IMG/VR virus record: IMGVR_UViG_3300033696_000004
Span: 36,031 to 100,030 of that record
DNA: 64,000 nt
Reading direction: 5' to 3' (one strand)
Origin: a virus
Lineage: Duplodnaviria > Heunggongvirae > Uroviricota > Caudoviricetes
Positions 1-64,000 of the stretch are shown here, in pieces. The notes beneath the pieces are model-generated. The model searched no databases. It saw nothing but the letters and a program-made list of their open reading frames with translations, and was not told the DNA's origin. A program made the position numbers and the translations under genes. How positions within the stretch are numbered: position 1 is the stretch's first letter; each line of letters starts with the position of its first letter.

Positions 1-260
1 TGTTTACTTTATCAGAAAGTGTGTTACTATAAACACATAGAGACACTTTCTTTAAGCCCTCGTCCTCTTCCTCCTTCTTGGATGTTGGCTTAAAGAAAAG
101 GTTTCCTCCTTTTTGGTTAGTTGATGGTTAGAAATAAGGTTAACTTACAGCAACTACTTCTTACGCTATGATGAACTTCAGTCGCAGACTGAATGTTATC
201 CCAAAGAAAATGTTAACCTGTTCTTTTCTCAGCATTTATTATTCAATATGAGATTTTATT

Positions 261-503
261 ATGAAAAAATGTTTATTTGCAGTACTAGCTATGGTTCTTT
301 CTACTAACGCATTCGCTACTGGCGGTGGTACGGGTGGTGTTCCAACTGTTTCTGCTGAACAACTTGAGTCAACTTGGAATGGCAAACCAGGTGCGCAGAA
401 AACTTCTGCTTTCGGTGTTCTTATTCATTGGACTGCTGATTCATGTGGTGAATTGAATGGTACTCAGTTTGACGCTAATAAGTGTGAAACTAAAGGAAAC
501 TAA
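261..503 (+). CDS. small secreted protein of unknown function
   Basis: 80 aa ORF. N-terminal MKKCLFAVLAMVLSTNAFA looks like a Sec signal peptide with an AFA-type cleavage site. Sits upstream of the tRNA island. Confidence 0.45.
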   Translation: MKKCLFAVLAMVLSTNAFATGGGTGGVPTVSAEQLESTWNGKPGAQKTSAFGVLIHWTADSCGELNGTQFDANKCETKGN

Positions 504-555
504 ATAGAATTGATAGCGTTGATTTCGGTCAACGCTATAACAAAGTTGTTATCGG

Positions 556-631
556 GGATCTTTAGCTCAGTGGTTAGAGCGTTCGCCTGTTAAGTGAAGG
601 GTCATAGGTTCAAATCCTATAAGATCCGCCA
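556..631 (+). tRNA. tRNA-Asn (GUU)
   Basis: Hand-folded cloverleaf: acceptor ggatctt/aagatcc, D arm gctc..gagc, anticodon stem ttcgc/gtgaa with loop ctGTTaa, T arm atagg-ttcaaat-cctat, CCA encoded. Confidence 0.7.
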
Positions 632-713
632 ATAACAATTTACAAATGATGATTAAAATGGTAGATACCATGCCTTCGGGTTCAGTATTCGTATTCCAAA
701 TGAGGAATATAGA

Positions 714-1175
714 ATGCGACAAAAGCATTTAACGGATGAACAAATCATCGAAGGGTTTAACTCAATGAGTAAACCAAAGTTCAAATCGAGATTAGCTGTT
801 TACTTGGGTATTTCGATAAATACTGTAGTAAGGAGATGCAAGACTCTTGATTTGAAGTTTGATAAAAATGATAACATTGCCAACTTAGTAGCACATAGAC
901 AGAAAGTTCAAATCCCTCTATCTGAGATACTAGAAGGTAAGCATCCAAGTTATCAAACGCTTAAACTGAAGAAAAGATTAATTTCCAGCAACATTTTAGT
1001 TTACGAATGTTCTGAGTGTGGTATAATCGATTGGAATGGAAATCCCATTGCATTGCAATTAGATCATATAGATGGAAATCCACATAATCATGTATTATCC
1101 AATTTGAGACTAATTTGTCCAAATTGCCATAGTCAGACTGATACGTATTGTGGAAGAAACAAACAATCTGGGTAG
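714..1175 (+). CDS. HNH homing endonuclease
   Basis: 153 aa. C-terminal HNH/Zn motif CSECG...LQLDHIDGNPHNHVLSNLRLICPNCH. Inserted between tRNA genes, and its stop codon overlaps the tRNA-Tyr 5' end. Confidence 0.8.
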   Translation: MRQKHLTDEQIIEGFNSMSKPKFKSRLAVYLGISINTVVRRCKTLDLKFDKNDNIANLVAHRQKVQIPLSEILEGKHPSYQTLKLKKRLISSNILVYECSECGIIDWNGNPIALQLDHIDGNPHNHVLSNLRLICPNCHSQTDTYCGRNKQSG

Positions 1176-1255
1176 TTGGGTGAGTGGTTAAAACCAACGG
1201 GCTGTAAACCCGTCGCCTTTGCGCTTCGCTAGTTCGAATCTAGCACTGCCCACCA
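1170..1255 (+). tRNA. tRNA-Tyr (GUA), type II with long variable arm
   Basis: Acceptor gggtagt/actgccc, 3-bp D stem, anticodon stem acggg/cccgt with loop ctGTAaa, 14-nt variable arm, T arm gctag-ttcgaat-ctagc, CCA encoded. Confidence 0.7.
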
Positions 1256-1360
1256 ATTTAGAGATTTAGCGGATTGTCACGTAAAGGTGTTTGGCTACTT
1301 CTCTTTGAATTATGGTTGCCTGACGGCTATAAAAAGATGACTTCGAAGTCTGTCCACAAT

Positions 1361-1435
1361 TTTCCCATAGATTAATGGTTAGATCACCTCCCTTTCAAGG
1401 AGGCGGTACGGGTTCGAATCCCGTTGGGAAAACCA
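1361..1435 (+). tRNA. tRNA-Glu (UUC)
   Basis: Acceptor tttccca/tgggaaa, anticodon stem cctcc/ggagg with loop ctTTCaa, T arm acggg-ttcgaat-cccgt, CCA encoded. Confidence 0.65.
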
Positions 1436-1493
1436 ATTTAATGTGAGAATTATATTATGAATTATTATCCATCAACCTCTATAAAGAGATTTT

Positions 1494-1997
1494 ATGATAG
1501 AAGAATTCAAAATAGCAACGAAAACAAATTCACGTGGTGAAACCCAAGAGTTTTTGGTCAATTGTGATGGTTCGATAGTTAAGAATCCATCGACTGGTAA
1601 AGTATTGACTCCAGATCCAAAAGGGAAGTATTACAAGTATCGTATAAAATCAATACGTGCTTTGCTCCATTTCTTGGTATATAATGCATTCGTAGATCCA
1701 TCTTATGACGGTAGTGATACAAATTTGAAAATTGATCATGACGATGGTGATGAATATAATAACCATTATTCGAATCTTAACGTTATTTCACACTCAAATA
1801 ATGTGAAAAAATGCAAGCGTAATCCACCAATATCCGAAAATGAACTTCGTGAAATTGCTATTGACCGTTACGTCAACAATTTATCCATAATGAAGATTAG
1901 TCGGAAGTATAATCGGTCGGATTCTACTATACAGAATCTGTTTAGTGGTCGTCGCAATAAAAAGTTTCAAGAAATAAAATTGGAATTTATCAAATAA
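1494..1997 (+). CDS. HNH-type (HNH_3-like) homing endonuclease
   Basis: 167 aa. Motif LKIDHDDGDEYNNHYSNLNVISHSNN is typical of phage HNH_3 endonucleases. Second endonuclease ORF embedded in the tRNA island. Confidence 0.65.
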   Translation: MIEEFKIATKTNSRGETQEFLVNCDGSIVKNPSTGKVLTPDPKGKYYKYRIKSIRALLHFLVYNAFVDPSYDGSDTNLKIDHDDGDEYNNHYSNLNVISHSNNVKKCKRNPPISENELREIAIDRYVNNLSIMKISRKYNRSDSTIQNLFSGRRNKKFQEIKLEFIK

Positions 1998-2172
1998 TTG
2001 TTTACTTTCTTCTAAAAGAGAGTATACTAAAAGAATACCAAATAGGTTCAGTTCAGCAATCATAAACAAAATCATCTGTGAAATGAATAGTGTAGGTTCG
2101 AATCCTGCTGCGCTTGGTATAGCGTATGGTGTAACTGGCAGCACATAGTTATGAACCTGACAAATTAACAAT

Positions 2173-2249
2173 ACATGCGTAGCTCAGTTGGTTAGAGCAG
2201 GTCACTTTTAATGATCTGGTCGGTGGTTCGAGTCCACCTGCATGTACCA
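2173..2249 (+). tRNA. tRNA-Lys (UUU)
   Basis: Acceptor acatgcg/tgcatgt, D arm gctc..gagc, anticodon stem ggtca/tgatc with loop ctTTTaa, T arm ggtgg-ttcgagt-ccacc, CCA encoded. Confidence 0.7.
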
Positions 2250-2477
2250 ATTTCTTAATTAATAAGCATTCGGTGTTTATTAATTAAGGTGTTGGAACTT
2301 ACTTCATCATGATAAGATCTTTGGACTATAACCGTTATTGGTTATAGTTTTCAAAAGAATTTTGATAGATAAAGGTAACCTAAGTTCCATTAAGAATGTG
2401 TCTAAAATGAGAAAGCAGTACGTTAAAGATCCTCGTGGTGGTGATCCGCTTAACTCGACAGACCTTAAACAATTTCT

Positions 2478-2552
2478 GGGGTATTAGTATAATGGTTATT
2501 ATAAGGCGTTGTCTGCGCCATGATAAGGGTTCGATTCCCTTATACCTCGCCA
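2478..2552 (+). tRNA. tRNA-Asp (GUC), tentative
   Basis: Acceptor ggggtat/atacctc, T arm aaggg-ttcgatt-ccctt, CCA encoded, anticodon loop ttGTCtg. D stem and anticodon stem are imperfect. Confidence 0.5.
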
Positions 2553-2560
2553 AATTCTAT

Positions 2561-2692
2561 GGGTGTAGCTTATTATCAAGTGCGTTCAATCTAGAAACGA
2601 ATGCATAAAGGTATAGATAGGTCAAGCACTTTAATGTTAGTCTTGCAAGTAATAGCATTAATTCGTGGGTTCGATTCCCACTACATCTACTC
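2561..2692 (+). ncRNA. ~130-nt tRNA-like element (degenerate or expanded tRNA, or stable small RNA)
   Basis: gggtgta at the 5' end pairs (with 2 G-U) to tacatct directly after a good T arm gtggg-ttcgatt-cccac. The interior is ~55 nt too long for a tRNA and has no canonical D arm. Confidence 0.3.
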
Positions 2693-2812
2693 AACTTTTC
2701 CAATTAGTGATCTTATGAGAGTATTAACTAGAAAGGCTGACATTCAGCAAAACCTACTAATTATTTGAATCTTAATCAAACCATAGAGTAAGTTCAGCCT
2801 GAACAATTTAAT

Positions 2813-2889
<77 letters not shown>

Positions 2890-2895
2890 ATTTAT

Positions 2896-2971
2896 AGTTT
2901 CATAACTCAGTTGGGAGAGTGCTTCCCTTACAAGGAAGAAGTCGCTGGTTCGAGTCCAGTTGGAACTACCA
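2896..2971 (+). tRNA. tRNA-Val (UAC)
   Basis: Acceptor agtttca/tggaact, D arm actc..gagt, anticodon stem cttcc/ggaag with loop ctTACaa, T arm gctgg-ttcgagt-ccagt, CCA encoded. Confidence 0.7.
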
Positions 2972-3079
2972 AACAATGTGGTAAAATCGTGATGAACTGA
3001 CTATAGCAAACCTAGGAACTGCTGTAGGTGAAACATCATAAAGGGGAGTTGTAAAGATACTCACCACCACACCAAACAA

Positions 3080-3178
3080 TGAAGTAGCGTGGATGCTATG
3101 GGTTCGATTCCCTACAATCTCTGGATGGGTGAGTAGCTATAGATGCTACAATAGAAAGTGGTTCGACTCCACTTGACT
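3080..3178 (+). ncRNA. tRNA-like degenerate element containing two T-loop-like motifs
   Basis: gaagtag at 3080 partially pairs with tgacttc after T arm agtgg-ttcgact-ccact. An internal second ggg-ttcgatt-ccc motif is present. Preceded by the repeated leader ccaaacaatgaag. Confidence 0.25.
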
Positions 3179-3190
3179 TCGACAAACAAT

Positions 3191-3321
3191 GAAGATGCTT
3201 ACATTCGTGTAAGGAAATGCAGAGAAATCGGTAGGAAATAATTGGTAGCCTCTCACATAATGCGAATTAGCGCAGGACTGTTATGCTACTATCCGAAGTG
3301 AGTTCAAGTCTCACCATCTTC
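3191..3321 (+). ncRNA. ~131-nt tRNA-like element (perfect 7-bp acceptor plus T arm, expanded interior)
   Basis: gaagatg (3191-3197) is perfectly complementary to catcttc, which directly follows T arm gtgag-ttcaagt-ctcac. The interior is ~55 nt longer than a tRNA. Preceded by ccaaacaatgaag like element 3080. Confidence 0.3.
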
Positions 3322-3333
3322 ACCTTTTACAAT

Positions 3334-3418
3334 GCATTCGTGGTGGAATAGGCAGACACGCTAGGTTTAGGTCCTAGTGGAGAAATCCGTGAGAGTTCAA
3401 GTCTCTCCGAATGTACCA
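3334..3418 (+). tRNA. tRNA-Leu (UAG), type II
   Basis: Acceptor gcattcg/cgaatgt, 3-bp D stem gtg/cac, anticodon stem ctagg/cctag with loop ttTAGgt, 13-nt variable arm, T arm gagag-ttcaagt-ctctc, CCA encoded. Confidence 0.7.
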
Positions 3419-3525
3419 AATACGTATAGCGATTGTCTTCGCTTGACTTGCACGTATACGCCAAACGTATTCTAAACACTCAGACAACAAGCCCCAAATG
3501 CTTGTGTAATGCGGTCATCAATTTA

Positions 3526-3556
3526 AAAAGGAATCCTTCGGGGTTCCTTTTTTCGT
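3526..3556 (+). terminator. rho-independent terminator
   Basis: GC hairpin aggaatccttcggggttcct followed by a T run. Confidence 0.6.
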
Positions 3557-3623
3557 TTAAAGATGTTTCGAATTACAAAAACTATGCTATAATCAACACA
3601 ATTACTAACTAAAAGGAAAAATC

Positions 3624-4688
3624 ATGTTTTGGGATTCAATGCTATACATAATGAAAGTAACTGATGACTGTCCAATGCGTTGTGAGTATTGTACGGTTAA
3701 AGAAGAGTTCAAAGATAAAGAGATGGAAATCTCTACTATCGAAAATCTATTACGTAAGTCTAAGGGTATAGGCGAAATCCAGCTGACATTCTTGGGTGGT
3801 GAACCACTTATGTTGGGTGCTGAATGGTATCGTGAAGTATTTGCCCTAGCTGATCGTTACAGTCGTGAGATGAAATACAAAGTAACATACGAAATGTTCA
3901 CTAATGGTACATTCCTTAATGACGAACTTATGGACTTATTCGAAGAACATAAAGTTAAAATCTGGATGTCTTACGACGGTAAGGGTATCGGTGCTAAAGG
4001 TGGTAAACGCTCTCAGAAAATCCTACAGAAATACGGCTCTCGTTTGGGTGGAGTTAACGTTGTAGTACAAGACAAACATACCAGTTTGATTGATGTTTAC
4101 GAAGAATTACAAGGTTATGGTGTGCGTTACATGATGCATTATCTAAACCAGTACGATACTACTAATGTGGACTACTTCACAGATTTGATTCTAGAACTAT
4201 GCGATCATGTAGACAAGATTAAACGTCCTACCACTCGGTTTATGATGTATGACGACATGAAACGCCTTGCTAAATGGGACACAAATAAAACGCATTCATC
4301 TGCTACTGGTCGTGTTTATATTAATAACGACTTTGTGGTTCATACAGATGGTACTCTAAAAGGTGGTGTAGCTGCTTCTGACAATCCAGAATTTATTTAC
4401 GGTAACATCAACGAGATCAACCACATCATCGATGCTGTGTTCTCAGAGAATAACCAGAAACATAACCGTGATTACATAAAGAGTTTGGATCTTATCGGTG
4501 AGCATCAAGAAATCAATATGCTCACTCGTGGTGGTGGTTTCATCTGGAATAAACCAGACCAAGGAATACCGTTAGATAAGCCTAACATCCCTTACATTAA
4601 ACATTTCAAACGTGTCTTGGATCATGTTCGCTCAAAGAACACTGAACGTCCAGATGGTGTTAAACCAATGCAAACTCGCTGTTACTAG
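3624..4688 (+). CDS. radical SAM enzyme (function unknown)
   Basis: 354 aa. CPMRCEYC = CX3CX2C radical-SAM cluster motif near the N-terminus, and FLGGEPLM glycine-rich SAM motif. RBS aaaggaaaaatcATG. Early promoter upstream. Confidence 0.75.
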   Translation: MFWDSMLYIMKVTDDCPMRCEYCTVKEEFKDKEMEISTIENLLRKSKGIGEIQLTFLGGEPLMLGAEWYREVFALADRYSREMKYKVTYEMFTNGTFLNDELMDLFEEHKVKIWMSYDGKGIGAKGGKRSQKILQKYGSRLGGVNVVVQDKHTSLIDVYEELQGYGVRYMMHYLNQYDTTNVDYFTDLILELCDHVDKIKRPTTRFMMYDDMKRLAKWDTNKTHSSATGRVYINNDFVVHTDGTLKGGVAASDNPEFIYGNINEINHIIDAVFSENNQKHNRDYIKSLDLIGEHQEINMLTRGGGFIWNKPDQGIPLDKPNIPYIKHFKRVLDHVRSKNTERPDGVKPMQTRCY

Positions 4689-4695
4689 AGGTTTT

Positions 4696-5682
4696 ATGAA
4701 AAAAGTAGATTTAATTGTTGACATGCAATATGGGTCAACTGGAAAAGGTCTGATTGCTGGATACCTAGCAGAAAGGCATGGTTACGATACAGTAATTAAT
4801 GCTAACATGCCAAATGCTGGTCATACTTACATTAACAAAGCTGGTCGTAAGTGGATTCATAAGGTATTACCTAATGGTATCGTATCACCTAACCTTAAAC
4901 GTGTTATGATTGGTGCTGGTGCTGTATTCAGTCCAATGCAACTGCGTAAAGAAATTGAAAACAGCAAAGACCTCCTAGAAGGTGTTCGTATTATGATTCA
5001 CCCTAATGCGGTTCCTCTTACCGACGAACACGTGACTAACGACCAAGACGTGAGTAAGCGCATTGGTGGAACTGGTCAAGGTTCTGGTGGGGCATTACAA
5101 GCTAAGGTTAATCGTACTGCATTAGTTGCTAAAGACTATCAAATGTGGTTTAATAATTACGTGGTTACACACGATGAATGGAACCAAGCACTGATTGATT
5201 CGGACAAGATTTTAGCAGAAGGTGCTCAAGGATTCTCGCTTGGTGTTTCTGAGCGTTTCTATCCTTATTGTACGTCACGTGATTGCACTCCTGCTCGTTT
5301 CTTAGCAGACATGAGTATTCCAGTCCAGATGTTAAATGATGTGATTGGTGTAGTGCGTACGTATCCTATTCGCACTGGTGGTAATTCAGGTGGATTCTAC
5401 TCTGACCAAGTTGAAACTAGTTGGGATGAACTCAACCTAGACCCAGAATTCACTACAGTAACCAAGAAAGAACGTCGTGTGTTTACTTTTTCAAAGAAAC
5501 AAATAGAAGATGCTGTTTTTGGTATCAGACCAACTAAAATCTTCTTAAACTTCTGTAACTACAATACGGATGAAGAAGTAGGCGAACTTGTTAGTTTTAT
5601 CAACTCAGTTGCAGGAAACTACGGTGGTCGTGTTCGTTACTTAGGTCACGGTGCAACTTCACGCCATATAGAGACACTTTAA
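4696..5682 (+). CDS. adenylosuccinate synthetase homolog (short PurA/PurZ-like)
   Basis: ~328 aa from the ATG at 4696 (RBS gaggttttATG). Aligns by eye to the PurA P-loop (QYGSTGKG vs QWGDEGKGK), NAGHT, IGGTGQGSGG (vs TTGRGIGP) and AEGAQG (vs EGAQG). It is ~100 aa shorter than cellular PurA, and the catalytic Asp-Glu of the P-loop is replaced by Ser-Thr. Confidence 0.75.
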   Translation: MKKVDLIVDMQYGSTGKGLIAGYLAERHGYDTVINANMPNAGHTYINKAGRKWIHKVLPNGIVSPNLKRVMIGAGAVFSPMQLRKEIENSKDLLEGVRIMIHPNAVPLTDEHVTNDQDVSKRIGGTGQGSGGALQAKVNRTALVAKDYQMWFNNYVVTHDEWNQALIDSDKILAEGAQGFSLGVSERFYPYCTSRDCTPARFLADMSIPVQMLNDVIGVVRTYPIRTGGNSGGFYSDQVETSWDELNLDPEFTTVTKKERRVFTFSKKQIEDAVFGIRPTKIFLNFCNYNTDEEVGELVSFINSVAGNYGGRVRYLGHGATSRHIETL

Positions 5683-5685
5683 ATA

Positions 5686-5712
5686 AAAAGGAGCCTATGG
5701 CTCCTTTTTTAT
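5686..5712 (+). terminator. rho-independent terminator
   Basis: aaaaaggagcctatggctcctttttt hairpin plus T run after the purA-like gene. Confidence 0.6.
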
Positions 5713-5724
5713 TAGGAGAAATTC

Positions 5725-6321
5725 ATGCTAGTATTTTTACCAACAGCATCAAAAGAAATGCAAGATAAAGCGTTTGAGTACGCAAATAAAATAATGTCAG
5801 ATCCAAAGCAATTAGAAGCATTCCCTGCTACTGCTCCATGTCATGCGTTGTTGGGTAATCCAGATGGAAGACCATCTACATACACAGAACTAAGAGAAAT
5901 GCAAGTACAAGAAGAAGTAGATAGTTTTTATGCTACATACGATTTCGCTAGTGTTGATTCTAATGGTAATGTCGTTGGATTGATGGGATATAATACATCA
6001 AATACCGATGGGGTTGTGCGTGGTCACGGACCTTGGTTTGAACGTTTAGAAACAACTGGATTTACATTCAAACGAGACATTCCAGCCATTTACAAAGAAA
6101 CATTAAACAATACTCATGAGACAATGGTTTCTATATTCCAAGGTGAGTACAATAAGAAGTACCTAACACAGACATATAGAGATAACGATAAACTGAATGG
6201 ATTTGACCGTAACGTAACTAATGGTTATGTGTTGAAATCGTCACCAGTTAATCGTGTATGCAAAACCATGATGGGTACACATGTTCTTACTCGTTCGGTT
6301 ATACTGAAAGGTAATTTATAA
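5725..6321 (+). CDS. hypothetical protein
   Basis: 198 aa, RBS aggagaaattcATG. Co-directional and tightly packed with the rSAM/PurA-like genes. No motif recognised. Confidence 0.5.
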   Translation: MLVFLPTASKEMQDKAFEYANKIMSDPKQLEAFPATAPCHALLGNPDGRPSTYTELREMQVQEEVDSFYATYDFASVDSNGNVVGLMGYNTSNTDGVVRGHGPWFERLETTGFTFKRDIPAIYKETLNNTHETMVSIFQGEYNKKYLTQTYRDNDKLNGFDRNVTNGYVLKSSPVNRVCKTMMGTHVLTRSVILKGNL

Positions 6322-6881
6322 TGATTTATGAAATGAAAAATTTGGTCGCAGTTGACCAAGAGAAAGTTAAAGAATACATGAGAAATTACATTGCAGTAAG
6401 TCCACGTGTTGCTTTAACCGTAATGGATGATCCATCAATGGTTGACTTATCACCATCTAATGAGTTATTCTATGATTATCCTAAGCTTTGTCAAGAAAGA
6501 GAACGCCTTAATAAAGACATTACTCACTTTGACTTAGTTAGTATGCAAGATGGGGAAGTGTTAGGTTTGTTCTATTTTACAATTACTGGTACTGAAGGTG
6601 GATCGTTTACCATATATAGAACAGAACGTGATAAGCCGTTTGCATTTGGAAAGGATGTACAACGTGCGTATGATTATATGCACCAACGTACTACTGATTT
6701 CACTGTTGTAGTGTATCTTGATGGTGATAATCAAATAGAAGCAGATAGAATAAATGGTAGGGGTATAGTACATCACTTAGGTAAAGTTTATACAATTTAC
6801 CGTGAGTACTATACGTTGAAGAAGATGGGGGAACGTATAGCACCTTTGCTTATTTTACAAGTCCAAGGTGCTATGACTTAA
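6321..6881 (+). CDS. hypothetical protein
   Basis: 186 aa. Start overlaps the upstream stop (TAATG). No motif recognised. Confidence 0.5.
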   Translation: MIYEMKNLVAVDQEKVKEYMRNYIAVSPRVALTVMDDPSMVDLSPSNELFYDYPKLCQERERLNKDITHFDLVSMQDGEVLGLFYFTITGTEGGSFTIYRTERDKPFAFGKDVQRAYDYMHQRTTDFTVVVYLDGDNQIEADRINGRGIVHHLGKVYTIYREYYTLKKMGERIAPLLILQVQGAMT

Positions 6882-8393
6882 TTACAATCCGTTTTTGATA
6901 ATGTAGCTATTAACTATTACAAGAAGTTCGGTTCCCATTACCAATTGTCTATGTTCCTCTGACTGGGGAACATGGATTAGCTCGTAGGTTTCACCAGTAT
7001 ACACACGAATCATGTCACCCAGTATCTCGATCTTGCTGTAATTGTCTACATTATTATGGGTTTCTTGCACCTCATATACAGTAGTTTTACTATTGATACG
7101 ACGGCTCCATACTTCGAGTTCTAATGTATCTTTAGATACATGATTGATTAGTTCTTTTGGTACAATTAAGTGTGCATATTCTTGTAGTTCAGGTGGAACA
7201 CTATACACAACTTCGTGACCCATGCTAGATTTAACTGCTATCGTATAGTCGTTGTATTTGACAACTTCAGCTGCACCATCTTGTCCATCTTGTGTGATGT
7301 TAGATCTGGTTCCACTAATAACACTATCATGTGCTCCAGTTGCACCACCACCACCTCCAGCGTAAGAAGAACCAGCACCAGCAGCACCGTTACCGTTTCC
7401 ACCACCACCGTTTCCACCTCTACCAGCAAGATTTCCATTGTAAGTGCCACCATTGCCACCACCGCCACCACCGCTAAGACTACCGTTTCCACCACCTTGT
7501 CCGTTACCGTTTCCATCGGCTGCACCAGTACCGCCAGCTCCACCAGAACCGTTTCCGCATCCTCCACCGCCACCGCCACCGCCAAGTTTGATTTCACCTT
7601 TCGTTACAGCGTATTGTCTAGCACCACCACCACCACCGCCACCACCACCGCCTTGTATGTTATATGGTGAATTAATAGACCACGAAGTTGAACTACCACG
7701 CTGTAATCCAATACCACCACCACCGCCAGCAGAGCCGTTGGATTGTACATTACCGCCACGTCCACCATTACCGCCACGTCCTTGGATACGACCTCTACAG
7801 TCAAGGAAAACACTTTCGGCTTTTCCGCCCATGTTGTGACCATTGAATGCAGGAGTACCAGTTGATGTACCATACACCCATACACCCGTGTTTATAGTAA
7901 CGTTAACCTTTCCGTAAGCACCAGCACCAGCAGGAGGGTTGACGTTGTTTCTTAATACGTAGTTTGTTGCATTGCTACCAATAGTAATGTATAATTCCCA
8001 TGACTTACCACGTAGGTCATTCATAGAGATAGCACCAGATGGTTTTCCTGCTAATGATCTAACTTGTGCATCATTAAGATTGATCGATTGTGATGCTGGT
8101 CTACGCAATTCTGTATTGACCTGAGACATAGAAATTGTACCAGAAGGAAGTGTTCTGATAGAGACTGAACCTTTAAAGTCTGGATCTGTTTCTTTTTCTG
8201 GTGTAACATTATGTAGTTCCACGTATTCTGTGATTAGTTTGCGACTAATCGAACGTCTTTCCATCGTAGGTTCAATTAAGAAACGATGTCTACCTTTAGG
8301 GTATGTCAATTCGTAATAATAGCAGTTGTGGATTGGATCATAGTAAAGACCTTCGTTCTCCTTCAACCACCTAAGTTTTCTTTGTACTAACAT
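6882..8393 (-). CDS. glycine-rich repeat protein (possible late structural or adhesin-like protein)
   Basis: 503 aa and the only long minus-strand ORF. The central ~200 aa are poly-Gly/GN/GS tracts (GGGGGGGGGGARQY..., GGGGGGGGCGNGSGG...) flanked by ordinary N- and C-terminal domains. Resembles the glycine-rich motifs of T-even gp38-type adhesins. A CATAAATA (near-late-promoter) box lies upstream on the minus strand. Confidence 0.6.
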   Translation of the reverse strand: MLVQRKLRWLKENEGLYYDPIHNCYYYELTYPKGRHRFLIEPTMERRSISRKLITEYVELHNVTPEKETDPDFKGSVSIRTLPSGTISMSQVNTELRRPASQSINLNDAQVRSLAGKPSGAISMNDLRGKSWELYITIGSNATNYVLRNNVNPPAGAGAYGKVNVTINTGVWVYGTSTGTPAFNGHNMGGKAESVFLDCRGRIQGRGGNGGRGGNVQSNGSAGGGGGIGLQRGSSTSWSINSPYNIQGGGGGGGGGGARQYAVTKGEIKLGGGGGGGGCGNGSGGAGGTGAADGNGNGQGGGNGSLSGGGGGGNGGTYNGNLAGRGGNGGGGNGNGAAGAGSSYAGGGGGATGAHDSVISGTRSNITQDGQDGAAEVVKYNDYTIAVKSSMGHEVVYSVPPELQEYAHLIVPKELINHVSKDTLELEVWSRRINSKTTVYEVQETHNNVDNYSKIEILGDMIRVYTGETYELIHVPQSEEHRQLVMGTELLVIVNSYIIKNGL

Positions 8394-8440
8394 GCGATTC
8401 TTCCATTTTTGGTTTGATTATAATTTTATTTATGAAAGTT

Positions 8441-8469
8441 GTTTACTTTGGTTGAAATTGTGTTATTAT
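8441..8469 (+). promoter_or_regulatory. T4-type early promoter (GTTTAC -35, 17 bp spacer, TATTAT -10)
   Basis: gtttac at 8441-8446 and tattat at 8464-8469. Directs transcription into tRNA-Cys. Confidence 0.5.
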
Positions 8470-8481
8470 GAATACATAGAA

Positions 8482-8556
8482 GCACTGTTGCCAGAATAGT
8501 TATGGGGCGAATTGCAAATTCGTTGGAAGTAGGTGCAAGTCCTACACAGTGCTCCA
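8482..8556 (+). tRNA. tRNA-Cys (GCA), tentative
   Basis: Acceptor gcactgt/acagtgc, 3-bp D stem, anticodon stem gcgaa/ttcgt with loop ttGCAaa, T arm gtagg-tgcaagt-cctac (atypical G at position 55), CCA encoded. Confidence 0.5.
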
Positions 8557-8732
8557 TTTTAACGAGACTAAATAATAATGACAGTTGAAGAATTACTTAA
8601 AGAAATTGGTAATAAAGTGTTTACTCCTTCTGAAATTGATGTTATAATCAAACTTATAGAAGAACAAGAGCCTAAGCAATGCTCTGAAACAGAATTGCTA
8701 AATAGAACATACAGTCTTTAGTGTTTAAAGGT

Positions 8733-8804
8733 GTGGGCTTCCTCTAGCTGGTTAAGAGCACCGATTGTGATTCGGTCAACACGGATTCGAATTCCGTAGT
8801 CCAC
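8733..8804 (+). tRNA. tRNA-His (GUG)
   Basis: Acceptor gtgggct/agtccac, D arm ctct..agag, anticodon stem accga/tcggt with loop ttGTGat, T arm acgga-ttcgaat-tccgt. No encoded CCA. Confidence 0.6.
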
Positions 8805-8995
8805 CCCTTTACATATTAAGGAAACAGAGTATGTTAGTGTAAACTATTTTAATTTAACAAAATCTAACATTGGATTTAAGATAAAAGAAATCCAAGAATT
8901 GATTAACAAAACAAACAATCTTGTAGTCAAGAAACGTCTTATCGTTGAACTGACTTCGCTATTAGCCATACAGGATTTGTTTAAGAAAGAATAAT

Positions 8996-9071
8996 GGGTC
9001 GGTAACTCAGTTGGTAGAGTGTCGGATTGAAAATCCGATGGTCACTGGTTCAAATCCAGTCCGTCCCACCA
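8996..9071 (+). tRNA. tRNA-Phe (GAA)
   Basis: Acceptor gggtcgg/ccgtccc (one T-T mismatch), D arm actc..gagt, anticodon stem tcgga/tccga with loop ttGAAaa, T arm actgg-ttcaaat-ccagt, CCA encoded. Confidence 0.65.
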
Positions 9072-9214
9072 TAATTTTGTACAGACATGAGACTCAAAAC
9101 ATAGGCTGCTTGTTACAGGCTTAAAGAATGATATCTAACGCCTATTGAGAGAACAGCCGTTGTGGGAACACGTTTTGCTCATGGAAACCCTCTACAACAA
9201 ATTACAGGAATCTT

Positions 9215-9475
9215 ATGAAGATTTATAAGCCTCAAAATGTTGAAATTAACAAAAATGGTATTAGCTTCTTAGGAGCATTGACGTTATTGTTCATTGCTTT
9301 GAAGCTGACTGGTCATATTGCGTGGTCGTGGTGGTGGGTATTATCCCCATTATGGATACCATTCGCTATTGTTTTATGTGGTTTTATTTTAGTTTTATGC
9401 GGTATAGCTGCCAAAGTAGTATATACTGAACATTTAAGAAAGAAAGCTAATAAAATAAAAAATAATTTAAAATAA
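9215..9475 (+). CDS. small membrane protein
   Basis: 86 aa. Two hydrophobic helices (LGALTLLFIALKL, WWWVLSPLWIPFAIVLCGFILVLCGIAA) and a basic C-terminus. Confidence 0.5.
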   Translation: MKIYKPQNVEINKNGISFLGALTLLFIALKLTGHIAWSWWWVLSPLWIPFAIVLCGFILVLCGIAAKVVYTEHLRKKANKIKNNLK

Positions 9476-9477
9476 TT

Positions 9478-9506
9478 GTTTACTTTACTAGTAAATGTGT
9501 TATTAT
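9478..9506 (+). promoter_or_regulatory. T4-type early promoter
   Basis: gtttac 9478-9483, 17 bp, tattat 9501-9506. The -10 runs into tataaata, so it may also act as a late promoter. Confidence 0.45.
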
Positions 9507-9844
9507 AAATACATAAGTTGATTGGACGTTAATAGATGTTCTAGCCTAAGCTCTTAGGTCACGTTGATAACGGAGTCGTTCATTCAATTTAGTAAAACTT
9601 AGCTTTGTGTTGATATGTCGTATAGGCAAATGCACAATGTTAATGGGAAATGTTTCAGCAAACCATTAAAAAAAATCAAACTTAAATACTATAATTAAAG
9701 GTTGGAACGGATTGGGCTTAGGCAGAATCTTAGTACGCACAAGTAAATGTGTTAAAATAATCTAAAGTCACTGACTATGACCTCTTAACCTTTACATTTC
9801 CGTCTAAGTCAAAACATAATCAAGAGGGTTAAAATCCTCTTTCT

Positions 9845-9919
9845 AGGGATATGGTGTAATTGGTAACACAACAGACTTTGATTCTGTCGTTTTAGGTTCG
9901 AGACCTGATATCCCTACCA
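9845..9919 (+). tRNA. tRNA-Gln (UUG)
   Basis: Acceptor agggata/tatccct, D arm gtgt..acac, anticodon stem acaga/tctgt with loop ctTTGat, T arm ttagg-ttcgaga-cctga, CCA encoded. Confidence 0.65.
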
Positions 9920-10048
9920 ATTCTATAAGGTATTTCATGTTAGTTGAAACATACGTTAGTAAATGTGGTAACTACATAATCGAAGTGGAAACTGGACAAC
10001 CTATCCCTGATGGTTACATCAAAGGGAAAGACGAATAAATTGTATTGG

Positions 10049-10123
10049 AGTGGATTAGCTCAGGGGTAGAGCACAGTGCTGATAACGCTGGTGTCACTGG
10101 TTCAAATCCAGTATTCACTACCA
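10049..10123 (+). tRNA. tRNA-Ile (GAU)
   Basis: Acceptor agtggat/attcact, D arm gctc..gagc, anticodon stem cagtg/cgctg with loop ctGATaa, T arm actgg-ttcaaat-ccagt, CCA encoded. Confidence 0.65.
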
Positions 10124-10887
10124 ATACCATTTGTTTAGATGCATTTGTTATTATTCTCTATGTAAGACGTTAGTTTGACAAACTAACAACCTTCCGCATA
10201 AGTTGGTTTTAGAGAATGTTGTTTATTTCACGCAATGAGGATGATATTGCATCAAGGTGATTAACGTTGTAAATATCCTAGGGCGGTGTCTTTATCATCA
10301 AGGACATATTGAGGACATTTGTTGTTTGAATGACACTGGAACCGAAAGTGCTAACAGTGGTCTGCTACTCATTTGAAATTAAACTAAAACTCTGACTTGC
10401 CCCAGAAATGGTTGAGTCTCTTTCCATCTAAAAAATGGTTGTTGTCCGTGACACATAAAAGAGTTTAATTACAGGATCTTTTACCTTACTACAAGGGTTT
10501 ATGCATAAAGGCGCAGATGCATTAAATAATCCAATACAATGCTTCGGTAATGTTGGTATTCTAAGTCTGTAGAATTGACTTAGACGGGTATGTGGTCGGA
10601 GACAGACGATATGTAATTCCGATACTTGACTAGCAGGGTAAAACTAGAGGTCTCAATCCTAGACCAAATTAGAAAGCCGAATGGATAACTAATTCAAAAT
10701 CATTATGAGATAAGTCTCGTTGTGTAATGTTTCGTGGTGGTGAGTATTCCTCTTCGTAGAATGAATAAATACTTAGTAGGTGAGAGGGTTCTTACTATAA
10801 AATGATACCCGAAAAGTGCTGGCATTATCGTTCCCTATGCACTCTAAATTATCAAATGGAACCACGCTATCCGAAGGGATAGCATCT

Positions 10888-10962
10888 GCTTCTTTCATAT
10901 AATGGCTATTATGCCTCACTTGTAATGAGGTTATGGGAGTTCGAATCTCTCAAGGAGCACCA
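10888..10962 (+). tRNA. tRNA-Thr (UGU)
   Basis: Acceptor gcttctt/aaggagc, anticodon stem cctca/tgagg with loop ctTGTaa, T arm gggag-ttcgaat-ctctc, CCA encoded. Confidence 0.6.
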
Positions 10963-10968
10963 AATTCT

Positions 10969-11058
10969 GGAAGCGTGGTAGAGCACGGTTTATTGCAACT
11001 GACTTGAAATCAGTCGATCCGAAAGGATCCGTAGGTTCGAATCCTACCGCTTCCGCCA
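10969..11058 (+). tRNA. tRNA-Ser (UGA), type II
   Basis: Acceptor ggaagcg/cgcttcc, 3-bp D stem, anticodon stem actga/tcagt with loop ctTGAaa, long variable arm cgatccgaaaggatcc, T arm gtagg-ttcgaat-cctac, CCA encoded. Architecture is close to T4 tRNA-Ser. Confidence 0.7.
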
Positions 11059-11065
11059 AATTCAT

Positions 11066-11139
11066 GCGTCACTGGTATAAGGGTTGTGCCTTAGCCTTCC
11101 AAGCTAATGATAGGAGTTCGAATCTCCTGTGACGCTCCA
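11066..11139 (+). tRNA. tRNA-Gly (UCC)
   Basis: Acceptor gcgtcac/gtgacgc, anticodon stem ttagc/gctaa with loop ctTCCaa, T arm aggag-ttcgaat-ctcct, CCA encoded. D arm is non-canonical. Confidence 0.6.
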
Positions 11140-11161
11140 ATTCACTTAACGGACAAACACT

Positions 11162-11389
11162 ATGACTATTACTATCGTAGATGTCATGGTTGCACATCAC
11201 CTTGGTGGTGCTAAAGAACTAGCACATTTCAACAACCAAGAAGATGCATATCGTTTAGTTTCTCGCTTAGACGAAGAAGCATTTGCATTTGCTGATGTAA
11301 TTTATCATGTGAAAACTGATGACACTAGCGACCATTTACAAACAAGATTCACACTATTAGAGAATCTACAACATGAATTACAACCTTAA
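11162..11389 (+). CDS. hypothetical protein
   Basis: 75 aa ORF directly after the tRNA block. Confidence 0.4.
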   Translation: MTITIVDVMVAHHLGGAKELAHFNNQEDAYRLVSRLDEEAFAFADVIYHVKTDDTSDHLQTRFTLLENLQHELQP

Positions 11390-11645
11390 TCACATTATTA
11401 TCTACTACAAAGATGAAGACCCGTACTACGAAGACGAGTTAACATTCCGTGGAAAATCTCCAGATGATGCACTAGGTTTTATAAAAACGATAGACGAAAG
11501 TCAATTCATAGGTTTAGTCATTGAATTGGAAGAAAATCGTGTCATTCATTCAGGTTCTATTGATCCATTGGATTACGAAATCGATGAAGTAGATGATTAT
11601 AAAAAAGCTATTGATGTATTGGATAAATTATCCGATGAATACTAA
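11373..11645 (+). CDS. hypothetical protein
   Basis: 90 aa acidic ORF overlapping its upstream neighbour. Confidence 0.4.
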   Translation: MNYNLNHIIIYYKDEDPYYEDELTFRGKSPDDALGFIKTIDESQFIGLVIELEENRVIHSGSIDPLDYEIDEVDDYKKAIDVLDKLSDEY

Positions 11646-12054
11646 ACAAATTGGAATAATAACAGAGACAAAGTTTGTATTCGAGTGTTCGAAGTTAGGT
11701 CTGACTGTAAGTCAACCTATTGGTGACAATGCACCATACGACTTCATTGTTGATTTCAATGGAATCCTGAAACGTATACAATGTAAAAATTTACGAAAAT
11801 CTGGATTGAAATACATAGCAGAAACAAATAAAAAAACTGGACATAAGCGTGATACGAAAGTATTATACAAAGGTCTATGTGATTATTTCTTCTTATATAA
11901 CATAGAAGATGATAAGTTTGCATTCATAGATGTTGACAAATGTTCAGTTTCGGTTACACTATGGTCTAGTAAAGATAAATCCGAATCTGATTCGAGAATC
12001 CGATTTATAGAAGATTATAATGAAATAAAGAATAATTGCGAGTTGGAGAAGTAG
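11593..12054 (+). CDS. possible PD-(D/E)xK-fold nuclease-like protein
   Basis: 153 aa (start uncertain, 11593 or 11635). Spacing of D...E.K-like residues: PYDFIVDFNG...KRIQCK. The last 18 nt overlap tRNA-Met. Confidence 0.35.
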   Translation: MIIKKLLMYWINYPMNTKQIGIITETKFVFECSKLGLTVSQPIGDNAPYDFIVDFNGILKRIQCKNLRKSGLKYIAETNKKTGHKRDTKVLYKGLCDYFFLYNIEDDKFAFIDVDKCSVSVTLWSSKDKSESDSRIRFIEDYNEIKNNCELEK

Positions 12055-12112
12055 CTATCTCGTTGGGTTCATATCCCAAAGGTCACTGGTGCAATTCCAG
12101 TACTCGCTACCA
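12037..12112 (+). tRNA. tRNA-Met (CAU) with initiator-like features
   Basis: Acceptor tgcgagt/actcgct with a 1:72 T-T mismatch, D arm gaga..tctc, anticodon stem ttggg/cccaa (three consecutive G-C pairs) with loop ttCATat, T arm actgg-tgcaatt-ccagt, CCA encoded. Confidence 0.6.
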
Positions 12113-12118
12113 AATTAT

Positions 12119-12191
12119 AGGGGGTTAGTTCAGTTGGTAGAACGTTGGATTCCAAATCCAAATGCCGAGGGTTCAAGTCCTTCATCCCCTG
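12119..12191 (+). tRNA. tRNA-Trp (CCA)
   Basis: Acceptor agggggt/atcccct, D arm gttc..gaac, anticodon stem ttgga/tccaa with loop ttCCAaa, T arm gaggg-ttcaagt-ccttc. No encoded CCA. Confidence 0.65.
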
Positions 12192-12197
12192 CATTCC

Positions 12198-12227
12198 AAA
12201 AGGAAGTCTTCGGACTTCCTTTTTTCG
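12198..12227 (+). terminator. rho-independent terminator
   Basis: ggaagtcttcggacttcc hairpin plus T run, ending the tRNA transcription unit. Confidence 0.6.
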
Positions 12228-12245
12228 TATCTAAGGATTATAAAA

Positions 12246-12785
12246 ATGAGTTTTAAACATACAGAAGCATCAATGCAGAAATTGATATACTCTAACCAAC
12301 ATAGATTTTGTACGTCGTATGAAGTAATGGTTCCTAACTGTTATAATACACATGATAATGAATGCGATTTGTACGCTATTAGAAAGAGTGGGTTATGCGA
12401 CGAGATTGAAATCAAGATTTCACGTTCTGATTTCTTATGTGATTCGAAGAAGCATGTTGCTTATAGAAGATCGAGTGGATCTGAATACCGTGAGTATAAC
12501 ATGTTAACAGAGTCTGTCAAGAAAAAGACTATTCCACCTTGGTCTAAAACTAAACATGACTGTTTATGTGATGGTATTCTAAGTAACTACTATTGGTACG
12601 TTGTTAAGGAAGGTATCGCAGAAGCTCACGAAGCACCACCATGGGCTGGTTTCGTTACCGTTGATGACAATGGTCGGATGAAGGTTATACGCTCTCCTAA
12701 GCGATTACATAGAGGAAAACTGACAACAGAAGAGATGTATAAAACTGCTCGTAAAATGTACTTTAGATACTGGAATTTGGTATAA
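12246..12785 (+). CDS. PD-(D/E)xK nuclease-like protein
   Basis: ~179 aa from the ATG at 12246 (RBS aagga). The listed 12162 start would run through tRNA-Trp and the terminator. Motif ECDLYAI...DEIEIKISRSDF has D...E.K spacing. Confidence 0.4.
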   Translation: MSFKHTEASMQKLIYSNQHRFCTSYEVMVPNCYNTHDNECDLYAIRKSGLCDEIEIKISRSDFLCDSKKHVAYRRSSGSEYREYNMLTESVKKKTIPPWSKTKHDCLCDGILSNYYWYVVKEGIAEAHEAPPWAGFVTVDDNGRMKVIRSPKRLHRGKLTTEEMYKTARKMYFRYWNLV

Positions 12786-12789
12786 AATT

Positions 12790-12819
12790 GTTTACTCTAC
12801 ACGAGTCTGCTGCTATAAT
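12790..12819 (+). promoter_or_regulatory. T4-type early promoter
   Basis: gtttac 12790-12795 and tataat 12814-12819. Confidence 0.5.
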
Positions 12820-12849
12820 CAACACATAATTAATCAATGAGGAAACGAA

Positions 12850-13455
12850 ATGAAAACATCTATTATTTGTGTACTTGACCGTAGCGGCTCTATGTCACAC
12901 ATCATGAACGAAGCAGTTGGTACATTTAATGGTTTCGTAGACGGTCAACGTGAAGTTGAAGGCGAAGCAGAAGTATCTCTATACGCATTCAACTGGGAAA
13001 TCAATAAAGTTTTTGATAAGGTTCCACTTCCACAAGTTAAACCTCTCGAACTAAGCCAAGTTATTCCCACTGGTGGTACATCATTATATGATGCTATCGG
13101 TCGTGCTATCTTAGAATGCAATAACGAAAATGCTATTGTTCTTATCCAAACAGATGGTGAAGAAAATACATCTAAAGTCTTTAACGACAAGACAATCAAA
13201 GAAATGATTCGTGTTAAAGAAGCAATGGGTTGGGAATTCCACTTCATTGGTGCTGGTGTTGACGCATTCAAAGCTGGTCAAAGCTTCGGTATTGCTGCAT
13301 CAAATTGTCTAAACGTAGCAGCTAGTGCTAAAGGCATGGGTGATATGGGTGCTTACTTCTCAAGTACAACTCAGTTATACCGTTCGTCTAAAGCTCATAA
13401 ACCGACACCGTTTGACGTTGGTGGCAACCAAAACGGTTGGACTGAATCTAAATAA
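12850..13455 (+). CDS. von Willebrand factor A (vWA) domain protein
   Basis: 201 aa. MIDAS motif DRSGSM near the N-terminus, then TGGTSLYDAI and QTDGEEN motifs typical of vWA. Confidence 0.65.
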   Translation: MKTSIICVLDRSGSMSHIMNEAVGTFNGFVDGQREVEGEAEVSLYAFNWEINKVFDKVPLPQVKPLELSQVIPTGGTSLYDAIGRAILECNNENAIVLIQTDGEENTSKVFNDKTIKEMIRVKEAMGWEFHFIGAGVDAFKAGQSFGIAASNCLNVAASAKGMGDMGAYFSSTTQLYRSSKAHKPTPFDVGGNQNGWTESK

Positions 13456-13457
13456 TA

Positions 13458-13486
13458 AAAAGATCCCTTCAGGGGATCTTTTTTCG
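13458..13486 (+). terminator. rho-independent terminator
   Basis: agatcccttcaggggatct hairpin plus T run. Confidence 0.6.
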
Positions 13487-13516
13487 TATCTACAAATCAA
13501 TAAGGAATGAAAATAA

Positions 13517-13888
13517 ATGAAATCATATTTATTCAGAACATCAAAGTTAGAACATTTCATAGCAGTATGTGATGATTCTAAAAATGAAGCAACTGTAATT
13601 ACATCATCGTGTCCGACCATCACGTCGGGAGATGTAATTGACTACAATGAACTTACGCATCATGCACAAATCAGAGAGATTCCTGTTGAATATGGAACAC
13701 GTGTTGAAGGTGGTCAACACCTAAACGTTAATGTGTTAAACAAAGAAACTCTAGAAGATGCAATCATTAATCCAGATAAGTATCCTCAATTAACTATTCG
13801 GGTATCGGGTTATGCTGTTCGTTTTAATTCGTTAACATCAGAACAGAAAAATGATGTAATATCTCGTACGTTTACTAAGTCGATTTAG
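13517..13888 (+). CDS. grcA: autonomous glycyl-radical cofactor (GrcA/YfiD-like)
   Basis: 123 aa. C-terminal half is near-identical in pattern to the E. coli GrcA that I recall: [50 protein letters not shown], including the RVSGY glycine-radical motif. Confidence 0.8.
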
Positions 13889-13903
13889 TTTTGTCCATAA
13901 CTC

Positions 13904-13929
13904 CATTTATTATAGATCTATAATGAACA
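13904..13929 (+). promoter_or_regulatory. 26-bp regulatory element, copy 1 (catttattatagatctataatgaaca)
   Basis: Palindromic TATAGATCTATAAT core containing a -10-like TATAAT. The identical 26-mer recurs at 41783-41808 upstream of gp55. Followed by the perfect inverted repeat ctggttgcaTtgcaaccag (13937-13955). Confidence 0.5.
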
Positions 13930-13995
13930 AAAACTTCTGGTTGCATTGCAACCAGATTTCATAGATAATAGATTCAATCATTAAGAGGAATAACT

Positions 13996-14634
13996 ATGTT
14001 TGTAAAATCTATTACCAGAAATGAATGTGAACCATTTATTCTAGGTATTCATTATGCTAAACGTTGGTGTTCTATTAGTTACGCATTTGGATTATATCAA
14101 CCTATAGAGAATGACTTTATGGGAAGAGATGAATTAATTGGTATCGTAACCTATGGTACTCCACCAAGTTCTACATTAAAATCTGGTATTGCTGGCGATG
14201 AACATAAAGAAAAGGTTCTAGAACTTAACAGGTTATGTTTGAAATACAATCGCAAGAATGAAGCTAGTTTCTTGGTTGGAAATAGCCTTAAACTATTACC
14301 TAAGAATCGAATTGTAGTAAGCTTTGCTGACATAGAGCAAGGTCACAATGGTTGTGTATATCGTGCAACTAACTTTACTTACCATGGTTTATCTGCGAAA
14401 CGTAAAGACTGGAAGGTAAAGGGTCTAGAACACTTACATGGTATTACTATTGCGGATCAGTTTCGTGGCGTAGAGAACCGTGGTAAGGCTATTCGTGAAC
14501 ATTATGGTGATGACTTCTACATGCAAGAACGTCCACGTAAACATCGTTACATCTTTGTTACTGGTGATAAGCGTCAGAAGAAGATTTTAAAATCCGCTAT
14601 CAAATATCCAATAGAAAAATTTATCAAAGAATAG
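13996..14634 (+). CDS. putative Mom-like DNA-modification protein (acyltransferase fold), tentative
   Basis: 212 aa. Motif pattern GIHYAKRW...LIGIVTYGTP...ELNRLCL...VVSFADIEQGHNGCVYRATNFTYHG matches my memory of the phage Mu Mom family signature (HHY..., SYAD..GH.G.IY.A.N). This is recalled from memory, not a database hit. Confidence 0.4.
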   Translation: MFVKSITRNECEPFILGIHYAKRWCSISYAFGLYQPIENDFMGRDELIGIVTYGTPPSSTLKSGIAGDEHKEKVLELNRLCLKYNRKNEASFLVGNSLKLLPKNRIVVSFADIEQGHNGCVYRATNFTYHGLSAKRKDWKVKGLEHLHGITIADQFRGVENRGKAIREHYGDDFYMQERPRKHRYIFVTGDKRQKKILKSAIKYPIEKFIKE

Positions 14635-14662
14635 TTTACTTTGATAAAAACTATGGTATTAT
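14634..14662 (+). promoter_or_regulatory. T4-type early promoter
   Basis: gtttac 14634-14639 and tattat 14657-14662. The downstream 5'UTR caattactaactaaaaaaggaaaaa is shared with the rSAM gene. Confidence 0.5.
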
Positions 14663-14720
14663 CTATTACATGTTGATGACCAAATCAACATTCAATTACT
14701 AACTAAAAAAGGAAAAACTA

Positions 14721-16121
14721 ATGACTTCATTATTCCAAGCTATGAGTACTGGAACTGGTCGCACTCATAACGGTGCAATTACTAACACGACTTCTTTCAG
14801 TAAGTGTCTAGATTTGTTTAACGTTATCGGTTCAAGTCGTGGTAAAGATTTAACTACAATGTTTGCTAACGCATGGAAAGAAAATCCAGATGTTGCTCTA
14901 CGTATCCTGCAATGGTCTCGTGACTGTCGTGGTGGTGCTGGTGAGCGTGAAGTGTTCCGTATCATCATGCGTCGTATGGCTGGTAACGCAAGCACTCGTG
15001 AACAAGCAATTACAATCCTGCGTAAAGTTCCAGCATTGGGTTACTGGAAAGACGTTGTTAAGTTGTACGAAGTTCAAGAATTCCGTCCAGTTATCAACGA
15101 AATGATTGCTGTTTCATTAGCTGCTGACGATGGTCTATGTGCTAAGTATATGCCACGTAAAGGTGTTACTGCTGCTCAACTTCGCAAAGCATTAGGCTTA
15201 GAAGCTCGTGAATATCGTAAACTGATTGTTTCTATGAGTAACACTGTAGAGCAAAAAATGTGTGCGAAGAACTGGAATGAAATTGACTTCAGTAAGATCC
15301 CATCTCTTGCTGCTGCTCGTTACCAGAAAGCATTCATGAAGAACGCAGAAACGAACTATAATGCATACATAGCTGCTCTTGAAAAAGGTGAAGCTAAGAT
15401 CAATGCGTCAACATTGTTTCCATACGATGTACTAAAATCGTGTATTAGTGGTGTATCTGCTGTTGCTGACCAGCAATGGAAAGCACTTCCAAACTACATG
15501 GAAGGTACAGACGAACGTGTACTACCATTGATTGACGTTTCTGGTTCTATGCACTGTTCAAGCGGTATCAATGGTATTGACTGTATGCACGTTGCAATCT
15601 CTCTTGGTATGTACTTATCAGACAAGCAAGAAGGTGAGTTCAAAGACACTTTCATGACGTTCGATAGTCGTCCACAGATGTTGAAAGCAAGCGGTACGTT
15701 GACTAACCGTTACAATCAGATTCGTCGTTCTCCATGGGGCGGTGGTACTGACATTCAAGCGGTATTCGATACGTTGCTGAATAAAGCTACCGAATCTCGT
15801 GTTGCAGCTGATAAGATGCCAACTACAATTGTTATCCTGTCTGACATGGAATTCAACTCATGTTACGTACGTGGTAAAGATGCATCTGCATTCCGTATGA
15901 TTGAAGCTGAATACGCTCGTCATGGTTATGCTCGCCCTAAGCTAGTATTCTGGAATTTGAATGGTCGTCAATCCAACAATCCAGTAATATTAGGTGAAGG
16001 TGGTACTTGTATGGTATCTGGTTTTAGTCCTGCAATCATGACTTCGGTTCTGTCTGCAAAAGATTTCGACCCATACAGCATCATGCTAGAAGCGGTAATG
16101 AAAGACAAATACGCTTTATAA
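14721..16121 (+). CDS. large vWA-domain protein (TROVE/DUF2828-like architecture)
   Basis: 466 aa. C-terminal MIDAS motif DVSGSMHCSS and a later SDMEFN motif indicate a vWA domain. The N-terminal ~250 aa is a helical domain. Confidence 0.55.
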   Translation: MTSLFQAMSTGTGRTHNGAITNTTSFSKCLDLFNVIGSSRGKDLTTMFANAWKENPDVALRILQWSRDCRGGAGEREVFRIIMRRMAGNASTREQAITILRKVPALGYWKDVVKLYEVQEFRPVINEMIAVSLAADDGLCAKYMPRKGVTAAQLRKALGLEAREYRKLIVSMSNTVEQKMCAKNWNEIDFSKIPSLAAARYQKAFMKNAETNYNAYIAALEKGEAKINASTLFPYDVLKSCISGVSAVADQQWKALPNYMEGTDERVLPLIDVSGSMHCSSGINGIDCMHVAISLGMYLSDKQEGEFKDTFMTFDSRPQMLKASGTLTNRYNQIRRSPWGGGTDIQAVFDTLLNKATESRVAADKMPTTIVILSDMEFNSCYVRGKDASAFRMIEAEYARHGYARPKLVFWNLNGRQSNNPVILGEGGTCMVSGFSPAIMTSVLSAKDFDPYSIMLEAVMKDKYAL

Positions 16122-16127
16122 TTTTTA

Positions 16128-16156
16128 AAAAGGCTACCTTCGGGTAGCCTTTTTTG
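16128..16156 (+). terminator. rho-independent terminator
   Basis: aggctaccttcgggtagcct plus T run. The identical hairpin is reused at 17082-17108. Confidence 0.65.
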
Positions 16157-16181
16157 TTACATGAAATAAAATAAAATTATG

Positions 16182-16210
16182 TTGACATTATTAAGTTATA
16201 TAGTTATTAT
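16182..16210 (+). promoter_or_regulatory. sigma70-like early promoter (TTGACA, 17 bp, TATTAT)
   Basis: ttgaca 16182-16187 and tattat 16205-16210. Confidence 0.5.
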
Positions 16211-16238
16211 AGTCACATAAACCAAATGGAGAAACATT

Positions 16239-17078
16239 ATGATTTTTAAAACTAACGCAAATGAATTTGAAATTGAAAATAAGACATTGTTGAATACTGA
16301 CATGGTATCTATTCTTGCTCGTCAGAACAATGCAAATCGTGACCTATCATGTGGTCTAGTTGATAAGATTTCATCTTCGGTTAAAGAATGTAAATGGTGC
16401 TTCGAGTTCCTAGAAGGAAAAACACTTTACGTTGATAAATCAAACGGAGAACTTCTTTCTGGTCAGCATCGCTTGAATGCAATGGTAAATAACAATTTGC
16501 AAAGCTGGTCGGTTGTTATCCAATACGTTGATAAAGATTGGTGGCTTGTGACTAGTAATGAGAAACGTTCGTCTGTGGATAAAACGACAATGGCATCTCG
16601 TCGTAAGTTTTCTGGGAAACAAGCTGCGTGTGTAGTTGCGTGTAATGGTCAAATCAAAGCCGTGACATCTGGATATAGTACGACATCTGGTGCTTCTGGT
16701 AAGAATAAGATGACAGAAGAAGATATGGTAGTCATGTACGGAGACAGTATCGAAGAATGTTGGAATCTCATTCCAGCACTAATTCGTCAAAATGACCAAT
16801 TATGTCGCTCAATTATCCTTTTGTATATCTGTGGATATTTGACGAAATCTCAAATTAAGAGTTTGATTAATCCAGAATCACGTTTGTATAAGGCGTGTGA
16901 ATGGTTGATTAGCGAAAAAGAATATGGTTACGCTATCAAGCAACTTGCTTACGGTGTAGCATGTATCAAACACGCAATGTCAACAACACGCAACACAAAA
17001 GACTACTCCAAAATTGATGAAAAGTATAAACCGCAATATGTTAAAACTGGAAAATACATTTTTTCAGATTTTTCATAA
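16239..17078 (+). CDS. hypothetical protein, possible ParB/Srx-like nuclease domain
   Basis: 279 aa. LSGQHRLNAM resembles the ParB-N GxxR/HR motif. Weak call. Confidence 0.35.
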   Translation: MIFKTNANEFEIENKTLLNTDMVSILARQNNANRDLSCGLVDKISSSVKECKWCFEFLEGKTLYVDKSNGELLSGQHRLNAMVNNNLQSWSVVIQYVDKDWWLVTSNEKRSSVDKTTMASRRKFSGKQAACVVACNGQIKAVTSGYSTTSGASGKNKMTEEDMVVMYGDSIEECWNLIPALIRQNDQLCRSIILLYICGYLTKSQIKSLINPESRLYKACEWLISEKEYGYAIKQLAYGVACIKHAMSTTRNTKDYSKIDEKYKPQYVKTGKYIFSDFS

Positions 17079-17081
17079 TAA

Positions 17082-17108
17082 AAGGCTACCTTCGGGTAGC
17101 CTTTTTTG
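17082..17108 (+). terminator. rho-independent terminator
   Basis: Same aggctaccttcgggtagcc hairpin as at 16128, plus T run. Confidence 0.65.
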
Positions 17109-17137
17109 TTTACAGATACCAATTTATAGTGTATAAT
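17108..17137 (+). promoter_or_regulatory. T4-type early promoter
   Basis: gtttac 17108-17113 and tataat 17132-17137. Confidence 0.5.
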
Positions 17138-17167
17138 CTTGACATAAATCAACAAAGAGGAAATCAA

Positions 17168-17818
17168 ATGAAATTAGTTGCTATTGAGGGAAGCATAGGG
17201 ACAGGTAAGTCAACGCTACTTCCGAAACTAGTGAAATCATTATGTGAGCGTACAAGTGATGAATGGGTACAACTCCAAGAACCAGTTAATGATCCTGAAT
17301 TCCTTCGCTTACTGCAAGAATTTACTCAGAATCCAGATGACGCAGTGAAGCGTATTGAATTTCAGATGTACATTACTAATCGTCGTTCTGAAATGCTAAA
17401 AGACATCGATCCAAATGGTAACTATGTTATTGAGCGTAGTTTGTTCTCTGACCTCGTATTCTGCCAAACGAATATGCTTGCTACTGAACGTCCAGATGGT
17501 GCTTACCTAGGTTATTATTATGACATTAAAGACCGTCTAGAACATTATCCACGGGTTAATGCGTTAATCTACTTGAAGTCTGACCCTTATAAGTCGTATA
17601 ACCGCATGTTGGAGCGTGGTCGTGCTGAAGAAGCTGGTACTCCATACGAGTACTTTATGGACTTGGAAGCGTTCCATGTAGCGTGTTTACCTCAAATCTG
17701 TCGCAACTACAAGACCCCTTACATTGAGATCGATTGGACTGATTTTGGTGATGTTGAAGAAGTTGCAAAGAAAATCGAATACACCCTAGCTTATCAAGAT
17801 CAAGTTGGTACATGGTAA
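17168..17818 (+). CDS. deoxynucleoside kinase (dNK family)
   Basis: 216 aa from the ATG at 17168 (RBS aaagaggaaatcaaATG). P-loop IEGSIGTGKST and the ERS/DR motifs of the dCK/dGK family. Confidence 0.7.
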   Translation: MKLVAIEGSIGTGKSTLLPKLVKSLCERTSDEWVQLQEPVNDPEFLRLLQEFTQNPDDAVKRIEFQMYITNRRSEMLKDIDPNGNYVIERSLFSDLVFCQTNMLATERPDGAYLGYYYDIKDRLEHYPRVNALIYLKSDPYKSYNRMLERGRAEEAGTPYEYFMDLEAFHVACLPQICRNYKTPYIEIDWTDFGDVEEVAKKIEYTLAYQDQVGTW

Positions 17819-17824
17819 TAATAG

Positions 17825-17861
17825 TTGACATAATAAGTGCATGTGATATTATCACATGCAC
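17825..17861 (+). promoter_or_regulatory. nrdB promoter with overlapping 12-bp inverted repeat operator
   Basis: ttgaca 17825-17830 and tattat 17847-17852. The perfect inverted repeat gtgcatgtgata-t-tatcacatgcac (17837-17861) is centred on the -10. Confidence 0.5.
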
Positions 17862-17880
17862 AAACAAATAGGAAAAAATA

Positions 17881-18903
17881 ATGTCAGATTCACCGCATAA
17901 TCTATATAAAACGTTGCCTATGTACCAAGAGCAAGTTGGTATGATTACGAAATACCCCGAATTTGCTAAACTCGCAGATGAACAAATGCATACATTTTGG
18001 CCCCATGATGAACCTAAAGTCGATGATGACATTCATGACTTGCGTACTCGCTTGACTCCATCCGAGTTGAATGGAATAACAATGGTTCTAAAGTTGTTCA
18101 CTTTATACGAACGTAAAGTGGGCGAAGATTACTGGTCTGGTCGTATTACACGTACTTTTAAACGTCCAGAAATTCTTCGTATGTCAACTATGTTTAGTGC
18201 AGTTGAAGAAAATTCACACGCACCATTCTACGATAAGGTTAACGAAGCTCTTTATCTAAACACGGAAGAGTTTTATAACTCGTGGAAGGAAATCAAAGAA
18301 CTAACAGACCGTATCGAATTTGTTGGTCGCTCAGTTAGTGACCCTGATGATGCTAAGTCGTTTGCAGCGTTTACTTTTATCGAAGGTTCTGTTCTTTATA
18401 GTTCGTTTGCATTCCTGAAGCACTTCCAAGCTCAAGAATGTGGAAAAGATTTGATGCGTAACATCTGTCGTGGTGTTGATTTATCCGTAGCTGATGAACA
18501 TGCTCACTCGTTAGGTGGAGCAATGCTTTTCAATCTTTTATGTACGGAAATGAAAGAAAACCATGGCATCGACATCCGTGCTCAGTTACAAGATGAAGTT
18601 TACAAAATGGCTCAAGAAGTATACGATCATGAATGTGGAATCATTGATCTAGTTTATTCTCAAGAAATTTCTGGCATCGATGGCGAAGATTCAAAGGTAT
18701 TCGTTCAATCACGTATCAATCTTTGTTTAAAAAACATGGGTTATGAACCTATGTTCATTATCAAATCAAACCCGATTGCGGAATGGTTTTATAAATCAAT
18801 CAATAGCAAAAAATTAACTGATTTCTTTACTGGTTCTGGTTCTGAATATAACATCAACTGGAATCGTACTGGTTTTTCATCTGTATGGACAAAGGCTCAA
18901 TAA
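17881..18903 (+). CDS. nrdB: ribonucleotide reductase small subunit (class I, NrdB-like)
   Basis: 340 aa. Two E..H iron-ligand motifs (SAVEENSH, ADEHAHS) in a ferritin-like helical context. Lies immediately upstream of the RNR large subunit. Confidence 0.75.
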   Translation: MSDSPHNLYKTLPMYQEQVGMITKYPEFAKLADEQMHTFWPHDEPKVDDDIHDLRTRLTPSELNGITMVLKLFTLYERKVGEDYWSGRITRTFKRPEILRMSTMFSAVEENSHAPFYDKVNEALYLNTEEFYNSWKEIKELTDRIEFVGRSVSDPDDAKSFAAFTFIEGSVLYSSFAFLKHFQAQECGKDLMRNICRGVDLSVADEHAHSLGGAMLFNLLCTEMKENHGIDIRAQLQDEVYKMAQEVYDHECGIIDLVYSQEISGIDGEDSKVFVQSRINLCLKNMGYEPMFIIKSNPIAEWFYKSINSKKLTDFFTGSGSEYNINWNRTGFSSVWTKAQ

Positions 18904-20589
18904 ATGTTTGAACAAATTTCTCAAGAACGTAAACAACTACAACTTACTGGTGAAGTTCCTATGTGGTATACCACACAGGGATACCTTATGTTCAAACGCA
19001 AATACGCATACCAAGGCGAAACTGTTCGTGGAGCGTTCCATCGCATTGCATCTCACTTATCACCACTTGACGGACATCCAGAAGCTTATCAACGTTTCTT
19101 TGATCTGTTGTGGTCTGGTAAGTTAGCACCAAGTACACCCGTTATGTGTAACGTAGGTACTGATCGTGGTATGTCGGTTTCGTGTGCTGGTAACTATGTA
19201 GGCGATTCGGTTGAAGCTTTCTATGATAGTCTATCTGAAGTTGCTATACTATCGAAGAATGGATTTGGTACTGCATCATACTTGGGTGATATTCGTCCTC
19301 GTGGTTCTCTAATCAAATCTACTGGAGAAACTGCTGCTGGTGTAGTTCCTGTTATCGATACTTACATCGATACCAAATCAAAGATTTCCCAAGGCGGTCG
19401 TCGTGGCGAATGGGCTGCTTATGTCAATGTCAACAGTGACGACTTCGATGAAATCATCGGTTATCTTCTAAAGAATCCTGCTGATACTAACATTGGTTGG
19501 GTTTACGAGAAAGAAGATTACGAAGCATTGAAGGCTGGTGACCCAGAAGCATTACGTCGCTGGAATGAAGTCTTGTATGTTCGTGCTCGTGTTGGTAAAG
19601 GTTACATGTGGAAGAACTGGATTGCTAACGAACTAGCTCCACAAGCGATCAAGAATAGCGGAATTAAGATTCGTTCTTCTCAATTATGTACAGAAATTGC
19701 ATTACCATCTGATGAATTTCATACATTCACTTGCATTTTAAGTTCATATAACTTATCATTATGGGATGAAATGACTGACGGAGACCTAAAGTGGGGTGTT
19801 CGTTTCTTGGATGCTATTTGTACCGATTTCTTAAATCAGGCTCGTGGCAAAAAGCACATGGAAAAAGCTGTACGCTTTACAGAAAAAGCACGTGCTCTAG
19901 GTTTGGGTACATTAGGTTTCCATTCTTACTTACAGGACAACATGATCCCGTTTGAGTCTGGTGAAGCCCATATGGTCAATAATCAAATCTACAAGCGTAT
20001 TTGGGATGTTACATTAGAAGCATCTAAAGAACTAGGTGCAGAAAAAGGTATCCCTGAATGGTGCGAAGGTACTGGTCAGCGTAACGCAACATTACTTACA
20101 ATTGCACCTAACATGAGTTCTGCTCTGTTGTGTGGTTCTAAGTCTCAGGGTGTAGAACCTATTGTATGTAACGCATACGAACAACAAACTAATGCTGGTA
20201 ACATGGTTCGTACTAACCCTGCTTTTGTTAAGCTTGCGAAAGAGAAGGGAATGTACTCAGAAGAATTGATGTCGGACTTGGCTATCAACTTCAATGGGTC
20301 AGTTCAACATTTGGGTTGGTTAACCGACCACGAGAAAGCAGTATTCAAGACTGGCTGTGAAATTAACCAAATGGCTGTTATTCGTTTAGCGTCTGCTCGT
20401 CAACGTCGTATCGACCAAGCGCAATCAATCAATCTTCAGTTCGCTGGAGACGAAAAAGAAGAAGTAATCGCTGCTGTGCATAAAGCGTTCATGGACGATC
20501 CACGCATGAAATCACTTTATTACTTACGTTCTGAGCGTGGTGTAAAAGCTTCTACTGGTGAGTCAACATGCGTTGCGTGTGAAGGGTAA
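18904..20589 (+). CDS. nrdA: ribonucleotide reductase large subunit (class I, NrdA-like, no ATP cone)
   Basis: 561 aa. Catalytic-core motifs (PVMCNVG, GFGTASYLGDIRPRGS, GGRRGEWAAYVNV) and a C-terminal CVAC redox pair. Confidence 0.8.
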   Translation: MFEQISQERKQLQLTGEVPMWYTTQGYLMFKRKYAYQGETVRGAFHRIASHLSPLDGHPEAYQRFFDLLWSGKLAPSTPVMCNVGTDRGMSVSCAGNYVGDSVEAFYDSLSEVAILSKNGFGTASYLGDIRPRGSLIKSTGETAAGVVPVIDTYIDTKSKISQGGRRGEWAAYVNVNSDDFDEIIGYLLKNPADTNIGWVYEKEDYEALKAGDPEALRRWNEVLYVRARVGKGYMWKNWIANELAPQAIKNSGIKIRSSQLCTEIALPSDEFHTFTCILSSYNLSLWDEMTDGDLKWGVRFLDAICTDFLNQARGKKHMEKAVRFTEKARALGLGTLGFHSYLQDNMIPFESGEAHMVNNQIYKRIWDVTLEASKELGAEKGIPEWCEGTGQRNATLLTIAPNMSSALLCGSKSQGVEPIVCNAYEQQTNAGNMVRTNPAFVKLAKEKGMYSEELMSDLAINFNGSVQHLGWLTDHEKAVFKTGCEINQMAVIRLASARQRRIDQAQSINLQFAGDEKEEVIAAVHKAFMDDPRMKSLYYLRSERGVKASTGESTCVACEG

Positions 20590-20642
20590 ATAATCAACTA
20601 AAGGGGCGAATAGCCCCTTATACTAACAATTAGGAAATCAAA

Positions 20643-20882
20643 ATGTCAAAACCACAAATTCTATTATTCGGTGCAGACTGGTGTCAAACATGTAAACTTA
20701 TGAAACCTATGCTTCAGCGTATTGGTGACGTTACTTACATCGACGTTGATGAAGACGTAGACACTACTGCGAAGTATGCAGTTCGTTCTCTTCCTACATA
20801 CATCAACTTAGAAACTGACGACCGTGGTACAGGTCCAGCTAAGAACATCGCAGAACTTAAAGAAGTTCTAGGTATTGAATAA
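20643..20882 (+). CDS. thioredoxin
   Basis: 79 aa. WCQTC active site (CxxC) and thioredoxin-fold layout. Adjacent to nrdA. Confidence 0.75.
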   Translation: MSKPQILLFGADWCQTCKLMKPMLQRIGDVTYIDVDEDVDTTAKYAVRSLPTYINLETDDRGTGPAKNIAELKEVLGIE

Positions 20883-20885
20883 CAA

Positions 20886-20909
20886 AGAGACCTTCGGGTC
20901 TCTTTTTTC
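20886..20909 (+). terminator. rho-independent terminator
   Basis: gagaccttcgggtctc hairpin plus T run. Confidence 0.65.
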
Positions 20910-20919
20910 GTTTTATAGG

Positions 20920-20948
20920 TTGACAACAAATTATAATCGTCTATACTT
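20920..20948 (+). promoter_or_regulatory. early promoter (TTGACA, 17 bp, TATACT) with conserved 5'UTR module
   Basis: ttgaca 20920-20925 and tatact 20943-20948. The segment ctatacttctcacatcaac is repeated verbatim at 29383-29401. Confidence 0.45.
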
Positions 20949-20987
20949 CTCACATCAACCAAACAGAGGAAATAAAAAGGAGTTGGA

Positions 20988-21233
20988 ATGATAAACTGGT
21001 CTAAGAGTAAGGGAATTAAAGTCACCATTGAATATGGGGAATATTTGGTGGATGGTAAGTTTCAATTAATTTACATGGTTTGTGTTGGGAATAATGTAAT
21101 AGAAGGTATTGCAAGATTCAAAATCAAACCAACGAAAAAGGAGTTGCGTAAACTAAAACAATCGTGGTATACTTTTGTCAAATGTTATGATTATGTCACA
21201 CCACCTAAATTCAACGGTAAAATTTTTAAATAG
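20988..21233 (+). CDS. hypothetical protein
   Basis: 81 aa ORF with RBS ggagttggaATG. Confidence 0.45.
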   Translation: MINWSKSKGIKVTIEYGEYLVDGKFQLIYMVCVGNNVIEGIARFKIKPTKKELRKLKQSWYTFVKCYDYVTPPKFNGKIFK

Positions 21234-21242
21234 GAAATAAAA

Positions 21243-22193
21243 ATGGGTTCATTCAATACATCATGCGCAGTTACAAATACACCAATTATTGAAGGTCAAG
21301 ACGTTCGTTTGTTCTTCCTTATTGCTGCTGGAAACTATAAAGGTTTGTTCGCTGGTTGTTCATGCTACTCGTATGACAACTATCAAATCCTAGGTCTGCC
21401 AGTTAAAGCAAAATACGATGACTATGGTCGTTATGCAATCGATGATGAACTAGAAGAATATACGCTAAACGAAATACGCAAGCGTTATGTGATGAATAAA
21501 GTAGCCGAAGGTAAAACAATCAAAGACTACAGTCATCATCATGACCACATGGAAATCGAAGCAGAAGACCTAGATTCTATGAAGATTCAAGACATGATTC
21601 ACAGTGGTCGTCTGAATGTTAGTACATACAACCGCGAGCCTGTTCATGTTCAATTCATGGCTGTACACGAAGAAGTGTTCCAGTACATGGTATCTGGTGA
21701 CATGCAAACGGGTTGGGGCGATGAACGTAAGACCATTAACGTTGAATCCAAGACGAACGAATTCCGTGAGTTGTATAACTGCGACCCGATGGATACTGAT
21801 TCATACCGTTCTGTCATGCGCTTATTGAAGACCCAACGTGATGAAGGTAAGCTGTCATCAGAAGAGTTTGAAGTTGCTATTAATAACTTAATGGATAAGC
21901 GTGATCTGTTCCGTTCTTTGGGTAGTGATAAAATTCGTAGTGAACACATCTACCAATTCAGCTCTGACGCACTGTTTAAGGTCGAATCTGAAACTAAGTT
22001 CAAGACTCTTGCTGAACTTTACTTTTTCGACGTACGTATGCAGCAACATAACTTAATGTACCAATCAACTATGTTGTCTGGTCAATGCTACGACTTTAAG
22101 TCCGAAGCAAAACGTTTCCGTGCATTAGCTGACATTATGGATAACCTCCATGCTGCTCGTGGTTGGGATGACGAAGACGAAGACGAAGAATAA
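21243..22193 (+). CDS. hypothetical protein
   Basis: 316 aa acidic protein. No motif recognised. Confidence 0.5.
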   Translation: MGSFNTSCAVTNTPIIEGQDVRLFFLIAAGNYKGLFAGCSCYSYDNYQILGLPVKAKYDDYGRYAIDDELEEYTLNEIRKRYVMNKVAEGKTIKDYSHHHDHMEIEAEDLDSMKIQDMIHSGRLNVSTYNREPVHVQFMAVHEEVFQYMVSGDMQTGWGDERKTINVESKTNEFRELYNCDPMDTDSYRSVMRLLKTQRDEGKLSSEEFEVAINNLMDKRDLFRSLGSDKIRSEHIYQFSSDALFKVESETKFKTLAELYFFDVRMQQHNLMYQSTMLSGQCYDFKSEAKRFRALADIMDNLHAARGWDDEDEDEE

Positions 22194-22250
22194 AAATAAT
22201 AGTTGACACGTTAAATTATTCTGATACTATCTACTGCATCAACTAAACGG

Positions 22251-22598
22251 ATGAAAATTATGAAACATTTCAACAATAAATCATTATTACCAGAAGTTAT
22301 CCTAGCTCTACCTAAAGAAGAATATAATGATGGTCTATCTACTGGAGACTCTTTTACTACGGATGAAGTAAAGGTTCGTATGGGTAAAACCAATTTTGGA
22401 ATCTACATGATTTCTGTATGCGCTACCAATGAAATGACTGGTGAGTTTTACAAGCCTAGTCATTTAGTCATTGCGACATTCGGTTATAAATCAAATGGGA
22501 TGATATCTTTCCATGGGAAGTTAAGTAGTCGTCGTACAATTCGTAAGCGTATCAATCAGTTAAAGAAACTGACTAAATTTAAGTTTACAACCAAATAA
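22251..22598 (+). CDS. hypothetical protein
   Basis: 115 aa ORF downstream of a TTGACA promoter. Confidence 0.45.
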   Translation: MKIMKHFNNKSLLPEVILALPKEEYNDGLSTGDSFTTDEVKVRMGKTNFGIYMISVCATNEMTGEFYKPSHLVIATFGYKSNGMISFHGKLSSRRTIRKRINQLKKLTKFKFTTK

Positions 22599-22616
22599 AC
22601 TTATAGTATTATAAAC

Positions 22617-22931
22617 ATGTTCTCAATTAAGGAATGGAATATGAATATTTTAGAAGATAAGCAACTTAAAAACCTATCAACTGAACGTCTTGTTGCATTA
22701 AAGAAGCAACTAAACAAAACTGTAGGTCGTCGTCGTCATGATGTCGAAAGTACAACAATCGAAACAACTCCTGAAGATTTTAAAATCTATCATGATTATG
22801 TAGATTTCGCTGTACGTGTTAAAGACATCTTATCGGATCGTGAAAATATCGACAACATCGGTCGTGGTCATAAACACAATCATGATAAGCGTGATCGTCG
22901 TCAAGGTGCGGATCGTAAACGTAATTATTAA
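22617..22931 (+). CDS. hypothetical protein
   Basis: 104 aa, basic C-terminus. Confidence 0.45.
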   Translation: MFSIKEWNMNILEDKQLKNLSTERLVALKKQLNKTVGRRRHDVESTTIETTPEDFKIYHDYVDFAVRVKDILSDRENIDNIGRGHKHNHDKRDRRQGADRKRNY

Positions 22932-22971
22932 TATTTGATGGGGAGTTCGCTCCCCAATTAAAGGTAATTCT

Positions 22972-23556
22972 ATGTTAACTAAAATTTTAAATTGGTTAGG
23001 CTTGAATAAGCCAGTCAAATCCAATAACATTGGTCTTAACTTTGATGGTACTATCCCATCGATTAAGTCCGAATTGGATAAGCTAGAAGCTAAAGACGAG
23101 AAGCTTAACGAAGCAAATCGTAATGAACGCGAAGCTGCAAGACGTAAAGACTTAGAAAACGACTTTATTCTTGGTGAAGTTAAGGAATGCATGACTACAC
23201 GTGAAAAACGTTTAGCTGAAATCAAGAAGAAATTCGAAGATGCTGCTAAAGAAAAGGAAGAAGAACGTAATTCTGGTACTTACCGTTATGTTCCACCTAA
23301 AGACCCACGCAAGCGTTTACGTTCTAAGTATAAAACTGATGGTAGTCGTAATATTAAACCAGTTTCTAAGCCTGATGCTAAATGTCGCTCAGAAGCTCGT
23401 CGTACAGCACGTACAAACAATGATGACTCTTACTACGATGATACTGCAACACGCAGTGCATCAAGTTACACGAGCCATAGTAGCCATGATTACAGTAGTT
23501 CATGTGATTCTGATTCGAGTTCAAGCTCATGTGGTTCATCTGGTAGTTGTGATTAA
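22972..23556 (+). CDS. hypothetical protein with Ser/Cys/Asp-rich C-terminus
   Basis: 194 aa. Coiled-coil-like N-terminus and a low-complexity SSCDSDSSSSSCGSSGSCD tail. Confidence 0.45.
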   Translation: MLTKILNWLGLNKPVKSNNIGLNFDGTIPSIKSELDKLEAKDEKLNEANRNEREAARRKDLENDFILGEVKECMTTREKRLAEIKKKFEDAAKEKEEERNSGTYRYVPPKDPRKRLRSKYKTDGSRNIKPVSKPDAKCRSEARRTARTNNDDSYYDDTATRSASSYTSHSSHDYSSSCDSDSSSSSCGSSGSCD

Positions 23557-23644
23557 AATAAATTAAAATAATAGTTTACAAACGGTCAAACGTTTGATAC
23601 TATAGGTTCATCGAGTTGAGGGAGACTTCTTCTTGATGAACAAT

Positions 23645-23766
23645 GTGGGGTTAGCTCAGTCTGGTAGAGCAAAAGAATGTTAAGTAAAGTCTGTCAAGAC
23701 TTTCTCCAGCAAACTTTAACTAAGTAAATCTTTCGGTCGGTGGTTCAAATCCATCACCCCACACCA
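23645..23766 (+). tRNA. tRNA-like gene A with 45-nt insertion 3' of an intact GUU (Asn-type) anticodon loop
   Basis: Perfect acceptor gtggggt/accccac, D arm gctc-agtctggta-gagc, anticodon stem aaaga/tcttt and T arm ggtgg-ttcaaat-ccatc with CCA encoded. Between the stem halves lie the loop atGTTaa and then 45 extra nt containing the hairpin agtct-gtca-agact followed by ttcTCCAGC. The insert is flanked by the direct repeat taagtaaa. Confidence 0.55.
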
Positions 23767-23770
23767 AAAT

Positions 23771-23890
23771 GGACGGTTAGCTCAATTGGGAGAGCACTTT
23801 ACGATAGTTATCCTGTTAAGGATACATTCAGCGTATTAATCATGCCTATTAAGCAAGTGGTTGCTGGTTCGAATCCAGCACCGTCCACCA
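23771..23890 (+). tRNA. tRNA-like gene B with ~50-nt anticodon-arm insertion
   Basis: Acceptor ggacggt/accgtcc, D arm gctc-aattggga-gagc and T arm gctgg-ttcgaat-ccagc with CCA encoded. The interior holds the hairpin ttatcc-tgttaa-ggata followed by caTTCAGC. Anticodon not assignable. Confidence 0.5.
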
Positions 23891-23914
23891 TTCTAAAATT
23901 TAGAATACTTTTGT

Positions 23915-24037
23915 CGAGGTGTAGCTCAGTGGCAGAGCACGTATAGAGGTTAATCTGACAAGATTACGTTCAGCACCCCATTCAAATTGCATATGGAGCA
24001 CGGTTGCGTTTGGTTCGATTCCAGACCACCTCGACCA
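23915..24037 (+). tRNA. tRNA-like gene C with ~46-nt anticodon-arm insertion
   Basis: Acceptor cgaggtg/cacctcg (perfect), D arm gctc-agtggca-gagc and T arm (g)tttgg-ttcgatt-ccaga(c) with CCA encoded. The interior holds the hairpin taatct-gaca-agatta followed by cgTTCAGC. Confidence 0.5.
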
Positions 24038-24050
24038 AAAGTATTTTAGC

Positions 24051-24173
24051 ATAGAAGTAGTTCAGTTGGTTAGAACACCGACCTTATAAAGAACGCAATC
24101 TGATAAGATTTGTATTCAGCAATTATTTCTAACGTCCCGTCGGGGGTCACAGGTTCGAGTCCTGTCTTCTATG
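24051..24173 (+). tRNA. tRNA-like gene D with 49-nt insertion 3' of an intact UAU anticodon loop
   Basis: Acceptor atagaag/cttctat, D arm gttc-agttggtta-gaac, anticodon stem ccgac/gtcgg, loop ctTATaa intact, then a 49-nt insert with the hairpin aatct-gataa-gatt followed by gtaTTCAGC, and T arm acagg-ttcgagt-cctgt. Confidence 0.55.
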
Positions 24174-24198
24174 CAAAATACTTAATAAAATAATTCGG

Positions 24199-24316
24199 AG
24201 AGAGTTGGGGTAATTGGAAGCCCACGTAGGAGTTATCCCGAAAAGGATACGTTCAGCATTCTACCACATCACTCATATAGATCGTGACACAGGTTCGATT
24301 CCTGTACTCTCTACCA
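24199..24316 (+). tRNA. tRNA-like gene E with ~45-nt anticodon-arm insertion
   Basis: Acceptor agagagt/actctct, D arm gggt-aattggaa-gccc and T arm acagg-ttcgatt-cctgt with CCA encoded. The interior holds the hairpin ttatcc-cgaaaa-ggata followed by cgTTCAGC, near-identical to the hairpin of gene B. Confidence 0.5.
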
Positions 24317-24360
24317 AATTATTTTAATTATTATTATTATTACACAGTGAAGGAAACATC

Positions 24361-24648
24361 ATGGAAATCATTACAAAGTCAATCACTAGTCCAAAAAAGA
24401 TTCGTGTTACTGTTTCTCCATCCGATAATCAAATTCGGTTGAAGACTAACCCAACCAATCCAAATAAAGATTTGGCATTGAAAGTTTGTCGTATGATGCA
24501 GCCTGATTTTGAAAAGTTAGAAAAGAGTATGCGTGGAGACATGTATTTCGCTGAACATGTAGTTCAAATTACACTGTATAATGATTCTAGATCTGAAAAA
24601 TCAGTTCATCGCTTCTCAAATGAAGCTGTTGCACTTTGTTTATTATAA
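24361..24648 (+). CDS. hypothetical protein
   Basis: 95 aa ORF with RBS gaaggaaacatcATG. Confidence 0.45.
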   Translation: MEIITKSITSPKKIRVTVSPSDNQIRLKTNPTNPNKDLALKVCRMMQPDFEKLEKSMRGDMYFAEHVVQITLYNDSRSEKSVHRFSNEAVALCLL

Positions 24649-24672
24649 TCAACCTGAAAGAAGGAAAGTAAA

Positions 24673-25170
24673 ATGGAAACACTTTTAGCATCAATTGGCG
24701 CAGTAGTTCTAACTTGGGGTTTCATCGTTGCAGTGTTTATTCTTGCTATAGTTTCTGACTATAACGAGTCACAAAAAGATGAATTCGGTTGGGCTGCTAC
24801 TTGGACTATTCTAGGTGCGATTTGTTTATACTTACTGATTGACCCTAGTCCTTGGGTTGCTGGTATTATTGCTGTATGTTGGGTTCCAGTTGGTCTTATC
24901 TGGGCTACAATTAAGTGGAAACTTCGTATTAGTAAAACAAAATACGAAATTGAAACTAAGAAATTGGAAAAGGGTTATCCTGCATACGAGATTTTGCGTA
25001 GTAAATTGGATATCGATGAAGTTAAGTCAACAGTTGCATACTGGACTTTATTCTTCCCAGTTAGTTTCGTGTCAACATGTTTTGTAAATGTGTTTGATTC
25101 TATTAAGTACTTAGTTACCGTGAAGATGGGTAAATTCTTCCGTAACATGGCAGAAGAAGCGTTTAAATAA
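24673..25170 (+). CDS. membrane protein
   Basis: 165 aa with 3-4 predicted transmembrane helices (VVLTWGFIVAVFILAIV, ILGAICLYLLI, VAGIIAVCWVPVGLIWATI). Confidence 0.5.
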   Translation: METLLASIGAVVLTWGFIVAVFILAIVSDYNESQKDEFGWAATWTILGAICLYLLIDPSPWVAGIIAVCWVPVGLIWATIKWKLRISKTKYEIETKKLEKGYPAYEILRSKLDIDEVKSTVAYWTLFFPVSFVSTCFVNVFDSIKYLVTVKMGKFFRNMAEEAFK

Positions 25171-25231
25171 TGGTTAAAATTCATAAAGGTCAACTATTCC
25201 GTTAAGTAAATTTAATTAACGGAGAAATCAA

Positions 25232-25699
25232 ATGTCAAGAACATATCGTCGCACTACTGGTGACCAAACAACAACTAGCATTGGTCAAAGTGAACTAAAT
25301 CCATACTACGGTCGTTCTCCTTGGAAGTATACTTCCATAAGGGTTCAAGAAGAACGTACTAGTTGGAAGTATGTTCCTCGGAATGAGGAATGGGCTGGTT
25401 ATCACGTTATTGTTAAAGAAATGGTATGGGTTAATAAGTTCACTGGCTATACGTGGGAAGATAACCCTTTAGATCGCTGCGAACTACTTGAAAATCAAGT
25501 TGATGCAATCAACTGGAAACGCAAGTGGAACCAAGATCGTCGGTTGGATTATTCTCATAAGACACTGAAAGAACACTCTAAATCATTACGTCGTAACGAT
25601 AACAAGCGTGAACTATCACGTATTGCGAAACTAAATAAATTCGAAGAAATGGATTATGTGGATTCAAAGAGGAATTCAGAACGTTGGTTCTTCGATTAA
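25232..25699 (+). CDS. hypothetical protein
   Basis: 155 aa basic, W-rich protein. Confidence 0.45.
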   Translation: MSRTYRRTTGDQTTTSIGQSELNPYYGRSPWKYTSIRVQEERTSWKYVPRNEEWAGYHVIVKEMVWVNKFTGYTWEDNPLDRCELLENQVDAINWKRKWNQDRRLDYSHKTLKEHSKSLRRNDNKRELSRIAKLNKFEEMDYVDSKRNSERWFFD

Positions 25700-25817
25700 G
25701 AATAGATGGTTATGTAAGGATGCAGATACTAATTGCAGCTACTCCGAACAGTTTCAATAAATCTATTCACACTCACCAAAAGGAGCCTAGTGCTCCTTTT
25801 CTTTTAGGTAAAATAAA

Positions 25818-26384
25818 ATGGCTAAACTATACTTCTATCACAGCGTAATGAACGCTGGCAAATCTACTCACTTACTTCAAGTAAACCACAACTATAAAGA
25901 ACGTGGTATGAAGACCGTCCTAATTACTTCTGGTATTGATGACCGTTATGGTGTTGGTAAGATTGCATCACGTATTGGTTTGTCTGCTGAAGCATTGTCA
26001 TTCCATGCAGATACAAACATGTTCGATTTGATTCCGTCTGGTGTTAGCTGTGTTATAGTTGATGAATGTCAATTCCTTACACGTAAGCAAGTAGAACAGC
26101 TTGCAGACTACGTAGATGAAGCTGGTGTACCAGTTATGTGCTACGGTCTACGTGTAGATTTCAAGCAAGGTCTATTCGAAGGTTCGGCTGCTTTATTTGC
26201 GTTAGCTGATAAGTGCGTAGAGATGAAAACCATCTGTCATTGTGGTAGTAAGGCTACTCAGATTGCTAAGGTTGATGAATCTGGACGTATGGTTGATTTC
26301 AACTCACCTCAAGTTGAAATTGGTGGAAATGACCGTTACATCAGCATGTGTCGTCGTCACTACAATGAATTAAAAGATTTTTAA
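25818..26384 (+). CDS. tk: thymidine kinase
   Basis: 188 aa. P-loop MNAGKST, a zinc-ribbon CHCG...C..H at the C-terminus, and overall TK1-type layout as in T4 Tk. Confidence 0.85.
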   Translation: MAKLYFYHSVMNAGKSTHLLQVNHNYKERGMKTVLITSGIDDRYGVGKIASRIGLSAEALSFHADTNMFDLIPSGVSCVIVDECQFLTRKQVEQLADYVDEAGVPVMCYGLRVDFKQGLFEGSAALFALADKCVEMKTICHCGSKATQIAKVDESGRMVDFNSPQVEIGGNDRYISMCRRHYNELKDF

Positions 26385-26448
26385 ATAAGTAGTTGACACC
26401 AACAATAGTTATGCTATTATAACCCCATCGAAACAAAGAGGAAACATT

Positions 26449-26769
26449 ATGAAAATTGAAACATCTAGTACATTTGATACTGAAAAAGTATGTCGTGTAC
26501 GTATAGAAATCTTCAATTCCCATCATAATTTTTATGATGAAGAACTGATTTACAAGAATTCTGCTTCTAAAGATGCTATCTACAATTTATGTGCAGGATT
26601 TACATCACGTATTAATGAACTACGTGGATTAAAATTTGATTTACAGACCAAGGTGACTGTTATATCATTACCACATGGTCAACAAGTATTAACTACTGAA
26701 GACGATAGTGAACTTATTAGTTTAAAGACACTATTTGTTATGTACGCAAATCAAATGATTCACGCTTAA
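26449..26769 (+). CDS. hypothetical protein
   Basis: 106 aa ORF after a TTGACA/TATTAT promoter. Confidence 0.45.
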   Translation: MKIETSSTFDTEKVCRVRIEIFNSHHNFYDEELIYKNSASKDAIYNLCAGFTSRINELRGLKFDLQTKVTVISLPHGQQVLTTEDDSELISLKTLFVMYANQMIHA

Positions 26770-26835
26770 TAAGTGTTGACAAAGTTGGGGGTTATGATAA
26801 CATAGCCCTATCTTAAACGACTTGGGAGTCAAGTT

Positions 26836-27948
26836 ATGAAAATCAATGAAATGAACAATCGCCAAATTAAAGAATCTGGTCTACACACTAAAGCCGTAGT
26901 AATCGGTCGGTTTGAACCAGTAATGCACCGTGGTCATGTATCCATGATCCATAAAGCTTTAGACGTAGCAAAAGAAGTGTTTATCGTAATCGGATCTGCT
27001 AGTGCTTATCCTGATGTGAAAAACCCAATTTCTGTTGATTTGCGTCAACGTTGTATCTGGAACATCTTGCGTGATGAATTCACGGTGGAACAATGTTCTC
27101 GTATCAAAACTCGTTATGTTAATGACTACAAATACAATGACGAGAAGTGGAAAACTGAAATTCGTATGCAAGTCGGTGAACGTCGTTGGGATAACATCGC
27201 AATGATTGGATTCGAGAAAGACCAAGATTCATACTGGTTAAATGAGTTTGGTTGGACAATGATTCCAGTTGAGCCTACTATGGTAAGCTGGTTGGGTTCG
27301 AGTGTTCCAATGAGTTCTACGTTTATCCGTGATCATTGGCTACGTACTGGTGAAATCTTACTTAAAGAAATGCTACCTCAAGCATGTGTTGATTTCCTAG
27401 AGAAGTTCACGTGGATTAATGGTAAATTCAGTAAAGAGTTCGACCGTCTAAACGAAGAACGTTTGAAGTGGGACAAAGAAATCAAGAAGTTTGATGATTA
27501 CCCATACATGGAATCACTACATGGTGTATGTGCTGACTCTGTAGTATTATGCAATAATCATGTTTTGTTAATCGAACGCAAGTTTGCACCAGGAAAAGGT
27601 GCATGGGCTTTACCAGGCGGTCACAAGAATAGTGATGAAACATTCCGTTATGCTGCATTGCGTGAACTGGAAGAAGAAGTTGGTCTGAAGGTATCGCCTA
27701 AAGTAATTCGTGGTTCTATCAAAGATTCTCAATTGTTTGATGACCCTAAGCGTACTGCTGTATTCTGTAAACCTACAGTTGCTCAGTTTATTGTATTGCA
27801 ACCCGACCACGATGGTAAATTACCACGTGTTCAGGGTGCTGATGATGCTAAACGTGCATTCTGGGTTCCACTTCATGAAATTAAAGAAAACCCACAGAAG
27901 CTATTTGATGACCATTCATGCATCATTAGTTACTTCACTGGTGTTTGA
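26836..27948 (+). CDS. natV: bifunctional NMN adenylyltransferase / Nudix ADP-ribose pyrophosphatase (NatV/NadM-Nudix type)
   Basis: 370 aa. N-terminal nucleotidyltransferase motif GRFEPVMHRGH (HxGH-like) and C-terminal Nudix box GGHKNSDETFRYAALRELEEEVGL. Confidence 0.75.
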   Translation: MKINEMNNRQIKESGLHTKAVVIGRFEPVMHRGHVSMIHKALDVAKEVFIVIGSASAYPDVKNPISVDLRQRCIWNILRDEFTVEQCSRIKTRYVNDYKYNDEKWKTEIRMQVGERRWDNIAMIGFEKDQDSYWLNEFGWTMIPVEPTMVSWLGSSVPMSSTFIRDHWLRTGEILLKEMLPQACVDFLEKFTWINGKFSKEFDRLNEERLKWDKEIKKFDDYPYMESLHGVCADSVVLCNNHVLLIERKFAPGKGAWALPGGHKNSDETFRYAALRELEEEVGLKVSPKVIRGSIKDSQLFDDPKRTAVFCKPTVAQFIVLQPDHDGKLPRVQGADDAKRAFWVPLHEIKENPQKLFDDHSCIISYFTGV

Positions 27949-27951
27949 TAA

Positions 27952-27977
27952 AAGGAGACCTTCGGGTCTCCTTTTTT
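27952..27977 (+). terminator. rho-independent terminator
   Basis: ggagaccttcgggtctcc hairpin plus T run. Confidence 0.65.
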
Positions 27978-28091
27978 GATCTAAATCACGCAAATAAATG
28001 TTGATTTCAATAGTTTGCGTGGTATAATGTTTACGTTGAGTTAACCAAATAGGAGTTTTTATGTTCAACACTCAATTTAAAAGGAAATATC

Positions 28092-29300
28092 ATGCTACAA
28101 TCTATTATAGGAATCTTATTCCTCCTAGCGTTAGGATATGCGTTCTCTGAGAATCGTAATGCGATTAGCTGGAGGGCTGTAATCGGTTCATTTGCAATAC
28201 TAATGAGTATTTCCGCATTTGTACTGGGAACCGATTTCGGTGCTGATGTTCTATTAGCAGCATCGAAAGGTGTTGGTTCTGTTTTTTCCTACGGAACTGA
28301 AGGTATTAAGTTTGTATTCGGTAACCTAGTTACATTCCAAGTTGAAGGACTTGGATTCATATGGGCTTTCCAAGTACTTCCAATGATTATATTCACCGCA
28401 TCGCTCACATCATTATTATACTACTATGGTATTATGCAATGGTTCGTTCGTATTATCGGTGGCGGTCTTCAGAAACTGTTAGGTACATCCCGTGCGGAAT
28501 CAATGAGTGCAGCTGGTAACATTGTACTAGGTCAAACTGAAGCACCACTTCTAGTTCGTCCTTATCATCCAATATTAACTCGTGCTCAAATATTTGCAAT
28601 CATGGTCGGTGGTCTTGCTTCAATTGCTGGTTCTATCCTAGCTGGTCTAGCTGGAATGGGTGTTGAACTCAAGTACCTGATTATGGCGTGTTTCATGTCG
28701 GCTCCAGCTGGTTTATTGTTCGCTAAATTAATCATCCCCGAAACTGAAACGACTATCGACGAAGTTCCCGAAGAACCCGAAGAAGATAAAGCAACAAGTT
28801 TCATTGATGCAATCGCAAAGGGTGCAATGACTGGTCTAGCAATCGCTGGTATCGTTGGTGCAGTTATCATTGCATGTATCGGTATCATGGCTTTGCTTAA
28901 CGGTATACTTGGTTATGTCGGTGGATTTGTTGGTTACGCAAGTCTGTCGGTTGACACAATCCTTGGATTCGTCTTCGCTCCTATCGCATGGATGATCGGT
29001 GTTCCTTGGTCAGAAGCAATGCAAGCTGGTTCTCTGATTGGTCAAAAGATCGCAATGAATGAGTTCGTAGCTTACGCAAGCTTCGGCACAATGGAATTGT
29101 CTGCTAAGACATCTGGTATCATCACAATTGCACTATGTGGATTCGCTAACATTAGTTCGGTTGCAATGGTTGTAGGTGCTATGAGTAAGATGATACCAAC
29201 AAAAGCTGGTATCATCGCATCTCTTGGTATGAAAGTACTATTAGCTGCTACTATGGCTAACCTAATGGCTGCTACAGTCGTAGGTCTGTTCATATCATAA
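28092..29300 (+). CDS. concentrative nucleoside transporter (NupC/CNT family)
   Basis: 402 aa polytopic membrane protein. Recognisable NupC signatures: GTEGIKFVFGN, FQVLPMIIF, and SESMSAAGNIVLGQTEAPLLVRPY matching the conserved SxAxxGN(I/V)FLGQTEAPLL(I/V)RPY motif. Confidence 0.75.
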   Translation: MLQSIIGILFLLALGYAFSENRNAISWRAVIGSFAILMSISAFVLGTDFGADVLLAASKGVGSVFSYGTEGIKFVFGNLVTFQVEGLGFIWAFQVLPMIIFTASLTSLLYYYGIMQWFVRIIGGGLQKLLGTSRAESMSAAGNIVLGQTEAPLLVRPYHPILTRAQIFAIMVGGLASIAGSILAGLAGMGVELKYLIMACFMSAPAGLLFAKLIIPETETTIDEVPEEPEEDKATSFIDAIAKGAMTGLAIAGIVGAVIIACIGIMALLNGILGYVGGFVGYASLSVDTILGFVFAPIAWMIGVPWSEAMQAGSLIGQKIAMNEFVAYASFGTMELSAKTSGIITIALCGFANISSVAMVVGAMSKMIPTKAGIIASLGMKVLLAATMANLMAATVVGLFIS

Positions 29301-29305
29301 TAGAA

Positions 29306-29329
29306 GGGAGCCTTTCGGCTCCCTTTTTA
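29306..29329 (+). terminator. rho-independent terminator
   Basis: gggagcctttcggctccc hairpin plus T run. Confidence 0.65.
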
Positions 29330-29415
29330 TTTGTCTAAAATAATTTAAAATTATGTTGACAGTATTCAGGTAATCCCCTATACTTCTCACATCAACTAAG
29401 AAGAAGGAAATAAAC

Positions 29416-29973
29416 ATGAAATACAAATTCGTACATAATAACTCGCTAACTAAGATTGAGAAAACTAAAGTCTACTTTGGTGAAAACTCTAAAAACTTGG
29501 TTTCATTCGGAAGTACATATACTAAAGATCAAGAAGTTAAATGTCTGTCATGTAATAAAGACACTCTTGTTCTACAAACTCCATCCAAATCGGTGTTATT
29601 ACAAAACTGTATTGTCATTGTTGATCTTACTAAACGTAATGTTGGTGTTGCTGATGATCATTCTTTCCACAATGCGGTAGCGGTTACACGAAATGGTAAC
29701 CAACCGTTGCAGATTTACGGTATTGTAATTGACGACACTGGTTGTCCATACACAATGGGTGATCGTGAAGTACGTGAAGTTAATCCAGTTAAACGTGGTG
29801 ATAAGTTAGTGAATAACCGTGGTCGTGAAATCACCGTTACATATGTTGCAGATGATGGTTCATTTGCTTATGAGTATTTGCGCAATTCACATAAAGTCGA
29901 ATTTGCATCTGCATACATGTCTATCAACGATCATGGTTCTGCTTCTTACGGTATCAAAAAAGAACTATTATAG
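29416..29973 (+). CDS. hypothetical protein
   Basis: 185 aa ORF downstream of a TTGACA promoter. No motif recognised. Confidence 0.45.
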   Translation: MKYKFVHNNSLTKIEKTKVYFGENSKNLVSFGSTYTKDQEVKCLSCNKDTLVLQTPSKSVLLQNCIVIVDLTKRNVGVADDHSFHNAVAVTRNGNQPLQIYGIVIDDTGCPYTMGDREVREVNPVKRGDKLVNNRGREITVTYVADDGSFAYEYLRNSHKVEFASAYMSINDHGSASYGIKKELL

Positions 29974-30353
29974 TGGATAAATTTACTGGAGAAGAGGTGT
30001 TCGAACACATTATCAATCTGAGTGCTATGTTGCAAGACGCAAAAAATGGAAAGTTCGATAGTAAACGTGAAATTTTAAAAGAATTTCGTGAAATCAAATC
30101 GAATGTGCTTGCAGCAGAGAAACTTTGTATTGATTCTCATATCGAACAAATGAATTGTATATGTTCCAAATTCAATAAGCCAGTGTGGACACTTCGTCGT
30201 AACCTTGTAGAATATTATTATCATTTCGAAAAGACTTGTAATAACTGTGGAAAGGTTCATACTACAACATTAAAGAAATGGAACAATCACACGGATCCTT
30301 CCCCAGAAGGATTCGAAGGTGCAACTAAAGCTTTCTATAACTTGGACATTTAA
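29973..30353 (+). CDS. hypothetical protein
   Basis: 126 aa. Possible zinc ribbon C..C...CNNC near the C-terminus. Start overlaps the upstream stop. Confidence 0.45.
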   Translation: MDKFTGEEVFEHIINLSAMLQDAKNGKFDSKREILKEFREIKSNVLAAEKLCIDSHIEQMNCICSKFNKPVWTLRRNLVEYYYHFEKTCNNCGKVHTTTLKKWNNHTDPSPEGFEGATKAFYNLDI

Positions 30354-30361
30354 GGAACAAT

Positions 30362-31402
30362 ATGAAAACAATTATGACAACAATCTTCGGTTCACATCTA
30401 TACGGTTTGAACACTGAAAATAGCGATATGGATTACAAGTCAATCTTTATTCCTGAAACAAAATACTTGGTTCTACAAACAGCAATACGTAACATCAGTC
30501 ATTCTACTGGTGGTCAAGATGCTAAGAACACAGCAGAAGATGTAGATACGGAACTTTTCGCACTACATGAATGGATTAAACTGGCTCTACAAGGTGAGAC
30601 TGTAGCACTTGACATGCTTCATACTACACCTGAAATGTTGCTTGAAACTTCTCCTACGTGGGAGTTCATTCAAGAAAACCGTTGGCGTTTCTACACCACT
30701 GACATGCGTTCATACGTGGGTTACGTGAAGAAACAAGCTGCTAAGTACGGTGTCAAAGGTACACGTCTAGATGCTCTACAGAAGAGTATCGATGAAGCTA
30801 ATGAAGCACTGTGCTTAGCTAATACGTATGATGGAGAAATTGATGTTAATACCATCAAACTAGGTGATGTTATTGACTACCTACCAGAAGATCATTACCG
30901 TAGTAAAGTTACCGACACCAAAGGTGAACATGAGTACCACTTCTACAAGGTATTAGAAAAGAAGTTTCAGACTACGCTGCGTGTAACTGAATACATCTCT
31001 ATCTTGCAAGGTATCTACAACTCTTACGGTTCTCGTGCTAAAGAAGCACAAGAGAACAAAGGTATCGACTGGAAAGCATTGTCACATGCTATCCGTGGTG
31101 GTTACCAGTTGAAAGAGATCTACACTACTGGTGACTTGAAGTACCCGTTAAAACAGCGTGAGTTCCTTCTAGCGGTTAAGCGTGGTGAACTTGATTTCAT
31201 CACGCAAGTTAAACCAGAACTTGAAAAAATTGTTGACGAAGTAGAGAAACTTGCTATAGAATTGGAAACATCTGGTAAGCTTCCACGTAAACCTGATCGT
31301 AAATTCTGGGATGACTTCGTATACAAAGTATACGGTGGAGAAATCTATCACGATTATGACCGTTACTTGGAAGAAGAAGACAATAACGAAAGTCATATGT
31401 AA
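30362..31402 (+). CDS. Pol-beta superfamily nucleotidyltransferase (function unknown)
   Basis: 346 aa. N-terminal GSHLYGLNTENSDMDY fits the GS-x9-13-DxD minimal NTase motif. The C-terminal ~200 aa are helical. Confidence 0.55.
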   Translation: MKTIMTTIFGSHLYGLNTENSDMDYKSIFIPETKYLVLQTAIRNISHSTGGQDAKNTAEDVDTELFALHEWIKLALQGETVALDMLHTTPEMLLETSPTWEFIQENRWRFYTTDMRSYVGYVKKQAAKYGVKGTRLDALQKSIDEANEALCLANTYDGEIDVNTIKLGDVIDYLPEDHYRSKVTDTKGEHEYHFYKVLEKKFQTTLRVTEYISILQGIYNSYGSRAKEAQENKGIDWKALSHAIRGGYQLKEIYTTGDLKYPLKQREFLLAVKRGELDFITQVKPELEKIVDEVEKLAIELETSGKLPRKPDRKFWDDFVYKVYGGEIYHDYDRYLEEEDNNESHM

Positions 31403-31463
31403 AAAGTAGTTGACAACATGATGGGAGGATGTCATAATCCTCCCATCAACAAAGGAGTTTATT

Positions 31464-32582
31464 ATGAAACAATTTACTAAACAACAGAGAACTAAACAGT
31501 TCGAAGGTAATAAAATGAACGCATTTACACAACGTAATAATCCAATCAAAACTCCAATCAAAACTCAAATTAATGGTGCAAAAATGAAAAAATTAGCAAT
31601 CGGTGTAGGCATTACTCTAGCAACTATCGCAGTTGGTTCTCAATTCTTCCTAACGGTACAGAAAGGTCACGTTGGCGTAGAAAGTAAGATGGGTGGTATG
31701 ATTGTGCTTGATAAGCATTATTCAGAAGGTCTACACTTCCCAGTTAACCCATTATCATCTTTCGTTGAAATCTCAGTCAAAGATGAATCTATACCGCTTA
31801 AAGGTATTGAAATTGACCGTGTTGGTAATGCATACTCTAATGGTAGCTATGTACTACAAACTGCTGACCAAATGACAACTGGAGTTGATGTAGAAATCTT
31901 GCTTCAACTTAAACCTAAGTTCGCACCATACTTCGTTCAACAAGTTGGCACATTCGATGGTGCGGTTGGTACATACATTACTCCAGCATTGCTTGAGTCA
32001 TTGATGAAACAAGGTTCATCTGTTGAATCTGCACAAGATTTGTTTAGTACTACAGCTAAACACAATCTAAAAACTGGAACAATGAAAGACATGGTTTCGT
32101 ACTTACAGAATCCAGAAATTATGGGTAAGTTATCTAATGGTTTCACTATTAAAGACGTTAAGTACCAACGTATGGTTCTTCCACCTCGTATCCAAGAGAT
32201 GATCAACCAAGCTAAAGAGCGTGAAGAGGCTGAAGACATTGCGGTATCCAACGAAACAATCCGCAAGACTGACGCAGATGCTAAGTTGTACGAAGAACAA
32301 AAACATGCTCTTGCAACCGAAGCACAAGCCGATGCTGAAGCTCACCGTCGTACAGTTAACGCAACTGCTGTAGAAAAAGAAGCTGATGCTAAGTTATACG
32401 CAATGCAAAAAGAATCTGCTGGTATCAAGAACTTAAATTCTTCAATTAATCCTCAATACATCCAGTACATGAACGCACAAGCAGCTGTAACAGCTGCACA
32501 GAACTACAAAGGCGGAGTACCACAATCGGTCACTACGCTTGGTGATGCTAACAACTTCATACCATTTATGAACATGAAGTAA
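31464..32582 (+). CDS. SPFH/band-7 (HflK/C-stomatin-like) domain protein
   Basis: 372 aa (true start may be an internal ATG). An N-terminal transmembrane segment, then LTVQKGHVGV...the SPFH core, and a long A/E/K-rich coiled-coil tail. Confidence 0.55.
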   Translation: MKQFTKQQRTKQFEGNKMNAFTQRNNPIKTPIKTQINGAKMKKLAIGVGITLATIAVGSQFFLTVQKGHVGVESKMGGMIVLDKHYSEGLHFPVNPLSSFVEISVKDESIPLKGIEIDRVGNAYSNGSYVLQTADQMTTGVDVEILLQLKPKFAPYFVQQVGTFDGAVGTYITPALLESLMKQGSSVESAQDLFSTTAKHNLKTGTMKDMVSYLQNPEIMGKLSNGFTIKDVKYQRMVLPPRIQEMINQAKEREEAEDIAVSNETIRKTDADAKLYEEQKHALATEAQADAEAHRRTVNATAVEKEADAKLYAMQKESAGIKNLNSSINPQYIQYMNAQAAVTAAQNYKGGVPQSVTTLGDANNFIPFMNMK

Positions 32583-32591
32583 TAAATTAAA

Positions 32592-32618
32592 AAGCATAGA
32601 CCGAAGTCTATGCTTTTT
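32592..32618 (+). terminator. rho-independent terminator
   Basis: agcatagaccgaagtctatgct hairpin plus T run. Confidence 0.6.
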
Positions 32619-32785
32619 CGTATGTAATTATGTTAATATGTGAATAGAATGCAACTTACTTTATTTGTTTATTCATATTTTGATATAATGTGACATAACT
32701 CGCGTTTTGTACATAAAGCATGGTGTATTATAGTTACATTCTTCTCTCTGAAGAATGTAACTCAACTAATTAAAAGGATAACATT

Positions 32786-33199
32786 ATGTCAAATTGTCAT
32801 GACGTAAATAATAAATTTATGGAATTAACTGAAACCGAATTCGTATCAATGATTGATGTGATCGACAATCCAGTAACGTTTGCTGCCCTGATTCGCACAC
32901 TATCGTGGAACATGATTAACAATGGTAACATCCACCAATACTTACACGACCGTGGAGCTTTAAAGCTTGAGTTTGGTTCTGTAACAATGGAAGAAGCAGA
33001 CCTACGCACTAAAGAAATTGAGTTCAGTTTTTATAACTCAAAATCTGTTACTGGATACGATTCAGAATTGCTATGTGATTTAGTAGCTGGTATGATTGAA
33101 TCTCTTGGTTATGAGACTGTATTGACGGACGTTTATTATGGAGTTAGTGATGTTCGTGAACGTGAAGAAATAGTTATTCGTGTTGCTAAGCTAGTTTAA
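32786..33199 (+). CDS. hypothetical protein
   Basis: 137 aa ORF. A 29-bp perfect inverted repeat (32733-32761) lies just upstream. Confidence 0.45.
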   Translation: MSNCHDVNNKFMELTETEFVSMIDVIDNPVTFAALIRTLSWNMINNGNIHQYLHDRGALKLEFGSVTMEEADLRTKEIEFSFYNSKSVTGYDSELLCDLVAGMIESLGYETVLTDVYYGVSDVREREEIVIRVAKLV

Positions 33200-33266
33200 A
33201 TTGATTGACATCATCTCTGGGGTGTGATAACATACCCAGATAATTATATACTTTGGAATTATAATA

Positions 33267-33839
33267 ATGCAAAATAAAAAGCCATCTATTTCTGCAAGAA
33301 TACGAACAGAATTGAAGTCGGAAGATCGTAGTATTTTGGTTACTCTTGGCAATAAGAAAACAACAGACCTATATAAAATGCTGAACTATCTAATATCAAA
33401 TAAAATTATTGATAAGAATGGTTTCAGTGAAGAACTTGATTATGACCAGTTACGAATAAACGCAAACCTATCTAATCAATCCACAACTGGAAATTGCTTA
33501 GGAAGAAGGCTGGATGATGGAGAAGTTGAGAATTACTTAAAGAATGGAACTCCAGCAACTGTTAGAAGTTTACGTTCTTTTATTTCAATTACTGTAAATG
33601 GAGTAAAGCAAGACGATTCCAAATTGAGAGCCAGTGAGATAAGAAAAGGGTCTAAGATTAAATTTGATGGATTCCGATTGCAATGTGTGACTTTATCTCA
33701 GTTTTATAAAGGTAAATCTGGAAAGCTTTTGGTAAAAATGGTTTATGTTCAACCAGAACCATATATCACTTATATACCACAAGATACGAGTACAATTGAA
33801 TTATCAACGTCAAATGATTTATCATTTTTGATGGATTAA
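33267..33839 (+). CDS. hypothetical protein
   Basis: 190 aa ORF after a TTGACA promoter. Confidence 0.45.
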   Translation: MQNKKPSISARIRTELKSEDRSILVTLGNKKTTDLYKMLNYLISNKIIDKNGFSEELDYDQLRINANLSNQSTTGNCLGRRLDDGEVENYLKNGTPATVRSLRSFISITVNGVKQDDSKLRASEIRKGSKIKFDGFRLQCVTLSQFYKGKSGKLLVKMVYVQPEPYITYIPQDTSTIELSTSNDLSFLMD

Positions 33840-33928
33840 TTGATTGACAAACCCTCTCAGTGTGTTATTATGACCACATTCCTGAGAGGGAACAAACAAA
33901 ACTTAATTAAACACTTGGGAGTCAAGTT

Positions 33929-35365
33929 ATGGAATTCTTCAATAAAAATCTAGCAGTAAGTACAGACAGCTACAAAGCATCTCACGCATGTAAATCACAA
34001 AATGAACATGTAAAAACGGTTGGTCAGTTCCCAGAAGGTACTACCCATACTTCTTATTACATCGAAGCACGTACCGAAGATGAAGAACTTGTTGCAGCTG
34101 GCATGAACTTCGTTGCTAAAGTCTTGGAGCAAGGCATCACATTAGTTAAAGTCAATCGTGCAAATCTAATCTACCGTGCTCACTTTGGTCGTGAAATCTT
34201 CAACTACGATGCTTGGGTTCGTATCGCTACTGAGTTTGGTGGTAAACTACCAATCGACATGTGGGCTGTTCCTGAAGGTACTATAATTCCTTCTAAGACA
34301 GCAATCGCAGTTATTGAAAATACCCATCCTGATTACCCATGGTTACCAGGAAATCTAGAAACATTCGCACTACGTGGTGTCTGGTATCCAACATCCGTTA
34401 CTACTAAGTCGTACCGTTGTTTGAAAGTTTTGAAAAAATACATGGATATGACTTCTGACCTAAAAGGTGAAGCATATACTACGACACTGAAAACCCGTTT
34501 ACATGACTTTGGTGCTCGTGGTGCTTCTTCTGAAGAGTCTGCTGCAATTGGTGGTCTAGCTCACCTTTATAACTTCATAGGTACTGATACCGTAGAAGCA
34601 TTGGTACTAGCTCAAGACCTATACAATGTTGCATGTGCTGGTTTCTCTATTCCTGCTCGTGAGCATAGTACAACAATCAGCTACGAAGACGAAGATGATG
34701 CATACCGCAACAGCATTGAGTTATACGGTGAAGGCTACTACTCTTGTGTAATGGACTCAACTGATTACGAAGCTGCTGTAGAACGTGTATGTTTAACCAT
34801 GAAAGATGACATCATTGCTAAGGGTGGTACGTTTGTATTCCGTCCTGACAGTGGTAGCATGATCGATAACATTATGTTCACGCTAAACATCCTTGGTAAG
34901 TACTTCGGTTACACTCGCAATAGCAAAGGCTACAAGGTTCTACATCCAAGTGTTCGTATCATCCAAGGTGATGACATTAACTCAGCTGACGACATCGAAC
35001 GTGTTCTGAGTTGGATGGAAACCCATCGTTGGGCTGCTGAGAACATTGCGTTTGGTATGGGTGGTGGTCTTCTACAGAAGGTTAACCGTGATACTCATAA
35101 GTTTGCTATGAAGCTAAGTGCTATCAAAGTGAATGGCGAATGGCGTGGTGTTCGTAAGTGTCCAAAGGGCGCAGAATGGAAAGCTAGTAAGAAAGGTCGT
35201 TTACGTACAATCCGTCGCCATGATGGTAAGTTGGAAACGGTTGACATCCTTACTAACGATACATTCGAAGGTAGTCTTGAAATGTTCAAGTTCATTCAAG
35301 ATGGTAAGTTAGGTTACACGGATACATTAGAAAACATTCGTAAGTGTATTGACAATAGCTTATAA
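33929..35365 (+). CDS. nadV: nicotinamide phosphoribosyltransferase (NAMPT/NadV)
   Basis: 478 aa. The N-terminus NLAVSTDSYKASH matches the NAMPT hallmark (..TDSYK.TH). Length and overall pattern are typical of NadV. Confidence 0.8.
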   Translation: MEFFNKNLAVSTDSYKASHACKSQNEHVKTVGQFPEGTTHTSYYIEARTEDEELVAAGMNFVAKVLEQGITLVKVNRANLIYRAHFGREIFNYDAWVRIATEFGGKLPIDMWAVPEGTIIPSKTAIAVIENTHPDYPWLPGNLETFALRGVWYPTSVTTKSYRCLKVLKKYMDMTSDLKGEAYTTTLKTRLHDFGARGASSEESAAIGGLAHLYNFIGTDTVEALVLAQDLYNVACAGFSIPAREHSTTISYEDEDDAYRNSIELYGEGYYSCVMDSTDYEAAVERVCLTMKDDIIAKGGTFVFRPDSGSMIDNIMFTLNILGKYFGYTRNSKGYKVLHPSVRIIQGDDINSADDIERVLSWMETHRWAAENIAFGMGGGLLQKVNRDTHKFAMKLSAIKVNGEWRGVRKCPKGAEWKASKKGRLRTIRRHDGKLETVDILTNDTFEGSLEMFKFIQDGKLGYTDTLENIRKCIDNSL

Positions 35366-35376
35366 TAATGTACAAT

Positions 35377-35405
35377 GGGAACTTCTTCGGAGGTTCCCAT
35401 TTTAT
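35377..35405 (+). terminator. rho-independent terminator
   Basis: gggaacttcttcggaggttccc hairpin plus T run. The same hairpin recurs at 40242-40270. Confidence 0.65.
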
Positions 35406-35417
35406 TAAGGAAATAGT

Positions 35418-35621
35418 ATGACATTTATTAATAAGAAAGCACATCGTATCCAACAGAGTATAGATCAACTAGAACGTGATAAGAACATCTGCAAATCACG
35501 TAAGAGACAATACTTGGATTATGTGGCTGAGTTGGATACTCGTGTTGAAACTATCGATTCTCGTATAGAAGAAACTAAACTTAATCTTGCTAATGTTATT
35601 AAGAGATTCAAGCATGATTAG
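35418..35621 (+). CDS. hypothetical small protein
   Basis: 67 aa coiled-coil-like ORF. Confidence 0.4.
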   Translation: MTFINKKAHRIQQSIDQLERDKNICKSRKRQYLDYVAELDTRVETIDSRIEETKLNLANVIKRFKHD

Positions 35622-35772
35622 CGATGAACGGTTTGAACGCTTCTGTTGGACTGAAAATAATCCACCTATAGTGATTCCTAAAGGCGACAAAGAAGCATTA
35701 CTAAAATGTCTAGCAGAAGCTAAGGCATTCAACGATAAGTATCGTTCTCAACCAAATAAGGAAACAGAATGA
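35587..35772 (+). CDS. hypothetical small protein
   Basis: 61 aa. Stop TGA overlaps the next ATG (ATGA). Confidence 0.35.
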   Translation: MLMLLRDSSMISDERFERFCWTENNPPIVIPKGDKEALLKCLAEAKAFNDKYRSQPNKETE

Positions 35773-35873
35773 GTATTGGTAAGTTGTTAGCGTTAATGAT
35801 TATTGCTGGTGTTAGTGGGTTTGCAATGGGATGGTTCATTGCTTCATTTTTAGATGTTACGGGTGCATTGTAA
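35769..35873 (+). CDS. 35-aa hydrophobic peptide (single transmembrane helix)
   Basis: MSIGKLLALMIIAGVSGFAMGWFIASFLDVTGAL. It is coupled ATGA to the upstream ORF and TAATG to the sirtuin gene. Not in the supplied ORF track (too short). Confidence 0.35.
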   Translation: MSIGKLLALMIIAGVSGFAMGWFIASFLDVTGAL

Positions 35874-36577
35874 TGGGTAAAATCTTTATTATTTCAGGTG
35901 CTGGTTTATCAGCTGAGTCAGGTGTTCCAACTTTCCGTGATGCAAACGGTCTATGGCATAATCATAAAATCGAAGATGTTTGTTATATCAGTACGTGGCA
36001 GCAAAACTATCACTTAGTTCACCGTTTCTATAATGAACGTCGTGTTGAAATGGGTAATGTGGAACCAAATGCAATGCATAAAGCTATTGCTGGTTGGCAG
36101 AAAGAGTTCGGTAAAGAAAATGTAATCAATGTTACAACTAACGTAGATGACTTACTAGAACGTGCTGGCGTTGAAGATGCAGTCCATCTTCATGGCGAAA
36201 TCACTAAGATTGTCGATACTCGCACTGGCGAAATAGAAGACATTGGTTACACTGCTTTCGATAGCAAATTCCTCGATACTGAAGTCCATAAACCTTACGT
36301 TGTATTCTTCGGTGAACATGCTCCAGAATATGAAACATTAAGCGCAATGACTAATTTTGACATGCAAGGTGGTGATATTGTTGTCTTCATCGGTATGAGT
36401 TTTGTAGTGGTTCCAGTTGGTATGTGTCTACCGTGGTGTCGTAATGTATCTACGATCAATATCAATCCTGATCCTAAGACTGGTTACGACCACGAATGGG
36501 ATTTACACATTGAGTCAACCGCAACGGAAGCTATCACACAACTGGATCGCATTATCCGCAATAATTTGACAAAATAA
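35873..36577 (+). CDS. Sir2-family NAD-dependent deacylase (sirtuin)
   Basis: ~234 aa from the ATG at 35873. GAGLSAESGVPTFRDANGLW is the canonical sirtuin NAD-binding motif (GAGIS..SGIPTFRG..GLW). HG motif at HLHGE. Confidence 0.75.
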   Translation: MGKIFIISGAGLSAESGVPTFRDANGLWHNHKIEDVCYISTWQQNYHLVHRFYNERRVEMGNVEPNAMHKAIAGWQKEFGKENVINVTTNVDDLLERAGVEDAVHLHGEITKIVDTRTGEIEDIGYTAFDSKFLDTEVHKPYVVFFGEHAPEYETLSAMTNFDMQGGDIVVFIGMSFVVVPVGMCLPWCRNVSTININPDPKTGYDHEWDLHIESTATEAITQLDRIIRNNLTK

Positions 36578-36631
36578 ATTGTTTATGTTACCAGATTTTA
36601 CTGTATAATAAATACTATTCCAAACGGAGGT

Positions 36632-37123
36632 ATGACAGTGAAACAGTTGAAATCTGGCAAAACATACAAAGAAGCAAAGGAGACATTATATCATCAACAG
36701 AATGGTAAATGTCTCCTTTGTGATCGTAACCTAGAATCAAACATTCAAAAGAACCATTTAGACCACGACCACGCTCTAACAGGATCTGATGCTGGTAGAG
36801 TTCGTGGATTGTTATGTAATCTGTGTAATGGTACTGAAGGTATAGTCAAACATAAGTTCAATCGTTCTGGACTAGTCAGACAAGAAGTTGATTACATCAA
36901 ATGGTTGGAAAATCTAGTCATTTATCTAAAGAAAGATTATTCTAGAAATGACTTCCATCCTCAGTACATAACTGATATAATAAAGCAGTTCTCTAGATTG
37001 TCTCTAAGTGAGATGAAAAATGAAATGCACAAAAGAGGTTATACCCATGAACAATCTGACAAAAAATCAGAGTTGGTTAAAAAATTCAGCAAACAATTTC
37101 GAAAGGAGCAACACAGCTTATGA
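36632..37123 (+). CDS. 49: recombination endonuclease VII (T4 gp49-like)
   Basis: 163 aa. Strong similarity to T4 EndoVII as I recall it: NGKCLLCDRNLE...NHLDHDHALTG..AGRVRGLLCNLCNGTEG..KHKFNRSGL...DYIKWLENL. Confidence 0.85.
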   Translation: MTVKQLKSGKTYKEAKETLYHQQNGKCLLCDRNLESNIQKNHLDHDHALTGSDAGRVRGLLCNLCNGTEGIVKHKFNRSGLVRQEVDYIKWLENLVIYLKKDYSRNDFHPQYITDIIKQFSRLSLSEMKNEMHKRGYTHEQSDKKSELVKKFSKQFRKEQHSL

Positions 37124-38997
37124 ACAACTGGAAAACCAATATGATCCATGAGATCAAAGAGCTATACAATGGTACTAATAATGCAGTTAACAACGAAAAT
37201 GCAAATAAAGATGCAATGGTTATTGCAACAAAGCGTGATTTACTTGCTGGTATCGTATCCAAATCATTTGCGTTAAATGAACTATTACCAGTACACATTG
37301 CCAAAGCTCATGTTGATGGCGATTTACATTTTCACGATTTGGATTATTCACCATTGGGTAGCTACTTCAACTGTATGATCGTTGACATACCTGAGATGTT
37401 TAAAGGCTTTACTATGGGTTCTGCCGAAGTTGAGACTCCTAAGTCGATCAACACTGCAATGAATCTAGTTGCTCAGATTGTTGCTAATGTGTCGTCTAAT
37501 ACTTACGGTGGTACTACCATCCAGCAGTTAGATGAAATCATGGTTCCTTATGTTCGTTCATCTTATAACAAACACTTATCATTGTTCCTACGTGTGTACG
37601 AAGGTGATGAACGCAAAGCTGCTATCATGGCAGAAGAACTGACCGAAAAGGAAGTGTATGACGCTTGTCAATCTCTTGAATATGAATTGAATACGATTTA
37701 TTCATCTAACGGTCAAACTCCATTCGTTACTATTAACTTTGGACTTGGTACTTGTTGGGAATCTCGTTTAGTTCAAAAGGGTATTTTGCAGACTCGCATC
37801 AACGGTCTAGGTAAGACTAAGAAAACAGCTGTATTCCCTAAACTAGTTTTCACAATTAAAGATGGAGTCAACCACAAACCGTTTGACCCCAACTACGATG
37901 TCAAGCAATTGGCATTGGAGTGTGCTTCTAAACGTATGTATCCTGACATACTGAACTATGATAAACTGGTAGAGATTACTGGTGACTTTAAAGCTCCTAT
38001 GGGATGTCGTAGCTTCCTTTCGCCATGGACTGATGCAAACGGTAAGTATACTACTATGGGTCGCAACAACATGGGTGTAGTTTCTGTGAACATTCCACGC
38101 ATTGCAATCGAAGCTAATGGTGACATTGAAAAATTCTGGGAACTATTAGACCAGCGTGTTGGATTTGTCAAAGAAGCTCTTGATGTTCGGGTTGACCGTC
38201 TGCGTACAGTACAAGCAAAAGAAGCTCCTATTCTTTACATGCATGGTGCTCTTGGTGTTCGTTTACAGCCAGAAGATTACGTATTCAGTATCCTAGAAAA
38301 TGGTCGTGCATCAGTTTCTATGGGTTACATTGGTTTACACGAAGCAGCAAATGCTATGTTTGGCGATGACGAACATACGGTTGAGTCTCCACGTAAAACG
38401 CATTTTACTGTTGAAATCGTTGAGCGTTTACGTAATTACACTGACAAATGGAAGAAGGAAAGCGGTCTAGGTTACAGCTTATACTCAACTCCATCTGAAA
38501 GCCTATGTGACCGTTTCTGTAAGCTTGACAGCAAGAAGTTTGGTGTTATCGCTGGTGTGAATGATAAAGAGTACTACACTAACTCTTTCCATCAATGTGT
38601 TCTTAAAAAGACAACACCTTACGAAAAGATTGACTTCGAAGCTCGTTACCCACAATATACAAGTGGTGGTTTCATCTCTTATGTTGAATTCCCTAACGTT
38701 AAGCATAACCTGAAAGGTCTTGAAACTATTTGGGATTACACATACACTCGTTTACCATACTTTGGTACGAACACTCCAGTTGATAACTGTAGTGAATGTG
38801 GTTTCTATGGTGAATCTAAGGCTACTAAGCAGGGATTTGAATGTCCATGCTGTGGCAACAAAGATCCTCGTACATTATCGGTTACACGTCGTGTGTGTGG
38901 TTACTTGGGTAATCCTGGTGCTCGTCCTTATTGTGTTGGTAAACAAGTTGAAGTTATTGGTCGTGTCAAGCACATGTCACCACTCGGAAAACTATAA
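37120..38997 (+). CDS. nrdD: anaerobic ribonucleoside-triphosphate reductase (class III)
   Basis: 625 aa. C-terminal glycyl-radical motif RRVCGYLG and a Zn ribbon CSECG...CPCCG. Followed by the activase gene. Confidence 0.85.
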   Translation: MNNWKTNMIHEIKELYNGTNNAVNNENANKDAMVIATKRDLLAGIVSKSFALNELLPVHIAKAHVDGDLHFHDLDYSPLGSYFNCMIVDIPEMFKGFTMGSAEVETPKSINTAMNLVAQIVANVSSNTYGGTTIQQLDEIMVPYVRSSYNKHLSLFLRVYEGDERKAAIMAEELTEKEVYDACQSLEYELNTIYSSNGQTPFVTINFGLGTCWESRLVQKGILQTRINGLGKTKKTAVFPKLVFTIKDGVNHKPFDPNYDVKQLALECASKRMYPDILNYDKLVEITGDFKAPMGCRSFLSPWTDANGKYTTMGRNNMGVVSVNIPRIAIEANGDIEKFWELLDQRVGFVKEALDVRVDRLRTVQAKEAPILYMHGALGVRLQPEDYVFSILENGRASVSMGYIGLHEAANAMFGDDEHTVESPRKTHFTVEIVERLRNYTDKWKKESGLGYSLYSTPSESLCDRFCKLDSKKFGVIAGVNDKEYYTNSFHQCVLKKTTPYEKIDFEARYPQYTSGGFISYVEFPNVKHNLKGLETIWDYTYTRLPYFGTNTPVDNCSECGFYGESKATKQGFECPCCGNKDPRTLSVTRRVCGYLGNPGARPYCVGKQVEVIGRVKHMSPLGKL

Positions 38998-39104
38998 TGA
39001 CCCCATCACAAGCAGCATGGCTTCAACGTATGAAAGACATGCAACGTTTACGTAAGTTAGCACAAGAGTTACGTGAAAACAAAACTAAAAAGTAGTTTAC
39101 AACC

Positions 39105-39138
39105 AAAGGGTGATCTGTTAAGATCACCCTTTCTTTTT
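39105..39138 (+). terminator. rho-independent terminator
   Basis: aagggtgatctgttaagatcaccctt hairpin plus T run. Confidence 0.6.
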
Positions 39139-39150
39139 GGAATAAACAAA

Positions 39151-39630
39151 ATGAAATACTGCAATTATCACAAAATCTATCCGTGTGACCTATCAAACGG
39201 TGAAGGTGTACGGTTAACAATTTTCTTCTCAGGGTGTATTCATGGCTGCAAAGGATGCTATAATACGTCAACGTGGGAACCAACATCAGGAGTACAATTC
39301 AATGAAGAAACAATTAACAAACTGCTGGACGACTGTGCTAATCATACTGGGCTGTCCCTTTCAGGTGGTGACCCTCTGCATCATTGTAATCGCTGGACTG
39401 TTTATGAACTTGTCTCTCGTTTTAAACAGTTATACCCAGAAAAGGATATATGGATGTGGACTGGATTCACCCATGAAGACATCAAAGATGAACCAGAAGT
39501 TGCAAAAATTCTACAACACATTGATGTAATGATTGACGGTAAGTATGAAAGGGATTTACCCCCACGTCAAGACCAGCCGTGGCGTGGAAGTTCAAACCAA
39601 CGCTTAATTAAAATTAAAGAAATCAGTTGA
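39151..39630 (+). CDS. nrdG: anaerobic RNR activating protein (radical SAM)
   Basis: 159 aa from the ATG at 39151. CNYHKIYPCD...GCIHGCKGCYN cysteine pattern of NrdG activases. Confidence 0.8.
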   Translation: MKYCNYHKIYPCDLSNGEGVRLTIFFSGCIHGCKGCYNTSTWEPTSGVQFNEETINKLLDDCANHTGLSLSGGDPLHHCNRWTVYELVSRFKQLYPEKDIWMWTGFTHEDIKDEPEVAKILQHIDVMIDGKYERDLPPRQDQPWRGSSNQRLIKIKEIS

Positions 39631-39653
39631 CAATTACTGATAATGGAGTTATT

Positions 39654-39938
39654 ATGATTGAAATCTTCGGATTTGATAAAGAAACGATGTACTGTCCTAA
39701 TTGCATGAAAGCCGTTAAATTCTGCGAAGATAACGGATATGAGTACAAATTTCATAGTGTTATTAGTGGTATCGAACGTGGACAATTCGTTCGTGACATC
39801 GATGTATGTACAGAATTAATGGATCGTATGGGAATTGAAAATACCGATAAAGTTATCGTTCCTAAGATCTTTGTCGATGGTGAGTACATCGGTGGTGTAA
39901 CTGACATGAAAAACCATTTTAAGTGTTTACAAAACTAA
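39654..39938 (+). CDS. nrdC: glutaredoxin (NrdC/NrdH-like)
   Basis: 94 aa from the ATG at 39654. CPNC active site at the N-terminus of a thioredoxin fold. Confidence 0.7.
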   Translation: MIEIFGFDKETMYCPNCMKAVKFCEDNGYEYKFHSVISGIERGQFVRDIDVCTELMDRMGIENTDKVIVPKIFVDGEYIGGVTDMKNHFKCLQN

Positions 39939-39965
39939 TTATTCTGGTATTATAAGGAAATCGAA

Positions 39966-40235
39966 ATGGTACGCAAAACATTTGTACAAGTATTAGATCA
40001 TGATCATTGTAGTAAAGCTACAGAAATCAAAAATCTACTCAATCGCTATCTTGTAAAACGCTTAGAACGTGTCAAGCAGGGAGATGTAATTGATGATAAA
40101 TGGCTTGACGACACAGAAGCTGGTTGTCAAACAATGATTCAGCACTTAGGTGTTCGTAAATCATTAGCACGTGAACATGCTGTAAACTACATTTTACAGG
40201 AACGTGGTATTGCTATTTTTGGCGTAACAAACTAA
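39966..40235 (+). CDS. hypothetical protein
   Basis: 89 aa ORF. Confidence 0.4.
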   Translation: MVRKTFVQVLDHDHCSKATEIKNLLNRYLVKRLERVKQGDVIDDKWLDDTEAGCQTMIQHLGVRKSLAREHAVNYILQERGIAIFGVTN

Positions 40236-40241
40236 TTATAA

Positions 40242-40270
40242 GGGAACTTCTTCGGAGGTTCCCATTTTTT
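40242..40270 (+). terminator. rho-independent terminator
   Basis: Same gggaacttcttcggaggttccc hairpin as at 35377. Confidence 0.65.
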
Positions 40271-41767
40271 ATGGACAGTGAAATGAAAGTAACCGCTAAC
40301 ATTCTAGAAGCAGTTCCAGCAGCTGGTAAAACCGCAGCAATGCTAAAAGATACAATCAAATCTGGGAAACCTACAATCATTGCGTCGATTTCACGCCAGC
40401 TGAATCGTCAGTCTTACGACTTCTATGTGAAGAATGGTGGGAAGAATGCAATAATTGTTGACTCCGACAACCGCAATGAGTTTGCGTCGGTATCCAAAAC
40501 AATAGAAAACTCTATTGGGGATGGAAGTCGTGTACTGTTTATCACGCATTCCGCATTATTGCAGTTTGAGAATTACGACCTATTCAAAGGTTACCAGTTG
40601 CTTATCGATGAAGTTCCCGACATGATCTCACTTGAGATGATGCGCTTTACGTATAACAGCTATAAGGTATTAGGTTACTGCGATCCCGTTGATGGTGAAG
40701 TTGGAGTACAATACAATCTAGTACTCGATGAAACTAAGCGTGAAGAACTGACTAAGATTGCAATGGATGGATTCTACAAGAATGATGACATTGCAGAAAA
40801 ATTATTGCCAGTGTATCGTAGTTTGTTGTATGGTTTTCCAGTGAAGTATCGCCTAGGTGATGATGGAATCAGTTGCGTCTATTACATTGAAGATTTAACC
40901 AACCAAAACTGGTCGGTATTCAATGGGATTACTATCGCATGTGCTAACTTTGCACAGACTTTTACTGGATACATTCTAAAGCATTGGAATAAATGGAAGT
41001 TCAAAGAAAGTCCGTTGAAATCCAACTTATTGTTTAGCGACTACAAGAATACAGATCGTATTAACGTGCATGTAATGGTAGACCAAAACTGGTCTCGTTA
41101 CGTTGCGGATAAGCAGATTGAAGGTAAGAACGTATTCAGTCACGTACAAGACCACGTCGATGGTATGTTCCCCAATAACGATTATATCTATACAATCAAT
41201 AACTACCGTTCTCGTATGGGTGGTATGCAGATTCAGTACAATCCACATGGGCTGAATTTATATTCTTCGGAAACAAACATTGTAGCTTTGTTTAGTTACA
41301 ACCCACAACCATGGCAGATACCTATTCTCAAAGAATTAGCAGTGATGCAAGGGTTAGATGAAAATGAATTGGTTGATGCGTTTATCGTATCTAAGTACTT
41401 GGAACCGATTTTCCAGTTATGTACTCGTGGTGACATGCGCAATTTCTATTCAACCGATAAAATTAATCTAGTTGTTCCAGACCAACGTGCAGCATTTTAT
41501 TTGAAGAATAACTACATGTCCAATGCTAAGGTATTTGCTCCAGTTGTAGTGATGCCCGAAGCCGAAGATAGGGTTGAACCATCACAGTTCAAGTGGAAGA
41601 ATCGTGGTGTATCTGCTGTATTAGAAATGAATCCATCAGAACGTCGTGCTTTCTATTATTTCCACAAAAAGAATGGTGTCGCTGCTGGTAAATTAGATCC
41701 AAATAATACTAAGGTATTGATGGAATCTAAAAACTGGCTAACTGAATATCGCAAGCGTAAAAATTAA
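40271..41767 (+). CDS. P-loop NTPase of unknown function
   Basis: 498 aa. Walker A-like AVPAAGKTAAM and Walker B-like LLIDEVPD. No closer assignment possible by eye. Confidence 0.45.
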   Translation: MDSEMKVTANILEAVPAAGKTAAMLKDTIKSGKPTIIASISRQLNRQSYDFYVKNGGKNAIIVDSDNRNEFASVSKTIENSIGDGSRVLFITHSALLQFENYDLFKGYQLLIDEVPDMISLEMMRFTYNSYKVLGYCDPVDGEVGVQYNLVLDETKREELTKIAMDGFYKNDDIAEKLLPVYRSLLYGFPVKYRLGDDGISCVYYIEDLTNQNWSVFNGITIACANFAQTFTGYILKHWNKWKFKESPLKSNLLFSDYKNTDRINVHVMVDQNWSRYVADKQIEGKNVFSHVQDHVDGMFPNNDYIYTINNYRSRMGGMQIQYNPHGLNLYSSETNIVALFSYNPQPWQIPILKELAVMQGLDENELVDAFIVSKYLEPIFQLCTRGDMRNFYSTDKINLVVPDQRAAFYLKNNYMSNAKVFAPVVVMPEAEDRVEPSQFKWKNRGVSAVLEMNPSERRAFYYFHKKNGVAAGKLDPNNTKVLMESKNWLTEYRKRKN

Positions 41768-41782
41768 ATTTGTTCATTTGTT

Positions 41783-41808
41783 CATTTATTATAGATCTAT
41801 AATGAACA
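41783..41808 (+). promoter_or_regulatory. 26-bp regulatory element, copy 2 (catttattatagatctataatgaaca) upstream of gp55
   Basis: Identical to 13904-13929. Preceded by the tandem ttgttcatttgttcattt and followed by the inverted repeat gttgcgtagcaac. Confidence 0.5.
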
Positions 41809-41916
41809 ATTTGTCGTTACACGACGTTGCGTAGCAACTTATCTTACTGTTGTCAAGTAAAATTGTTTATAATCTCCGTTATTGTGGTAGAATACTTCTA
41901 AGAACTGAAGAGGTAT

Positions 41917-42459
41917 TTGATGAAAAAGAATAATGACTATGTAGATAATAAACTGTTGCTAATAGCTATTGCTGAGTGGCAACAACGTCGTTTAACGACT
42001 CTTGATTTACCACTAACCGATGAAATAGGACGTGATGTAATGTTAATCTCCTATAACCTATCAAAACGGTGGAATTTTTCTGGCTATACAGATGATTGGA
42101 AAGAACAGATGATTGGTGATGGAATCGAAGCAGCTTTGAAAGCTGTTAAAAATTTCGATGCTATCCATTTCTCTAACCCACACGCATATCTTACTACCGT
42201 ATGTTTCCGTGCATTCCAAAATCGTATAAAGAAAGAACGTCAAGAGAGTGTAGGAAAATACAAGTACTTTGTGGAAGAAGTATACGATTTTACTAACGAC
42301 GAGATTTCGGCTAATGTTGATGTCGATTTCTACCAAGATATGGTTAATAAAATCGCTGAGTATGACGAAAGCAAGAAAAAACAATGCAAAGTCGAACCCG
42401 ATTGTGACGAAGAACTTCCGTTACTCGGCTTAGGTAAGATTTATGGAAATGAATTTTAA
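41917..42459 (+). CDS. 55: late-transcription sigma factor gp55
   Basis: 180 aa. Matches T4 gp55 as recalled: NNKLLL.AI..W..., LSKRWNFSGYT..WKEQMIGDGIEA..K....FD.....NPHAY.T..CF.AF.NRIKKER. Confidence 0.85.
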   Translation: MMKKNNDYVDNKLLLIAIAEWQQRRLTTLDLPLTDEIGRDVMLISYNLSKRWNFSGYTDDWKEQMIGDGIEAALKAVKNFDAIHFSNPHAYLTTVCFRAFQNRIKKERQESVGKYKYFVEEVYDFTNDEISANVDVDFYQDMVNKIAEYDESKKKQCKVEPDCDEELPLLGLGKIYGNEF

Positions 42460-42673
42460 ATACAATCTTGTTAATATTCTACAAGAAGTAAATGGCGAAC
42501 CCGACCTGATTCCCTATTGGATTAAATTAGATCTGATGGACAGAAACGTTCCCATTACAATAGACCCTACTAACATCAAAGATGATGTATTTTCAGTAGA
42601 GGTTGGATATATCACTTATAACACTAATGACTACGGGTTTTTAAATCTCATATGGACAGTAAACAAGAGCTAA
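42443..42673 (+). CDS. hypothetical protein
   Basis: 76 aa ORF at the position occupied by alpha-glucosyltransferase in T4. Confidence 0.35.
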   Translation: MEMNFKYNLVNILQEVNGEPDLIPYWIKLDLMDRNVPITIDPTNIKDDVFSVEVGYITYNTNDYGFLNLIWTVNKS

Positions 42674-43020
42674 ACATCGAAGAACAACAACACATCGAAT
42701 CTGAATACGAAGAAATTGAACGTAAAGCCAAAGAAATGGGTATCGATTTAGACCCATTCAAAGAACAAGCTGTACAACGTGCTAATAAGATACTGAAGAA
42801 AAGCAAGCGTGAGTTGCAACGTCTACAGAAACACGCTGAGAAATGCCTCCTAGAGCTTAATAAAGAAGGTTATATCTATGCAGTTGGTAAGATTCGTACT
42901 ATCATTCGTCAACCAATGTCGGATAAAGAATTAGAAATCCTTTACGAAACATCAGTGTCGTCTTTAGTTGAGATGATTAAAGAAAAATTCAAAGAAAGTG
43001 TTGATAATACTGAAAAGTAA
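42652..43020 (+). CDS. hypothetical protein
   Basis: 122 aa charged coiled-coil-like ORF. Confidence 0.4.
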   Translation: MDSKQELNIEEQQHIESEYEEIERKAKEMGIDLDPFKEQAVQRANKILKKSKRELQRLQKHAEKCLLELNKEGYIYAVGKIRTIIRQPMSDKELEILYETSVSSLVEMIKEKFKESVDNTEK

Positions 43021-43031
43021 TGTATACTACA

Positions 43032-43060
43032 GGGGAACTCGAAAGAGTTCCCCTTTTATT
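43032..43060 (+). terminator. rho-independent terminator
   Basis: ggggaactcgaaagagttcccc hairpin plus T run. Confidence 0.6.
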
Positions 43061-43117
43061 TTGAGGAATTGATTATGATTATTAAGACAGTATCTAATAA
43101 GTATCTATTGTATCGGG

Positions 43118-44212
43118 ATGTTAATTATGACGAAAGTAGCTAATTTTAAGCTAAGTGATTTATTTGCTTTGCTTGGTGACCTTCACTTAGGAACCAAGCA
43201 TGATGACGAGTGGACAGAACAGAATATTTTAGACTCAATTAAGTGGTTTACTACTGATTGCAAATCTAAAGGTATCAAGTATTGTCTACAAGCTGGTGAC
43301 TGGTTTGACGTTCGTAAGGGCATCAGTCAACGTACAATGGAATTCATGCGTGAAGAAATTGCACCATTATTCCAAGACACGTTTGACATGACTTATGTTA
43401 TCGTTGGTAACCATGACATGCATTACAAACATGAGATTACTCCTAACTCTTGTTATGAAGTGTTATCTCAATTTGATAAGTTTCATGTTATCCAAGAACC
43501 AGAAACAATTGACATCGATGGTGTTAAGATTGACATGATCCCTTGGATTTGTAAATCTAACTCAGAACAAATATTCGATTTCATTATGCAATCTGATAGC
43601 CCTTACTGTATGGGTCACTTTGAACTTAATGGATACTATTTCTACAAAGGCATGAAATCATCTGGGATTGAACCAGATTTCTTGGAGAAATATAAAAATG
43701 TTTGGTCTGGACACTTTCATACTATATCTAATGGTGGTAATGTACAGTATCTGGGAACTCCGTATACCCTCACACTTGGTGACGCAAATGATCCTCGTGG
43801 ATACTGGGTGTACAATACAGATGCAGCAGATATTAAATTTAATCAGAACCCAGTAACGTATCATCACCGTATCTACTTTGATGCGGATACGTGGAAGTTC
43901 AGTGCAAATGATCTCATGAATCTATTTGGTAACAAGACTGTTAAGTTGGTTATCGAGAAGAGTCATTCGGAGATCAAGAAGAAAGTCAACGTAGACCAGA
44001 TCCTAGACGACCTTGAACGTATTTGTTTCGAATTGAAGCATGAATACAAAGAGGAACTTGCTGGTGATGACTCTACCGATCAAGATGACGAAATTAAAAA
44101 CACTTTCGACATCATCAAAGAGCAGATTGAACTACTTGAGGAAACTAAAGAAGTTAAAGATCGTGTTCTGAAGATTTTCAATGGTTTGTATACTGAAGTA
44201 ATGGGTTCATAA
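43118..44212 (+). CDS. 47: recombination exonuclease subunit gp47 (Mre11/SbcD-like)
   Basis: 364 aa. Calcineurin-like phosphoesterase motifs LGDLHLG, GDWFD, GNHD and GHFH. Synteny with gp46. Confidence 0.8.
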   Translation: MLIMTKVANFKLSDLFALLGDLHLGTKHDDEWTEQNILDSIKWFTTDCKSKGIKYCLQAGDWFDVRKGISQRTMEFMREEIAPLFQDTFDMTYVIVGNHDMHYKHEITPNSCYEVLSQFDKFHVIQEPETIDIDGVKIDMIPWICKSNSEQIFDFIMQSDSPYCMGHFELNGYYFYKGMKSSGIEPDFLEKYKNVWSGHFHTISNGGNVQYLGTPYTLTLGDANDPRGYWVYNTDAADIKFNQNPVTYHHRIYFDADTWKFSANDLMNLFGNKTVKLVIEKSHSEIKKKVNVDQILDDLERICFELKHEYKEELAGDDSTDQDDEIKNTFDIIKEQIELLEETKEVKDRVLKIFNGLYTEVMGS

Positions 44213-45906
44213 TGAAATTAACATTTAAACGTCTGACGTACAAAAACATCACATCAGTAGGTGCGAAACCTATTGAGATTGATTTAGCTAATTTTCGCAA
44301 AATCCTTATCACTGGTAAAAACGGTGCTGGTAAGTCTACAATGTTGGAAGCACTATGTTTCGCATTGTTTGGTAAACCATTCCGCAATATTAAGAAAGGT
44401 CAGTTAGTCAACTGCGTAAACAAAAAAGCAATGTTGATTGAATTGTGGTTTAGTGATGGTAAGAACGACTACCACATCAAACGTGGAATCAAACCAAACG
44501 TTTTTGACATTACTCGCAATGGTGAAGAAATTAAAGAAGCTGCAAGCGTAAAAGACTTCCAAACATTCTTTGAAACTGATATCATCAAAATGAACATGGC
44601 ATCATTCAAGCAGACTATCATTCTTGGTACTGCTGGTTATGTACCGTTTATGCAGTTGACAGCTGCTAACCGTCGTGTTTTAATTGAGGACTTGATCAAC
44701 TTATCAATCTATTCTAAAATGGATAAACTGAATAAAGAAGTTGTTAAAGAAATCAAGCAACAAATGGATGCCCTTGAGATTAAATTAACTGGTCTACGTA
44801 ATGAGCATGACGCTCACATGACGCATATCAATAAGCAGAAGCAAATGTCAGAAGGCTTTGTTGCACAGCTTAAAGAAGCGCATAAGAAGCACGTAGACGA
44901 GGCTATGGTTCTACAGAAGGAAATCCTAAAGCTTACACAAGAACTGTCTGAGATTGTCGTAGGGGAAGATTTTACTGCTAAGTTGAATGCTTGCTCTAGT
45001 GCAATGACCCAAATCAATACTCGTATAGATTCAGTTCAACGTAACATTGATTTCTTTAGTGCTAATGATAGCTGCCCTACGTGTAAGCAAGCAATTAGTA
45101 AATCCCATAGTGATGTAGTTGTTCATGGTTTGTCTAACGATAAAACTCTTATGAAAGAAAAGCTTGACATTGCTAAAGGAAAGAGCGATAATTTCACCAT
45201 AACGCAACGTGCGTTCATTGAAGCAGCAAACGAAGTACGTAAGATTCAATCTGAAGTACATAATAGAAAGTTTATGTTGACTAATGAGATTGCTCGTGCT
45301 AAACTAGCCCAGAAGAACATCGATGATGCTCAGACGGAAGTTGAAATTGATACTACTCGTGTCGATGAACTAAACGTAGAAATTAAAGAAAAGCGTGAAG
45401 TCAAGACTGATTTGTTTGAAGAAATGTATGCTCGTAAAATCGTATTAGGTATGCTTAAAGATTCTGGTATTAAAGCTGTCGTTATGAAGCGTTACATTCC
45501 AGTGATCAATAAGAAGATCAATCAATACCTAAAAACATTAGGTGCTGATTATACGTTTACGTTAGACAGTGAGTTTAATGAAATCATTAAATCTCGTGGT
45601 CGTGAAGATTTCTCTTACACATCTTTCTCTCAGGGTGAAAAAGCTCGTATCGATTTATCGTTACTATTCACATGGCGTGACATTGCTACTTTAGTTTCTG
45701 GTACTGAGATCAATCTGTTGATTTTGGATGAAGTGTTCGACTCTGCAACTGATGGTGAAGGTGTTGAAGCTATCCATAGTATCCTTGAGACACTAAAGGG
45801 TAACATCGTTGTTATCTCACACCGTGAAGAACATGATGTAAATCGTTTTAATAAACATGTTAAGATGGTTAAAAAAGGTCGTTTCTCTGTGATGAACGAA
45901 GATTAA
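44212..45906 (+). CDS. 46: recombination ATPase subunit gp46 (Rad50/SbcC-like)
   Basis: 564 aa. N-terminal Walker A GKNGAGKST, a central coiled coil with a CPTC zinc hook, and C-terminal signature/Walker B LILDEVFD. Confidence 0.8.
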   Translation: MKLTFKRLTYKNITSVGAKPIEIDLANFRKILITGKNGAGKSTMLEALCFALFGKPFRNIKKGQLVNCVNKKAMLIELWFSDGKNDYHIKRGIKPNVFDITRNGEEIKEAASVKDFQTFFETDIIKMNMASFKQTIILGTAGYVPFMQLTAANRRVLIEDLINLSIYSKMDKLNKEVVKEIKQQMDALEIKLTGLRNEHDAHMTHINKQKQMSEGFVAQLKEAHKKHVDEAMVLQKEILKLTQELSEIVVGEDFTAKLNACSSAMTQINTRIDSVQRNIDFFSANDSCPTCKQAISKSHSDVVVHGLSNDKTLMKEKLDIAKGKSDNFTITQRAFIEAANEVRKIQSEVHNRKFMLTNEIARAKLAQKNIDDAQTEVEIDTTRVDELNVEIKEKREVKTDLFEEMYARKIVLGMLKDSGIKAVVMKRYIPVINKKINQYLKTLGADYTFTLDSEFNEIIKSRGREDFSYTSFSQGEKARIDLSLLFTWRDIATLVSGTEINLLILDEVFDSATDGEGVEAIHSILETLKGNIVVISHREEHDVNRFNKHVKMVKKGRFSVMNED

Positions 45907-45953
45907 AATTGACAATAGCCTAGGAATAGGCTATTATTTAAAAGGTAACTATT

Positions 45954-46328
45954 ATGTTGTTCAATTCACTTCTTGATCTTAAATTAGTTGAACCTAAACG
46001 TTCTTCTATTTTTGATAATCAAGTTAAAATTCGTAAAGCTTGGGTACATGTTGTAAACGGTACTCCACTTGAAATTCGCTTGCTTTCGTACCCACGTGAA
46101 GTACGTTTCGGAATGTATGCTGCTATTGACAACTGCGTTCGTTTAGAGTACATTCGGTTAATGCGTGAATATAACCAAGAACAGCGTGATTCTGGTCATT
46201 CTACAGACCGCACAATACTAGGTGTTCGTATTTTACATAAATCTGTGCAAATGGATCCACACATGCACTTAGCAAAAGCTGCAATGGATGCAATAGAAAA
46301 GCTTGCACCAACTATTGAAATGTCGTAA
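45954..46328 (+). CDS. hypothetical protein at the rpbA-syntenic position
   Basis: 124 aa ORF between gp46 and gp45, where T4 has rpbA (129 aa). Assignment is by position only. Confidence 0.3.
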   Translation: MLFNSLLDLKLVEPKRSSIFDNQVKIRKAWVHVVNGTPLEIRLLSYPREVRFGMYAAIDNCVRLEYIRLMREYNQEQRDSGHSTDRTILGVRILHKSVQMDPHMHLAKAAMDAIEKLAPTIEMS

Positions 46329-46407
46329 AATAACTGTTTACAAACGTAGTTAGGGATGTATAATAAGGCATCCCAAATAAACCAACATACTGATTTGAAA
46401 AGGTAAA

Positions 46408-47085
46408 ATGATGAAACTTTCTAAAAATACTCTAGCTGTACTTAAAAACTTTGCTGGTATCAACCCATCTATCTACCTTCGTAAAGGTAATGTGATTGCA
46501 ACTAAATCACTTAACAACGTAATCTATGCGGAAGCAAAGATTGAAGACGTAATTGATGCTGATGTTGGTATCTATGATGTATCTGAGTTCTTGTCTATTC
46601 TTGGTCTATTCAATACTGACTTCGAAGTTATTTCAATGCCACAAGATCTGCAAGCCGAGATTAAAGACGTTCGTTCTCGTGTTAAGTACACTTTAGTTGA
46701 TCCATCTGTTATCGTTTGTCCGTCTAAGAGTGTGGATTTCCCACCGCATGACATTCAGTTTGATTTGAAAGAAGAACTTTTCGATAAGCTTACCAAAGCT
46801 GCATCTACACTTGGTCTACCAGACTTAGTAGTTACGAATGTAAATGGTAAGATCGTTATGAAGGCGGTCAATGTTAAAGATCCATCTGCTAATGATTACG
46901 CAATTGAAGTTGCAGATTACGATGGTGCAAATAAGTTTGAGTTCTACCTAGCAGTAGAAAATCTAAAGATGGTTAAGTCTGACTTCAAAGTTAGCATTTC
47001 TAAACTTGGTGCTACTCACTTCGAAAGTGAAAACATCCGTTACATCGTTGCATTAGAAGCGAATACAACTCACGATTTCGCTTAA
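46408..47085 (+). CDS. 45: sliding clamp gp45
   Basis: 225 aa. Aligns along its whole length with T4 gp45 as recalled (MKLSK.T.A.LKNFA.IN....L..G..I.T.....YAEA.I.DVID.DV.IYD..., C-terminal YIVALEA.TTHDFA). Confidence 0.85.
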   Translation: MMKLSKNTLAVLKNFAGINPSIYLRKGNVIATKSLNNVIYAEAKIEDVIDADVGIYDVSEFLSILGLFNTDFEVISMPQDLQAEIKDVRSRVKYTLVDPSVIVCPSKSVDFPPHDIQFDLKEELFDKLTKAASTLGLPDLVVTNVNGKIVMKAVNVKDPSANDYAIEVADYDGANKFEFYLAVENLKMVKSDFKVSISKLGATHFESENIRYIVALEANTTHDFA

Positions 47086-47175
47086 TTAATTATGGTTGGG
47101 GGCTTGCTCCCAACTTTCAAATGAGTTATAATGATAGTTCATTTGAAAGTTCGTAACTACAATGAGGAAAATATA

Positions 47176-48147
47176 ATGATTTCAGTTGACGCTAATCCAA
47201 TGCAATTCCAATGGGAACGCAAATTCGCACCACAAACTTTAGCCGAGTGTATCCTTCCACAAGCTGACCGTGAAATGTTTGAAGGTATCATCAAAGAAGG
47301 TCGTATTCCTAGTATGACATTGGTATCACGCTCTCCTGGTACGGGCAAGACAACAATTGCGAATGTTCTTGTTAATGAAGTTAAAGCCATGATGTATTTT
47401 GTAAATGGTGCTGACTGTAAGATTGACTTTATTCGTAATGAATTAACTCGGTTTGCATCATCTATGGTTAATCCCGAAGAATACCCAGGTGGTAAAGTAA
47501 TCGTAATTGATGAATTTGACCGTAAAGCGTTAGCCGATGCACAGCGTCATATGCGTTCATTCATGGAAGCATTCTCGCATAACTGTACTGTTATCATCAC
47601 TGCAAACAATGCAGATGGTATCATCGAACCGTTATTCTCACGTGCTCCTATTGTCGAGTTTGGTAAAGCTACTGCAACCGACAAGATTAACATGCTAAAG
47701 CAAATGATTGTTCGTTGTCGTGAAATCCTAGAACATGAAGGTATTCCATGCGAAGACCAACGTGTACTTGCGGCTTTAGTTAAGACTAACTTTCCTGACT
47801 TCCGTAAAACTACTAAGCAATTAGACCGTTATTCCAAGCGTGGTCAAATCGATGCTGGTATCTTAACTGATTACGATCAAGCAAGTGACATTGAACAATT
47901 AATTGGAGCATTGAAAACCAAAGATTTTAAGACAATCCGTGGTTTGACTAATCGTTATGTTCACGATTACCCAACGTTTATTACTAAGCTGTATACTACT
48001 CTTTATGACCATGCTCAACCAGCATCAATCCCAAGCGTCATTATGACTATTGGTGAAAATCAGAAGTATTATCAGCAAGTAGCAAATCTGGAAATCCATT
48101 TGAACTACTTACTTATTCAGTTAATGATGGAAACGAATTGGAAGTAA
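47176..48147 (+). CDS. 44: clamp-loader large subunit gp44 (AAA+)
   Basis: 323 aa from the ATG at 47176 (RBS gaggaaaatataATG). Walker A SPGTGKTT, Walker B VIVIDEFDR, SRC-like motif, and C-terminal NLEIHLNYLLIQL as in T4 gp44. Confidence 0.85.
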   Translation: MISVDANPMQFQWERKFAPQTLAECILPQADREMFEGIIKEGRIPSMTLVSRSPGTGKTTIANVLVNEVKAMMYFVNGADCKIDFIRNELTRFASSMVNPEEYPGGKVIVIDEFDRKALADAQRHMRSFMEAFSHNCTVIITANNADGIIEPLFSRAPIVEFGKATATDKINMLKQMIVRCREILEHEGIPCEDQRVLAALVKTNFPDFRKTTKQLDRYSKRGQIDAGILTDYDQASDIEQLIGALKTKDFKTIRGLTNRYVHDYPTFITKLYTTLYDHAQPASIPSVIMTIGENQKYYQQVANLEIHLNYLLIQLMMETNWK

Positions 48148-48151
48148 AATC

Positions 48152-48757
48152 ATGAGTTTAGACTTCTTGTTAGGGGAAGATGATTCCCCTAAGCTCAATG
48201 AGCATCAAATTGCGTGGTTAAGTAAGGACTGGGATAAGACCAAGAAGTTAGCTGACTCGTTTAAAGAGAAATCAGCAAACGAATTCTTCTACATCCTAAA
48301 TCAGATTAACACTCAAAAGAAACGTATTAATCCAGAACACATGGAATCATACAATCAGTATGCAATTAACTCTGCATTAAGTGGACATATTGATTGTTCG
48401 TATCATGCATACGCTATGAACCTTCTAGGTGATGCTGTAAGCGATCAGATGCATTTTGATTACTTACTTCATGCAGTTCGGTCATCTAAGCGTTATGGTG
48501 GTGCTACTTCGATTGTAGACCCTATTGAAAGTATGGTAGATGAAGTATTCGCACGTGCAGTTGGTAAGTATTACCAAGTGAATCTTCAACGTGCCAAAGA
48601 ATACATTGATGAAGATTTCAATCCCGAACAGATTGGTCTTTTGAAAAAAATGTTATGTCCAACCATTGATGAATCGATGGTTAAAGAAGCATGTTCGTAC
48701 GCTAAAAAGTCGGACATCAATTGTGTATTGAAATCAATTGAAGATTGGAACAAATAG
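48152..48757 (+). CDS. 62: clamp-loader small subunit gp62
   Basis: 201 aa ORF immediately after gp44. Size and synteny match T4 gp62. Confidence 0.65.
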   Translation: MSLDFLLGEDDSPKLNEHQIAWLSKDWDKTKKLADSFKEKSANEFFYILNQINTQKKRINPEHMESYNQYAINSALSGHIDCSYHAYAMNLLGDAVSDQMHFDYLLHAVRSSKRYGGATSIVDPIESMVDEVFARAVGKYYQVNLQRAKEYIDEDFNPEQIGLLKKMLCPTIDESMVKEACSYAKKSDINCVLKSIEDWNK

Positions 48758-49131
48758 GTAAAATTATGAAAATGCTTGAAATTACATTAAACAGCGACGA
48801 CGACTTCCTTAAAATTAAAGAAACGTTAACACGTATGGGTATCGCAAACAACCAAGACCACGTCCTGTATCAATCTTGTCACATCCTACAAAAGCAACGC
48901 AAGTATTACATCGTCCACTTTAAAGAGTTATTAAAACTTGATGGGCGTGAAGTGAACATCTCGGAAGAAGACATCACTCGTCGTAATAACATTGCGAACT
49001 GTCTATCACAATGGAACATGTGTACTATCTTAGGTACTCATGAGTTCACCAACGAGAATCACTTCCGTGTGATTCCTCATAAAGATAAATCAAACTGGAC
49101 ACTGGTTCCGAAATACCAGATTGGAAAATAA
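48745..49131 (+). CDS. regA: translational repressor RegA
   Basis: 128 aa. Near-colinear with T4 RegA as recalled: ML/IEITL...DFLKIKETLTRMGIANN.D.VLYQSCHILQK...YYIVHFKE....DGR.V...EED..RRN.IA..L..W.. Confidence 0.85.
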   Translation: MEQIGKIMKMLEITLNSDDDFLKIKETLTRMGIANNQDHVLYQSCHILQKQRKYYIVHFKELLKLDGREVNISEEDITRRNNIANCLSQWNMCTILGTHEFTNENHFRVIPHKDKSNWTLVPKYQIGK

Positions 49132-49202
49132 TTGTATAAGGGAGTGTTGATACACTCCCGTTTTATAGAGTAGTATAATCAAGTTAACTAGAAGAGAATT
49201 TC

Positions 49203-51881
49203 ATGGCATTGTATACCCACGTTGAAGTGATTGGTGATAACATTTGCGAACGTTACATGGAAGACGGGCTTGAAAAGCAACGTCGTGTACCGTATCAACC
49301 TACGTTCTACCATCACACGAATCAACCATCCGAAATTAAAGACATCTATGATAAGTTTGTTGCTCCAAAGACTTTTCAGACTATAGGTGAGTCTCGTGGT
49401 TGGATTAAGCGCATGAAAGACATGAACCAAGAGGTTTGTGGAATGGATGATTACGCTTTACAATACATTCACGAGAACTATAGTGGTGCGTTGTCATACG
49501 ACTTGAATAACATTCGTATTGCGTTTATCGATATCGAAGTCTACTCAACTGATGGATTCCCGTTTCCTGAAATCTGTAAGTGGGAAATTGACGCAATCAC
49601 TCACTACGATTCAGTGGACAATACGTTCTATACATTCAGTACACGTGAATGGTGGCGTGAAAAATCTACATTAGACGAAAGCATTGTTAAGCGTGTTGAA
49701 TACAAAATGTTCAAGACAGAAAAGCAAATGATGTTAGCGTATGTTGCATTCTGGCGTTCAAAGACTCCTACGATTGTAACTGGTTGGAATAGTGAACTAT
49801 TTGATATTCCATACATTGTTAATCGTCTTAAATATCTGTTTGGCGATAGTGCTCCGAATAAGTTATCCCCATGGGGTAAAATTCGTGAACGTACAGTTAA
49901 AGGTCAAGGCGATAAAGAGTACCAAACCTATGAAATCCTTGGGGTTTCTGGCTTGGACTACTTGGCGTTGTACAAAAAGTTTACGTTCAAAACACGTCCT
50001 ACTTACAAACTAGACTTCATTGCATTAGTTGAATTGAAGACTCGTAAGTTAGAATACGAAGGAACGTTATCAACGTTAGCGGTCGATAATCCTCAACGTT
50101 ACGTAGACTATAACATCTACGACGTAGACATTATCTGTCAGTTAGATAAATCATTATTGTTGTTTGAACTGGTAGTATCTCTGAGTTACTATAGTCACAT
50201 GAACTTTGATGCGGTTGTATCTCCATTGCGTACGTGGGATGCGATTATATATAACAGTCTAATCGAACAGAATATTGTTGTTCCTGAGAACAAACAGTCT
50301 TCTAAATCGAAGTACGAAGGTGCATACGTTAAGGAACCATTTGTTGGTTATCACTGGTGGATCATGTCATTCGACTTGACATCACTATACCCACACCTTA
50401 TTATGCAATACAACATTAGCCCAGAAACAATTCGTGGTCGCTTTACTGCTCCACCGATTGAAGAGTTCATCGACAAGCGTCATGAATGGGATAATGAAGG
50501 GTTCTCATGTTGTCCAAATGGCATGATGTACACTAAAGAAAAACGTGGTATCATCCCAACTGAGATTGAAAAGGTATTCTTGCAGCGTAAATCTGCTAAG
50601 ACATCTGAGTTCGCAGCTAACTCGATGTATACGAAAGCTCAGATGATTTTGGATGCTCGTAATAACAGCCATACGAATAACGATGGTGATGCGAAATTCG
50701 ATAAAACAATCCAAATCGAGAAGTTCTTCGATTGGACTGAAGAACAACTTAGTGAGTTAACTGATTCACAACTGAAGTTCTTGATTAAGGTAGCGAAAGC
50801 AAAAGAGAAATCTTATAACGTTGAACAACAAGCACGTAAAGTACTGATCAACTCACTTTATGGCGCATTGGGTAACCAGTGGTTCCGTTATTATGACCTC
50901 CGTAATGCCGAAGCAATCACGACATCTGGTCAATTATCAATTCGTTGGATTGAACGTAAACTGAACGACTACTTTAACGAGATTTGTCGTACTGAGAACT
51001 ACCCGTATTGTGCTTACATAGATACCGACTCAGTTTACCTTCGTGTAAATAAGTTCGTTGACATGATGTGTGACCGTGCTGGTAAGACTCAAGAAGAAGT
51101 TGGCAAGACTAAACTCGTTGACATGCTAGACAAGTTTGCAGTTAATAAGGTTGAGCCATACATTGGTACATGTTACCAAGAACTAGCTGACTACATGAAC
51201 GCTTATGACCAAAAGATGTTTATGGATCGTGAGGTAATTGCCGATACTGGATTCTGGACTGCGAAGAAGCGTTATGCTCTGAACGTATGGGATTCGGAAG
51301 GTAAACGTAAGTATGATGAACATGGTAATCTTCAGCCTAAGTTGAAGATCATGGGTATCGAAACTCAACGTTCATCCACTCCAGTGTTCGTACAAGAAGC
51401 GTTGTATGAAAGCATTCGTATTATCCTACAGGAAGACGAAGAAACCCTACAAGAGTACTTCAAGGGCGTAGAAAGCGATTACAGTAACCGTGACTATCGT
51501 GAGATTGCATCGGTAACCAGTGCGAATAATATCATGAAAGCTGCAACCAGTGATTATTATCCACTCAAAGGATGTCGTGGACCTATCAAGGGCGTACTAG
51601 CATACAACCGTATGGCTGCGAAGGTTGATAACGTCGATTACATTCAAGACGGTTCTAAGGTTGCGCTGTTGACACTTAAAGAACCTAACATGCTTGGTAC
51701 TCAAACGTTCGCATTCCCATCTGGTGAATCCGTACCATCCGAGTTTGATGTTGAAATCGGTAAAATGATTGACTATCGTACAATGATGGCAAAGACGTAC
51801 ACAACCCCACTTGAAACGATCTGTGATGCGATCAAATGGGATTATGAAAAGAAAGCTAATTTAAACTGGCTTTTCGGGTAA
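49203..51881 (+). CDS. 43: DNA polymerase gp43 (family B)
   Basis: 892 aa. Exo I FIDIEV, Exo II YNIYDVD, Pol A DLTSLYPH, Pol C YIDTDS and KKRYA motifs. Size equals T4 gp43. Confidence 0.9.
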   Translation: MALYTHVEVIGDNICERYMEDGLEKQRRVPYQPTFYHHTNQPSEIKDIYDKFVAPKTFQTIGESRGWIKRMKDMNQEVCGMDDYALQYIHENYSGALSYDLNNIRIAFIDIEVYSTDGFPFPEICKWEIDAITHYDSVDNTFYTFSTREWWREKSTLDESIVKRVEYKMFKTEKQMMLAYVAFWRSKTPTIVTGWNSELFDIPYIVNRLKYLFGDSAPNKLSPWGKIRERTVKGQGDKEYQTYEILGVSGLDYLALYKKFTFKTRPTYKLDFIALVELKTRKLEYEGTLSTLAVDNPQRYVDYNIYDVDIICQLDKSLLLFELVVSLSYYSHMNFDAVVSPLRTWDAIIYNSLIEQNIVVPENKQSSKSKYEGAYVKEPFVGYHWWIMSFDLTSLYPHLIMQYNISPETIRGRFTAPPIEEFIDKRHEWDNEGFSCCPNGMMYTKEKRGIIPTEIEKVFLQRKSAKTSEFAANSMYTKAQMILDARNNSHTNNDGDAKFDKTIQIEKFFDWTEEQLSELTDSQLKFLIKVAKAKEKSYNVEQQARKVLINSLYGALGNQWFRYYDLRNAEAITTSGQLSIRWIERKLNDYFNEICRTENYPYCAYIDTDSVYLRVNKFVDMMCDRAGKTQEEVGKTKLVDMLDKFAVNKVEPYIGTCYQELADYMNAYDQKMFMDREVIADTGFWTAKKRYALNVWDSEGKRKYDEHGNLQPKLKIMGIETQRSSTPVFVQEALYESIRIILQEDEETLQEYFKGVESDYSNRDYREIASVTSANNIMKAATSDYYPLKGCRGPIKGVLAYNRMAAKVDNVDYIQDGSKVALLTLKEPNMLGTQTFAFPSGESVPSEFDVEIGKMIDYRTMMAKTYTTPLETICDAIKWDYEKKANLNWLFG

Positions 51882-52010
51882 AAATAGTTTAGGGGAAAGT
51901 TTACTTTCCCCTATTTCGTGTTATTATACATACATCCGAAACGTGATGTGAATTATAAATTATTAATAGAATGAGGAAATTAATCTAATGAAATCATAGG
52001 AATCTAATAA

Positions 52011-53087
52011 ATGAGCGATCTAAAAGAACGTTTGCTGAAATCGTCAGTAAACAAATTAACTGCATCTCTAGACAAATCAAAACTGTTCAACGAGAAAGAC
52101 CAAATCAAAACACGTGTACCAATTATCAACCTTGCATTATCTGGTGCGTTTGATGGTGGTTTAACGTCAGGTCTAACCGTACTTGCTGGTCCTTCTAAGC
52201 ACTTTAAATCTAACCTGTCATTGGTTATGGTTAGTGCGTACATGAAGAAGTACCCCGATGCAATTTGTTTGTTCTTCGACTCTGAATTCGGTACTACTGG
52301 TGATTACCTACGTTCAATGGGCGTAAACCCTGAACGTGTTGTTCATACTCCTATTCAGGACATTGAGCAGCTTAAATTTGATATGGTCAACCAACTAGAA
52401 TCGATTGACCGCAAAGATAAAGTTATCATCTTCATTGACTCAATTGGCAACACAGCTTCAAAGAAAGAATTAGAAGATGCTAAGAACGAGAAATCAGTAA
52501 CTGACATGACTCGTGCTAAACAAGTTAAATCGTTATTCCGTATGATTACACCCTACCTTACGACTAAAGACATTCCTTGTATCGCTGTAGCACATACTTA
52601 CGAAACTCAAGAAATGTTCAGTAAACAAGTTGTGTCTGGTGGTACTGGTATCATGTATTCTGCTGATACTGTTATGATCATCGGTCGTCGTCAAATCAAA
52701 GAAGGTACTGAAATTACAGGTTATGAGTTCGTACTTAACATCGAGAAATCTCGTTATGTTAAAGAAAAGTCAAAGCTTCCATTGTCTGTAACATTCGATG
52801 GTGGTATTAACATGTATTCTGGTTTACTTGACTTAGCGTTAGACTTGGGTTATGCTATTAAACCTAAGAATGGTTGGTATCAACCTTGTTACTTAGATGA
52901 AGAAACTGGTGAACTATCTCCAGATGAATCTAAGTCGTGGAGAGCGAAGGATACAGAATGTCTAACGTTCTGGAAGCCGCTATTCTCACATGAACCATTC
53001 AAGGCAGCGGTAACTCAACGTTACAAGTTGGGTGCTATTGCGTTTGACCAAGAAGCTATGGATGCTGAAGTAGCTGAGTTAATTTAA
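52011..53087 (+). CDS. uvsX: recombinase UvsX (RecA-like)
   Basis: 358 aa. Nearly residue-for-residue similarity to T4 UvsX across the N-terminal 300 aa (MSDLK.RL.K.S..KLTA.L..SK.FNEKD...T..P..N.ALSG...GG..SGL..LAGPSK.FKSN..L.MVS.YM..YPDA.CLF.DSEFG...). Confidence 0.9.
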   Translation: MSDLKERLLKSSVNKLTASLDKSKLFNEKDQIKTRVPIINLALSGAFDGGLTSGLTVLAGPSKHFKSNLSLVMVSAYMKKYPDAICLFFDSEFGTTGDYLRSMGVNPERVVHTPIQDIEQLKFDMVNQLESIDRKDKVIIFIDSIGNTASKKELEDAKNEKSVTDMTRAKQVKSLFRMITPYLTTKDIPCIAVAHTYETQEMFSKQVVSGGTGIMYSADTVMIIGRRQIKEGTEITGYEFVLNIEKSRYVKEKSKLPLSVTFDGGINMYSGLLDLALDLGYAIKPKNGWYQPCYLDEETGELSPDESKSWRAKDTECLTFWKPLFSHEPFKAAVTQRYKLGAIAFDQEAMDAEVAELI

Positions 53088-53123
53088 CATAAGGGGGTTC
53101 GCCCCCTTATTAACGGAGTTTTT

Positions 53124-53405
53124 ATGTCTGATGTCAATCTGGATAAAGTAAAAGATACTTTAAAAAAAGTCGAAAACGAAGTGAAAGCTGTATGGGAAAT
53201 AGACGGTATTTCGGTATACGTTAAGAACATACAGATTAATGATGGTGAGGTTGAAGTCGATTGGTTTACATTCCACCCCGACCCAAATCTTAACAAACTA
53301 GGAAGCAAGGTCGAGAATCTTGCGAAACAATTAATTGGTGATAAAACATGCTCGTCAACTCCATTTTCTCGAATCTTATCTACAATGAAGAATTTTTTCG
53401 TGTAG
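53124..53405 (+). CDS. hypothetical protein (gene 40 / uvsX.1 position)
   Basis: 93 aa ORF between uvsX and gp41. Its 3' end overlaps the gp41 start by 58 nt. Confidence 0.35.
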   Translation: MSDVNLDKVKDTLKKVENEVKAVWEIDGISVYVKNIQINDGEVEVDWFTFHPDPNLNKLGSKVENLAKQLIGDKTCSSTPFSRILSTMKNFFV

Positions 53406-54763
53406 CGTATCCTCATTTAAAGTCAGAGTATTTTACTACTGGTAATGAGCGTATTACATACGGGATCTTTCAGAAGTTCGTAGACAAATATGATAAGTTA
53501 CCTACGGTCAATGCATTATTGGTTGAACTTGAAACCAAGTCAAACATTAGTCAATCCGACTACGAAGAAACAAAAGAATTGATCGGGTCGTTTGTTAACG
53601 CACCTGAAGATTTTCAATGGTTAGTTGACTCAACTGAAAAGTTCTGTCAAGATAAAGCATTATATATTGCTACGTCTAAAGCCATTGAAATCCAATCAAA
53701 TGCATCATTGCCGAAAGAAGAACAGAATCTTAAACTAGCAGACGTTGGTGCGATTCCTGATATTTTGCGTGATGCGTTGGCGATTTGTTTTGATACTTCG
53801 GTAGGGCATGACTACTTTGAAGACTATGAACAACGTTGGGAAAATTATTCCAAGAAAGTATCAAAACTTCCATTTGGTTGTAACATTTTAGATAAGATAA
53901 CCAAAGGTGGTGTTGAACGCAAAACACTTAACCTAATCATGGCTGGTGTTAACGTTGGTAAATCATTAACACTATGTTCATTGACCGCTGACTACTTATC
54001 ACAAGGTCTGAATGTACTTTACATCTCTATGGAAATGTCAGAAGAGATGGTATCAAAACGTATTGATGCTAACTTAATGAACATCTCTATGGATGATTTC
54101 GAAACTCTCACGGGTGGATCGTACAAAGATAAAATTCTTGCCATTAAGAACCGTAATAAAATTGGAAAACTAATCGTTAAACAGTTCCCAACTGGTGGTG
54201 GTAACGTCAATCACTTTAACGCATTGATGGAAGAACTAAAAACTAAGAAAGGTTGGAAACCCGACGTAGTTATGATCGATTACCTTGGTATCTGTTCCAG
54301 TGCTCGTATTAAGACATTCAGTGAAAACTCTTACGCATTAGTTAAGTCTATTGCAGAAGAATTACGTGGTTTCGCAATCCGTTGGAATGTTGCAGTTTGG
54401 TCTGGTGCTCAAACTAACCGTAATGGTTGGAACTCAACTGACATCGAAATGGGTGACATTGCCGAATCTGCTGGTCTCGCAGCCACAGCCGACTTTATAT
54501 TAGCATTAATGGAAACCGACGAACTTGCAGAAATGGGTCAATATCTAGCCAAACAGATTAAGTCCCGTTATGGCGACAAGTCTAAATGGAATAAGTTTAA
54601 CTTGGGTGTTGATAAAGGTAAACAGCGTATTTACGAATTGGATGATGCTGGAACGACCAATCAGATTACACCTGATACCCCACGCGCAACCCAACTACCA
54701 AACGAACCAGAATCCAAAAAAGAGAAGTTAGATAACTTCGACATGTCTGATTTTACATTCTAA
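53348..54763 (+). CDS. 41: replicative DNA helicase gp41 (DnaB-like)
   Basis: 471 aa. Walker A GVNVGKS, and colinearity with T4 gp41 including SEYF, PDVGAIPDI, VPFK..IL.KITKGG and KQIKSRYGDK.KWNKF. Confidence 0.9.
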   Translation: MLVNSIFSNLIYNEEFFRVAYPHLKSEYFTTGNERITYGIFQKFVDKYDKLPTVNALLVELETKSNISQSDYEETKELIGSFVNAPEDFQWLVDSTEKFCQDKALYIATSKAIEIQSNASLPKEEQNLKLADVGAIPDILRDALAICFDTSVGHDYFEDYEQRWENYSKKVSKLPFGCNILDKITKGGVERKTLNLIMAGVNVGKSLTLCSLTADYLSQGLNVLYISMEMSEEMVSKRIDANLMNISMDDFETLTGGSYKDKILAIKNRNKIGKLIVKQFPTGGGNVNHFNALMEELKTKKGWKPDVVMIDYLGICSSARIKTFSENSYALVKSIAEELRGFAIRWNVAVWSGAQTNRNGWNSTDIEMGDIAESAGLAATADFILALMETDELAEMGQYLAKQIKSRYGDKSKWNKFNLGVDKGKQRIYELDDAGTTNQITPDTPRATQLPNEPESKKEKLDNFDMSDFTF

Positions 54764-54766
54764 TAA

Positions 54767-54789
54767 AGGGGCGAAAGCCCCTTTTTCGT
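54767..54789 (+). terminator. rho-independent terminator
   Basis: aaggggcgaaagcccctt hairpin plus T run. Confidence 0.6.
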
Positions 54790-54824
54790 TTCTATAAATA
54801 CTAATAAATCCACGGAGATCTAAC

Positions 54825-55562
54825 ATGTCAATCAAACGAGCAATGGATGTTGTCTATACGGCTCGGTTTTTGAACTTACTACGCAAACCTTTTGAAGAAT
54901 GGGGAGCCTTTAATAAAGGTATCATTGATAAAACTGGTAAAGTCGTAAAACGCAAAACCGATGACGACTGGACTAAGTTTCATCAAATGGTTGCATCAGT
55001 CAAGAAAATCCTAAATAAAGGCTCTAGTAAAGCTCCACAGCTTGCAGCATTGTATTTGTCATTCAAGACACTCAAGGAAGAATACAACCTTGACGTGAAC
55101 GTTAATGATCTATGCAAAGAGTTCCCTTTATTCGAAGATATGGTTGCTGGTGACGCTGGAGGTGACCCCACTAACATTGCATCTGGAAAAAATTCTGGTG
55201 CAGTTGTAAATAAAAATCCACAAACTTTAGGCAAAAAGAAGAGAAAGAAAATGAACGAAGTTATGACATTCTGTCAGTTCCAAACCGACATTAAAGAAAC
55301 AGTAATTGCTAAAGAAGTTGCAGATAAAGAACAAGCTGAGAAGATGAATGAAGTTCATTCATTCTCATTCAAAGCAATCGGTGCTAACTCTGTAGTAGTT
55401 GAAGCAAGTGAAATTGAAGTTAAGTCGGTATCGATTAACGGACATGCGTCATCTAAATCAATCGTTGAAGCTGAACTAGTAGAAGCATTCAAAGAACATG
55501 GTAAAGATGGTGTTCTGGCTTACATTAAAGAAGTGACTAATCTAGTATGGAAAACAATTTAA
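54825..55562 (+). CDS. hypothetical protein
   Basis: 245 aa ORF between gp41 and gp61. Basic KKKRKK patch in the middle. No motif recognised. Confidence 0.45.
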   Translation: MSIKRAMDVVYTARFLNLLRKPFEEWGAFNKGIIDKTGKVVKRKTDDDWTKFHQMVASVKKILNKGSSKAPQLAALYLSFKTLKEEYNLDVNVNDLCKEFPLFEDMVAGDAGGDPTNIASGKNSGAVVNKNPQTLGKKKRKKMNEVMTFCQFQTDIKETVIAKEVADKEQAEKMNEVHSFSFKAIGANSVVVEASEIEVKSVSINGHASSKSIVEAELVEAFKEHGKDGVLAYIKEVTNLVWKTI

Positions 55563-55624
55563 TTGTTGACAACTAAGATTTTTATGTTATCATACCCTCA
55601 TTAGTTAATAGTGAGGGTATTTTT

Positions 55625-56650
55625 ATGGACATGATAGCACGTCAAATGGCACGTGATCTTGCGTTCACTATGAAGTTGTCCAAAATCGTATCACACAACC
55701 CACTGAAGATTAACTTCAGTTGTCATATTTGTGGTGATGGTAAGGACTCTCATAGTACTCGTGGTTGGTTCTACGAGCATAAAGGGGATGTTCGTTACGG
55801 TTGTTTTAACTGTAACTATAACAATAAGTTCTCTTTTTACTTAAAAGAATTTCATCCAGATAAGTACCGTGAATACTTAATGGAACGTCGTAAAGACGAA
55901 AAGCCGAAAGAACAACCAAAAGAAGATGTATCTAAGTTTACTAAAGTGATACCAGTTATCAAAGAAACTGTTATTCAAAAGTATGCACAACGATTAGACT
56001 TGTTGCCAGATGGACATCCAGCAAAGAGTTATATGGTCAATCGTATGATTCCACTTGACAAACTCTGTCTATTTTGGTTTACTATGAACTGGCGTGGACT
56101 CACTAACGAAGTGGTTCCAGAAACGTATAAGTTTGTAGCAAATGAACCACGCATCGTGATCCCAATCTTTAATAAAGATGGTAGTATCTCAGCAATGCAG
56201 GGTCGTGCTTTACGTAGTACAGAAAAACTACGTTATGTGACAATCAAAGCAGACGAAGAATCGAATAAGGTTTTTGGTCTGGAGCGTATTGATTACGATA
56301 AATTGGGATTCTTCTTAGAAGGTCCGATTGATTCAGTGTTTATTGACAATGCAGTTGCAATTGTTGGTGGACAAATGGGATTAAATGAAGTACCATTAAA
56401 GAAACGCGCATGGGTGTTAGATAATGAACCTAGGTCACGTGATACATGTCGTCGTATTCTGAAACTTATCGAAGCTGGTGAAAACGTTGTACTTTGGGAT
56501 AAATGTCGCTGGACATCTAAGGATGTTAATGATATGATTCAGAAAGAAGGTGCAACAATCAAAGAAGTTAATGCGTACTTCAAAGAAAACGTTGTGAATG
56601 GTCTTGCTGCTAAGATGCGTTTTAATAATTGGATTAAATGTAAACTATAG
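55625..56650 (+). CDS. 61: DNA primase gp61
   Basis: 341 aa. N-terminal zinc ribbon CHICGDG...CFNC, then a Toprim-like core. Size and position as T4 gp61. Confidence 0.8.
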   Translation: MDMIARQMARDLAFTMKLSKIVSHNPLKINFSCHICGDGKDSHSTRGWFYEHKGDVRYGCFNCNYNNKFSFYLKEFHPDKYREYLMERRKDEKPKEQPKEDVSKFTKVIPVIKETVIQKYAQRLDLLPDGHPAKSYMVNRMIPLDKLCLFWFTMNWRGLTNEVVPETYKFVANEPRIVIPIFNKDGSISAMQGRALRSTEKLRYVTIKADEESNKVFGLERIDYDKLGFFLEGPIDSVFIDNAVAIVGGQMGLNEVPLKKRAWVLDNEPRSRDTCRRILKLIEAGENVVLWDKCRWTSKDVNDMIQKEGATIKEVNAYFKENVVNGLAAKMRFNNWIKCKL

Positions 56651-56659
56651 GAATGAAAA

Positions 56660-57091
56660 ATGATTGGTCAATCTATTGATGTTGAAGTGAAAGGTTCTAT
56701 CCCAACTAAAGGTTCTAAAGAAGCAACTGGTTATGACATCCGTCTACTAGGTGCTCATACTATTATGCCTGGTCAAAGTGTATTACTTCCATCCCAAACT
56801 TCGGTATCTGTACCAGAGAATGTAATTTGTTTTGCATTGCCTCGTTCTGGAATCACGAAACTAGGTCTAATTATGACAAACAGCATTGGTTTAATTGACC
56901 CAGACTATCTTGGTATTATTCACTTTGCTTATTTAAACATCAAAGATGAACCTGTTGAATTATTAGATGGTGAACGTCTAGGACAACTTACGTTTATTGC
57001 TAGTCTTGTTCCTAACTTCATTCCAGTTGAAGAGTTCAGCAAACAAACCGAACGTGGTGAAAATGGATTTGGTCATTCTGGTCGTGTATAA
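56660..57091 (+). CDS. dUTPase-fold nucleotidohydrolase (gp56 dCTPase/dUTPase-like)
   Basis: 143 aa. Trimeric-dUTPase motifs AxGxD (ATGYDIRL), RSG (LPRSGITK) and GLIDPDY. Syntenic with T4 gene 56. Confidence 0.65.
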   Translation: MIGQSIDVEVKGSIPTKGSKEATGYDIRLLGAHTIMPGQSVLLPSQTSVSVPENVICFALPRSGITKLGLIMTNSIGLIDPDYLGIIHFAYLNIKDEPVELLDGERLGQLTFIASLVPNFIPVEEFSKQTERGENGFGHSGRV

Positions 57092-57363
57092 TGTACGTAG
57101 TTGGATTTAGCGCAGACCAAGAGAACGTATATGGGCTATCTTGGACGTACAGTACAGACATTCGTATGTCCGAGCAAAACTGGTTGAACCAAGGTAAAGG
57201 TTCATTATGGTCTGATTACCAATGGTATGCAGAATTTGAATCAGAATCTGCATGGAAAGAATGCAAGTCAGAACTATACGATTTGAATTACCCAGATAAT
57301 CTAGATGAAATTTTGAAGGAACATGCAGTTCGTGTTTCTTCTACTTGGAATGATGATGAATAA
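57091..57363 (+). CDS. hypothetical protein
   Basis: 90 aa acidic ORF. Start overlaps the upstream stop. Confidence 0.4.
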   Translation: MYVVGFSADQENVYGLSWTYSTDIRMSEQNWLNQGKGSLWSDYQWYAEFESESAWKECKSELYDLNYPDNLDEILKEHAVRVSSTWNDDE

Positions 57364-57364
57364 A

Positions 57365-57895
57365 ATGAAAAGCTTGACCAAAGCTGAATTTGGTACACGC
57401 TGTGATAAAGATGCTGTATTCGTATGGGTTTACTGTAAGAAAACACGTCCATATAAAGATTACATGGATGGAACATGTGATTTCACTATTCCCACTATAC
57501 TTGCTCAATTCCGTTGGGATGGTAAGTTTGGTGCTATTGGTGGTGGCGTTGACGAAGGTGAATCTTTAGAAGAAGCACTTGAGCGTGAAGTTTGTGAAGA
57601 ATTAGGTTGCGCTATTGCTGGAACTCCTGTAGAATTGGTTTCACACGTTATGGAGTTCGAAGACGGATTTAAGTTTGGTGTCCATTCTTACTGTCAAGAA
57701 GTAAGTGAAATCGATATGTATCACTTGCAACACGTTGCTCCGTTAAACGCAAAAGACTTCAAACCTGAAGTTTCTGGATACTGTGTTCTGCATTGTGCCG
57801 ATAAGCTATTGCCAGAACTGTTTAAAAATAACTTCGCAGCTACTGCGAAAATCGAATTGAAAATGTTATTGGAGAAAATCAATGAGTCGCAATAA
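57365..57895 (+). CDS. Nudix hydrolase
   Basis: ~176 aa from the ATG at 57365 (just after the upstream stop). Canonical Nudix box GGGVDEGESLEEALEREVCEELG. Confidence 0.7.
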   Translation: MKSLTKAEFGTRCDKDAVFVWVYCKKTRPYKDYMDGTCDFTIPTILAQFRWDGKFGAIGGGVDEGESLEEALEREVCEELGCAIAGTPVELVSHVMEFEDGFKFGVHSYCQEVSEIDMYHLQHVAPLNAKDFKPEVSGYCVLHCADKLLPELFKNNFAATAKIELKMLLEKINESQ

Positions 57896-58193
57896 TCTTA
57901 GTATTCAAGTAGTTCCTAGTTTTATCAAACCATTAATGATGGCTGAGAAGAATGAGACAATTAGTCATATGTTTAAGCAAACATGCAGCTACTATAATTC
58001 CGATTACATCGAAACTGTAACTAAACGTATCAAACCAGTGTATGATTTGCATAATGTGGTAACTGATTATGCAAAATCTGAACCGTTTGGTACTACTCCT
58101 ACTTATCCATGGGTTTTCGTATCACCACGTGAAGCCGAAGCATTGACCGAATTCTTTCAATTCATGAAAGAAGCACCTTGGAAGAAACTATAA
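57882..58193 (+). CDS. hypothetical protein
   Basis: 103 aa ORF. Confidence 0.4.
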   Translation: MSRNNLSIQVVPSFIKPLMMAEKNETISHMFKQTCSYYNSDYIETVTKRIKPVYDLHNVVTDYAKSEPFGTTPTYPWVFVSPREAEALTEFFQFMKEAPWKKL

Positions 58194-58876
58194 TGCAAGA
58201 AATCGTAGACTTCTGTATTGACTACGAATCTCTAGGTCACGCCCCAGAGGGGGCGACCATTGACCTAGCAATGATTTGTTTTGTCGATAATCCACACAAT
58301 CCACCTACGTTTAAATCGTTGATTGACAGTGGAATTAAAATCAAGTTTGACTTACATAGTCAGAAAAATGATGGTGAATACCCACGTGTATTCGACCGTG
58401 ATGTATTTGAATGGTGGAAGAACCAGACTCCCAATGCAAAGCAAGAAGTTGTTCCACGTCCAGATGATTTGGACATTCACCAAGGCGTTAAGCTGGTTGA
58501 AGACTTCGCAAAAGAGCAAGGCGTTGACCCGTGGAAATCATTGGGTTGGTGTCGTGGTCAGTCATTCGATTTTGCGTTAATGCTTAGTCAAATCCGTCAG
58601 GTTTATCAGACTCGTGATACATTCAACCTAGAATGGTGTAAGTTCTGGAACCAACGTGACATGCGTACTGCAATCGAACGTACGTTGATGAAGCGTGGTA
58701 TGACTGAGTGTCCTTTACCTAACGGTACATTAGATGGTTTCGTCCACCACAACAGCTTACATGACGTTGCGAAAGACATCTTGATGCTAATCTATGCACA
58801 GCGTTATGCGATGGGTTTAGAAACTTGTCCATCCGAAGAAGATGCAGATCCTAACTCAATTAAAAAGAAACGTTAA
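58193..58876 (+). CDS. dexA: exonuclease A (DexA, DnaQ-like 3'-5' exonuclease)
   Basis: ~227 aa from the ATG at 58193. Extensive similarity to T4 DexA as recalled (IDFET.G, GIKIKFDL.SQK, EWWKNQ.P.A, DPWKS.GWCRG.SFDF, LE.CKFWNQRD.RT.IE, TCPLP.GTLDGF..H.S.HD.AKDI.M..YA.RYAMGLE). Confidence 0.85.
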   Translation: MQEIVDFCIDYESLGHAPEGATIDLAMICFVDNPHNPPTFKSLIDSGIKIKFDLHSQKNDGEYPRVFDRDVFEWWKNQTPNAKQEVVPRPDDLDIHQGVKLVEDFAKEQGVDPWKSLGWCRGQSFDFALMLSQIRQVYQTRDTFNLEWCKFWNQRDMRTAIERTLMKRGMTECPLPNGTLDGFVHHNSLHDVAKDILMLIYAQRYAMGLETCPSEEDADPNSIKKKR

Positions 58877-58879
58877 TAT

Positions 58880-58900
58880 GGGAGCTTCGGCTCCCTTTTG
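58880..58900 (+). terminator. rho-independent terminator
   Basis: gggagcttcggctccc hairpin plus TTTTG. Confidence 0.55.
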
Positions 58901-58913
58901 TTAAGGGAAAATT

Positions 58914-59750
58914 ATGAAATACGAAGGTGTAATTGGTTATACTGGGAACAAATCTAAACTTATCCCAATGCTTAATGACCTGTTTGATAAGTCTGGTTGT
59001 GATCGTCTAGTAGACTGCTGTTCTGGCGGTTTATCGGTGACATTGCATTCAAATTTCAATACAGTATTATCAAATGATGTTAGTAAGCCTATCGTGGACA
59101 TGTATAAGTTCATGGAATCTCGTAGCTATGATTATTGGTCGAAATGGGTCAATAACATGATTTCATCGTGGAAATTGAGCAACACCAATAAAGATGCTTA
59201 CTTACTATTGCGTGACATGCTGAATGACGCAATCAAACGCAACACAATCCGTCGTCACATTTTATTATACACTGCACATTGTTATTCATTTAGTAACATG
59301 ATACGATTCAACAATAGTGGACATTTTGATGTTCCATTTGGTCAACGTCGTTTCAATAAGAACACTGATAAGAAACTTAAACAATTCTTTGACATTATCG
59401 AAACCAAAGACATTACATTCAGCAACGAAAGCTTTACAAATTTAGATATCAAAGATAACGACTTGGTATACATTGACCCACCATATCTGATCACCGAAGC
59501 TGTCTACAATAAAGGTTGGACGGAAGAATGGGATAAAATCATGATGACATGGCTTGACATGTTGAATGTTCGTGGTGTAAAATTCGTGATGTCCAATGTG
59601 ACACACCATCGTGGTAAAATTAATCAGAAATTGATTGACTGGTCTACGAAGTATAATGTACACTCTAAAGACCATAAGTATGTCTCAAATGCTTACCAAG
59701 CTAAAGATATGAATAAAAAGACCATTGAGGTCATGATTTATAATTTTTAA
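58914..59750 (+). CDS. dam: DNA N6-adenine methyltransferase (Dam)
   Basis: 278 aa. Colinear with T4 Dam as recalled (IGYTGNK..L.P.L, VD.C.GGLSV.L, NDVSKPIV.MYK, LLYT.H...FSNMIRFN..G.F..PFG.R..NKN...K, VYIDPPYLIT.A.YNK, GVKF..SNV..H.GK.N..L..WS.KYNV). DPPY catalytic motif. Confidence 0.85.
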   Translation: MKYEGVIGYTGNKSKLIPMLNDLFDKSGCDRLVDCCSGGLSVTLHSNFNTVLSNDVSKPIVDMYKFMESRSYDYWSKWVNNMISSWKLSNTNKDAYLLLRDMLNDAIKRNTIRRHILLYTAHCYSFSNMIRFNNSGHFDVPFGQRRFNKNTDKKLKQFFDIIETKDITFSNESFTNLDIKDNDLVYIDPPYLITEAVYNKGWTEEWDKIMMTWLDMLNVRGVKFVMSNVTHHRGKINQKLIDWSTKYNVHSKDHKYVSNAYQAKDMNKKTIEVMIYNF

Positions 59751-59759
59751 GGAATTATT

Positions 59760-60017
59760 ATGCAATCTAAAATGAATCAACTTGAAAAAGTTCTTAATGT
59801 AATTCTTAAAGATGGTATTACTGTAGTTGAAGTAATCGAGTACGATGCATCAACTCAATCAATAAACACAGAACAAGAAATGATGCGTGTTAAGTTAAGT
59901 AATTACACTTATGACTTCTTCGAGAAGGATGCAGAACTTAATGAAAATACTTTCGTTAATGCTGCGATTATGGGTTGTCCAATCGACCACGATAAGTTGA
60001 AAGTATACTTCGCTTAA
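59760..60017 (+). CDS. hypothetical protein
   Basis: 85 aa ORF. Confidence 0.4.
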   Translation: MQSKMNQLEKVLNVILKDGITVVEVIEYDASTQSINTEQEMMRVKLSNYTYDFFEKDAELNENTFVNAAIMGCPIDHDKLKVYFA

Positions 60018-60060
60018 TAATACAAGAGGGGAAATATATCCCCTCTATTCTGGAGGATTT

Positions 60061-60345
60061 ATGAAAATTATGTTAATCATTGCTACTATTTTCCTGACTG
60101 GGTGTATCGATGATACCAAAACGGAAGAAGACATTCGTCGAATGGCAGTAACACGCACAGTTGGTGATATGGTGTGTGAAACTAAAGGTGGTTACGTGAG
60201 GTCAACGACCTCACGTGGATATGGTGATCGTTGGGAATGTGGTATAGGTTACGTTTCTGTTGGTTCTGTAAAAGAATTGAAACTGGATGAATCCAAGTTA
60301 CAAGAAAATATAAAGTTTTATAAACGAGTTTATCGTGTGAAATAG
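60061..60345 (+). CDS. putative lipoprotein
   Basis: 94 aa. MKIMLIIATIFLTGC is a signal peptide with an LTGC lipobox. Confidence 0.5.
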   Translation: MKIMLIIATIFLTGCIDDTKTEEDIRRMAVTRTVGDMVCETKGGYVRSTTSRGYGDRWECGIGYVSVGSVKELKLDESKLQENIKFYKRVYRVK

Positions 60346-60401
60346 TTTACACTAGCTTGATATCGTGTATAATGTACGTCTATTCTAAAGAAGGAGAATA
60401 T

Positions 60402-62300
60402 ATGAGTTTATCATTTTTATTAGACGAACAGGAAGAAATTGTGGCTAATCCAATTAAAGCTAAAGAAGCTATCGCAAACGACGAGTTTAAAGTATTAAGT
60501 AGTAAAGACCAAATCTTGATGCGTCCTGGTATGTGGATTGGTTCCACATCATTAGAGAACCATGAAATCTGGTTAGACGGTCAATTCCAGACAGTAAATT
60601 ATGTAGCTGGTCTGGTTAAATGTACAAACGAATTGATTGATAACTCAGTTGATGAAGCAATCCGTACAAAGTTCAAGTTTGCAAATAAGATCTCAATTAA
60701 AGTTGAAGGTAATACGTTTGTTATCGAAGATAACGGTCGTGGTATCCCACAAGATAATGTATCGTGTCCAGATGGTCGTGTTGTACTTCGTCCAGAAGCA
60801 GCGTGGACTATGGTTAACTCCAGTTCTAACTACGGCGAAAATCGTGAAACTGGTGGTATGAATGGTGTAGGTTCTGCTCTAGCAAACTACTTCAGTTCTG
60901 TATTCATTGGCGAAACTGGTAATGGCGAAAATACTTATATCATCAACTGTCGTGATAACTGTGATAATGTAGCAGTAGCAAACCGCAAGCACAAATGGCG
61001 TGGTACTAAGGTTACTTTCATTCCTGACTTCAGTCGTTTCGAAATCGACCGTGTTGATGAAAATACTATTCAGGTGTTACGTGAGCGTATTCAAACATTA
61101 TCAGTTGCTTATCCTGAAGTTGAGTTCAAGTTCAACGGTGAAAAGGTTGATAATAAGTTCAAGAAATATGCATCAAATCATTCAGAGAACACGATTTTAG
61201 TAGAACAAGATGGTATGTCATTCATCTTCTTTACTACAGATCAAGGTTTCCGTCAAAATAGTTTTGTTAACGGTATCCACACAAAAGATGGTGGTGTCCA
61301 CGTTAACACTATTTTCGAGAAAATAGCAGATGAATTGATTCCAATGGTTAAGCGTAAGTTTAAAATTGAAATCAACCGTGCTCGTGTTAAAGAATGTGTA
61401 TCGATGATCCTGTTCTTACGTGGGTTTAATAATCCTCAGTTTGCATCTCAGACTAAGGAAAAGCTAACTAACACGGTCAGTGAAGTAACTAAACATATTG
61501 GTGATCTTGACTACAATAAACTTGCACGTAAAGTTCTTAATGACGAAGCAATTATCATGCCAATCATTGAGACCGCACTTGCACGTAAACTTGCAGCAGA
61601 AAAAGCAGCAGAAACGAAAGCTGCGAAGAAAGCTAAGAAAGCACGTGTAGCAAAGCACGTCAAAGCTAACGGTCTAGATGACCCTACAGTTAAGACTATG
61701 CTGTTCTTGACGGAAGGCGACTCTGCTATTGGTTACATGCTGAAAGTCCGTGACAATAAGACACAGGGCGGTTATCCTCTACGTGGTAAGGTTCTTAATA
61801 CGTGGAACTTATCTCCAGCGAAAGTAATGGAAAACAAAGAATTGTTTGAAATTATGAGTATTTTAAACTTGACAATTGGACAACCAGCAACTAAAATGAC
61901 GTATGATTACGTTGTTATCATGACGGATGCTGATGTCGATGGTACAGGTTCGATCTATCCATTGCTTCTAGCTTTCTTCTTTAAGCATTGGCCCGAACTG
62001 ATTGAACAAGGTAAAATCCTGTTCTGTAAGACACCTGTTAAGATTTCATCTAACGCAAAAGGTGATACAGTTTGGTGTTATTCTGAAGAAGAGTGGCATG
62101 GTAAGACATTCACTGGTAAATGGGATCACCGTCACATCAAAGGACTGGGTTCATTAACAGAAGAAGAGTACGAACGTGTTGTACTTGAACCTGTATTTGA
62201 CGTAGTTCAAATTGATGATGATTCTGCCGAACTTCTTGAAATGTTGTTCGGTGATGATTCCGATAAACGTAAGGTATGGATTGATGGTGAAGGGAAATAA
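60402..62300 (+). CDS. 39: DNA topoisomerase II large subunit (gp39, GyrB/ParE-like, fused 39+60 form)
   Basis: 632 aa from the ATG at 60402 (RBS aaggagaatatATG). GHKL ATPase motifs (ELIDNSVDEAI, IEDNGRGIP, GGMNGVGS), a QTK loop and a Toprim region (LTEGDSA, MTDADVDG). Confidence 0.85.
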   Translation: MSLSFLLDEQEEIVANPIKAKEAIANDEFKVLSSKDQILMRPGMWIGSTSLENHEIWLDGQFQTVNYVAGLVKCTNELIDNSVDEAIRTKFKFANKISIKVEGNTFVIEDNGRGIPQDNVSCPDGRVVLRPEAAWTMVNSSSNYGENRETGGMNGVGSALANYFSSVFIGETGNGENTYIINCRDNCDNVAVANRKHKWRGTKVTFIPDFSRFEIDRVDENTIQVLRERIQTLSVAYPEVEFKFNGEKVDNKFKKYASNHSENTILVEQDGMSFIFFTTDQGFRQNSFVNGIHTKDGGVHVNTIFEKIADELIPMVKRKFKIEINRARVKECVSMILFLRGFNNPQFASQTKEKLTNTVSEVTKHIGDLDYNKLARKVLNDEAIIMPIIETALARKLAAEKAAETKAAKKAKKARVAKHVKANGLDDPTVKTMLFLTEGDSAIGYMLKVRDNKTQGGYPLRGKVLNTWNLSPAKVMENKELFEIMSILNLTIGQPATKMTYDYVVIMTDADVDGTGSIYPLLLAFFFKHWPELIEQGKILFCKTPVKISSNAKGDTVWCYSEEEWHGKTFTGKWDHRHIKGLGSLTEEEYERVVLEPVFDVVQIDDDSAELLEMLFGDDSDKRKVWIDGEGK

Positions 62301-62508
62301 GTTCTTTAAGAAGAAACCCGTCGTATTAGATCCACTTAGTATTGAAATGGATGAATACCAATTAGCATTGCTGTTCATCCGTACTTGGGAAAATCCTGAC
62401 TACGACGACATTCGTGATTCAATGGAAGAACACTTCGCAAAAGATGATTTCATTTATCATTGCGAAGATGAAAAAGAAAAAGAAATGATTGAAGAAATTA
62501 TCAATTAG
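62284..62508 (+). CDS. hypothetical small protein
   Basis: ~74 aa from the in-frame ATG at 62284 (listed ORF starts 62212 inside gp39). Acidic C-terminus. Sits in the gene 60 / rIIA.1 region. Confidence 0.35.
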   Translation: MVKGNKFFKKKPVVLDPLSIEMDEYQLALLFIRTWENPDYDDIRDSMEEHFAKDDFIYHCEDEKEKEMIEEIIN

Positions 62509-62637
62509 GTCTTGACTGTGTGGGGTGTTGTGCTATACTTCATCCCACACCACAACGGTGGTTAAATGATTAACTTTGAACTGAGGAATATATTATGAAT
62601 ATTATGATTAAATTTTTTATTAAAATGGTGATTTATT

Positions 62638-64000
62638 ATGAAACTGAATACAAACAATAGCGAAACTTTTAGCTCACACCAGATTAAACAACAAGAGTTC
62701 AAGATTACTGCAAGTGCTAAAGCATTTAAAATCTTGTCGTCAAATCTGTATCGTAACAAGATTCGTGCTATTATCCGTGAACTAAGTACCAATGCGTTGG
62801 ATGCACACATTTCTGCTGGTCATCCAGAGAAACCATTCCAATTGCACTTACCATCTCAGTTAGATCCAATCTTCTGGATTCGTGACTTTGGTATTGGTCT
62901 TTCTAAGGAACAAGTATTCTCATTGTACACTACGTATTTCGAGTCTACTAAGTCTGATTCGAATGACTTCGTTGGTGCATTAGGTTTAGGTTCTAAGTCA
63001 CCGTTTTCGTATGTTGATTCATTTACAGTTACATCATTTTACAATGGTGAGAAACGTATCTATGACATGTCGTTGAAGGGTGGTGTTCCTAACGTAGCCG
63101 AGTTATACAGTGGTACTACGGACGAAGAAAACGGTCTATTGATCTCAGTATCAGTAAATGATAATGATTTAGTTCGTTTCCGCAATGAAGCATCTTATGT
63201 CTATAAGACATTCAAAACAAAACCACGTTTTGTTGGTGCTGGTACTTCAGTTGACTTAGGTAATGTTGTTGATCATGGTAGCTATCGTATTGCTAGTGAT
63301 TCTACTTATACCAATGGCGTTTATGCTGTAATGGGCAACATTGCTTATCCTTTAGCAAATGAACTTGTTAACGGTACAGTTTTGGGTTCGATGTCGAATT
63401 CACGTAGTGTGTTTATTGATTTTGCGTTGGGTGAATTGGATATTACTCCATCTCGTGAAGAATTGTCTTACGACCCAGATACAGAAGCTATGCTGAAAGA
63501 CCGTTTGGATAACATGAACATTGTTCTATTGGTTGACATCCTTGAGAAATATAAAGATGAAACCCAACCACGTGACGTTTATCACAAGATCTCACAGAAA
63601 GAACCACACCAATTGGTTAACATTGTGATGAATAAGGTGATTATTGATGGTAAGTCAATTCGTCAGTGGCAAGAAGAATGTAAGTGGGAAAACAAAGTAG
63701 TCCACGACAGCTATAAGTATCGTCGTGTCGAAATGAATGGTGGGGAGCCACGTTCTAAGTTCCGTGGTAAGTCTTCTTGGGATAATGATGATCTAGGCGA
63801 AATTAGCCGTACTCAAATCAAAATCTTCTTGAATGATGACAAAAAAGCACCATTGCAAACTTTACGTGGTCTATACAAACTTGGTGAAATCAAAAACGAA
63901 GTTGTCTGGATGTTTGATACTCATGACATCAATCAGAAAACTATAGCAGATGATTTAATCGCTAAGTGGGGTACTCATACTGGATGTAAAGTCTTTATCA
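62638..64000 (+). CDS. rIIA: rIIA membrane-associated protein (5' portion, continues beyond the window)
   Basis: N-terminus matches T4 rIIA as recalled (KAFKILSSNLYRNKIRAIIRELSTNALDAH vs [30 protein letters not shown], and GLGSKSPFSY, D.APSREELS). The listed ORF track ends before this gene because it runs off the window. Confidence 0.85.
   Translation, partial: MKLNTNNSETFSSHQIKQQEFKITASAKAFKILSSNLYRNKIRAIIRELSTNALDAHISAGHPEKPFQLHLPSQLDPIFWIRDFGIGLSKEQVFSLYTTYFESTKSDSNDFVGALGLGSKSPFSYVDSFTVTSFYNGEKRIYDMSLKGGVPNVAELYSGTTDEENGLLISVSVNDNDLVRFRNEASYVYKTFKTKPRFVGAGTSVDLGNVVDHGSYRIASDSTYTNGVYAVMGNIAYPLANELVNGTVLGSMSNSRSVFIDFALGELDITPSREELSYDPDTEAMLKDRLDNMNIVLLVDILEKYKDETQPRDVYHKISQKEPHQLVNIVMNKVIIDGKSIRQWQEECKWENKVVHDSYKYRRVEMNGGEPRSKFRGKSSWDNDDLGEISRTQIKIFLNDDKKAPLQTLRGLYKLGEIKNEVVWMFDTHDINQKTIADDLIAKWGTHTGCKVFI

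Follow-up and report, generated by a model that had tools for sequence, protein, structure and literature searches.

The window, a 64,000-nt stretch of the genome of a new T4-like marine myovirus, contains on its plus strand a tightly packed block of four genes that lies 3' of a terminator and an early-type promoter and that is faced by a convergent fifth gene:

3521..3556, plus strand: intrinsic terminator, stem-loop GGAATCC-TTCG-GGGTTCC followed by a T-run (RNAfold, -15.3 kcal/mol)
3564..3593, plus strand: early-type promoter, read from the sequence, with -35 TGTTTCG (3564-3570) and -10 TGcTATAAT (3585-3593)
3624..4688, plus strand: rSAM1, radical SAM enzyme of 354 aa with an N-terminal CX3CX2C motif, a GGEP SAM motif and an anSME/SPASM fold over about 306 residues
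4696..5682, plus strand: PurZ (N6-succino-2-amino-2'-deoxyadenylate synthase), 328 aa, assigned through NCBIfam, PDB and signature residues; member of an rSAM1-linked subclade
5725..6321, plus strand: ORF3, divergent GNAT-fold protein of 198 aa that accompanies rSAM1 in every context examined
6321..6881, plus strand: ORF4, 186 aa, paralogue of ORF3 within the same GNAT-like family, its start overlapping the ORF3 stop
6882..8393, minus strand: gp38-like tail-fibre adhesin, 503 aa, containing an extended Gly/Asn-rich tract (Pfam PF05268 GP38; phrog_2056, tail fibre)

All four ORFs of the block (3624-4688, 4696-5682, 5725-6321 and 6321-6881) are present on the strand and at the coordinates given in the original prediction; the first three are separated by gaps of 7 and 42 nt, and ORF3 and ORF4 overlap by ATGA. 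The ATG at 4696 is the correct PurZ start (homologues, including phiVC8 PurZ, start at the same MK(K/N)VDL), and the N-terminus MLV[YF]LPTAS, kept in the homologues of ORF3, fixes the start of that ORF at 5725. The terminator, which belongs to a family of repeated stem-loops (copies at 12193-12228 and 13452-13487), ends an upstream tRNA-Leu unit and constitutes the left border of the cassette, which is located within an array of 18 tRNA genes. The predicted early-type promoter ahead of the block is absent from the output of a strict/simple sigma-70 scan and was recovered by reading of the sequence: 14 nt separate the -35 element from the TGc of the extended -10 and 17 nt lie between the hexamers, and the element resembles the repeated early promoters of the window (TGTTTAC...TATTAT at 1-47, 8440-8486 and 9477-9523). 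The tRNA array, the convergent adhesin ORF (6882-8393) and the paralogy of the GNAT-fold proteins had been overlooked in the first reading.

PurZ is the enzyme that opens the replacement of adenine (A) by 2-aminoadenine (Z) in phage DNA. The 328-aa protein indeed carries the PurA-family motifs that were noted originally, namely the P-loop QYGSTGKG, NAGHTY, GGTGQG and EGAQG, and its sole Pfam placement is Adenylsucc_synt (1.5e-34). It passes the PurZ model of NCBIfam (NF038379, version NF038379.2) with 335.9 bits against a cut-off of 300, whereas the PurA models yield 46-154 bits against cut-offs of 368-700 (e.g. TIGR00184, 131.7 against 395.6). The structures of phiVC8 PurZ (PDB 6FM1; E 7.6e-118, residues 1-326) and S-2L PurZ (3.3e-55) match it far ahead of any PurA, and end-to-end identity is 57.6% to phiVC8 PurZ and 27% to E. 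coli PurA. Of the description "truncated PurA/PurZ-like" the PurZ part therefore stands, and the notion of an odd or truncated PurA does not. In a comparison of active-site residues of the kind proposed earlier, Ser14, Ile34, Thr262, Phe295, Asn297 and Tyr298 are retained and Phe12 is replaced by Tyr (positions Y12, S14, T253, F286, N288 and Y289 of the window protein), the conservative F12Y being the sole change in the signature set (for the roles of these residues see bioRxiv 10.1101/2025.10.22.683976; PMC8342488). Asp13 is conserved in 99% of PurA sequences and is Ser in 147/147 phage PurZ/PurZ0 sequences (PMC12884076), which bears out the original statement on the substitution of the catalytic Asp of PurA in PurZ. 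The protein shares its short architecture, this Ser, and the residues of the 2-amino pocket and the ATP site with the PurZ of phiVC8 (PDB 6FM0/6FM1) and of cyanophage S-2L (PDB 7ODX), and on sequence grounds it is a genuine PurZ.

The Pfam placement and the many salvage genes of the phage could also suit an ordinary auxiliary purA that raises AMP synthesis in infection, a possibility that was kept in the original prediction. It is, however, effectively excluded by Ser14 in place of the general base Asp13, by the length (328 aa vs about 430 aa), by the PurA model scores and identities given above, and by the lack of any equivalent to the C-terminal, guanine/GTP-binding third of E. coli PurA. 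PurZ0 of the Actinobacteria-phage type, for which grouping with Ghobes/Wayne PurZ0 and a genome with dutZ/dmtZ would be expected, was rejected as well: the identity to Ghobes PurZ0 is 31.9% vs 57.6% to phiVC8 PurZ, and no NDT-like gene is present. All five canonical dUTPase motifs are found in the Dut of the window, whose identity to Ghobes gp55 is only 29%.

The pairing of the rSAM and PurZ genes is real and conserved. The same adjacency is found in the T4-like or short contigs L009/L010, L022 and L023 and in a serine-integrase prophage of V. parahaemolyticus (79-84% and 66-74% identity for rSAM1 and PurZ, respectively). The PurZ proteins concerned form a subclade, with 66-75% identity within and at most 61% to all other PurZ, whose genes are placed directly downstream of the rSAM1 gene in close packing; all PurZ that are at least 66% identical and encoded on sufficiently long contigs adjoin rSAM1, and none of the canonical PurZ do. 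The subclades of rSAM1 (at least 79% identity) and PurZ thereby pair one-to-one across two unrelated phage types. Moreover, this PurZ subclade is found only alongside one or two divergent GNAT-fold proteins. ORF4 has homologues in L009, L022 and L012 but in neither L023 nor the V. parahaemolyticus prophage, in which the ORF3 homologue (58% identity) is encoded 9.4 kb away from rSAM1-PurZ. Unlike the phiVC8 and S-2L enzymes, PurZ of the separate subclade invariably has a radical SAM gene ahead of it and carries the substitutions L10M, E118D and S127G at otherwise invariant positions. Position 127 (S131 in S-2L) is part of the dGMP pocket and is Gly in 7/7 rSAM-linked PurZ and Ser in 54/54 of the closest canonical PurZ. 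The dGMP pocket of the window PurZ is thus incompletely conserved, and because a residue of this pocket has changed the substrate may differ from plain dGMP.

The call of a CX3CX2C radical-SAM enzyme at 3624-4688 was equally correct. The cluster motif reads CPMRCEYC, Pfam Radical_SAM scores 51.5 bits against a cut-off of 29.5, C16, C20, C23 and G58-G59-E60-P61 are invariant across 12 homologues, and a partial TIM barrel is modelled (pTM 0.77), i.e. the cluster motif, the GGE motif and the barrel that characterise the radical SAM superfamily are all found. The rSAM1 family is very rare, with 10 representatives among 1.84 billion. Its best structural matches, over some 300 residues and with the N-terminal CX3CX2C at the same position, are anSMEcpe, ChlB, CteB and SuiB (anSME and SPASM/twitch RiPP maturases), and its top NCBIfam matches (residues 9-121) are peptide maturases, one of them a Gly-rich-repeat maturase, with the curated models staying far under cut-off (at most 72 bits vs at least 300). 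In contrast to these maturases, rSAM1 has no Cys-rich SPASM/twitch motif (one C-terminal Cys is conserved and the auxiliary-cluster cysteines were not found) and should therefore have no auxiliary Fe-S clusters; moreover its partners are PurZ and GNAT proteins, whereas theirs are a precursor peptide or a sulfatase. The modelled fold is that of protein- or peptide-modifying SPASM enzymes, and a nucleotide is only a candidate substrate.

The products of 5725-6321 and 6321-6881, formerly described as unknowns without recognisable motifs, are paralogous GNAT-fold proteins. They are linked by jackhmmer and in joint alignments, and both have the topology beta1-alpha1-alpha2-beta2-4-alpha3-beta5-alpha4-beta6 with a V-shaped CoA cleft, their best GNAT matches being ribosomal-protein N-acetyltransferases. 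Searches of Pfam and NCBIfam gave no GNAT match for either, and the family has F-(G/E/K)-(K/R)-D in the loop that precedes alpha3, vs Q/R-x-x-G-x-G/A in the pyrophosphate-binding loop of GNAT enzymes; a CoA-binding motif is not recognisable. The combination of an rSAM enzyme and a GNAT fold in a nucleic-acid context has precedents in Elp3 (cm5U/ncm5U in tRNA) and the GNAT-fold protein Mom of phage Mu (ncm6A in DNA), for which a trans-acting rSAM was proposed by the Mom authors as radical source (PMC7261163). In both comparisons the CoA-binding motif sets ORF3 and ORF4 apart; furthermore, the rSAM and GNAT functions are fused in Elp3 and separate genes here, and no sequence relation is detectable between ORF3/ORF4 and the Mom-like protein that is encoded in the same genome (hhalign probability 1.3%). 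An Elp3-type radical carboxymethylase was rejected, as the fused rSAM and GNAT domains with an Elp3-type rSAM domain that define it are not found. A split Elp3-like enzyme made up of rSAM1 and the GNAT proteins could nevertheless modify the phage tRNAs, with PurZ as an unrelated passenger, given that Elp3 unites both domains and carboxymethylates U34 (PMC7261163) and that the cassette lies within the array of 18 tRNA genes; but no tRNA genes flank the cassette in L022 and L009 (among the called genes) and the prophage context has no tRNA link, and we consider this very unlikely.

The gene of the gp38-like adhesin converges on the cassette in L009, L022 and L023 as it does in the window, and in L012 it is translationally coupled to the rSAM1 homologue. 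It is thus co-inherited with the cassette in T4-like contigs and is only a candidate for functional membership; the V. parahaemolyticus prophage has no gp38-like gene, though the rSAM1-PurZ adjacency and ORF3 are kept. The rSAM1+GNAT pair also occurs without PurZ in T4-like phages of Vibrio type, namely in Vibrio phage D479 and in the T4-like contigs L012-15. Therefore the pair is the older module, which PurZ joined, its function cannot depend on the PurZ product, and the cassette is not simply 'a PurZ pathway'. One way to read this is that two unrelated functions share an operon, PurZ being a stand-alone moron that has come to lie between rSAM1 and the GNAT genes, and the rSAM1+GNAT module modifying a protein in the manner of anSME or RiPP maturases plus N-acetyltransferases. 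The target would most plausibly be the co-inherited Gly-rich adhesin, or else another virion or host protein. The coupling in L012 points to a protein substrate, and the convergence of the gp38-like gene in every T4-like context, the maturase matches of rSAM1 and the ribosomal-protein N-acetyltransferase matches of the GNAT proteins agree with it. Weighed against the prophage that lacks a gp38-like gene, the one-to-one match of the rSAM1 and PurZ subclades in two unrelated phage types and the missing auxiliary-cluster cysteines, protein modification is in our view a real but minor possibility.

Known carriers of Z-genomes are podo- and siphoviruses of 38-67 kb, whereas PurZ is found here in a T4-like myovirus with a family-B polymerase and in a temperate HK97-type prophage; of 205 phage records in GenBank that have a PurZ-like match, none belongs to a T4-like phage. 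In a Z-cluster, purZ is syntenic with DatZ or DutZ/DUF5664 and with MazZ or DUF550, and often with DpoZ. A search for such genes, DatZ and MazG-like ones having been named in the original prediction, found no DatZ, MazZ, DUF550, DUF5664 or DpoZ within 78.7 kb of the source scaffold and was equally negative in the prophage, L009, L022 and L023, and the precomputed Pfam annotations of the scaffold and related loci contain no HD, MazG, DUF550, DUF5664 or NDT domain. As a positive control, the canonical PurZ contig L004 has a MazZ-like gene and DatZ directly downstream. The arrangement is thus, as was claimed, not a known Z-cluster, and a dATPase could lie in the other ~50 kb of the scaffold or in the rest of the genome. 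Also in line with the original prediction is the modification repertoire at the T4-syntenic positions: 43 and uvsX are separated by a gap of 129 nt, the 55|47 slot holds only a gene for a 122-aa DUF2654 protein, and dCMP hydroxymethylase (gp42) and the glucosyltransferases are therefore absent from those slots.

The lack of a dATP-exclusion enzyme in the searched loci would fit a role in which PurZ and its partners alter nucleotide pools or make a small nucleotide analogue (for anti-defence, superinfection exclusion or host inhibition), with little of it in phage DNA. The prophage cassette is close to antirestriction and antirepressor genes, anti-defence genes (Acb1, Tad2-like) are found near the cassette in the T4-like scaffold, and the Z-cluster, when expressed, is toxic to E. 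coli (PMC8342488). However, every characterised PurZ serves Z-DNA synthesis, dZTP once made is incorporated by polymerases (PMC8342488), and the cassette has no evident export, immunity or regulator gene, which makes such a role distinctly unlikely.

A PurZ that is devoid of its usual helpers and yet joined to a rare rSAM enzyme and GNAT proteins suggests an undescribed route of purine or DNA modification; the T4-like PurZ carrier, the missing helpers, the rSAM1-linked subclade and the GNAT-fold paralogues are new here. The explanation we favour, and to which we would give about an even chance, is that of a mobile cassette, transcribed early and situated in the tRNA/hyperplastic region of a T4-like phage, that makes dZ nucleotides and couples this to a radical/acyl-transfer step. 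PurZ would convert dGMP, aspartate and ATP to N6-succino-2-amino-dAMP (dSMP), from which PurB of the host and kinases of either phage or host would produce dZTP, to be inserted opposite T by the T4-type family-B polymerase. The dGMP could be supplied by T4-style breakdown of host DNA and by the salvage genes of the phage itself, which encode a NupC-like transporter, a dNK-family kinase and RNR. With no DatZ, MazZ or DUF550 alongside PurZ, the substitution of A by Z would probably be partial: dZTP is accepted by most polymerases, and substitution is lower where the Z-cluster is incomplete (PMC8342488). Against this explanation counts that the genome has a Dam-type methylase besides the Mom-like gene, and hence retains adenine-directed modification. 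The S127G change, the rSAM1+GNAT pairs that lack PurZ, the coupling to the adhesin gene in L012 and the unrecognisable CoA-binding motif of ORF3/ORF4 speak against it as well. Z in DNA is read as A by sequencing.

For the rSAM and GNAT proteins we infer, most likely, a radical, acyl-CoA-dependent modification, with Elp3, Mom and the 'sculpting' of hypermodified thymidines as precedents; in PurZ-bearing cassettes it would act on the PurZ-made purine or on nucleic acid that contains it. In Pseudomonas phage M6, Salmonella phage ViI and PaMx11, a base of the phage DNA receives an amino acid and the conjugate is then tailored by rSAM and/or acetyltransferase (GNAT) enzymes (PMC8989533), and PurZ likewise joins aspartate to a purine. 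Their pathway differs in that it acts on 5-hmdU in polymerised DNA via a kinase and aGPT-Pplase, and their rSAM resembles spore-photoproduct lyase, with no homology to the cassette proteins. By extension, and rather tentatively, the triad of rSAM1, subclade PurZ and GNAT proteins of T4-like and temperate Vibrio phages might make a purine not previously described in DNA, i.e. a hypermodified derivative of Z. PurZ would put aspartate on C6 of a guanine nucleotide, and the rSAM and GNAT proteins would tailor the conjugate, or 2,6-diaminopurine, instead of or besides simple PurB cleavage to Z, for instance through a radical reaction that decarboxylates or rearranges the succinyl group, or by carboxymethylating or acylating N2 or N6. 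The S127G substitution and the fact that the rSAM and PurZ subclades are linked one-to-one could then be viewed as the signatures of such an altered pathway.

The PurZ system described here occurs in a virus group not previously associated with such systems, comes without the canonical accessory genes and is tied to a rare radical-SAM/GNAT module. The four open reading frames of the original prediction are all present, every one on the + strand, and the observation as a whole was confirmed.

Features of the cassette and its borders
3521-3556: hairpin terminator 5' of the cassette (-15.3 kcal/mol)
3624-4688, + strand: rSAM1, radical-SAM protein (354 aa)
4696-5682, + strand: PurA-like gene, PurZ (328 aa)
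5725-6321, + strand: ORF3, GNAT-fold protein (198 aa)
6321-6881, + strand: ORF4, GNAT-fold paralogue of ORF3 (186 aa)
6882-8393, - strand: gp38-type adhesin (503 aa) with a Gly/Asn-rich tract of ~200 aa

The intergenic gaps measure 7 nt and 42 nt, and ORF3 and ORF4 share an ATGA overlap. The terminator is followed by a promoter (-35 TGTTTCG, -10 TGcTATAAT) that is absent from the output of a strict sigma-70 scan; both signals belong to families that recur in the window (D7 stem-loops in the case of the terminator, D5 early promoters in that of the promoter). The cassette lies within an array of 18 tRNA genes, flanked by tRNA-Leu (3334-3418) and tRNA-Cys (8482-8556) and with homing-type HNH genes nearby, and the region is plastic. 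The array (556-12192) is broken by HNH endonuclease genes (714-1175 and 1494-1997) as well as by the cassette, and is also interspersed with repeated early promoters and stem-loop terminators, a layout like the promoter/stem-loop shuffling units known from T4-type phages.

Judged by its sequence, the gene at 4696-5682 very probably encodes a functional PurZ-type enzyme. Its product scores 335.9 bits against the NCBIfam PurZ model (cut-off 300), versus 46-154 bits against the PurA models (cut-offs 368-700), and matches phrog_1211 at 6e-89. Within the PDB it aligns end-to-end with the phiVC8 PurZ structures (6FM1, E 7.6e-118), followed by S-2L PurZ (7ODX, 3.3e-55), archaeal PurA and PurZ0 (~1e-28) and bacterial PurA (1e-19); identity is 57.6% to phiVC8 PurZ and 27% to E. 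coli PurA. Ser14 takes the place of the PurA Asp, Ile34, Thr262, Phe295, Asn297 and Tyr298 are kept, and Phe12 is replaced by Tyr (for the roles of these specificity residues see bioRxiv 10.1101/2025.10.22.683976 and PMC8342488). Since these residues are present and the Asp-to-Ser rule that separates PurA from PurZ is published (PMC12884076), the substitution that had been put forward was right and an ordinary purA is excluded, also by the model scores and identities.

PurZ-like matches occur in 205 of 50,697 GenBank phage records, and 198 of these span 80% or more of the query. Those that score lowest are not PurZ: one, at 27% identity, bears the annotation adenylosuccinate synthetase in a Salmonella contig, for instance, and a Listeria phage fragment gives a partial match. 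Among the 100 records listed there is no T4-like carrier, all named phage isolates are 38-67 kb in size, and the sole very large phage is an uncultured one of 735 kb (31% identity). To our knowledge, Z-genomes (i.e. those containing 2-aminoadenine) have until now been associated with small sipho-/podoviruses with a PurZ-DatZ-MazZ(-DpoZ) toolkit, and a literature search returned no report linking PurZ with radical SAM, with myovirus/T4-like phages or with a prophage. The rSAM-linked PurZ proteins form a subclade of seven clusters (P0001-P0007), with 66-87% identity within and at most 61% to all others. All seven carry L10M, E118D and S127G (phiVC8 numbering; window residues 10, 116 and 125), whereas the 54 nearest canonical PurZ show 94-100% conservation at these positions. 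Ser127 is the counterpart of S-2L Ser131, a residue in the lining of the dGMP pocket (PMC8342488).

The control contig L004, with a canonical PurZ (54% identity), has MazZ-like and DatZ genes directly 3' of PurZ, as in phiVC8. Neither DatZ nor MazZ was found beside PurZ in the scaffold or the related loci, in line with the original prediction. The searches covered 78.7 kb (positions 22,114-100,790) of the 128,588-bp source scaffold (ENA ERZ28627235 RIIS19-1_SAMEA5043646_METAG-scaffold_2; the window corresponds to approximately 28,491-92,490), and neither they nor precomputed Pfam annotations revealed HD/DatZ, MazG, DUF550, DUF5664, NDT or PolA there; the same holds for the related T4-like contigs and the prophage. 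As phmmer/jackhmmer queries, phiVC8 DatZ, MazZ-like p26, p23 and p24 and Ghobes gp51-55 matched nothing in the window or related loci except ordinary Dut. This Dut, a trimeric type encoded at the gp56 slot (56660-57091), has all five canonical dUTPase motifs, and a Nudt16-like Nudix gene (57323-57895) comes next. In PurZ0 phages, Dut-like enzymes remove dATP or supply dGMP, and both genes are candidates for these roles. Given the five canonical motifs and only 29% identity to Ghobes gp55, the Dut-family gene that adjoins Ghobes PurZ0, a changed specificity ('DutZ') is unsupported and the Dut therefore stays a candidate.

The linkage between rSAM1 and PurZ is conserved across T4-like contigs and a temperate prophage, and rSAM1 is better conserved across the cassettes than PurZ.

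Related cassettes (protein identities)
L009/L010, T4-like: rSAM1 81%, PurZ 66%, ORF3 59%, ORF4 47%; gp38-like gene convergent
L022, T4-like: rSAM1 84%, PurZ 73%, ORF3 55%, ORF4 55%; gp38-like gene convergent
L023, short contig: rSAM1 79%, PurZ 74%, ORF3 56%, ORF4 absent; gp38-like gene convergent
V. parahaemolyticus prophage, temperate, HK97-type: rSAM1 80%, PurZ 70%, ORF3 58% (9.4 kb away); ORF4 and gp38-like gene absent; loci with rSAM1-PurZ and the ORF3 homologue: L020 7616-10603 and L007 8952-10993

The prophage has head genes of the HK97 type and a large serine recombinase; its ORF3 homologue adjoins the integrase, and its rSAM1 and PurZ genes abut, such that the PurZ start shares one base with the rSAM stop codon. 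It is integrated beside a heme-uptake locus (GCA_036424195.1, contig ABQCSY010000007.1). On contigs that are long enough, rSAM1 lies upstream of every subclade PurZ, and it is found beside no canonical PurZ. The converse fails for more distant rSAM1 homologues: Vibrio phage D479, which has no PurZ, encodes an rSAM1 at 64% identity along with a further rSAM and an ORF3-like gene, and the PurZ-less contigs L012-15 carry an rSAM1-like gene (47% identity), where a GrcA-like gene, an rSAM paralogue and two ORF3/4-like genes converge on an rSAM1-like/gp38-like pair. Because rSAM1 and GNAT genes occur without PurZ, they form the old core, which PurZ joined in one lineage. The proposal of an alternative modification pathway is partly supported, as regards the identity of PurZ and its link to the rSAM; the rSAM/GNAT pair itself is not bound to PurZ. 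QueC-like PP-loop genes, in L012 together with a short-chain dehydrogenase gene, lie near the PurZ-less modules (L001 13011-13817 in D479; L012 8663-9436 and 9294-9887), where a different ATP-dependent C-N ligase possibly takes the role of PurZ.

As had been called from its motif, rSAM1 is a genuine radical SAM enzyme whose C16/C20/C23 and GGEP are invariant; it lacks a Cys-rich SPASM motif and has a conserved C-terminal Cys only. Very few proteins belong to its family: 5.8 billion proteins contain 12 clusters at 90% identity, and a set of 1.84 billion contains 10 representatives with E<=1e-30. Scans of IMG/VR (with the single protein and with an alignment) and of GTDB species genomes found no rSAM1, an exact 44-mer search of IMG/VR gave no match, and JGI metagenomes yielded one 5.3-kb contig. 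A BFVD fold search with ORF3 returned weak, generic GNAT matches only. Kinship of ORF3/4 with the window's Mom-like protein was rejected at the sequence level because the hhalign probability is 1.3%.

Precedents exist for a joint action of such proteins on bases: in Elp3 the rSAM generates an acetyl-CoA radical on a GNAT domain for the modification of a base (PMC7261163), Mom is a GNAT-fold enzyme whose authors sought a trans-acting rSAM (PMC7261163), and in thymidine hypermodification rSAM and acetyltransferase enzymes tailor amino-acid-base conjugates (PMC8989533). We consider it conceivable, if somewhat doubtful, that rSAM1 and the GNAT proteins share a pathway with PurZ. In the chief competing explanation they modify a protein, e.g. 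the co-inherited adhesin, with PurZ as a passenger. All T4-like contigs have a gp38-like gene convergent with the cassette (7289-8773 in L009), and in L012-15 the gp38-like gene (L012 11017-12417) is translationally coupled to the rSAM1 homologue, so that radical-SAM maturation of a tail-fibre adhesin is a possibility. This L012 arrangement and the anSME-like fold of rSAM1 speak for the competing explanation; the prophage, which has no adhesin, and the one-to-one linkage of rSAM1 with the PurZ subclade speak against it. The window's adhesin gene has a late orientation inside an early tRNA region.

Building on the observed identities, folds and linkage, a route to Z may be proposed. In T4, host DNA degradation yields dGMP, and the same source may serve here. 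In addition, dGMP could be fed to PurZ by the window's RNRs and its nucleoside salvage set, which is unusual for a phage and comprises a dNK-family deoxynucleoside kinase (17129-17818), a thymidine kinase (25818-26384) and a NupC-type concentrative nucleoside transporter (28092-29300). PurZ would convert dGMP, Asp and ATP into dSMP, host PurB and kinases would carry this to dZTP, and the phage polymerase would probably incorporate it, since most polymerases accept dZTP (PMC8342488). Reconstitution without DatZ and MazZ led to lower Z substitution (PMC8342488), so that a partial A-to-Z replacement would be expected, unless an unrecognised dATPase exists.

The presence of PurZ in T4-like myoviruses and a temperate prophage without the toolkit would broaden the known Z-DNA chemistry, and would reveal how a family-B replisome handles or receives dZTP. 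Its tight tie to an rSAM of some ten clusters and GNAT-fold proteins is a concrete, testable lead, which could point to a new enzyme partnership in purine/DNA modification or could instead bear on the long-sought radical partner of Mom-type chemistry. With its core genes in a sequenced V. parahaemolyticus strain, the prophage offers a culturable entry point.

The window represents a T4-like early/middle region (nrdAB, nrdDG, gp55, 47, 46, 43, uvsX, 41, 61, Dut, dexA, Dam and gp39), whose DNA polymerase shares no more than 55% identity with the nearest relative in GenBank; searched by megablast against the 50,697 phage records, the cassette had no match. As predicted, gp42 and the glucosyltransferases are missing from the T4 slots 43/uvsX and 55/47. 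The following genes are typical accessories of KVP40/Aeromonas-type T4-like phages:

26836-27948: NatV-like NMNAT-Nudix (NAD salvage)
33929-35365: NadV (NAD salvage)
35831-36577: Sir2
30362-31402: RlaP nucleotidyltransferase
14721-16121: DUF2828/TROVE-like protein
12850-13455: its VWA-like partner

Just beyond the window, the source scaffold carries Acb1 (anti-CBASS; L011 1-439), CsrA-like (L011 6209-6376) and Tad2-like (L016 18611-18946) genes. A GrcA/T4-Y06I-like autonomous glycyl-radical protein (13517-13888) adjoins the Mom-like (PF25680) DNA-modification gene (13996-14634). Because a GrcA-like gene directly precedes the rSAM in L009 (as in L010 and L012), the cassette there takes the place of the window's Mom, i.e. 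between the GrcA-like and DUF2828 genes. Methylation is reportedly reduced at Z-containing sites, and a Dam-type (MethyltransfD12) N6-adenine methyltransferase (58914-59750) occurs beside PurZ and Mom-like genes in this one genome.

Follow-up and report, generated by a model that had tools for sequence, protein, structure and literature searches.

A gp38-homologous module nested in an unrelated two-domain protein, a candidate accessory adhesin of a T4-like phage

Introduction

Adhesins of the gp38 type are described as free, monomeric tip proteins that are encoded after gene 37, and they are the main handle on the host range of T-even-like phages, both for understanding it and for re-engineering it. 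The gp38 fold combines a β-helix with a polyglycine-II sandwich and has both hypervariable segments and motifs rich in glycine (PMC12032242). In the proteins of the T2/T6/S16/PP01-type Straboviridae (PF05268; 6F45 chain D and 9V85), which are ~250 aa long, the conserved glycine motifs are split by hypervariable loops. A second group of relatives, uncharacterised and metagenomic, consists of stand-alone proteins of ~300 aa (phrog_2056, annotated as 'tail fiber protein; host specificity', and phrog_10745) that carry a double 'SGxISMS' motif at the very N terminus and end in 'NITWxATGTRxGxIS'; typical members sit in tail modules, at most one gene from a Peptidase_S74 fibre gene. A further likeness is Pam3 gp24, which has a glycine-rich stem (39% Gly) and a variable distal tip for which receptor binding has been proposed, but which forms a trimeric fibre and has a TNF-like domain instead of the β-helix.

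Here we describe a glycine-rich protein of a T4-like phage, encoded in a 64-kb stretch of DNA (the window), that carries a module homologous to gp38 between two domains of another protein. We found no description of such an adhesin architecture and genome position.

Results

The minus-strand ORF at positions 6882..8393 is a complete coding sequence of 503 aa with an ATG start and a TAA stop, and its ortholog P0002 (504 aa, ~50% identical in the alignable parts), which comes from a separate ENA assembly, shares its architecture and its neighbours. As a sequence-only reading of the window had stated, it is the sole substantial gene (at least 100 aa and not a shadow ORF) on the opposite strand in the 64 kb, since all other minus-strand ORFs of at least 100 aa overlap longer plus-strand ORFs or sit within the 6882..8393 gene. 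The JGI gene call, P0001, comprises 460 aa and begins at M44 of the 503-aa product. Because residues 1–43 are kept in P0002 and also in the proteins P0121 and P0122 described below, the upstream ATG is taken as the true start, and the present analysis corrects the truncated call. A Shine-Dalgarno-like GGAAG (8400..8404, minus strand) lies 6 nt before this ATG, with AGGAG at the same place in the related loci L008 and L009.

Glycine accounts for 100 of the 503 residues and for 44% of residues 216–375, with G runs of 10, 8, 6, 5, 5 and 4. The description of a poly-glycine product thus held, but the glycine-rich stretch, put at ~200 aa by the same reading, measures about 155 aa (residues 205–358). 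The tract is encoded by mixed GGT, GGA and GGC codons and keeps its frame throughout; together with the 50%-identical ortholog in an independent assembly, this argues that the tract is no assembly artefact, a possibility that had been raised. The further suggestion of a hotspot for slippage gains little from the DNA, in which the tandem repeats are short and imperfect (the longest triplet array has 9.3 copies with a 92% match); 14 indel columns relative to the ortholog in this region speak in its favour.

The 503-aa protein has no match to any Pfam family at E ≤ 1, and neither has P0002; an NCBIfam search with the whole protein and a megablast of positions 6000–9500 against phages were likewise empty, and phmmer against the PDB returned linker and colicin noise but no direct match to gp38. 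Because both the Pfam hit and the direct phmmer match are missing, the link to gp38 needs intermediates or a profile. Such intermediates are provided by the nearest of the ~300-aa relatives (E as low as 3e-32), of which P0003 (47 bits), P0015 (33.9), P0004 (27.4) and P0006 (27.0) pass the 25-bit gathering cut-off of the Pfam GP38 family PF05268 over nearly the whole model. In addition, a profile of 76 sequences with the query first (alignment A1) matches the gp38 chains 9v85_A of PP01 (4e-11) and 6f45_D of S16 (1e-7), in alignments that run from the β-helix through the glycine motifs to the C-terminal strand and retain specific non-Gly landmarks of gp38. When the AF2 model of the protein was compared with the PDB by Foldseek, the top match was the PP01 gp38 receptor-binding domain (E 1.4e-8, probability 1.0, TMt 0.55), and chains of this domain were the only matches at E ≤ 0.001; Pam3 gp24 was not among them. 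Thus, the resemblance to gp38 adhesins that the sequence-only reading had pointed out is true homology of the glycine-rich domain.

In the AF2 model 254 residues have pLDDT values above 90 and the confident block spans approximately residues 79–360. This block opens with the double motif 'SGxISMSxVNxEL / SGxISMxDLRGKS' (residues 79–131; 8001..8159, minus strand), which was identified by its tblastn and PHROG matches and has pLDDT values of 92–94. It is followed by the β-helix of the gp38-like receptor-binding module (residues 132–204; 7782..8000, minus strand), assigned from the A1 alignment and modelled as β-strands with pLDDT values of 90–97. The glycine motifs and short variable loops come next (residues 205–358; 7320..7781, minus strand); composition, profile and model point to a polyglycine-II sandwich here, and the region has pLDDT values mostly above 90 without regular DSSP secondary structure. 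A fold of β-helix plus three-layer polyglycine-II sandwich is therefore predicted for the module. It gives way to a downstream junction (residues 359–375; 7269..7319, minus strand), defined by alignments A1 and A3 and with pLDDT values below 50 for residues 360–375. Both alignments place the end of the module after '...SNIT', and the final 'WxATGTRxGxIS' strand of the family is absent or replaced.

Several features set the query apart from the T2/T6/S16/PP01 proteins. The N-terminal gp37-attachment domain of the T2/S16 type is absent, as the A1 alignment to 6f45_D begins at chain residue 77, and its position is taken by the unrelated double motif; the last strand is missing as well. Glycine runs are more numerous and longer in the query, and its loops are very short. 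Its module is nested in another protein, whereas gp38 is free, and its gene lies on the opposite strand in a tRNA and nucleotide-metabolism region rather than downstream of gene 37. Comparison with P0002 shows identities of about 50% in all domains. In the glycine region it is the G/G columns that are conserved, and the non-Gly columns of residues 205–358 are only 15% identical, versus 43–53% in the other domains. This comparison shows the gp38 signature of conserved motifs with hypervariable loops between them.

Residues 79 to ~372 align at 40–50% identity with the ~300-aa family, from its first residues almost to its end. Relative to this family the module is internal, C-terminally truncated and displaced. 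The PHROG and tblastn matches of the query are confined to the double-motif part (phrog_26817, 1.4e-10), with partial matches to phrog_2056 (5.9e-5) and phrog_10745 (2.3e-7), and tblastn of the whole protein against phages gave a match limited to residues 79–139. Besides the ~300-aa gp38-like family, the double motif opens PhiImVa-1 ORF_94, an ORF overlapping the end of a 1326-aa tail-fibre gene, and HTVC008M gp065, which is encoded after a gp7-like baseplate gene. The double motif is a portable N-terminal module of small proteins that are often encoded after tail-fibre or baseplate genes.

The module is flanked by two domains, which we refer to as the carrier. The carrier N domain (residues 1–70; 8184..8393, minus strand) is an orphan fold of β-sheet and helix, and the carrier C domain (residues 376–503; 6885..7268, minus strand) is an orphan α/β domain; neither has a significant fold match. 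The carrier N domain alone gave no homolog in a word-indexed search. An exhaustive HMMER search with residues 370–503 recovered proteins of 211 and 201 aa with contiguous N and C domains. The relatives of the C domain in that search were P0001, P0002, P0121 and P0122, plus the repeat protein P0123 (E 2.9e-07, in five stretches), which we judged spurious. Residues 1–70 and 376–503 align colinearly with the stand-alone ~200-aa proteins P0121 and P0122 (alignment A2), with 33 invariant columns. The N domain corresponds to their N-terminal halves, with block-mean pLDDT values of 77–91 in the AF2 model of P0121, and the upstream junction (residues 71–78; 8160..8183, minus strand), which has low pLDDT, corresponds to their inter-domain linker. 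In A3, a combined alignment prepared for structure prediction, the C domains of P0121 and P0122 came out in the wrong place, and it was set aside for this purpose. A profile search with alignment A2 found only P0121 and P0122, and carrier searches gave nothing in IMG/VR and only the L008 contig again in JGI metagenomes.

On these alignments, a ~290-aa adhesin module sits in the linker between the two carrier domains. This nesting of a gp38-like module in an unrelated two-domain protein accounts for the double size of the product. The observation that the protein is about twice the size of gp38 was correct; the product is not a bigger gp38, as the flanks match a two-domain protein that stands alone in relatives. 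No direct repeats flank the module junctions. With respect to insertion or deletion, two comparisons give contrary groupings: by carrier-domain identity the two module-bearing genes belong together (48% versus 29–36%), whereas the neighbouring 199-aa ORF places the locus L001 with the module-free L008 (69% versus 56–57%).

Long forms with extra N and C domains around the double motif and gp38-like module also occur in other T4-like metagenomic phages (P0005 and P0045, 466 and 473 aa), where the gene likewise lies opposite to the surrounding early genes. Their flanks have no detectable homology to the carrier of the query by hhalign (probability 0.1), and their gene differs in being translationally coupled to a radical-SAM (rSAM) gene.

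Upstream of the gene, 33 nt before the ATG, lies the late-promoter-like box CATAAATA (8427..8434, minus strand), a 7/8 match to the T4-type TATAAATA and the near-late-promoter box of the sequence-only reading. A NATAAATA box is found 23–33 nt upstream of the ATG at all four orthologous loci (the window, L001, L008 and L009), the boxes of the loci other than the window being CATAAATA, TATAAATA+CATAAATA and AATAAATA. ATAAATA is rarer than expected in the window (7 sites versus 23.5), and three of the seven sites lie 17–33 nt upstream of gene starts (P = 2e-4); A/TATAAATA lies 17 and 24 nt upstream of two other window genes. The phage encodes a gp55-like late sigma factor (41917–42459; phrog_234, 5e-50) and a gp45 clamp (46408–47085) in the window. 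Late transcription from the putative box is predicted from these features.

Its neighbours include tRNA genes and two orphan ORFs, together with a PurZ-like gene and the rSAM gene (3624–4688). The orphan ORFs are paralogous (198 and 186 aa; 5725..6881, plus strand) and converge on the gene, with back-to-back stops (TAATTA) and no intergenic base. This convergent arrangement is repeated in L001 and L008, and weak homologs flank P0005 and P0045, whose genes converge on them; the two ORFs are conserved neighbours, for which we claim no functional link. In L008, where P0122 occupies the syntenic locus, the convergent arrangement is kept with rSAM (79% identical), PurZ-like (74%) and 199-aa ORF (56%) neighbours. 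A scan of ~40 window ORFs, mainly of about 150 aa or more, revealed no tail or head gene, in keeping with the earlier placement of the gene far from the tail fibres.

Discussion

The gp38 homology, the conserved box, the gp55 gene and the isolation from tail genes make a displaced or accessory adhesin the best of the options that had been offered from sequence alone. In particular, we consider it probable that the product is an accessory receptor-binding protein, nested in its architecture and expressed late. Transcription would be initiated by the gp55 late sigma factor at the CATAAATA box, antisense to the early and tRNA region in which the gene lies, and the protein would fold in the cytoplasm. 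The carrier, which occurs by itself as a ~200-aa protein at the same locus in a related phage, holds a nearly complete ~290-aa adhesin module in its linker. The glycine motifs may form a rigid core, from which the short, fast-evolving inter-motif loops could touch a surface receptor of the host, and attachment to the virion may be via the double motif or via the carrier domains. With such short loops between the motifs, it is not obvious which surface would bind the receptor. Counting against this explanation, the protein itself matches gp38 neither in Pfam nor by direct phmmer, the module is without the T2/S16-type gp37-attachment domain and the last strand of its family, the carrier domains are orphans and so lend no support to arrival on the virion, the gene adjoins no tail gene, and the promoter box is a 7/8 match.

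The location of the gene outside any structural module, the orphan carrier domains with no structural-protein signature and the missing T2/S16 gp37-attachment domain would also suit a soluble late protein outside the virion that uses the gp38-type module to bind a component of the host envelope, for example to mask receptors on lysing cells and debris or to exclude superinfecting phage. We regard this as unlikely, although it is the most plausible of the alternatives weighed here: no hydrophobic N-terminal segment is visible by reading the sequence, so a protein that stays in the cytoplasm would reach surface receptors only once the cell has lysed; elsewhere the double motif stands at the head of proteins whose genes adjoin fibre or baseplate genes; and virion components are typically under late-promoter control. 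Chaperones are common among the small proteins whose genes follow fibre genes, and Pam3 gp25, for example, is absent from virions (PMC9608196); given also that the carrier N and C domains have no assigned function, the protein could conceivably be a tail-fibre assembly factor like T4 gp38 or Tfa instead of a receptor-binding protein, but we think this improbable.

The genomic neighbourhood raises another possibility, namely that the neighbouring radical-SAM maturase-like enzyme has the glycine-rich protein as its substrate or partner and modifies it post-translationally. A gene for an rSAM protein with a peptide-maturase-like core is always close by, and in L003 and L010 an rSAM homolog (47% identical), preceded by TATAAATA, is co-oriented with P0005/P0045 and overlaps at ATGCTAA. 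In the window and in L008, however, the rSAM gene lies on the opposite strand at a distance of two to three genes, and its family matches are far below cut-offs and cover the core only. Because L008 keeps the rSAM gene beside a carrier gene that has no glycine module, and because Vibrio phage D479 has the rSAM and orphan-ORF cassette with no gp38-like gene beside it, we downgraded this idea to very improbable. We give almost no credence to a colicin-like or other glycine-rich toxin, or to the ORF or repeat tract being an assembly artefact. The weak phmmer matches to the glycine-rich regions of colicins E9 and E3 (E 0.04–1.6) and to designed GGGGS linkers are all that favours a toxin, which had been among the earlier suggestions; the colicin matches are composition-driven and of high bias, and none reaches a receptor-binding or cytotoxic domain of the toxins. 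Moreover, the specific non-Gly landmarks of gp38 are conserved, and ORF, architecture and neighbours recur in the independent assembly.

Returning to the accessory receptor-binding protein, its route to the particle might be the carrier itself. [quoted passage not shown] If this were true, a small T4-like clade would have a second adhesin on the particle that is independent of the fibres, and from its place in the early/tRNA region the gene could be acquired, lost (L008 and L009 being examples) or swapped (compare the P0005-type flanks) while the tail-fibre operon is left undisturbed.

For annotation, our analysis defines two portable parts, the double SGxISMS motif and the orphan carrier domains. 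The gp38 receptor-binding fold apparently tolerates insertion in the linker of an unrelated protein, and a gene bearing such a module is kept, with a putative late promoter, at a conserved locus that is distant from the fibre genes. If the protein is on the virion, it would represent an additional, modular route of host recognition for T4-like phages and a natural precedent for polyglycine-II binding domains displayed on carrier proteins.

The gene and its setting

The minus-strand interval 6882-8393 is a genuine open reading frame of 503 codons, with an ATG start preceded 6 nt upstream by GGAAG and a TAA stop. Any further minus-strand ORF that reaches 100 aa either lies inside this gene or overlaps a longer plus-strand ORF, so no other substantial gene in the 64 kb runs in this direction. 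The isolated glycine-rich gene described in the sequence-only reading is thus borne out, with 100 glycines in the 503-aa product. Glycine makes up 44% of residues 216-375, in runs of 10, 8, 6, 5, 5 and 4 residues that use mixed GGT, GGA and GGC codons, and the DNA arrays of the tract are short and imperfect (longest triplet array, 9.3 copies with 92% match). The JGI gene call (P0001, 460 aa) is identical to the query and begins at M44, so that 43 residues of a conserved domain are missing (window 8262-8393, minus strand). The architecture and its neighbours were found again in L001, an orthologous locus from an independent ENA assembly, which rules out an assembly artefact and indicates purifying selection across all parts of the gene.

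The source is an uncultured T4-like phage, with 55% identity between its DNA polymerase and that of Cronobacter phage S13. Elsewhere the window carries genes of replication, recombination and nucleotide metabolism, for UvsX, gp41, primase, the clamp and clamp-associated proteins, endonuclease VII and topoisomerase, together with aerobic and anaerobic ribonucleotide reductases, TK, dNK and NAD-salvage enzymes; among about 40 window ORFs scanned (mainly ~150 aa or more) no head or tail genes were found. A plus-strand NAD-salvage/NAD-use set comprises an NMNAT/Nudix fusion, a nicotinamide phosphoribosyltransferase and a Sir2-like protein (26836-27948, 33929-35365 and 35831-36577), a set resembling that of KVP40-like Vibrio phages. 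A 328-aa adenylosuccinate-synthetase-like protein (4696-5682, plus strand) matches NCBIfam PurZ NF038379 (336 bits against a cut-off of 300) and phrog_1211 (6e-89), which suggests that the phage may make 2-aminoadenine (Z) DNA; neither DatZ nor MazZ was recognised among the window ORFs scanned. Besides the PurZ-like gene, the phage has genes for a Mom-like DNA modification protein (phrog_1384, 5e-48; 13996-14634, plus) and a DNA methyltransferase (phrog_56; 58914-59750, plus), and may therefore combine several DNA-modification systems.

Two plus-strand tRNA blocks (556-3418 and 8482-12192; 18 tRNA genes in total) flank the gene, the first with two HNH endonuclease ORFs between its tRNAs (714-1175 and 1494-1997). 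On one side a tRNA-Cys gene (8482-8556) diverges from it; on the other it converges with a 186-aa orphan ORF, the two stops standing back-to-back in TAATTA (6879-6884) with no terminator and no intergenic base. The same TAATTA occurs in L001 (3507-3512), and in L008, the equivalent locus of a related phage, the convergent genes abut at 2325/2326, as judged from coordinates only. This arrangement, kept in three phages, implies that early and late transcripts would read through antisense to each other at the convergent stops.

The middle of the protein is homologous to gp38

Matches among the 5.8 billion proteins searched fell into three classes: P0001, a lone 504-aa ortholog (P0002) about 50% identical where alignable, and ~260 proteins, mostly of 280-330 aa, that bear precomputed GP38 (PF05268) matches. 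The query itself has no Pfam match; four of its ~300-aa relatives (P0003, P0004, P0006 and P0015) score above the GP38 gathering threshold across nearly the entire model. Profile A1, built from 76 family sequences of which the query is the first, matches the solved gp38 structures of PP01 (9v85_A, 4e-11) and S16 (6f45_D, 1e-7), and the alignments contain the non-glycine landmarks 'GRGGNG', 'RINNxGxIAGGGGGGGG' and 'GAAVxGxxxxW'. An AlphaFold2 model built from A1 has pLDDT above 90 at 254 residues, with a high-confidence block at ~79-360, and at E<=0.001 Foldseek matched it in the PDB to PP01 gp38 receptor-binding-domain chains only (E 1.4e-8, probability 1.0). The resemblance to gp38 adhesins first noticed from the glycine repeats therefore reflects true homology of the receptor-binding part.

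The gp38 monomer has three parts: a domain at the N terminus that attaches to gp37, a beta-helix, and a three-layer polyglycine-II sandwich made of glycine-rich motifs, whose intervening hypervariable loops contact the receptor (PMC12032242). Between the query and P0002, identity is 50% in the carrier N domain and 57% in the double motif (both described below), 49% in the beta-helix and 50% in the carrier C domain, and falls to 15% in the 88 non-glycine columns of the glycine region, which also holds 14 indel columns. This divergence is the pattern of conserved motifs and hypervariable loops that defines receptor-contacting gp38 domains.

The module is nested in a two-domain carrier

When residues 370-503 were compared with 1.84 billion representatives in an exhaustive HMMER search, the only proteins recovered were P0001, P0002, P0121 (211 aa), P0122 (201 aa) and P0123. 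The last is a repeat protein matched over five stretches (E 2.9e-07), which we judged spurious. In P0121 and P0122 the query's N domain directly abuts its C domain, and query residues 1-78 plus 368-503 align colinearly with both, with 33 invariant columns. P0122 is encoded at L008, where the radical-SAM gene (79% identical to that of the window), the PurZ-like gene (74%) and a 199-aa ORF (56%) are shared and the 201-aa gene converges on the 199-aa ORF with no intergenic base. Because the two domains are contiguous and colinear in these short proteins, one of them syntenic, the 503-aa protein is a two-domain carrier whose inter-domain linker holds an adhesin module of ~290 aa (aa 79-~372); this explains its double size. 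Only the last strand of the family, 'WxATGTRxGxIS', is missing from the module. The carrier belongs to no PHROG, Pfam or NCBIfam family, no further homologs of it were found, and no repeats flank the module junctions. As to whether the module was gained by insertion or lost from the short forms by deletion, the signals conflict: carrier-domain identities cluster the two module-bearing genes together, whereas the neighbouring ORF places L001 beside L008, which has no module.

A duplicated motif, SGTISMSQVNTEL...SGAISMNDLRGKS, heads the module (residues 79-131). Its counterpart in phrog_26817 is the opening ~50 positions, and tblastn matches no other part of the query to cultured phages. It also heads the ~300-aa gp38-like proteins, typically encoded in tail modules adjoining Peptidase_S74 fibre genes or one gene after; a 173-aa protein of the N4-like Vibrio phage PhiImVa-1, encoded by a gene that overlaps a 1326-aa tail-fibre gene at the latter's end; a 177-aa protein in KVP40-like Vibrio phages; and HTVC008M gp065, a different glycine-rich protein encoded directly after a gp7-like baseplate gene. 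The T2/S16-type attachment domain is absent from the query, whose profile alignment to 6f45_D begins at residue 77 of that chain. We infer a docking role for the double motif: it may be a portable module of distal fibre or baseplate accessories and would then stand in for this attachment domain. Other family architectures include P0104 (787 aa), with apparently three tandem gp38-like modules behind one double motif as read from its sequence, and P0109 (538 aa), in which a LamG-type domain (PF13385) separates the double motif from the gp38-like module.

Promoter-like boxes and expression

A near-late-promoter box had been noted upstream of the gene, and a NATAAATA box indeed lies 23-33 nt before the ATG in all four orthologous loci. 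In the window it reads CATAAATA (8434..8427, 33 nt upstream of the ATG), as it does in L001; L008 has TATAAATAgCATAAATA, with its CATAAATA copy 29 nt upstream of the ATG, and L009 has AATAAATA. Among the window's genes are those for a gp55-like late sigma factor (phrog_234, 5e-50) and the gp45 clamp. ATAAATA is three-fold depleted in the window (7 copies against 23.5 expected), and three of the seven copies lie 17-33 nt before start codons in the correct orientation (binomial P = 2e-4): those of the present gene, of the endonuclease VII gene (36632; box at 36607-36614, plus, 17 nt upstream) and of a phrog_2086 gene (54825; box at 54793-54800, plus, 24 nt upstream). Taken together, the conserved boxes, the sigma factor with gp45 and the placement of ATAAATA make late transcription of the gene plausible. 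A perfect TATAAATA at 9504-9511 (plus) lies inside the tRNA block with no ORF after it.

A radical-SAM neighbour, the probable function and its rivals

Other T4-like metagenomic phages encode P0005 (466 aa) and P0045 (473 aa), in which extra N and C domains enclose the double motif and a gp38-like module; these outer domains have no detectable relation to the query's carrier. Both genes are oriented against the early genes around them and converge on ORFs weakly homologous to the orphan pair beside the query gene. They also overlap (ATGCTAA) an upstream radical-SAM gene, itself preceded by a TATAAATA box and 47% identical to that of the window (3624-4688, plus). The window enzyme has a peptide-maturase/anSME-like core, with matches far below all family cut-offs. 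It is accompanied by an orphan ORF of ~190 aa or by two paralogous ones (5725-6321 and 6321-6881, plus) in a cassette conserved in several T4-like phages (the window, L003, L010 and L008) and in Vibrio phage D479 (OZ195776.1, 156.6-159.5 kb); some copies have two radical-SAM paralogs.

This gene overlap raised the idea that the 503-aa protein is a substrate of the enzyme, which we consider very improbable: in the window and L008 the radical-SAM gene occupies the opposite strand, L008 keeps it beside a module-free carrier, and in D479 it occurs with an orphan ORF without any gp38-like gene.

We favour, as the probable reading, a late-expressed accessory receptor-binding protein in which a gp38-type polyglycine-II adhesin module is nested in an orphan carrier. 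A binding protein outside the virion is a considerably weaker candidate and a fibre-assembly factor weaker still, while a toxin or an artefact is scarcely credible.

In its central domain the protein would function as gp38 adhesins do, but it departs from the gp38 family in Pfam score, attachment domain, gene position and free-standing architecture. The fold and the likely role are already known; new and testable are the nesting of the module, a locus that is conserved though displaced, and the portable motif with its putative docking role.

Follow-up and report, generated by a model that had tools for sequence, protein, structure and literature searches.

The window analysed here, a stretch of 64,000 nucleotides from an uncultured T4-like phage, raises the question of whether a DNA-modification gene and the gene of the late-transcription sigma factor gp55 are placed under common control by a repeated intergenic sequence. 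The original observation of exactly two copies of the 26-mer CATTTATTATAGATCTATAATGAACA (13904-13929 and 41783-41808) was confirmed: both copies lie on the + strand, no third copy was detected in the window even at up to three mismatches, and none of 100 dinucleotide shuffles yielded a match to it. The exact repeat comprises 27 nt (13904-13930 and 41783-41809) and includes the 26-mer, and ungapped similarity of the two copies extends over 46 nt at the level of 85% (13885-13930 vs. 41764-41809). The AT-rich sequence and the metagenomic origin of the scaffold might suggest a chance match or an assembly artefact; however, the probability of this reading is negligible, as it is refuted by the shuffles, by the recurrence of the element in a different phage and by independent assemblies of other ENA samples, in which both window copies are identical. 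The palindromic core with a -10-like hexamer was likewise confirmed, as both copies contain the perfect 16-nt palindrome ATTATAGATCTATAAT with TATAAT on the + strand at 13919-13924 and 41798-41803, and the palindrome provides TATAAT on the - strand, too. The shared element is real and under constraint, but its function as a common promoter or operator coupling Mom specifically to the late switch was not supported in the form proposed, as detailed below.

The gene downstream of the first copy had been assigned to the Mom family, and profile searches agree with this assignment: its product matched Pfam PF25680 (122.2 bits compared to a cut-off of 27.1, 3e-35; residues 2-205 on profile positions 3-201 of 202) and phrog_1384 (5e-48), and its start at 13996 is in accordance with the range of 13996-14634 suggested earlier. 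Moreover, a phmmer comparison with the structure of Mu Mom (PDB 8bv8) gave E = 4e-6, and in this alignment H58, Y59, R111, S124, D149, and Y159 of Mu Mom are conserved in the phage protein, the aligned motifs being HY, the R of ELNR, S, the D of SFAD, and Y. R111 and S124 are essential catalytic residues of Mu Mom (residue list from PMC13219725). Mu R151 (R151A is inactive) is not conserved, E/Q being aligned (ADIEQGH vs. ADERCGR) in a part where the pairwise alignment is uncertain, and a His is present three residues beyond the R151-aligned position. Opposite the HTH-like insertion of the GNAT fold, which is required for Mu Mom activity (Mu approximately 175-209), the alignment places query residues of approximately 150-198 at low similarity, with His aligned to W181. 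As judged from its sequence, the Mom-family enzyme would be predicted to introduce N6-carbamoylmethyl-adenine into the phage DNA, and it is paired with the phage's own tRNA-Gly(TCC) at 11066-11139, Gly-tRNAGly being the co-substrate of Mu Mom. The best match among GenBank phages is 44% identical and derives from a Roseobacter phage; mom is rare in T4-like phages, Aeromonas phage ZPAH1 has no mom beside grcA, and mom is a probable acquired cargo gene. The identity of gp55, downstream of the second copy, was supported by phrog_234 (7e-50), a weak Sigma70_r2 match and the gene order gp55-gp47-gp46-gp45-gp44-gp62-regA-gp43, i.e., T4 core synteny.

The repeat was found to be the invariant core of an AT-rich quasi-palindrome of approximately 45 nt, here named E, that reads TTTGTTCAT-N6-ATTTATTATAGATCTATAATGAACAA (Table 1). 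Its outer arms are TTTTGTTCAT and ATGAACAAAA, its inner part is the 16-nt palindrome, and the left half holds a 12-nt asymmetric insert. One or two short G+C hairpins are located 4-30 nt from the ATGAACAA side of E in five of five copies, and E and hairpin(s) together constitute an intergenic cassette of 70-100 nt. A perfect inverted repeat had been described within about 10 bp of each copy; this is correct for copy 1, where a perfect hairpin follows after 6-7 nt, whereas in copy 2 the quoted repeat GTTGCGTAGCAAC (41826-41838) begins 17 nt past the 26-mer and the inverted repeat GTCGTTACACGAC (41813-41825), 4 nt past the 26-mer, had been overlooked.

Table 1. Features of the mom and gp55 loci in the window.
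Feature	Position	Strand	Remarks
Autonomous glycyl-radical cofactor (GrcA-like), upstream gene	13517..13888	+	123 aa; stop abuts E copy 1
E copy 1 (W1)	13889..13933	+	TTTTGTCCAT-AACTCC-ATTTATTATAGATCTATAATGAACAAAAA; 1 nt after GrcA-like stop codon
Perfect 16-nt palindrome ATTATAGATCTATAAT	13909-13924 and 41788-41803		central GATC/AGATCT
Copy 1 stem-loop	13936..13956		(T)CTGGTTGC-ATT-GCAACCAG(A), i.e., TCTGGTTGC-ATT-GCAACCAGA; perfect hairpin
Mom-family DNA adenine-modification enzyme (predicted)	13996..14634	+	212 aa
Upstream 498-aa gene (phrog_2467)	40271..41767	+	
E copy 2 (W2)	41768..41811	+	tandem TTGTTCAT TTGTTCAT left arm; directly after 498-aa gene stop
Copy 2, two adjacent 5-bp hairpins	41813..41838		GTCGT-TAC-ACGAC and GTTGC-GTA-GCAAC
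gp55's own sigma70-type promoter, extended -10	41866..41893	+	TTTATA-N16-TGgTAGAAT; downstream of E
gp55, late-transcription sigma factor	41920..42459	+	179 aa

Five copies of E are known from two uncultured T4-like phages, namely W1 and W2 in the window and L001, L002, and L004 on two IMG/VR contigs of metagenome 3300033696, of which 28.4 kb were retrieved. An exact-pattern scan of all IMG/VR with the 22-mer, the 18-mer, the left half, the right half and the L182-type palindrome did not find E beyond L001, L002, and L004, blastn (word size 11) did not find it in GenBank phages, no real copies were found in JGI metagenome contigs and GTDB genomes, and an nhmmer profile search over 81.6 kb of the source scaffold revealed no degenerate copies. 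The candidates L003, L005, L089-L098, and L099-L103 were discarded as chance matches in coding regions or unrelated DNA. The closest IMG/VR relatives found via gp55 and gp14 had best matches of only 44% and 53% identity and were therefore unusable for intergenic comparison.

The gene following E differs for each copy: mom, gp55, uvsY, gp14, and a cluster of small early-type ORFs. In W1, W2, L004, and L002, the cassette begins 0-3 nt past a stop codon; it lies upstream of the gene's own promoter at gp55 and uvsY and upstream of the ribosome-binding site at mom, and E is located 60-110 nt upstream of start codons without contact to the Shine-Dalgarno sequence (SD). Three of the five copies have the same orientation relative to the genes and two are inverted, the + strand of E being antisense to the flanking genes in L001 and L002. 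The gp13|gp14 junction is tight in seven of eight related T4-like phages, while in L002/L075 it measures 225 nt and includes the cassette, which represents inserted DNA with no ORF within; in L085, another T4-like phage, a different ORF is inserted at the same junction. The occurrence of E in the other phage before uvsY, within gp13|gp14 and before the early cluster, together with the two inverted copies, argues against a coupling of Mom to the late switch, and a Mom/gp55-specific operator or promoter is not favoured. The repeat forms the core of a short spacer with hairpin potential, and since this spacer is also found beside unrelated genes in another T4-like phage, it probably serves as generic punctuation between genes and not as a Mom-gp55 switch.

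Other explanations of this distribution were rejected. E as an inversion site of the gix type is not tenable because inversion between the two inverted copies of contig 000007 would part gp13 from gp14. A simple exchange from E to E does not explain the arrangement if copies 1 and 2 are regarded as the ends of a translocated 27.9-kb block; as to synteny with ZPAH1, grcA is displaced. Contig ends near copy 1 in small ENA assemblies were dropped as evidence of population polymorphism, since identical contig ends elsewhere suggest common reads in two of these assemblies, and the samples do contain the downstream genes.

A promoter function of E had been put forward originally. In its elaborated form, the TATAAT of E would drive mom and gp55 independently of a -35 element, as a middle-type promoter class in a phage with AsiA and without recognisable MotA and with the hairpin at the 5' end of the message; this is considered unlikely. 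E does contain the consensus TATAAT, the following bases gAACAaAaA resemble the start region of the phage's promoters, and the -10/start half of the + strand scores within the top 0.05% of window positions. The fixed order of E and stem-loop in all copies would also fit a promoter. Furthermore, a promoter scan recognised no other mom promoter between the terminator at 13457-13487 and the mom start, so that the TATAAT of E could matter for mom. In T4, gp55 and uvsY belong to the prereplicative (pre-late) genes, which would suit a middle-type class. AsiA is present (Pfam PF09010, 4e-26) and MotA was not found in the Pfam listings for the 81.6 kb examined, with approximately 47 kb of scaffold and the rest of the genome lying outside this range; the same situation of AsiA without MotA has been described for KVP40, nt-1, Aeh1, and phage 65 (Hinton, 2010, PMC2988021). 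However, the hallmarks of the phage's promoters are absent from E. Promoter scans reported no -35 (TTGACA or TTTACW) 16-18 bp upstream of the -10 of E, where the hexamer reads CATAAC, CATTTG, CATTAC or CATTTA and coincides with the one segment of E that varies. TGn, which 14 of 23 window promoters possess, is missing from E, where ATC precedes TATAAT; the -10/start half of the + strand ranks 19-20 by PWM among 24 sequences (23 reference promoters and E), and the - strand scores below all reference promoters. A MotA box (TGCTT) at -30 is lacking as well: the MotA consensus (a/t)(a/t)(a/t)TGCTT(t/c)A, 11-13 bp upstream of the -10, is not matched by E, and TTGTTCAT is separated from TATAAT by 20 bp, a spacing of 12 bp being confined to the additional box of W2, and from TATTAT by 9 bp. 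The T4 late promoter TATAAATA is not matched either, as the + strand of E has TATAATGA and its - strand has TATAATAA. By spacing and motif, E was consequently rejected as a standard sigma70, MotA-type or late promoter, and the consensus sequences of Fur, ArgR, CRP, IHF, sigma54, and sigmaE sites do not fit E; its -13C 'TCTATAAT' resembles sigmaS-preferred -10 elements. Moreover, a canonical promoter is present downstream of E at both gp55 and uvsY, the + strand of E is antisense to the flanking genes in L001 and L002, the equivalents of E in the sister phages L181 and L182 have no good -10, and approximately one copy per 30-40 kb (two in 81.6 kb) is far too rare for a general middle-promoter class. 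Most likely, the TATAAT is a by-product of the TATA-GATC-TATA palindrome, or at best a weak -35-independent start. A peptide encoded by E was also dismissed, as the ORFs beginning at the ATG of TATAATGAAC are 3 to approximately 46 codons long and, by eye, have neither an SD nor conservation.

We tentatively propose that E is a lineage-specific variant of the hairpin/promoter cassettes of T4-type phages, acting as structured intergenic punctuation and as recombination homology; by analogy, the cassette may be regarded as PeSL-like in its placement and REP-like in its form. In read-through RNA, and perhaps also in DNA under supercoiling, pairing of the arms would yield a two-tier hairpin with a second hairpin behind it. 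This structure would mark or stabilise the 3' end of the upstream message and attenuate read-through into the next unit, and E would work in both orientations because it is palindromic, while its copies would offer portable homology for recombination. Action of the hairpins at the RNA level, any attenuation or stabilisation, and any role in recombination are what we infer. A 22-nt core is invariant in five of five copies and nearly all variation of E is confined to 6 nt predicted as an internal loop, a pattern that fits a hairpin. The hairpin of copy 1 also follows E in L004 and L002 with compensatory stem changes: over the three sequences, the 9-bp helix is 100% paired with two compensatory pairs. 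This hairpin type adjoins E only and is unique in 81.6 kb of scaffold. The folding of E together with the stem-loop surpasses that of shuffled sequence (z = -3.2 to -6.3). On its own, E forms a weak hairpin (-1.9 kcal/mol and z = -0.4 for W1 as DNA), and the outer stem of W1 contains a C·A mismatch on the sense strand. In the sense direction, a good U-run follows neither the hairpin on the mom side nor that on the gp55 side, indicating that classical intrinsic termination is weak. A search of E with Rfam covariance models gave no match, the best E-value being 0.15 and far below the gathering score.

The gp55 locus of related phages is in line with hairpin-based punctuation. At 70-73% nucleotide identity of the sister phages, the gp55 promoter is kept in L181, the closest sister with a gp55 that is 85% identical, and in L182, and the position of E upstream of gp55 is occupied by different sequences that form the same two-tier AT-rich hairpin, followed in L181 by CAAGGAAC-TTT-GTTCCTTG. 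The 498-aa gene also adjoins gp55 in ZPAH1 (42% identity), where the spacer between both genes is 54 nt as compared to 152 nt here. Furthermore, two other exact intergenic repeats of the window, of 31 nt (16128/17080) and 27 nt (35377/40242), are both canonical terminators, so that exactly duplicated intergenic hairpins are a habit of this genome and not unique to the mom/gp55 pair. Many promoters of the window are embedded in inverted repeats, seven of them being enclosed at the -10. Against a punctuation family speaks the copy number of E, which is far below that of the PeSL or REP families.

Structure alone does not account for all of the conservation: neither the GATC at the apex nor the CATTTA segment varies, even though pairing does not need them, and the longest identical tract of W1 is shared with L001 of the other phage (35 nt) and not with W2 (27 nt), which points to sequence-specific recognition. 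E could be the site of a sequence-specific dimeric DNA-binding protein of phage or host, i.e., an operator or insulator gating the adjacent units, a reading that we consider somewhat unlikely. In this case, binding could respond, via the central GATC, to Dam methylation by the phage itself, which does encode a Dam-type methyltransferase (PF02086, 3e-33). Such a site would be consistent with 26-27 invariant nt in five copies from two phages next to 6 nt that vary freely, with the dyad symmetry and the tolerance of either orientation, and with the overlap of the palindrome with -10-like hexamers on both strands. Moreover, L182 carries a perfect AGATCT-centred palindrome, CTATAAGATCTTATAG, upstream of gp55 that differs symmetrically from that of E, as in co-evolution of a protein with its site. 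By contrast, L181, although the closest sister, has neither E nor a GATC palindrome at its gp55 site, no candidate binding protein was found near any copy, and the information in an invariant site of 26 nt by far exceeds what a regulator would require in a genome of approximately 230 kb. The centre of E is located at approximately -70, -88, and -105 relative to the nearest downstream promoter start; these distances show no consistent helical phasing, and E as a class-I activator site was rejected on these grounds. A more specific and very improbable version is that E is bound by a putative factor, a functional MotA analogue or a repressor, in phages that possess AsiA and no recognisable MotA. 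This factor would gate a few switch genes, namely gp55 for the late sigma factor, uvsY for the recombination mediator and mom for the anti-restriction enzyme, with the invariant GATC rendering the site responsive to the phage's own Dam methylase; if this were true, expression would depend on DNA methylation and replication state in the manner of an epigenetic timer. Be it by attenuating hairpins or by a binding factor, E may be a candidate for a shared timing gate before both genes.

E and its stem-loop might also be a selfish or relic insertion without regulatory role, either a miniature mobile element or the scar of free-standing homing-endonuclease/cargo cassettes gained and lost at intergenic hot spots; this is unlikely. 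In accordance with such gain and loss, the cassette at gp13|gp14 is inserted and ORF-free with a different ORF at this place in L085, mom is probably acquired cargo, both orientations occur, sub-types of E are common to both phages and do not cluster by genome, and sister phages differ in what occupies the gp55 site, indicating turnover there. However, the restriction of variation to 6 nt next to 26 invariant nt indicates purifying selection and not only recent copying. The compensatory changes of the stem-loop and the maintenance of a structurally similar element at the gp55 site in three lineages likewise argue against a mere insertion, no target-site duplications were seen, and the Pfam listings contain no transposase, RAYT or nearby endonuclease.

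As punctuation, E can be compared to known systems. Promoter-early and promoter-middle stem-loops (PeSL/PmSL) are cassettes of this general kind documented in T4-type phages, and their exchange by recombination has been proposed (Arbiol et al., 2010, PMC2839356; Comeau et al., 2014, PMC4122927). Like E, PeSLs are short repeated intergenic cassettes with stem-loops and promoter-like hexamers that are placed between a stop codon and the next promoter or SD and are tied to indels and cargo genes. In W2 and L004, hairpins are followed by a sigma70 promoter, SD, and ATG as in PeSLs, with E placed ahead of them as an additional component that is absent from the descriptions of PeSLs (PMC2839356, PMC4122927), whereas W1 has no promoter at scan level between stem-loop and mom. 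PeSLs consist of G+C stem-loops (terminators) followed by a full -35/-10 promoter, are present in tens per genome and share a consensus only; E, in contrast, is an AT-rich 45-nt quasi-palindrome with 26-27 invariant nt, no -35 and low copy density, and occurs in both orientations. While the many copies in hyperplastic regions typical of PeSLs are not seen for E, the insertion or replacement between relatives is, as evident from the 225-nt gp13|gp14 junction, the absence or replacement of E in L181 and L182, and mom as compared to ZPAH1. Bacterial REP/BIME elements resemble E as imperfect palindromes of approximately 35-45 nt just after stop codons, in either orientation and lineage-specific; the functions proposed for REPs are those of a 3' hairpin in RNA or a binding site for proteins, and of a substrate for recombination. 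However, REPs are chromosomal, G+C-rich, present in hundreds of copies and linked to RAYT transposases, none of which applies to E, and no cognate RAYT/TnpA domain appears in the Pfam listings.

Promoters of the T4 genes e, soc, and I-TevI are embedded in hairpins and share with E a -10 hexamer within an inverted repeat, as a result of which read-through RNA holds the whole hairpin and RNA started inside does not; in these T4 genes, the hairpin sequesters the downstream ribosome-binding site, whereas E does not touch the SD. In Mu, mom is controlled by Dam-methylated GATC sites and OxyR, by the C activator on a -35-poor promoter and by Com at the level of translation. The Mu mom region and E are alike in a -35-poor region with dyad symmetry and GATC before mom and in a leader hairpin; they differ in that E has one GATC as compared to a cluster of three, the phage types are unrelated and E also precedes genes other than mom. 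No ORF that could be com lies between grcA and mom, and no hairpin covers the mom SD, as the stem-loop ends 27 nt before it. The RNase III signals of T7, which punctuate polycistronic RNA, are also repeated intergenic hairpins of approximately 45-60 nt with an internal loop and related sequences, whereas the helices of E are short (8-10 bp and 6-8 bp) and AU-rich; RNase III is not known to play a major role in T4-type phages.

In T4-type phages, both the timing of genes and their modular shuffling are believed to be driven by repeated hairpin/promoter cassettes, and in the literature consulted the forms described comprise only a G+C stem-loop with a full promoter, the PeSLs (PMC2839356, PMC4122927). 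E is a distinct, AT-rich and highly sequence-constrained form common to two uncultured, deep-branching T4-like phages, and its position before the late sigma gene is occupied by analogous hairpins in sister lineages. If E serves only as punctuation, it would extend the PeSL picture to a new clade and provide a marker for cassette exchange, including the acquisition of the Mom gene. If E is recognised by a protein, it could be relevant to the question, stated by Hinton (2010, PMC2988021), of whether and by what MotA is replaced in phages with AsiA and without MotA.

The 26-mer described in the original prediction indeed occurs exactly twice in the window (13904-13929 and 41783-41808), with no further match there at up to three mismatches and none in 100 dinucleotide shuffles; exact identity between the copies reaches 27 nt and ungapped similarity extends over 46 nt at 85%. 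The palindromic core with a -10-like hexamer was likewise found, as a perfect 16-nt palindrome, ATTATAGATCTATAAT, with TATAAT on both strands. An inverted repeat within about 10 bp of each copy had also been claimed, which holds for copy 1, where the hairpin TCTGGTTGC-ATT-GCAACCAGA (13936-13956) lies 6-7 nt past the repeat; at copy 2 another hairpin, GTCGT-TAC-ACGAC, lies 4 nt past the repeat, and the one originally quoted (41826-41838) comes only after it, starting 17 nt past the repeat. Two other exact intergenic repeats in the window, of 31 and 27 nt, are both textbook terminators. The 31-nt pair brackets a 279-aa ORF (16239-17078), a layout as proposed for exchangeable cassettes flanked by PeSLs, hairpin/promoter cassettes that recur in T4-type genomes (PMC4122927).

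A further three copies came from an IMG/VR search with the core, on two metagenome 3300033696 contigs of another T4-like phage, and alignment of the five copies defined an element, E, consisting of TTTGTTCAT, six variable bases and ATTTATTATAGATCTATAATGAACAA. Inverted repeats, TTTTGTTCAT and ATGAACAAAA, make up its outer arms, its inner 16 nt are the perfect palindrome, and its left half holds a 12-nt insert. A core of 22 nt is invariant in 5/5 copies, and nearly all variation falls within the six bases, placed by folding in an internal loop. All five copies are accompanied, 4-30 nt away on the ATGAACAA side, by one or two short G+C hairpins, which together with E form the cassette. The copies before mom and uvsY and at gp13/gp14 share one hairpin type, TCTGG-nnGC-wTT-GCnn-CCAGA, with compensatory change at two base pairs; this type was not found away from E in 81.6 kb of scaffold, and an IMG/VR scan for the TCTGG...CCAGA form gave a single other perfect hairpin, on an unrelated giant-virus contig. 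E is identical between the two phages, the longest identical tract of the mom copy being 35 nt with one of the other phage's copies as compared to 27 nt with the second copy of its own genome, and the retrieved regions of the two phages have no genes in common.

Positions and contexts of E copies and other features
Feature	Position	Context
E copy 1	13889-13933	after stop codon of GrcA-like gene, before mom
E copy 2	41768-41811	after stop of 498-aa gene, before gp55
E, other phage (L004)		before uvsY (Pfam UvsY, 6e-15)
E, other phage (L002)		gp13/gp14 junction; inverted vs genes
E, other phage (L001)		before cluster of small early-type genes; inverted vs genes
gp55 own promoter, TTTATA-16-TGgTAGAAT	41866-41893	conserved in L181, L182
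31-nt exact repeat	16128-16158, 17080-17110	canonical UUCG-loop terminator
27-nt exact repeat	35377-35403, 40242-40268	canonical UUCG-loop terminator
Promoters in inverted repeats (examples)	17837-17861, 31419-31448, 33852-33890, 46353-46374, 51890-51913, 55592-55620	
Accessory gene loci	6882-8393 (- strand), 26836-29300, 33929-36577, L070 2864-3349, L074 18611-18946	L070, L074 positions: just outside window

A cis element linking mom and gp55 specifically, as originally suggested, was not borne out, since the same E lies before uvsY, at gp13/gp14 and before an early gene cluster. In both inverted copies the left flank adjoins an ordinary promoter at its -35, TTGACT. Of eight related T4-like phages, seven have a gp13/gp14 junction of only a few bases, whereas in the E-bearing phage it spans 225 nt, containing the cassette and no ORF; the 498-aa gene adjoins gp55 in Aeromonas phage ZPAH1 too, with a spacer of 54 nt there as compared to 152 nt in the window. 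Judging by these enlarged spacers, the cassette behaves as inserted intergenic DNA. The gp13/gp14 junction may be a preferred site of insertion; in a PX29-like Aeromonas phage (L085, about 1240-1500) it carries a different inserted ORF, which ends with a CxxC...HxxxH zinc-finger-like motif. Three small low-coverage ENA contigs of the window phage with grcA (L109, L111, L110) all end inside the 107-nt spacer between grcA and mom, in two cases 3-5 nt past the E core, and two of these assemblies probably share reads; the ends weakly hint at a possible coverage dip or variant junction at copy 1.

The gp55 identity of ORF 41920-42459 was supported by phrog_234 (7e-50) and by gene order, with gp47, gp46, gp45, gp44, gp62, regA and gp43 following. 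Two sister phages, L181 (85% protein identity) and L182 (67%), were recovered via gp55 homologues, their nucleotide identity to the window being 73% and about 70%, respectively. At the position of copy 2 their sequences differ from E but the shape is alike: in L181, arms TTTTGGTAGTTA and TAACTACTAAAA enclose a small inner hairpin, followed by the hairpin CAAGGAAC-TTT-GTTCCTTG, and in L182, arms TTTATTAAT and ATTAATAAA enclose a perfect 16-nt palindrome, CTATAAGATCTTATAG, centred on AGATCT as in E. This argues for retention of structure at the gp55 site while sequence is replaced among sister phages. That E is a functionless mobile relic we consider quite unlikely. The window (41846-41873) and L182 (about 82-110) share a conserved TTGTCAAGTwAAAT(T)GTTTATAAT upstream of gp55; at 11-12 bp, the distance from its TTGTCA to a TATAAT is below what sigma70 requires.

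The TATAAT on both strands of E, and the fact that mom alone, as compared to gp55 and uvsY, lacks a recognisable own promoter, would fit a -35-independent promoter. This is nevertheless unlikely: TGn, present in 14/23 window promoters, is absent from E, a weight matrix of the -10/start half ranked one strand (E+) 19-20 among 24 and the other (E-) under all reference promoters, and both gp55 and uvsY have promoters past the cassette, that of uvsY being GTTTAC...TATACT. Moreover, the hexamer 16-18 bp upstream of the TATAAT falls in the variable stretch, and E contains neither a MotA box nor TATAAATA. At mom, E could matter, or the gene could be transcribed by read-through from upstream. Sigma70-type promoters of the window often lie inside inverted repeats (-10 enclosed in seven, -35 in five). 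At 55592-55620 the hairpin's 3' arm holds the SD of a gene whose start is at 55625, recalling T4 e/soc, where translation is confined to transcripts begun inside the hairpin. A 44-nt repeat (20934-20977 and 29371-29414, 80% identity) spans -10, start region and SD (TAATCnnCTATACTTCTCACATCAAC...) and is thus a promoter-leader common to two unrelated genes.

The Mom assignment of ORF 13996-14634 was confirmed by Pfam PF25680 (122 bits, cut-off 27), phrog_1384 (5e-48) and sequence alignment with the solved Mu Mom structure 8bv8. With regard to residues reported as essential or important in Mu Mom (Silva et al., 2026; PMC13219725), H58, Y59, R111, S124, D149 and Y159 are conserved in this alignment and R151 is not. 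Other phage groups commonly carry Mom homologues; among the matches listed, the sole T4-like phage with one is cyanophage S-SSM6a (31% identity). The phage has its own tRNA-Gly (anticodon TCC, 11066-11139), one of 18 phage tRNA genes, and Gly-tRNAGly was recently shown to be the Mu Mom co-substrate (PMC13219725); a functional pairing is possible, as is coincidence. Furthermore, ORF 58914-59750 encodes a Dam-type (D12 class) N6-adenine methyltransferase (Pfam 3e-33), and GATC, the exact centre of E, is rarer than expected in the phage (0.54-0.64 of expectation).

Within a 128.6-kb ENA metagenomic scaffold, the window occupies positions 28491-92490; it derives from a deep-branching T4 family member, best identity to any GenBank phage being <=55% for DNA polymerase and <=49% for gp55. 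AsiA (Pfam 4e-26) is encoded outside it (L074 19470-19820, scaffold 98361-98711). AsiA has relatively little effect on extended -10 promoters, and TGn promoters (14/23 early promoters) may therefore be the way prereplicative genes stay on. E might be an operator recognised by a protein, given that bases not required for pairing, the central GATC included, are invariant, but we regard this as rather unlikely. The phage encodes both a Dam-type methylase and AsiA, but in the 81.6 kb examined MotA was not seen; AsiA without MotA in KVP40-like and Aeh1-like phages is an unresolved situation according to the Hinton review (PMC2988021).

The GrcA-like glycyl-radical cofactor gene (13517-13888) is placed some 25 kb ahead of nrdD-nrdG (37120-39630), whereas in ZPAH1 grcA directly follows nrdG, with nrdA/nrdB upstream of nrdD, which indicates rearrangement in the window lineage; E copies lie near both regions. 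Among the accessory genes, one on the opposite strand encodes a gp38-like adhesin with Gly-rich repeats, and others encode a NUDIX protein, a nucleoside transporter, NAMPT and SIR2; Acb1-like and Tad2-like anti-defence genes are found just beyond the window.

In form, E resembles bacterial REP elements, and as a repeated hairpin/promoter cassette it can be likened to the PeSLs of T4-type phages. We tentatively propose, as the best-fitting reading though still short of probable, that the E cassette is a lineage-specific variant of such T4-type cassettes, which would act as structured punctuation between transcription units in either orientation and whose copies might be able to serve as recombination homology.
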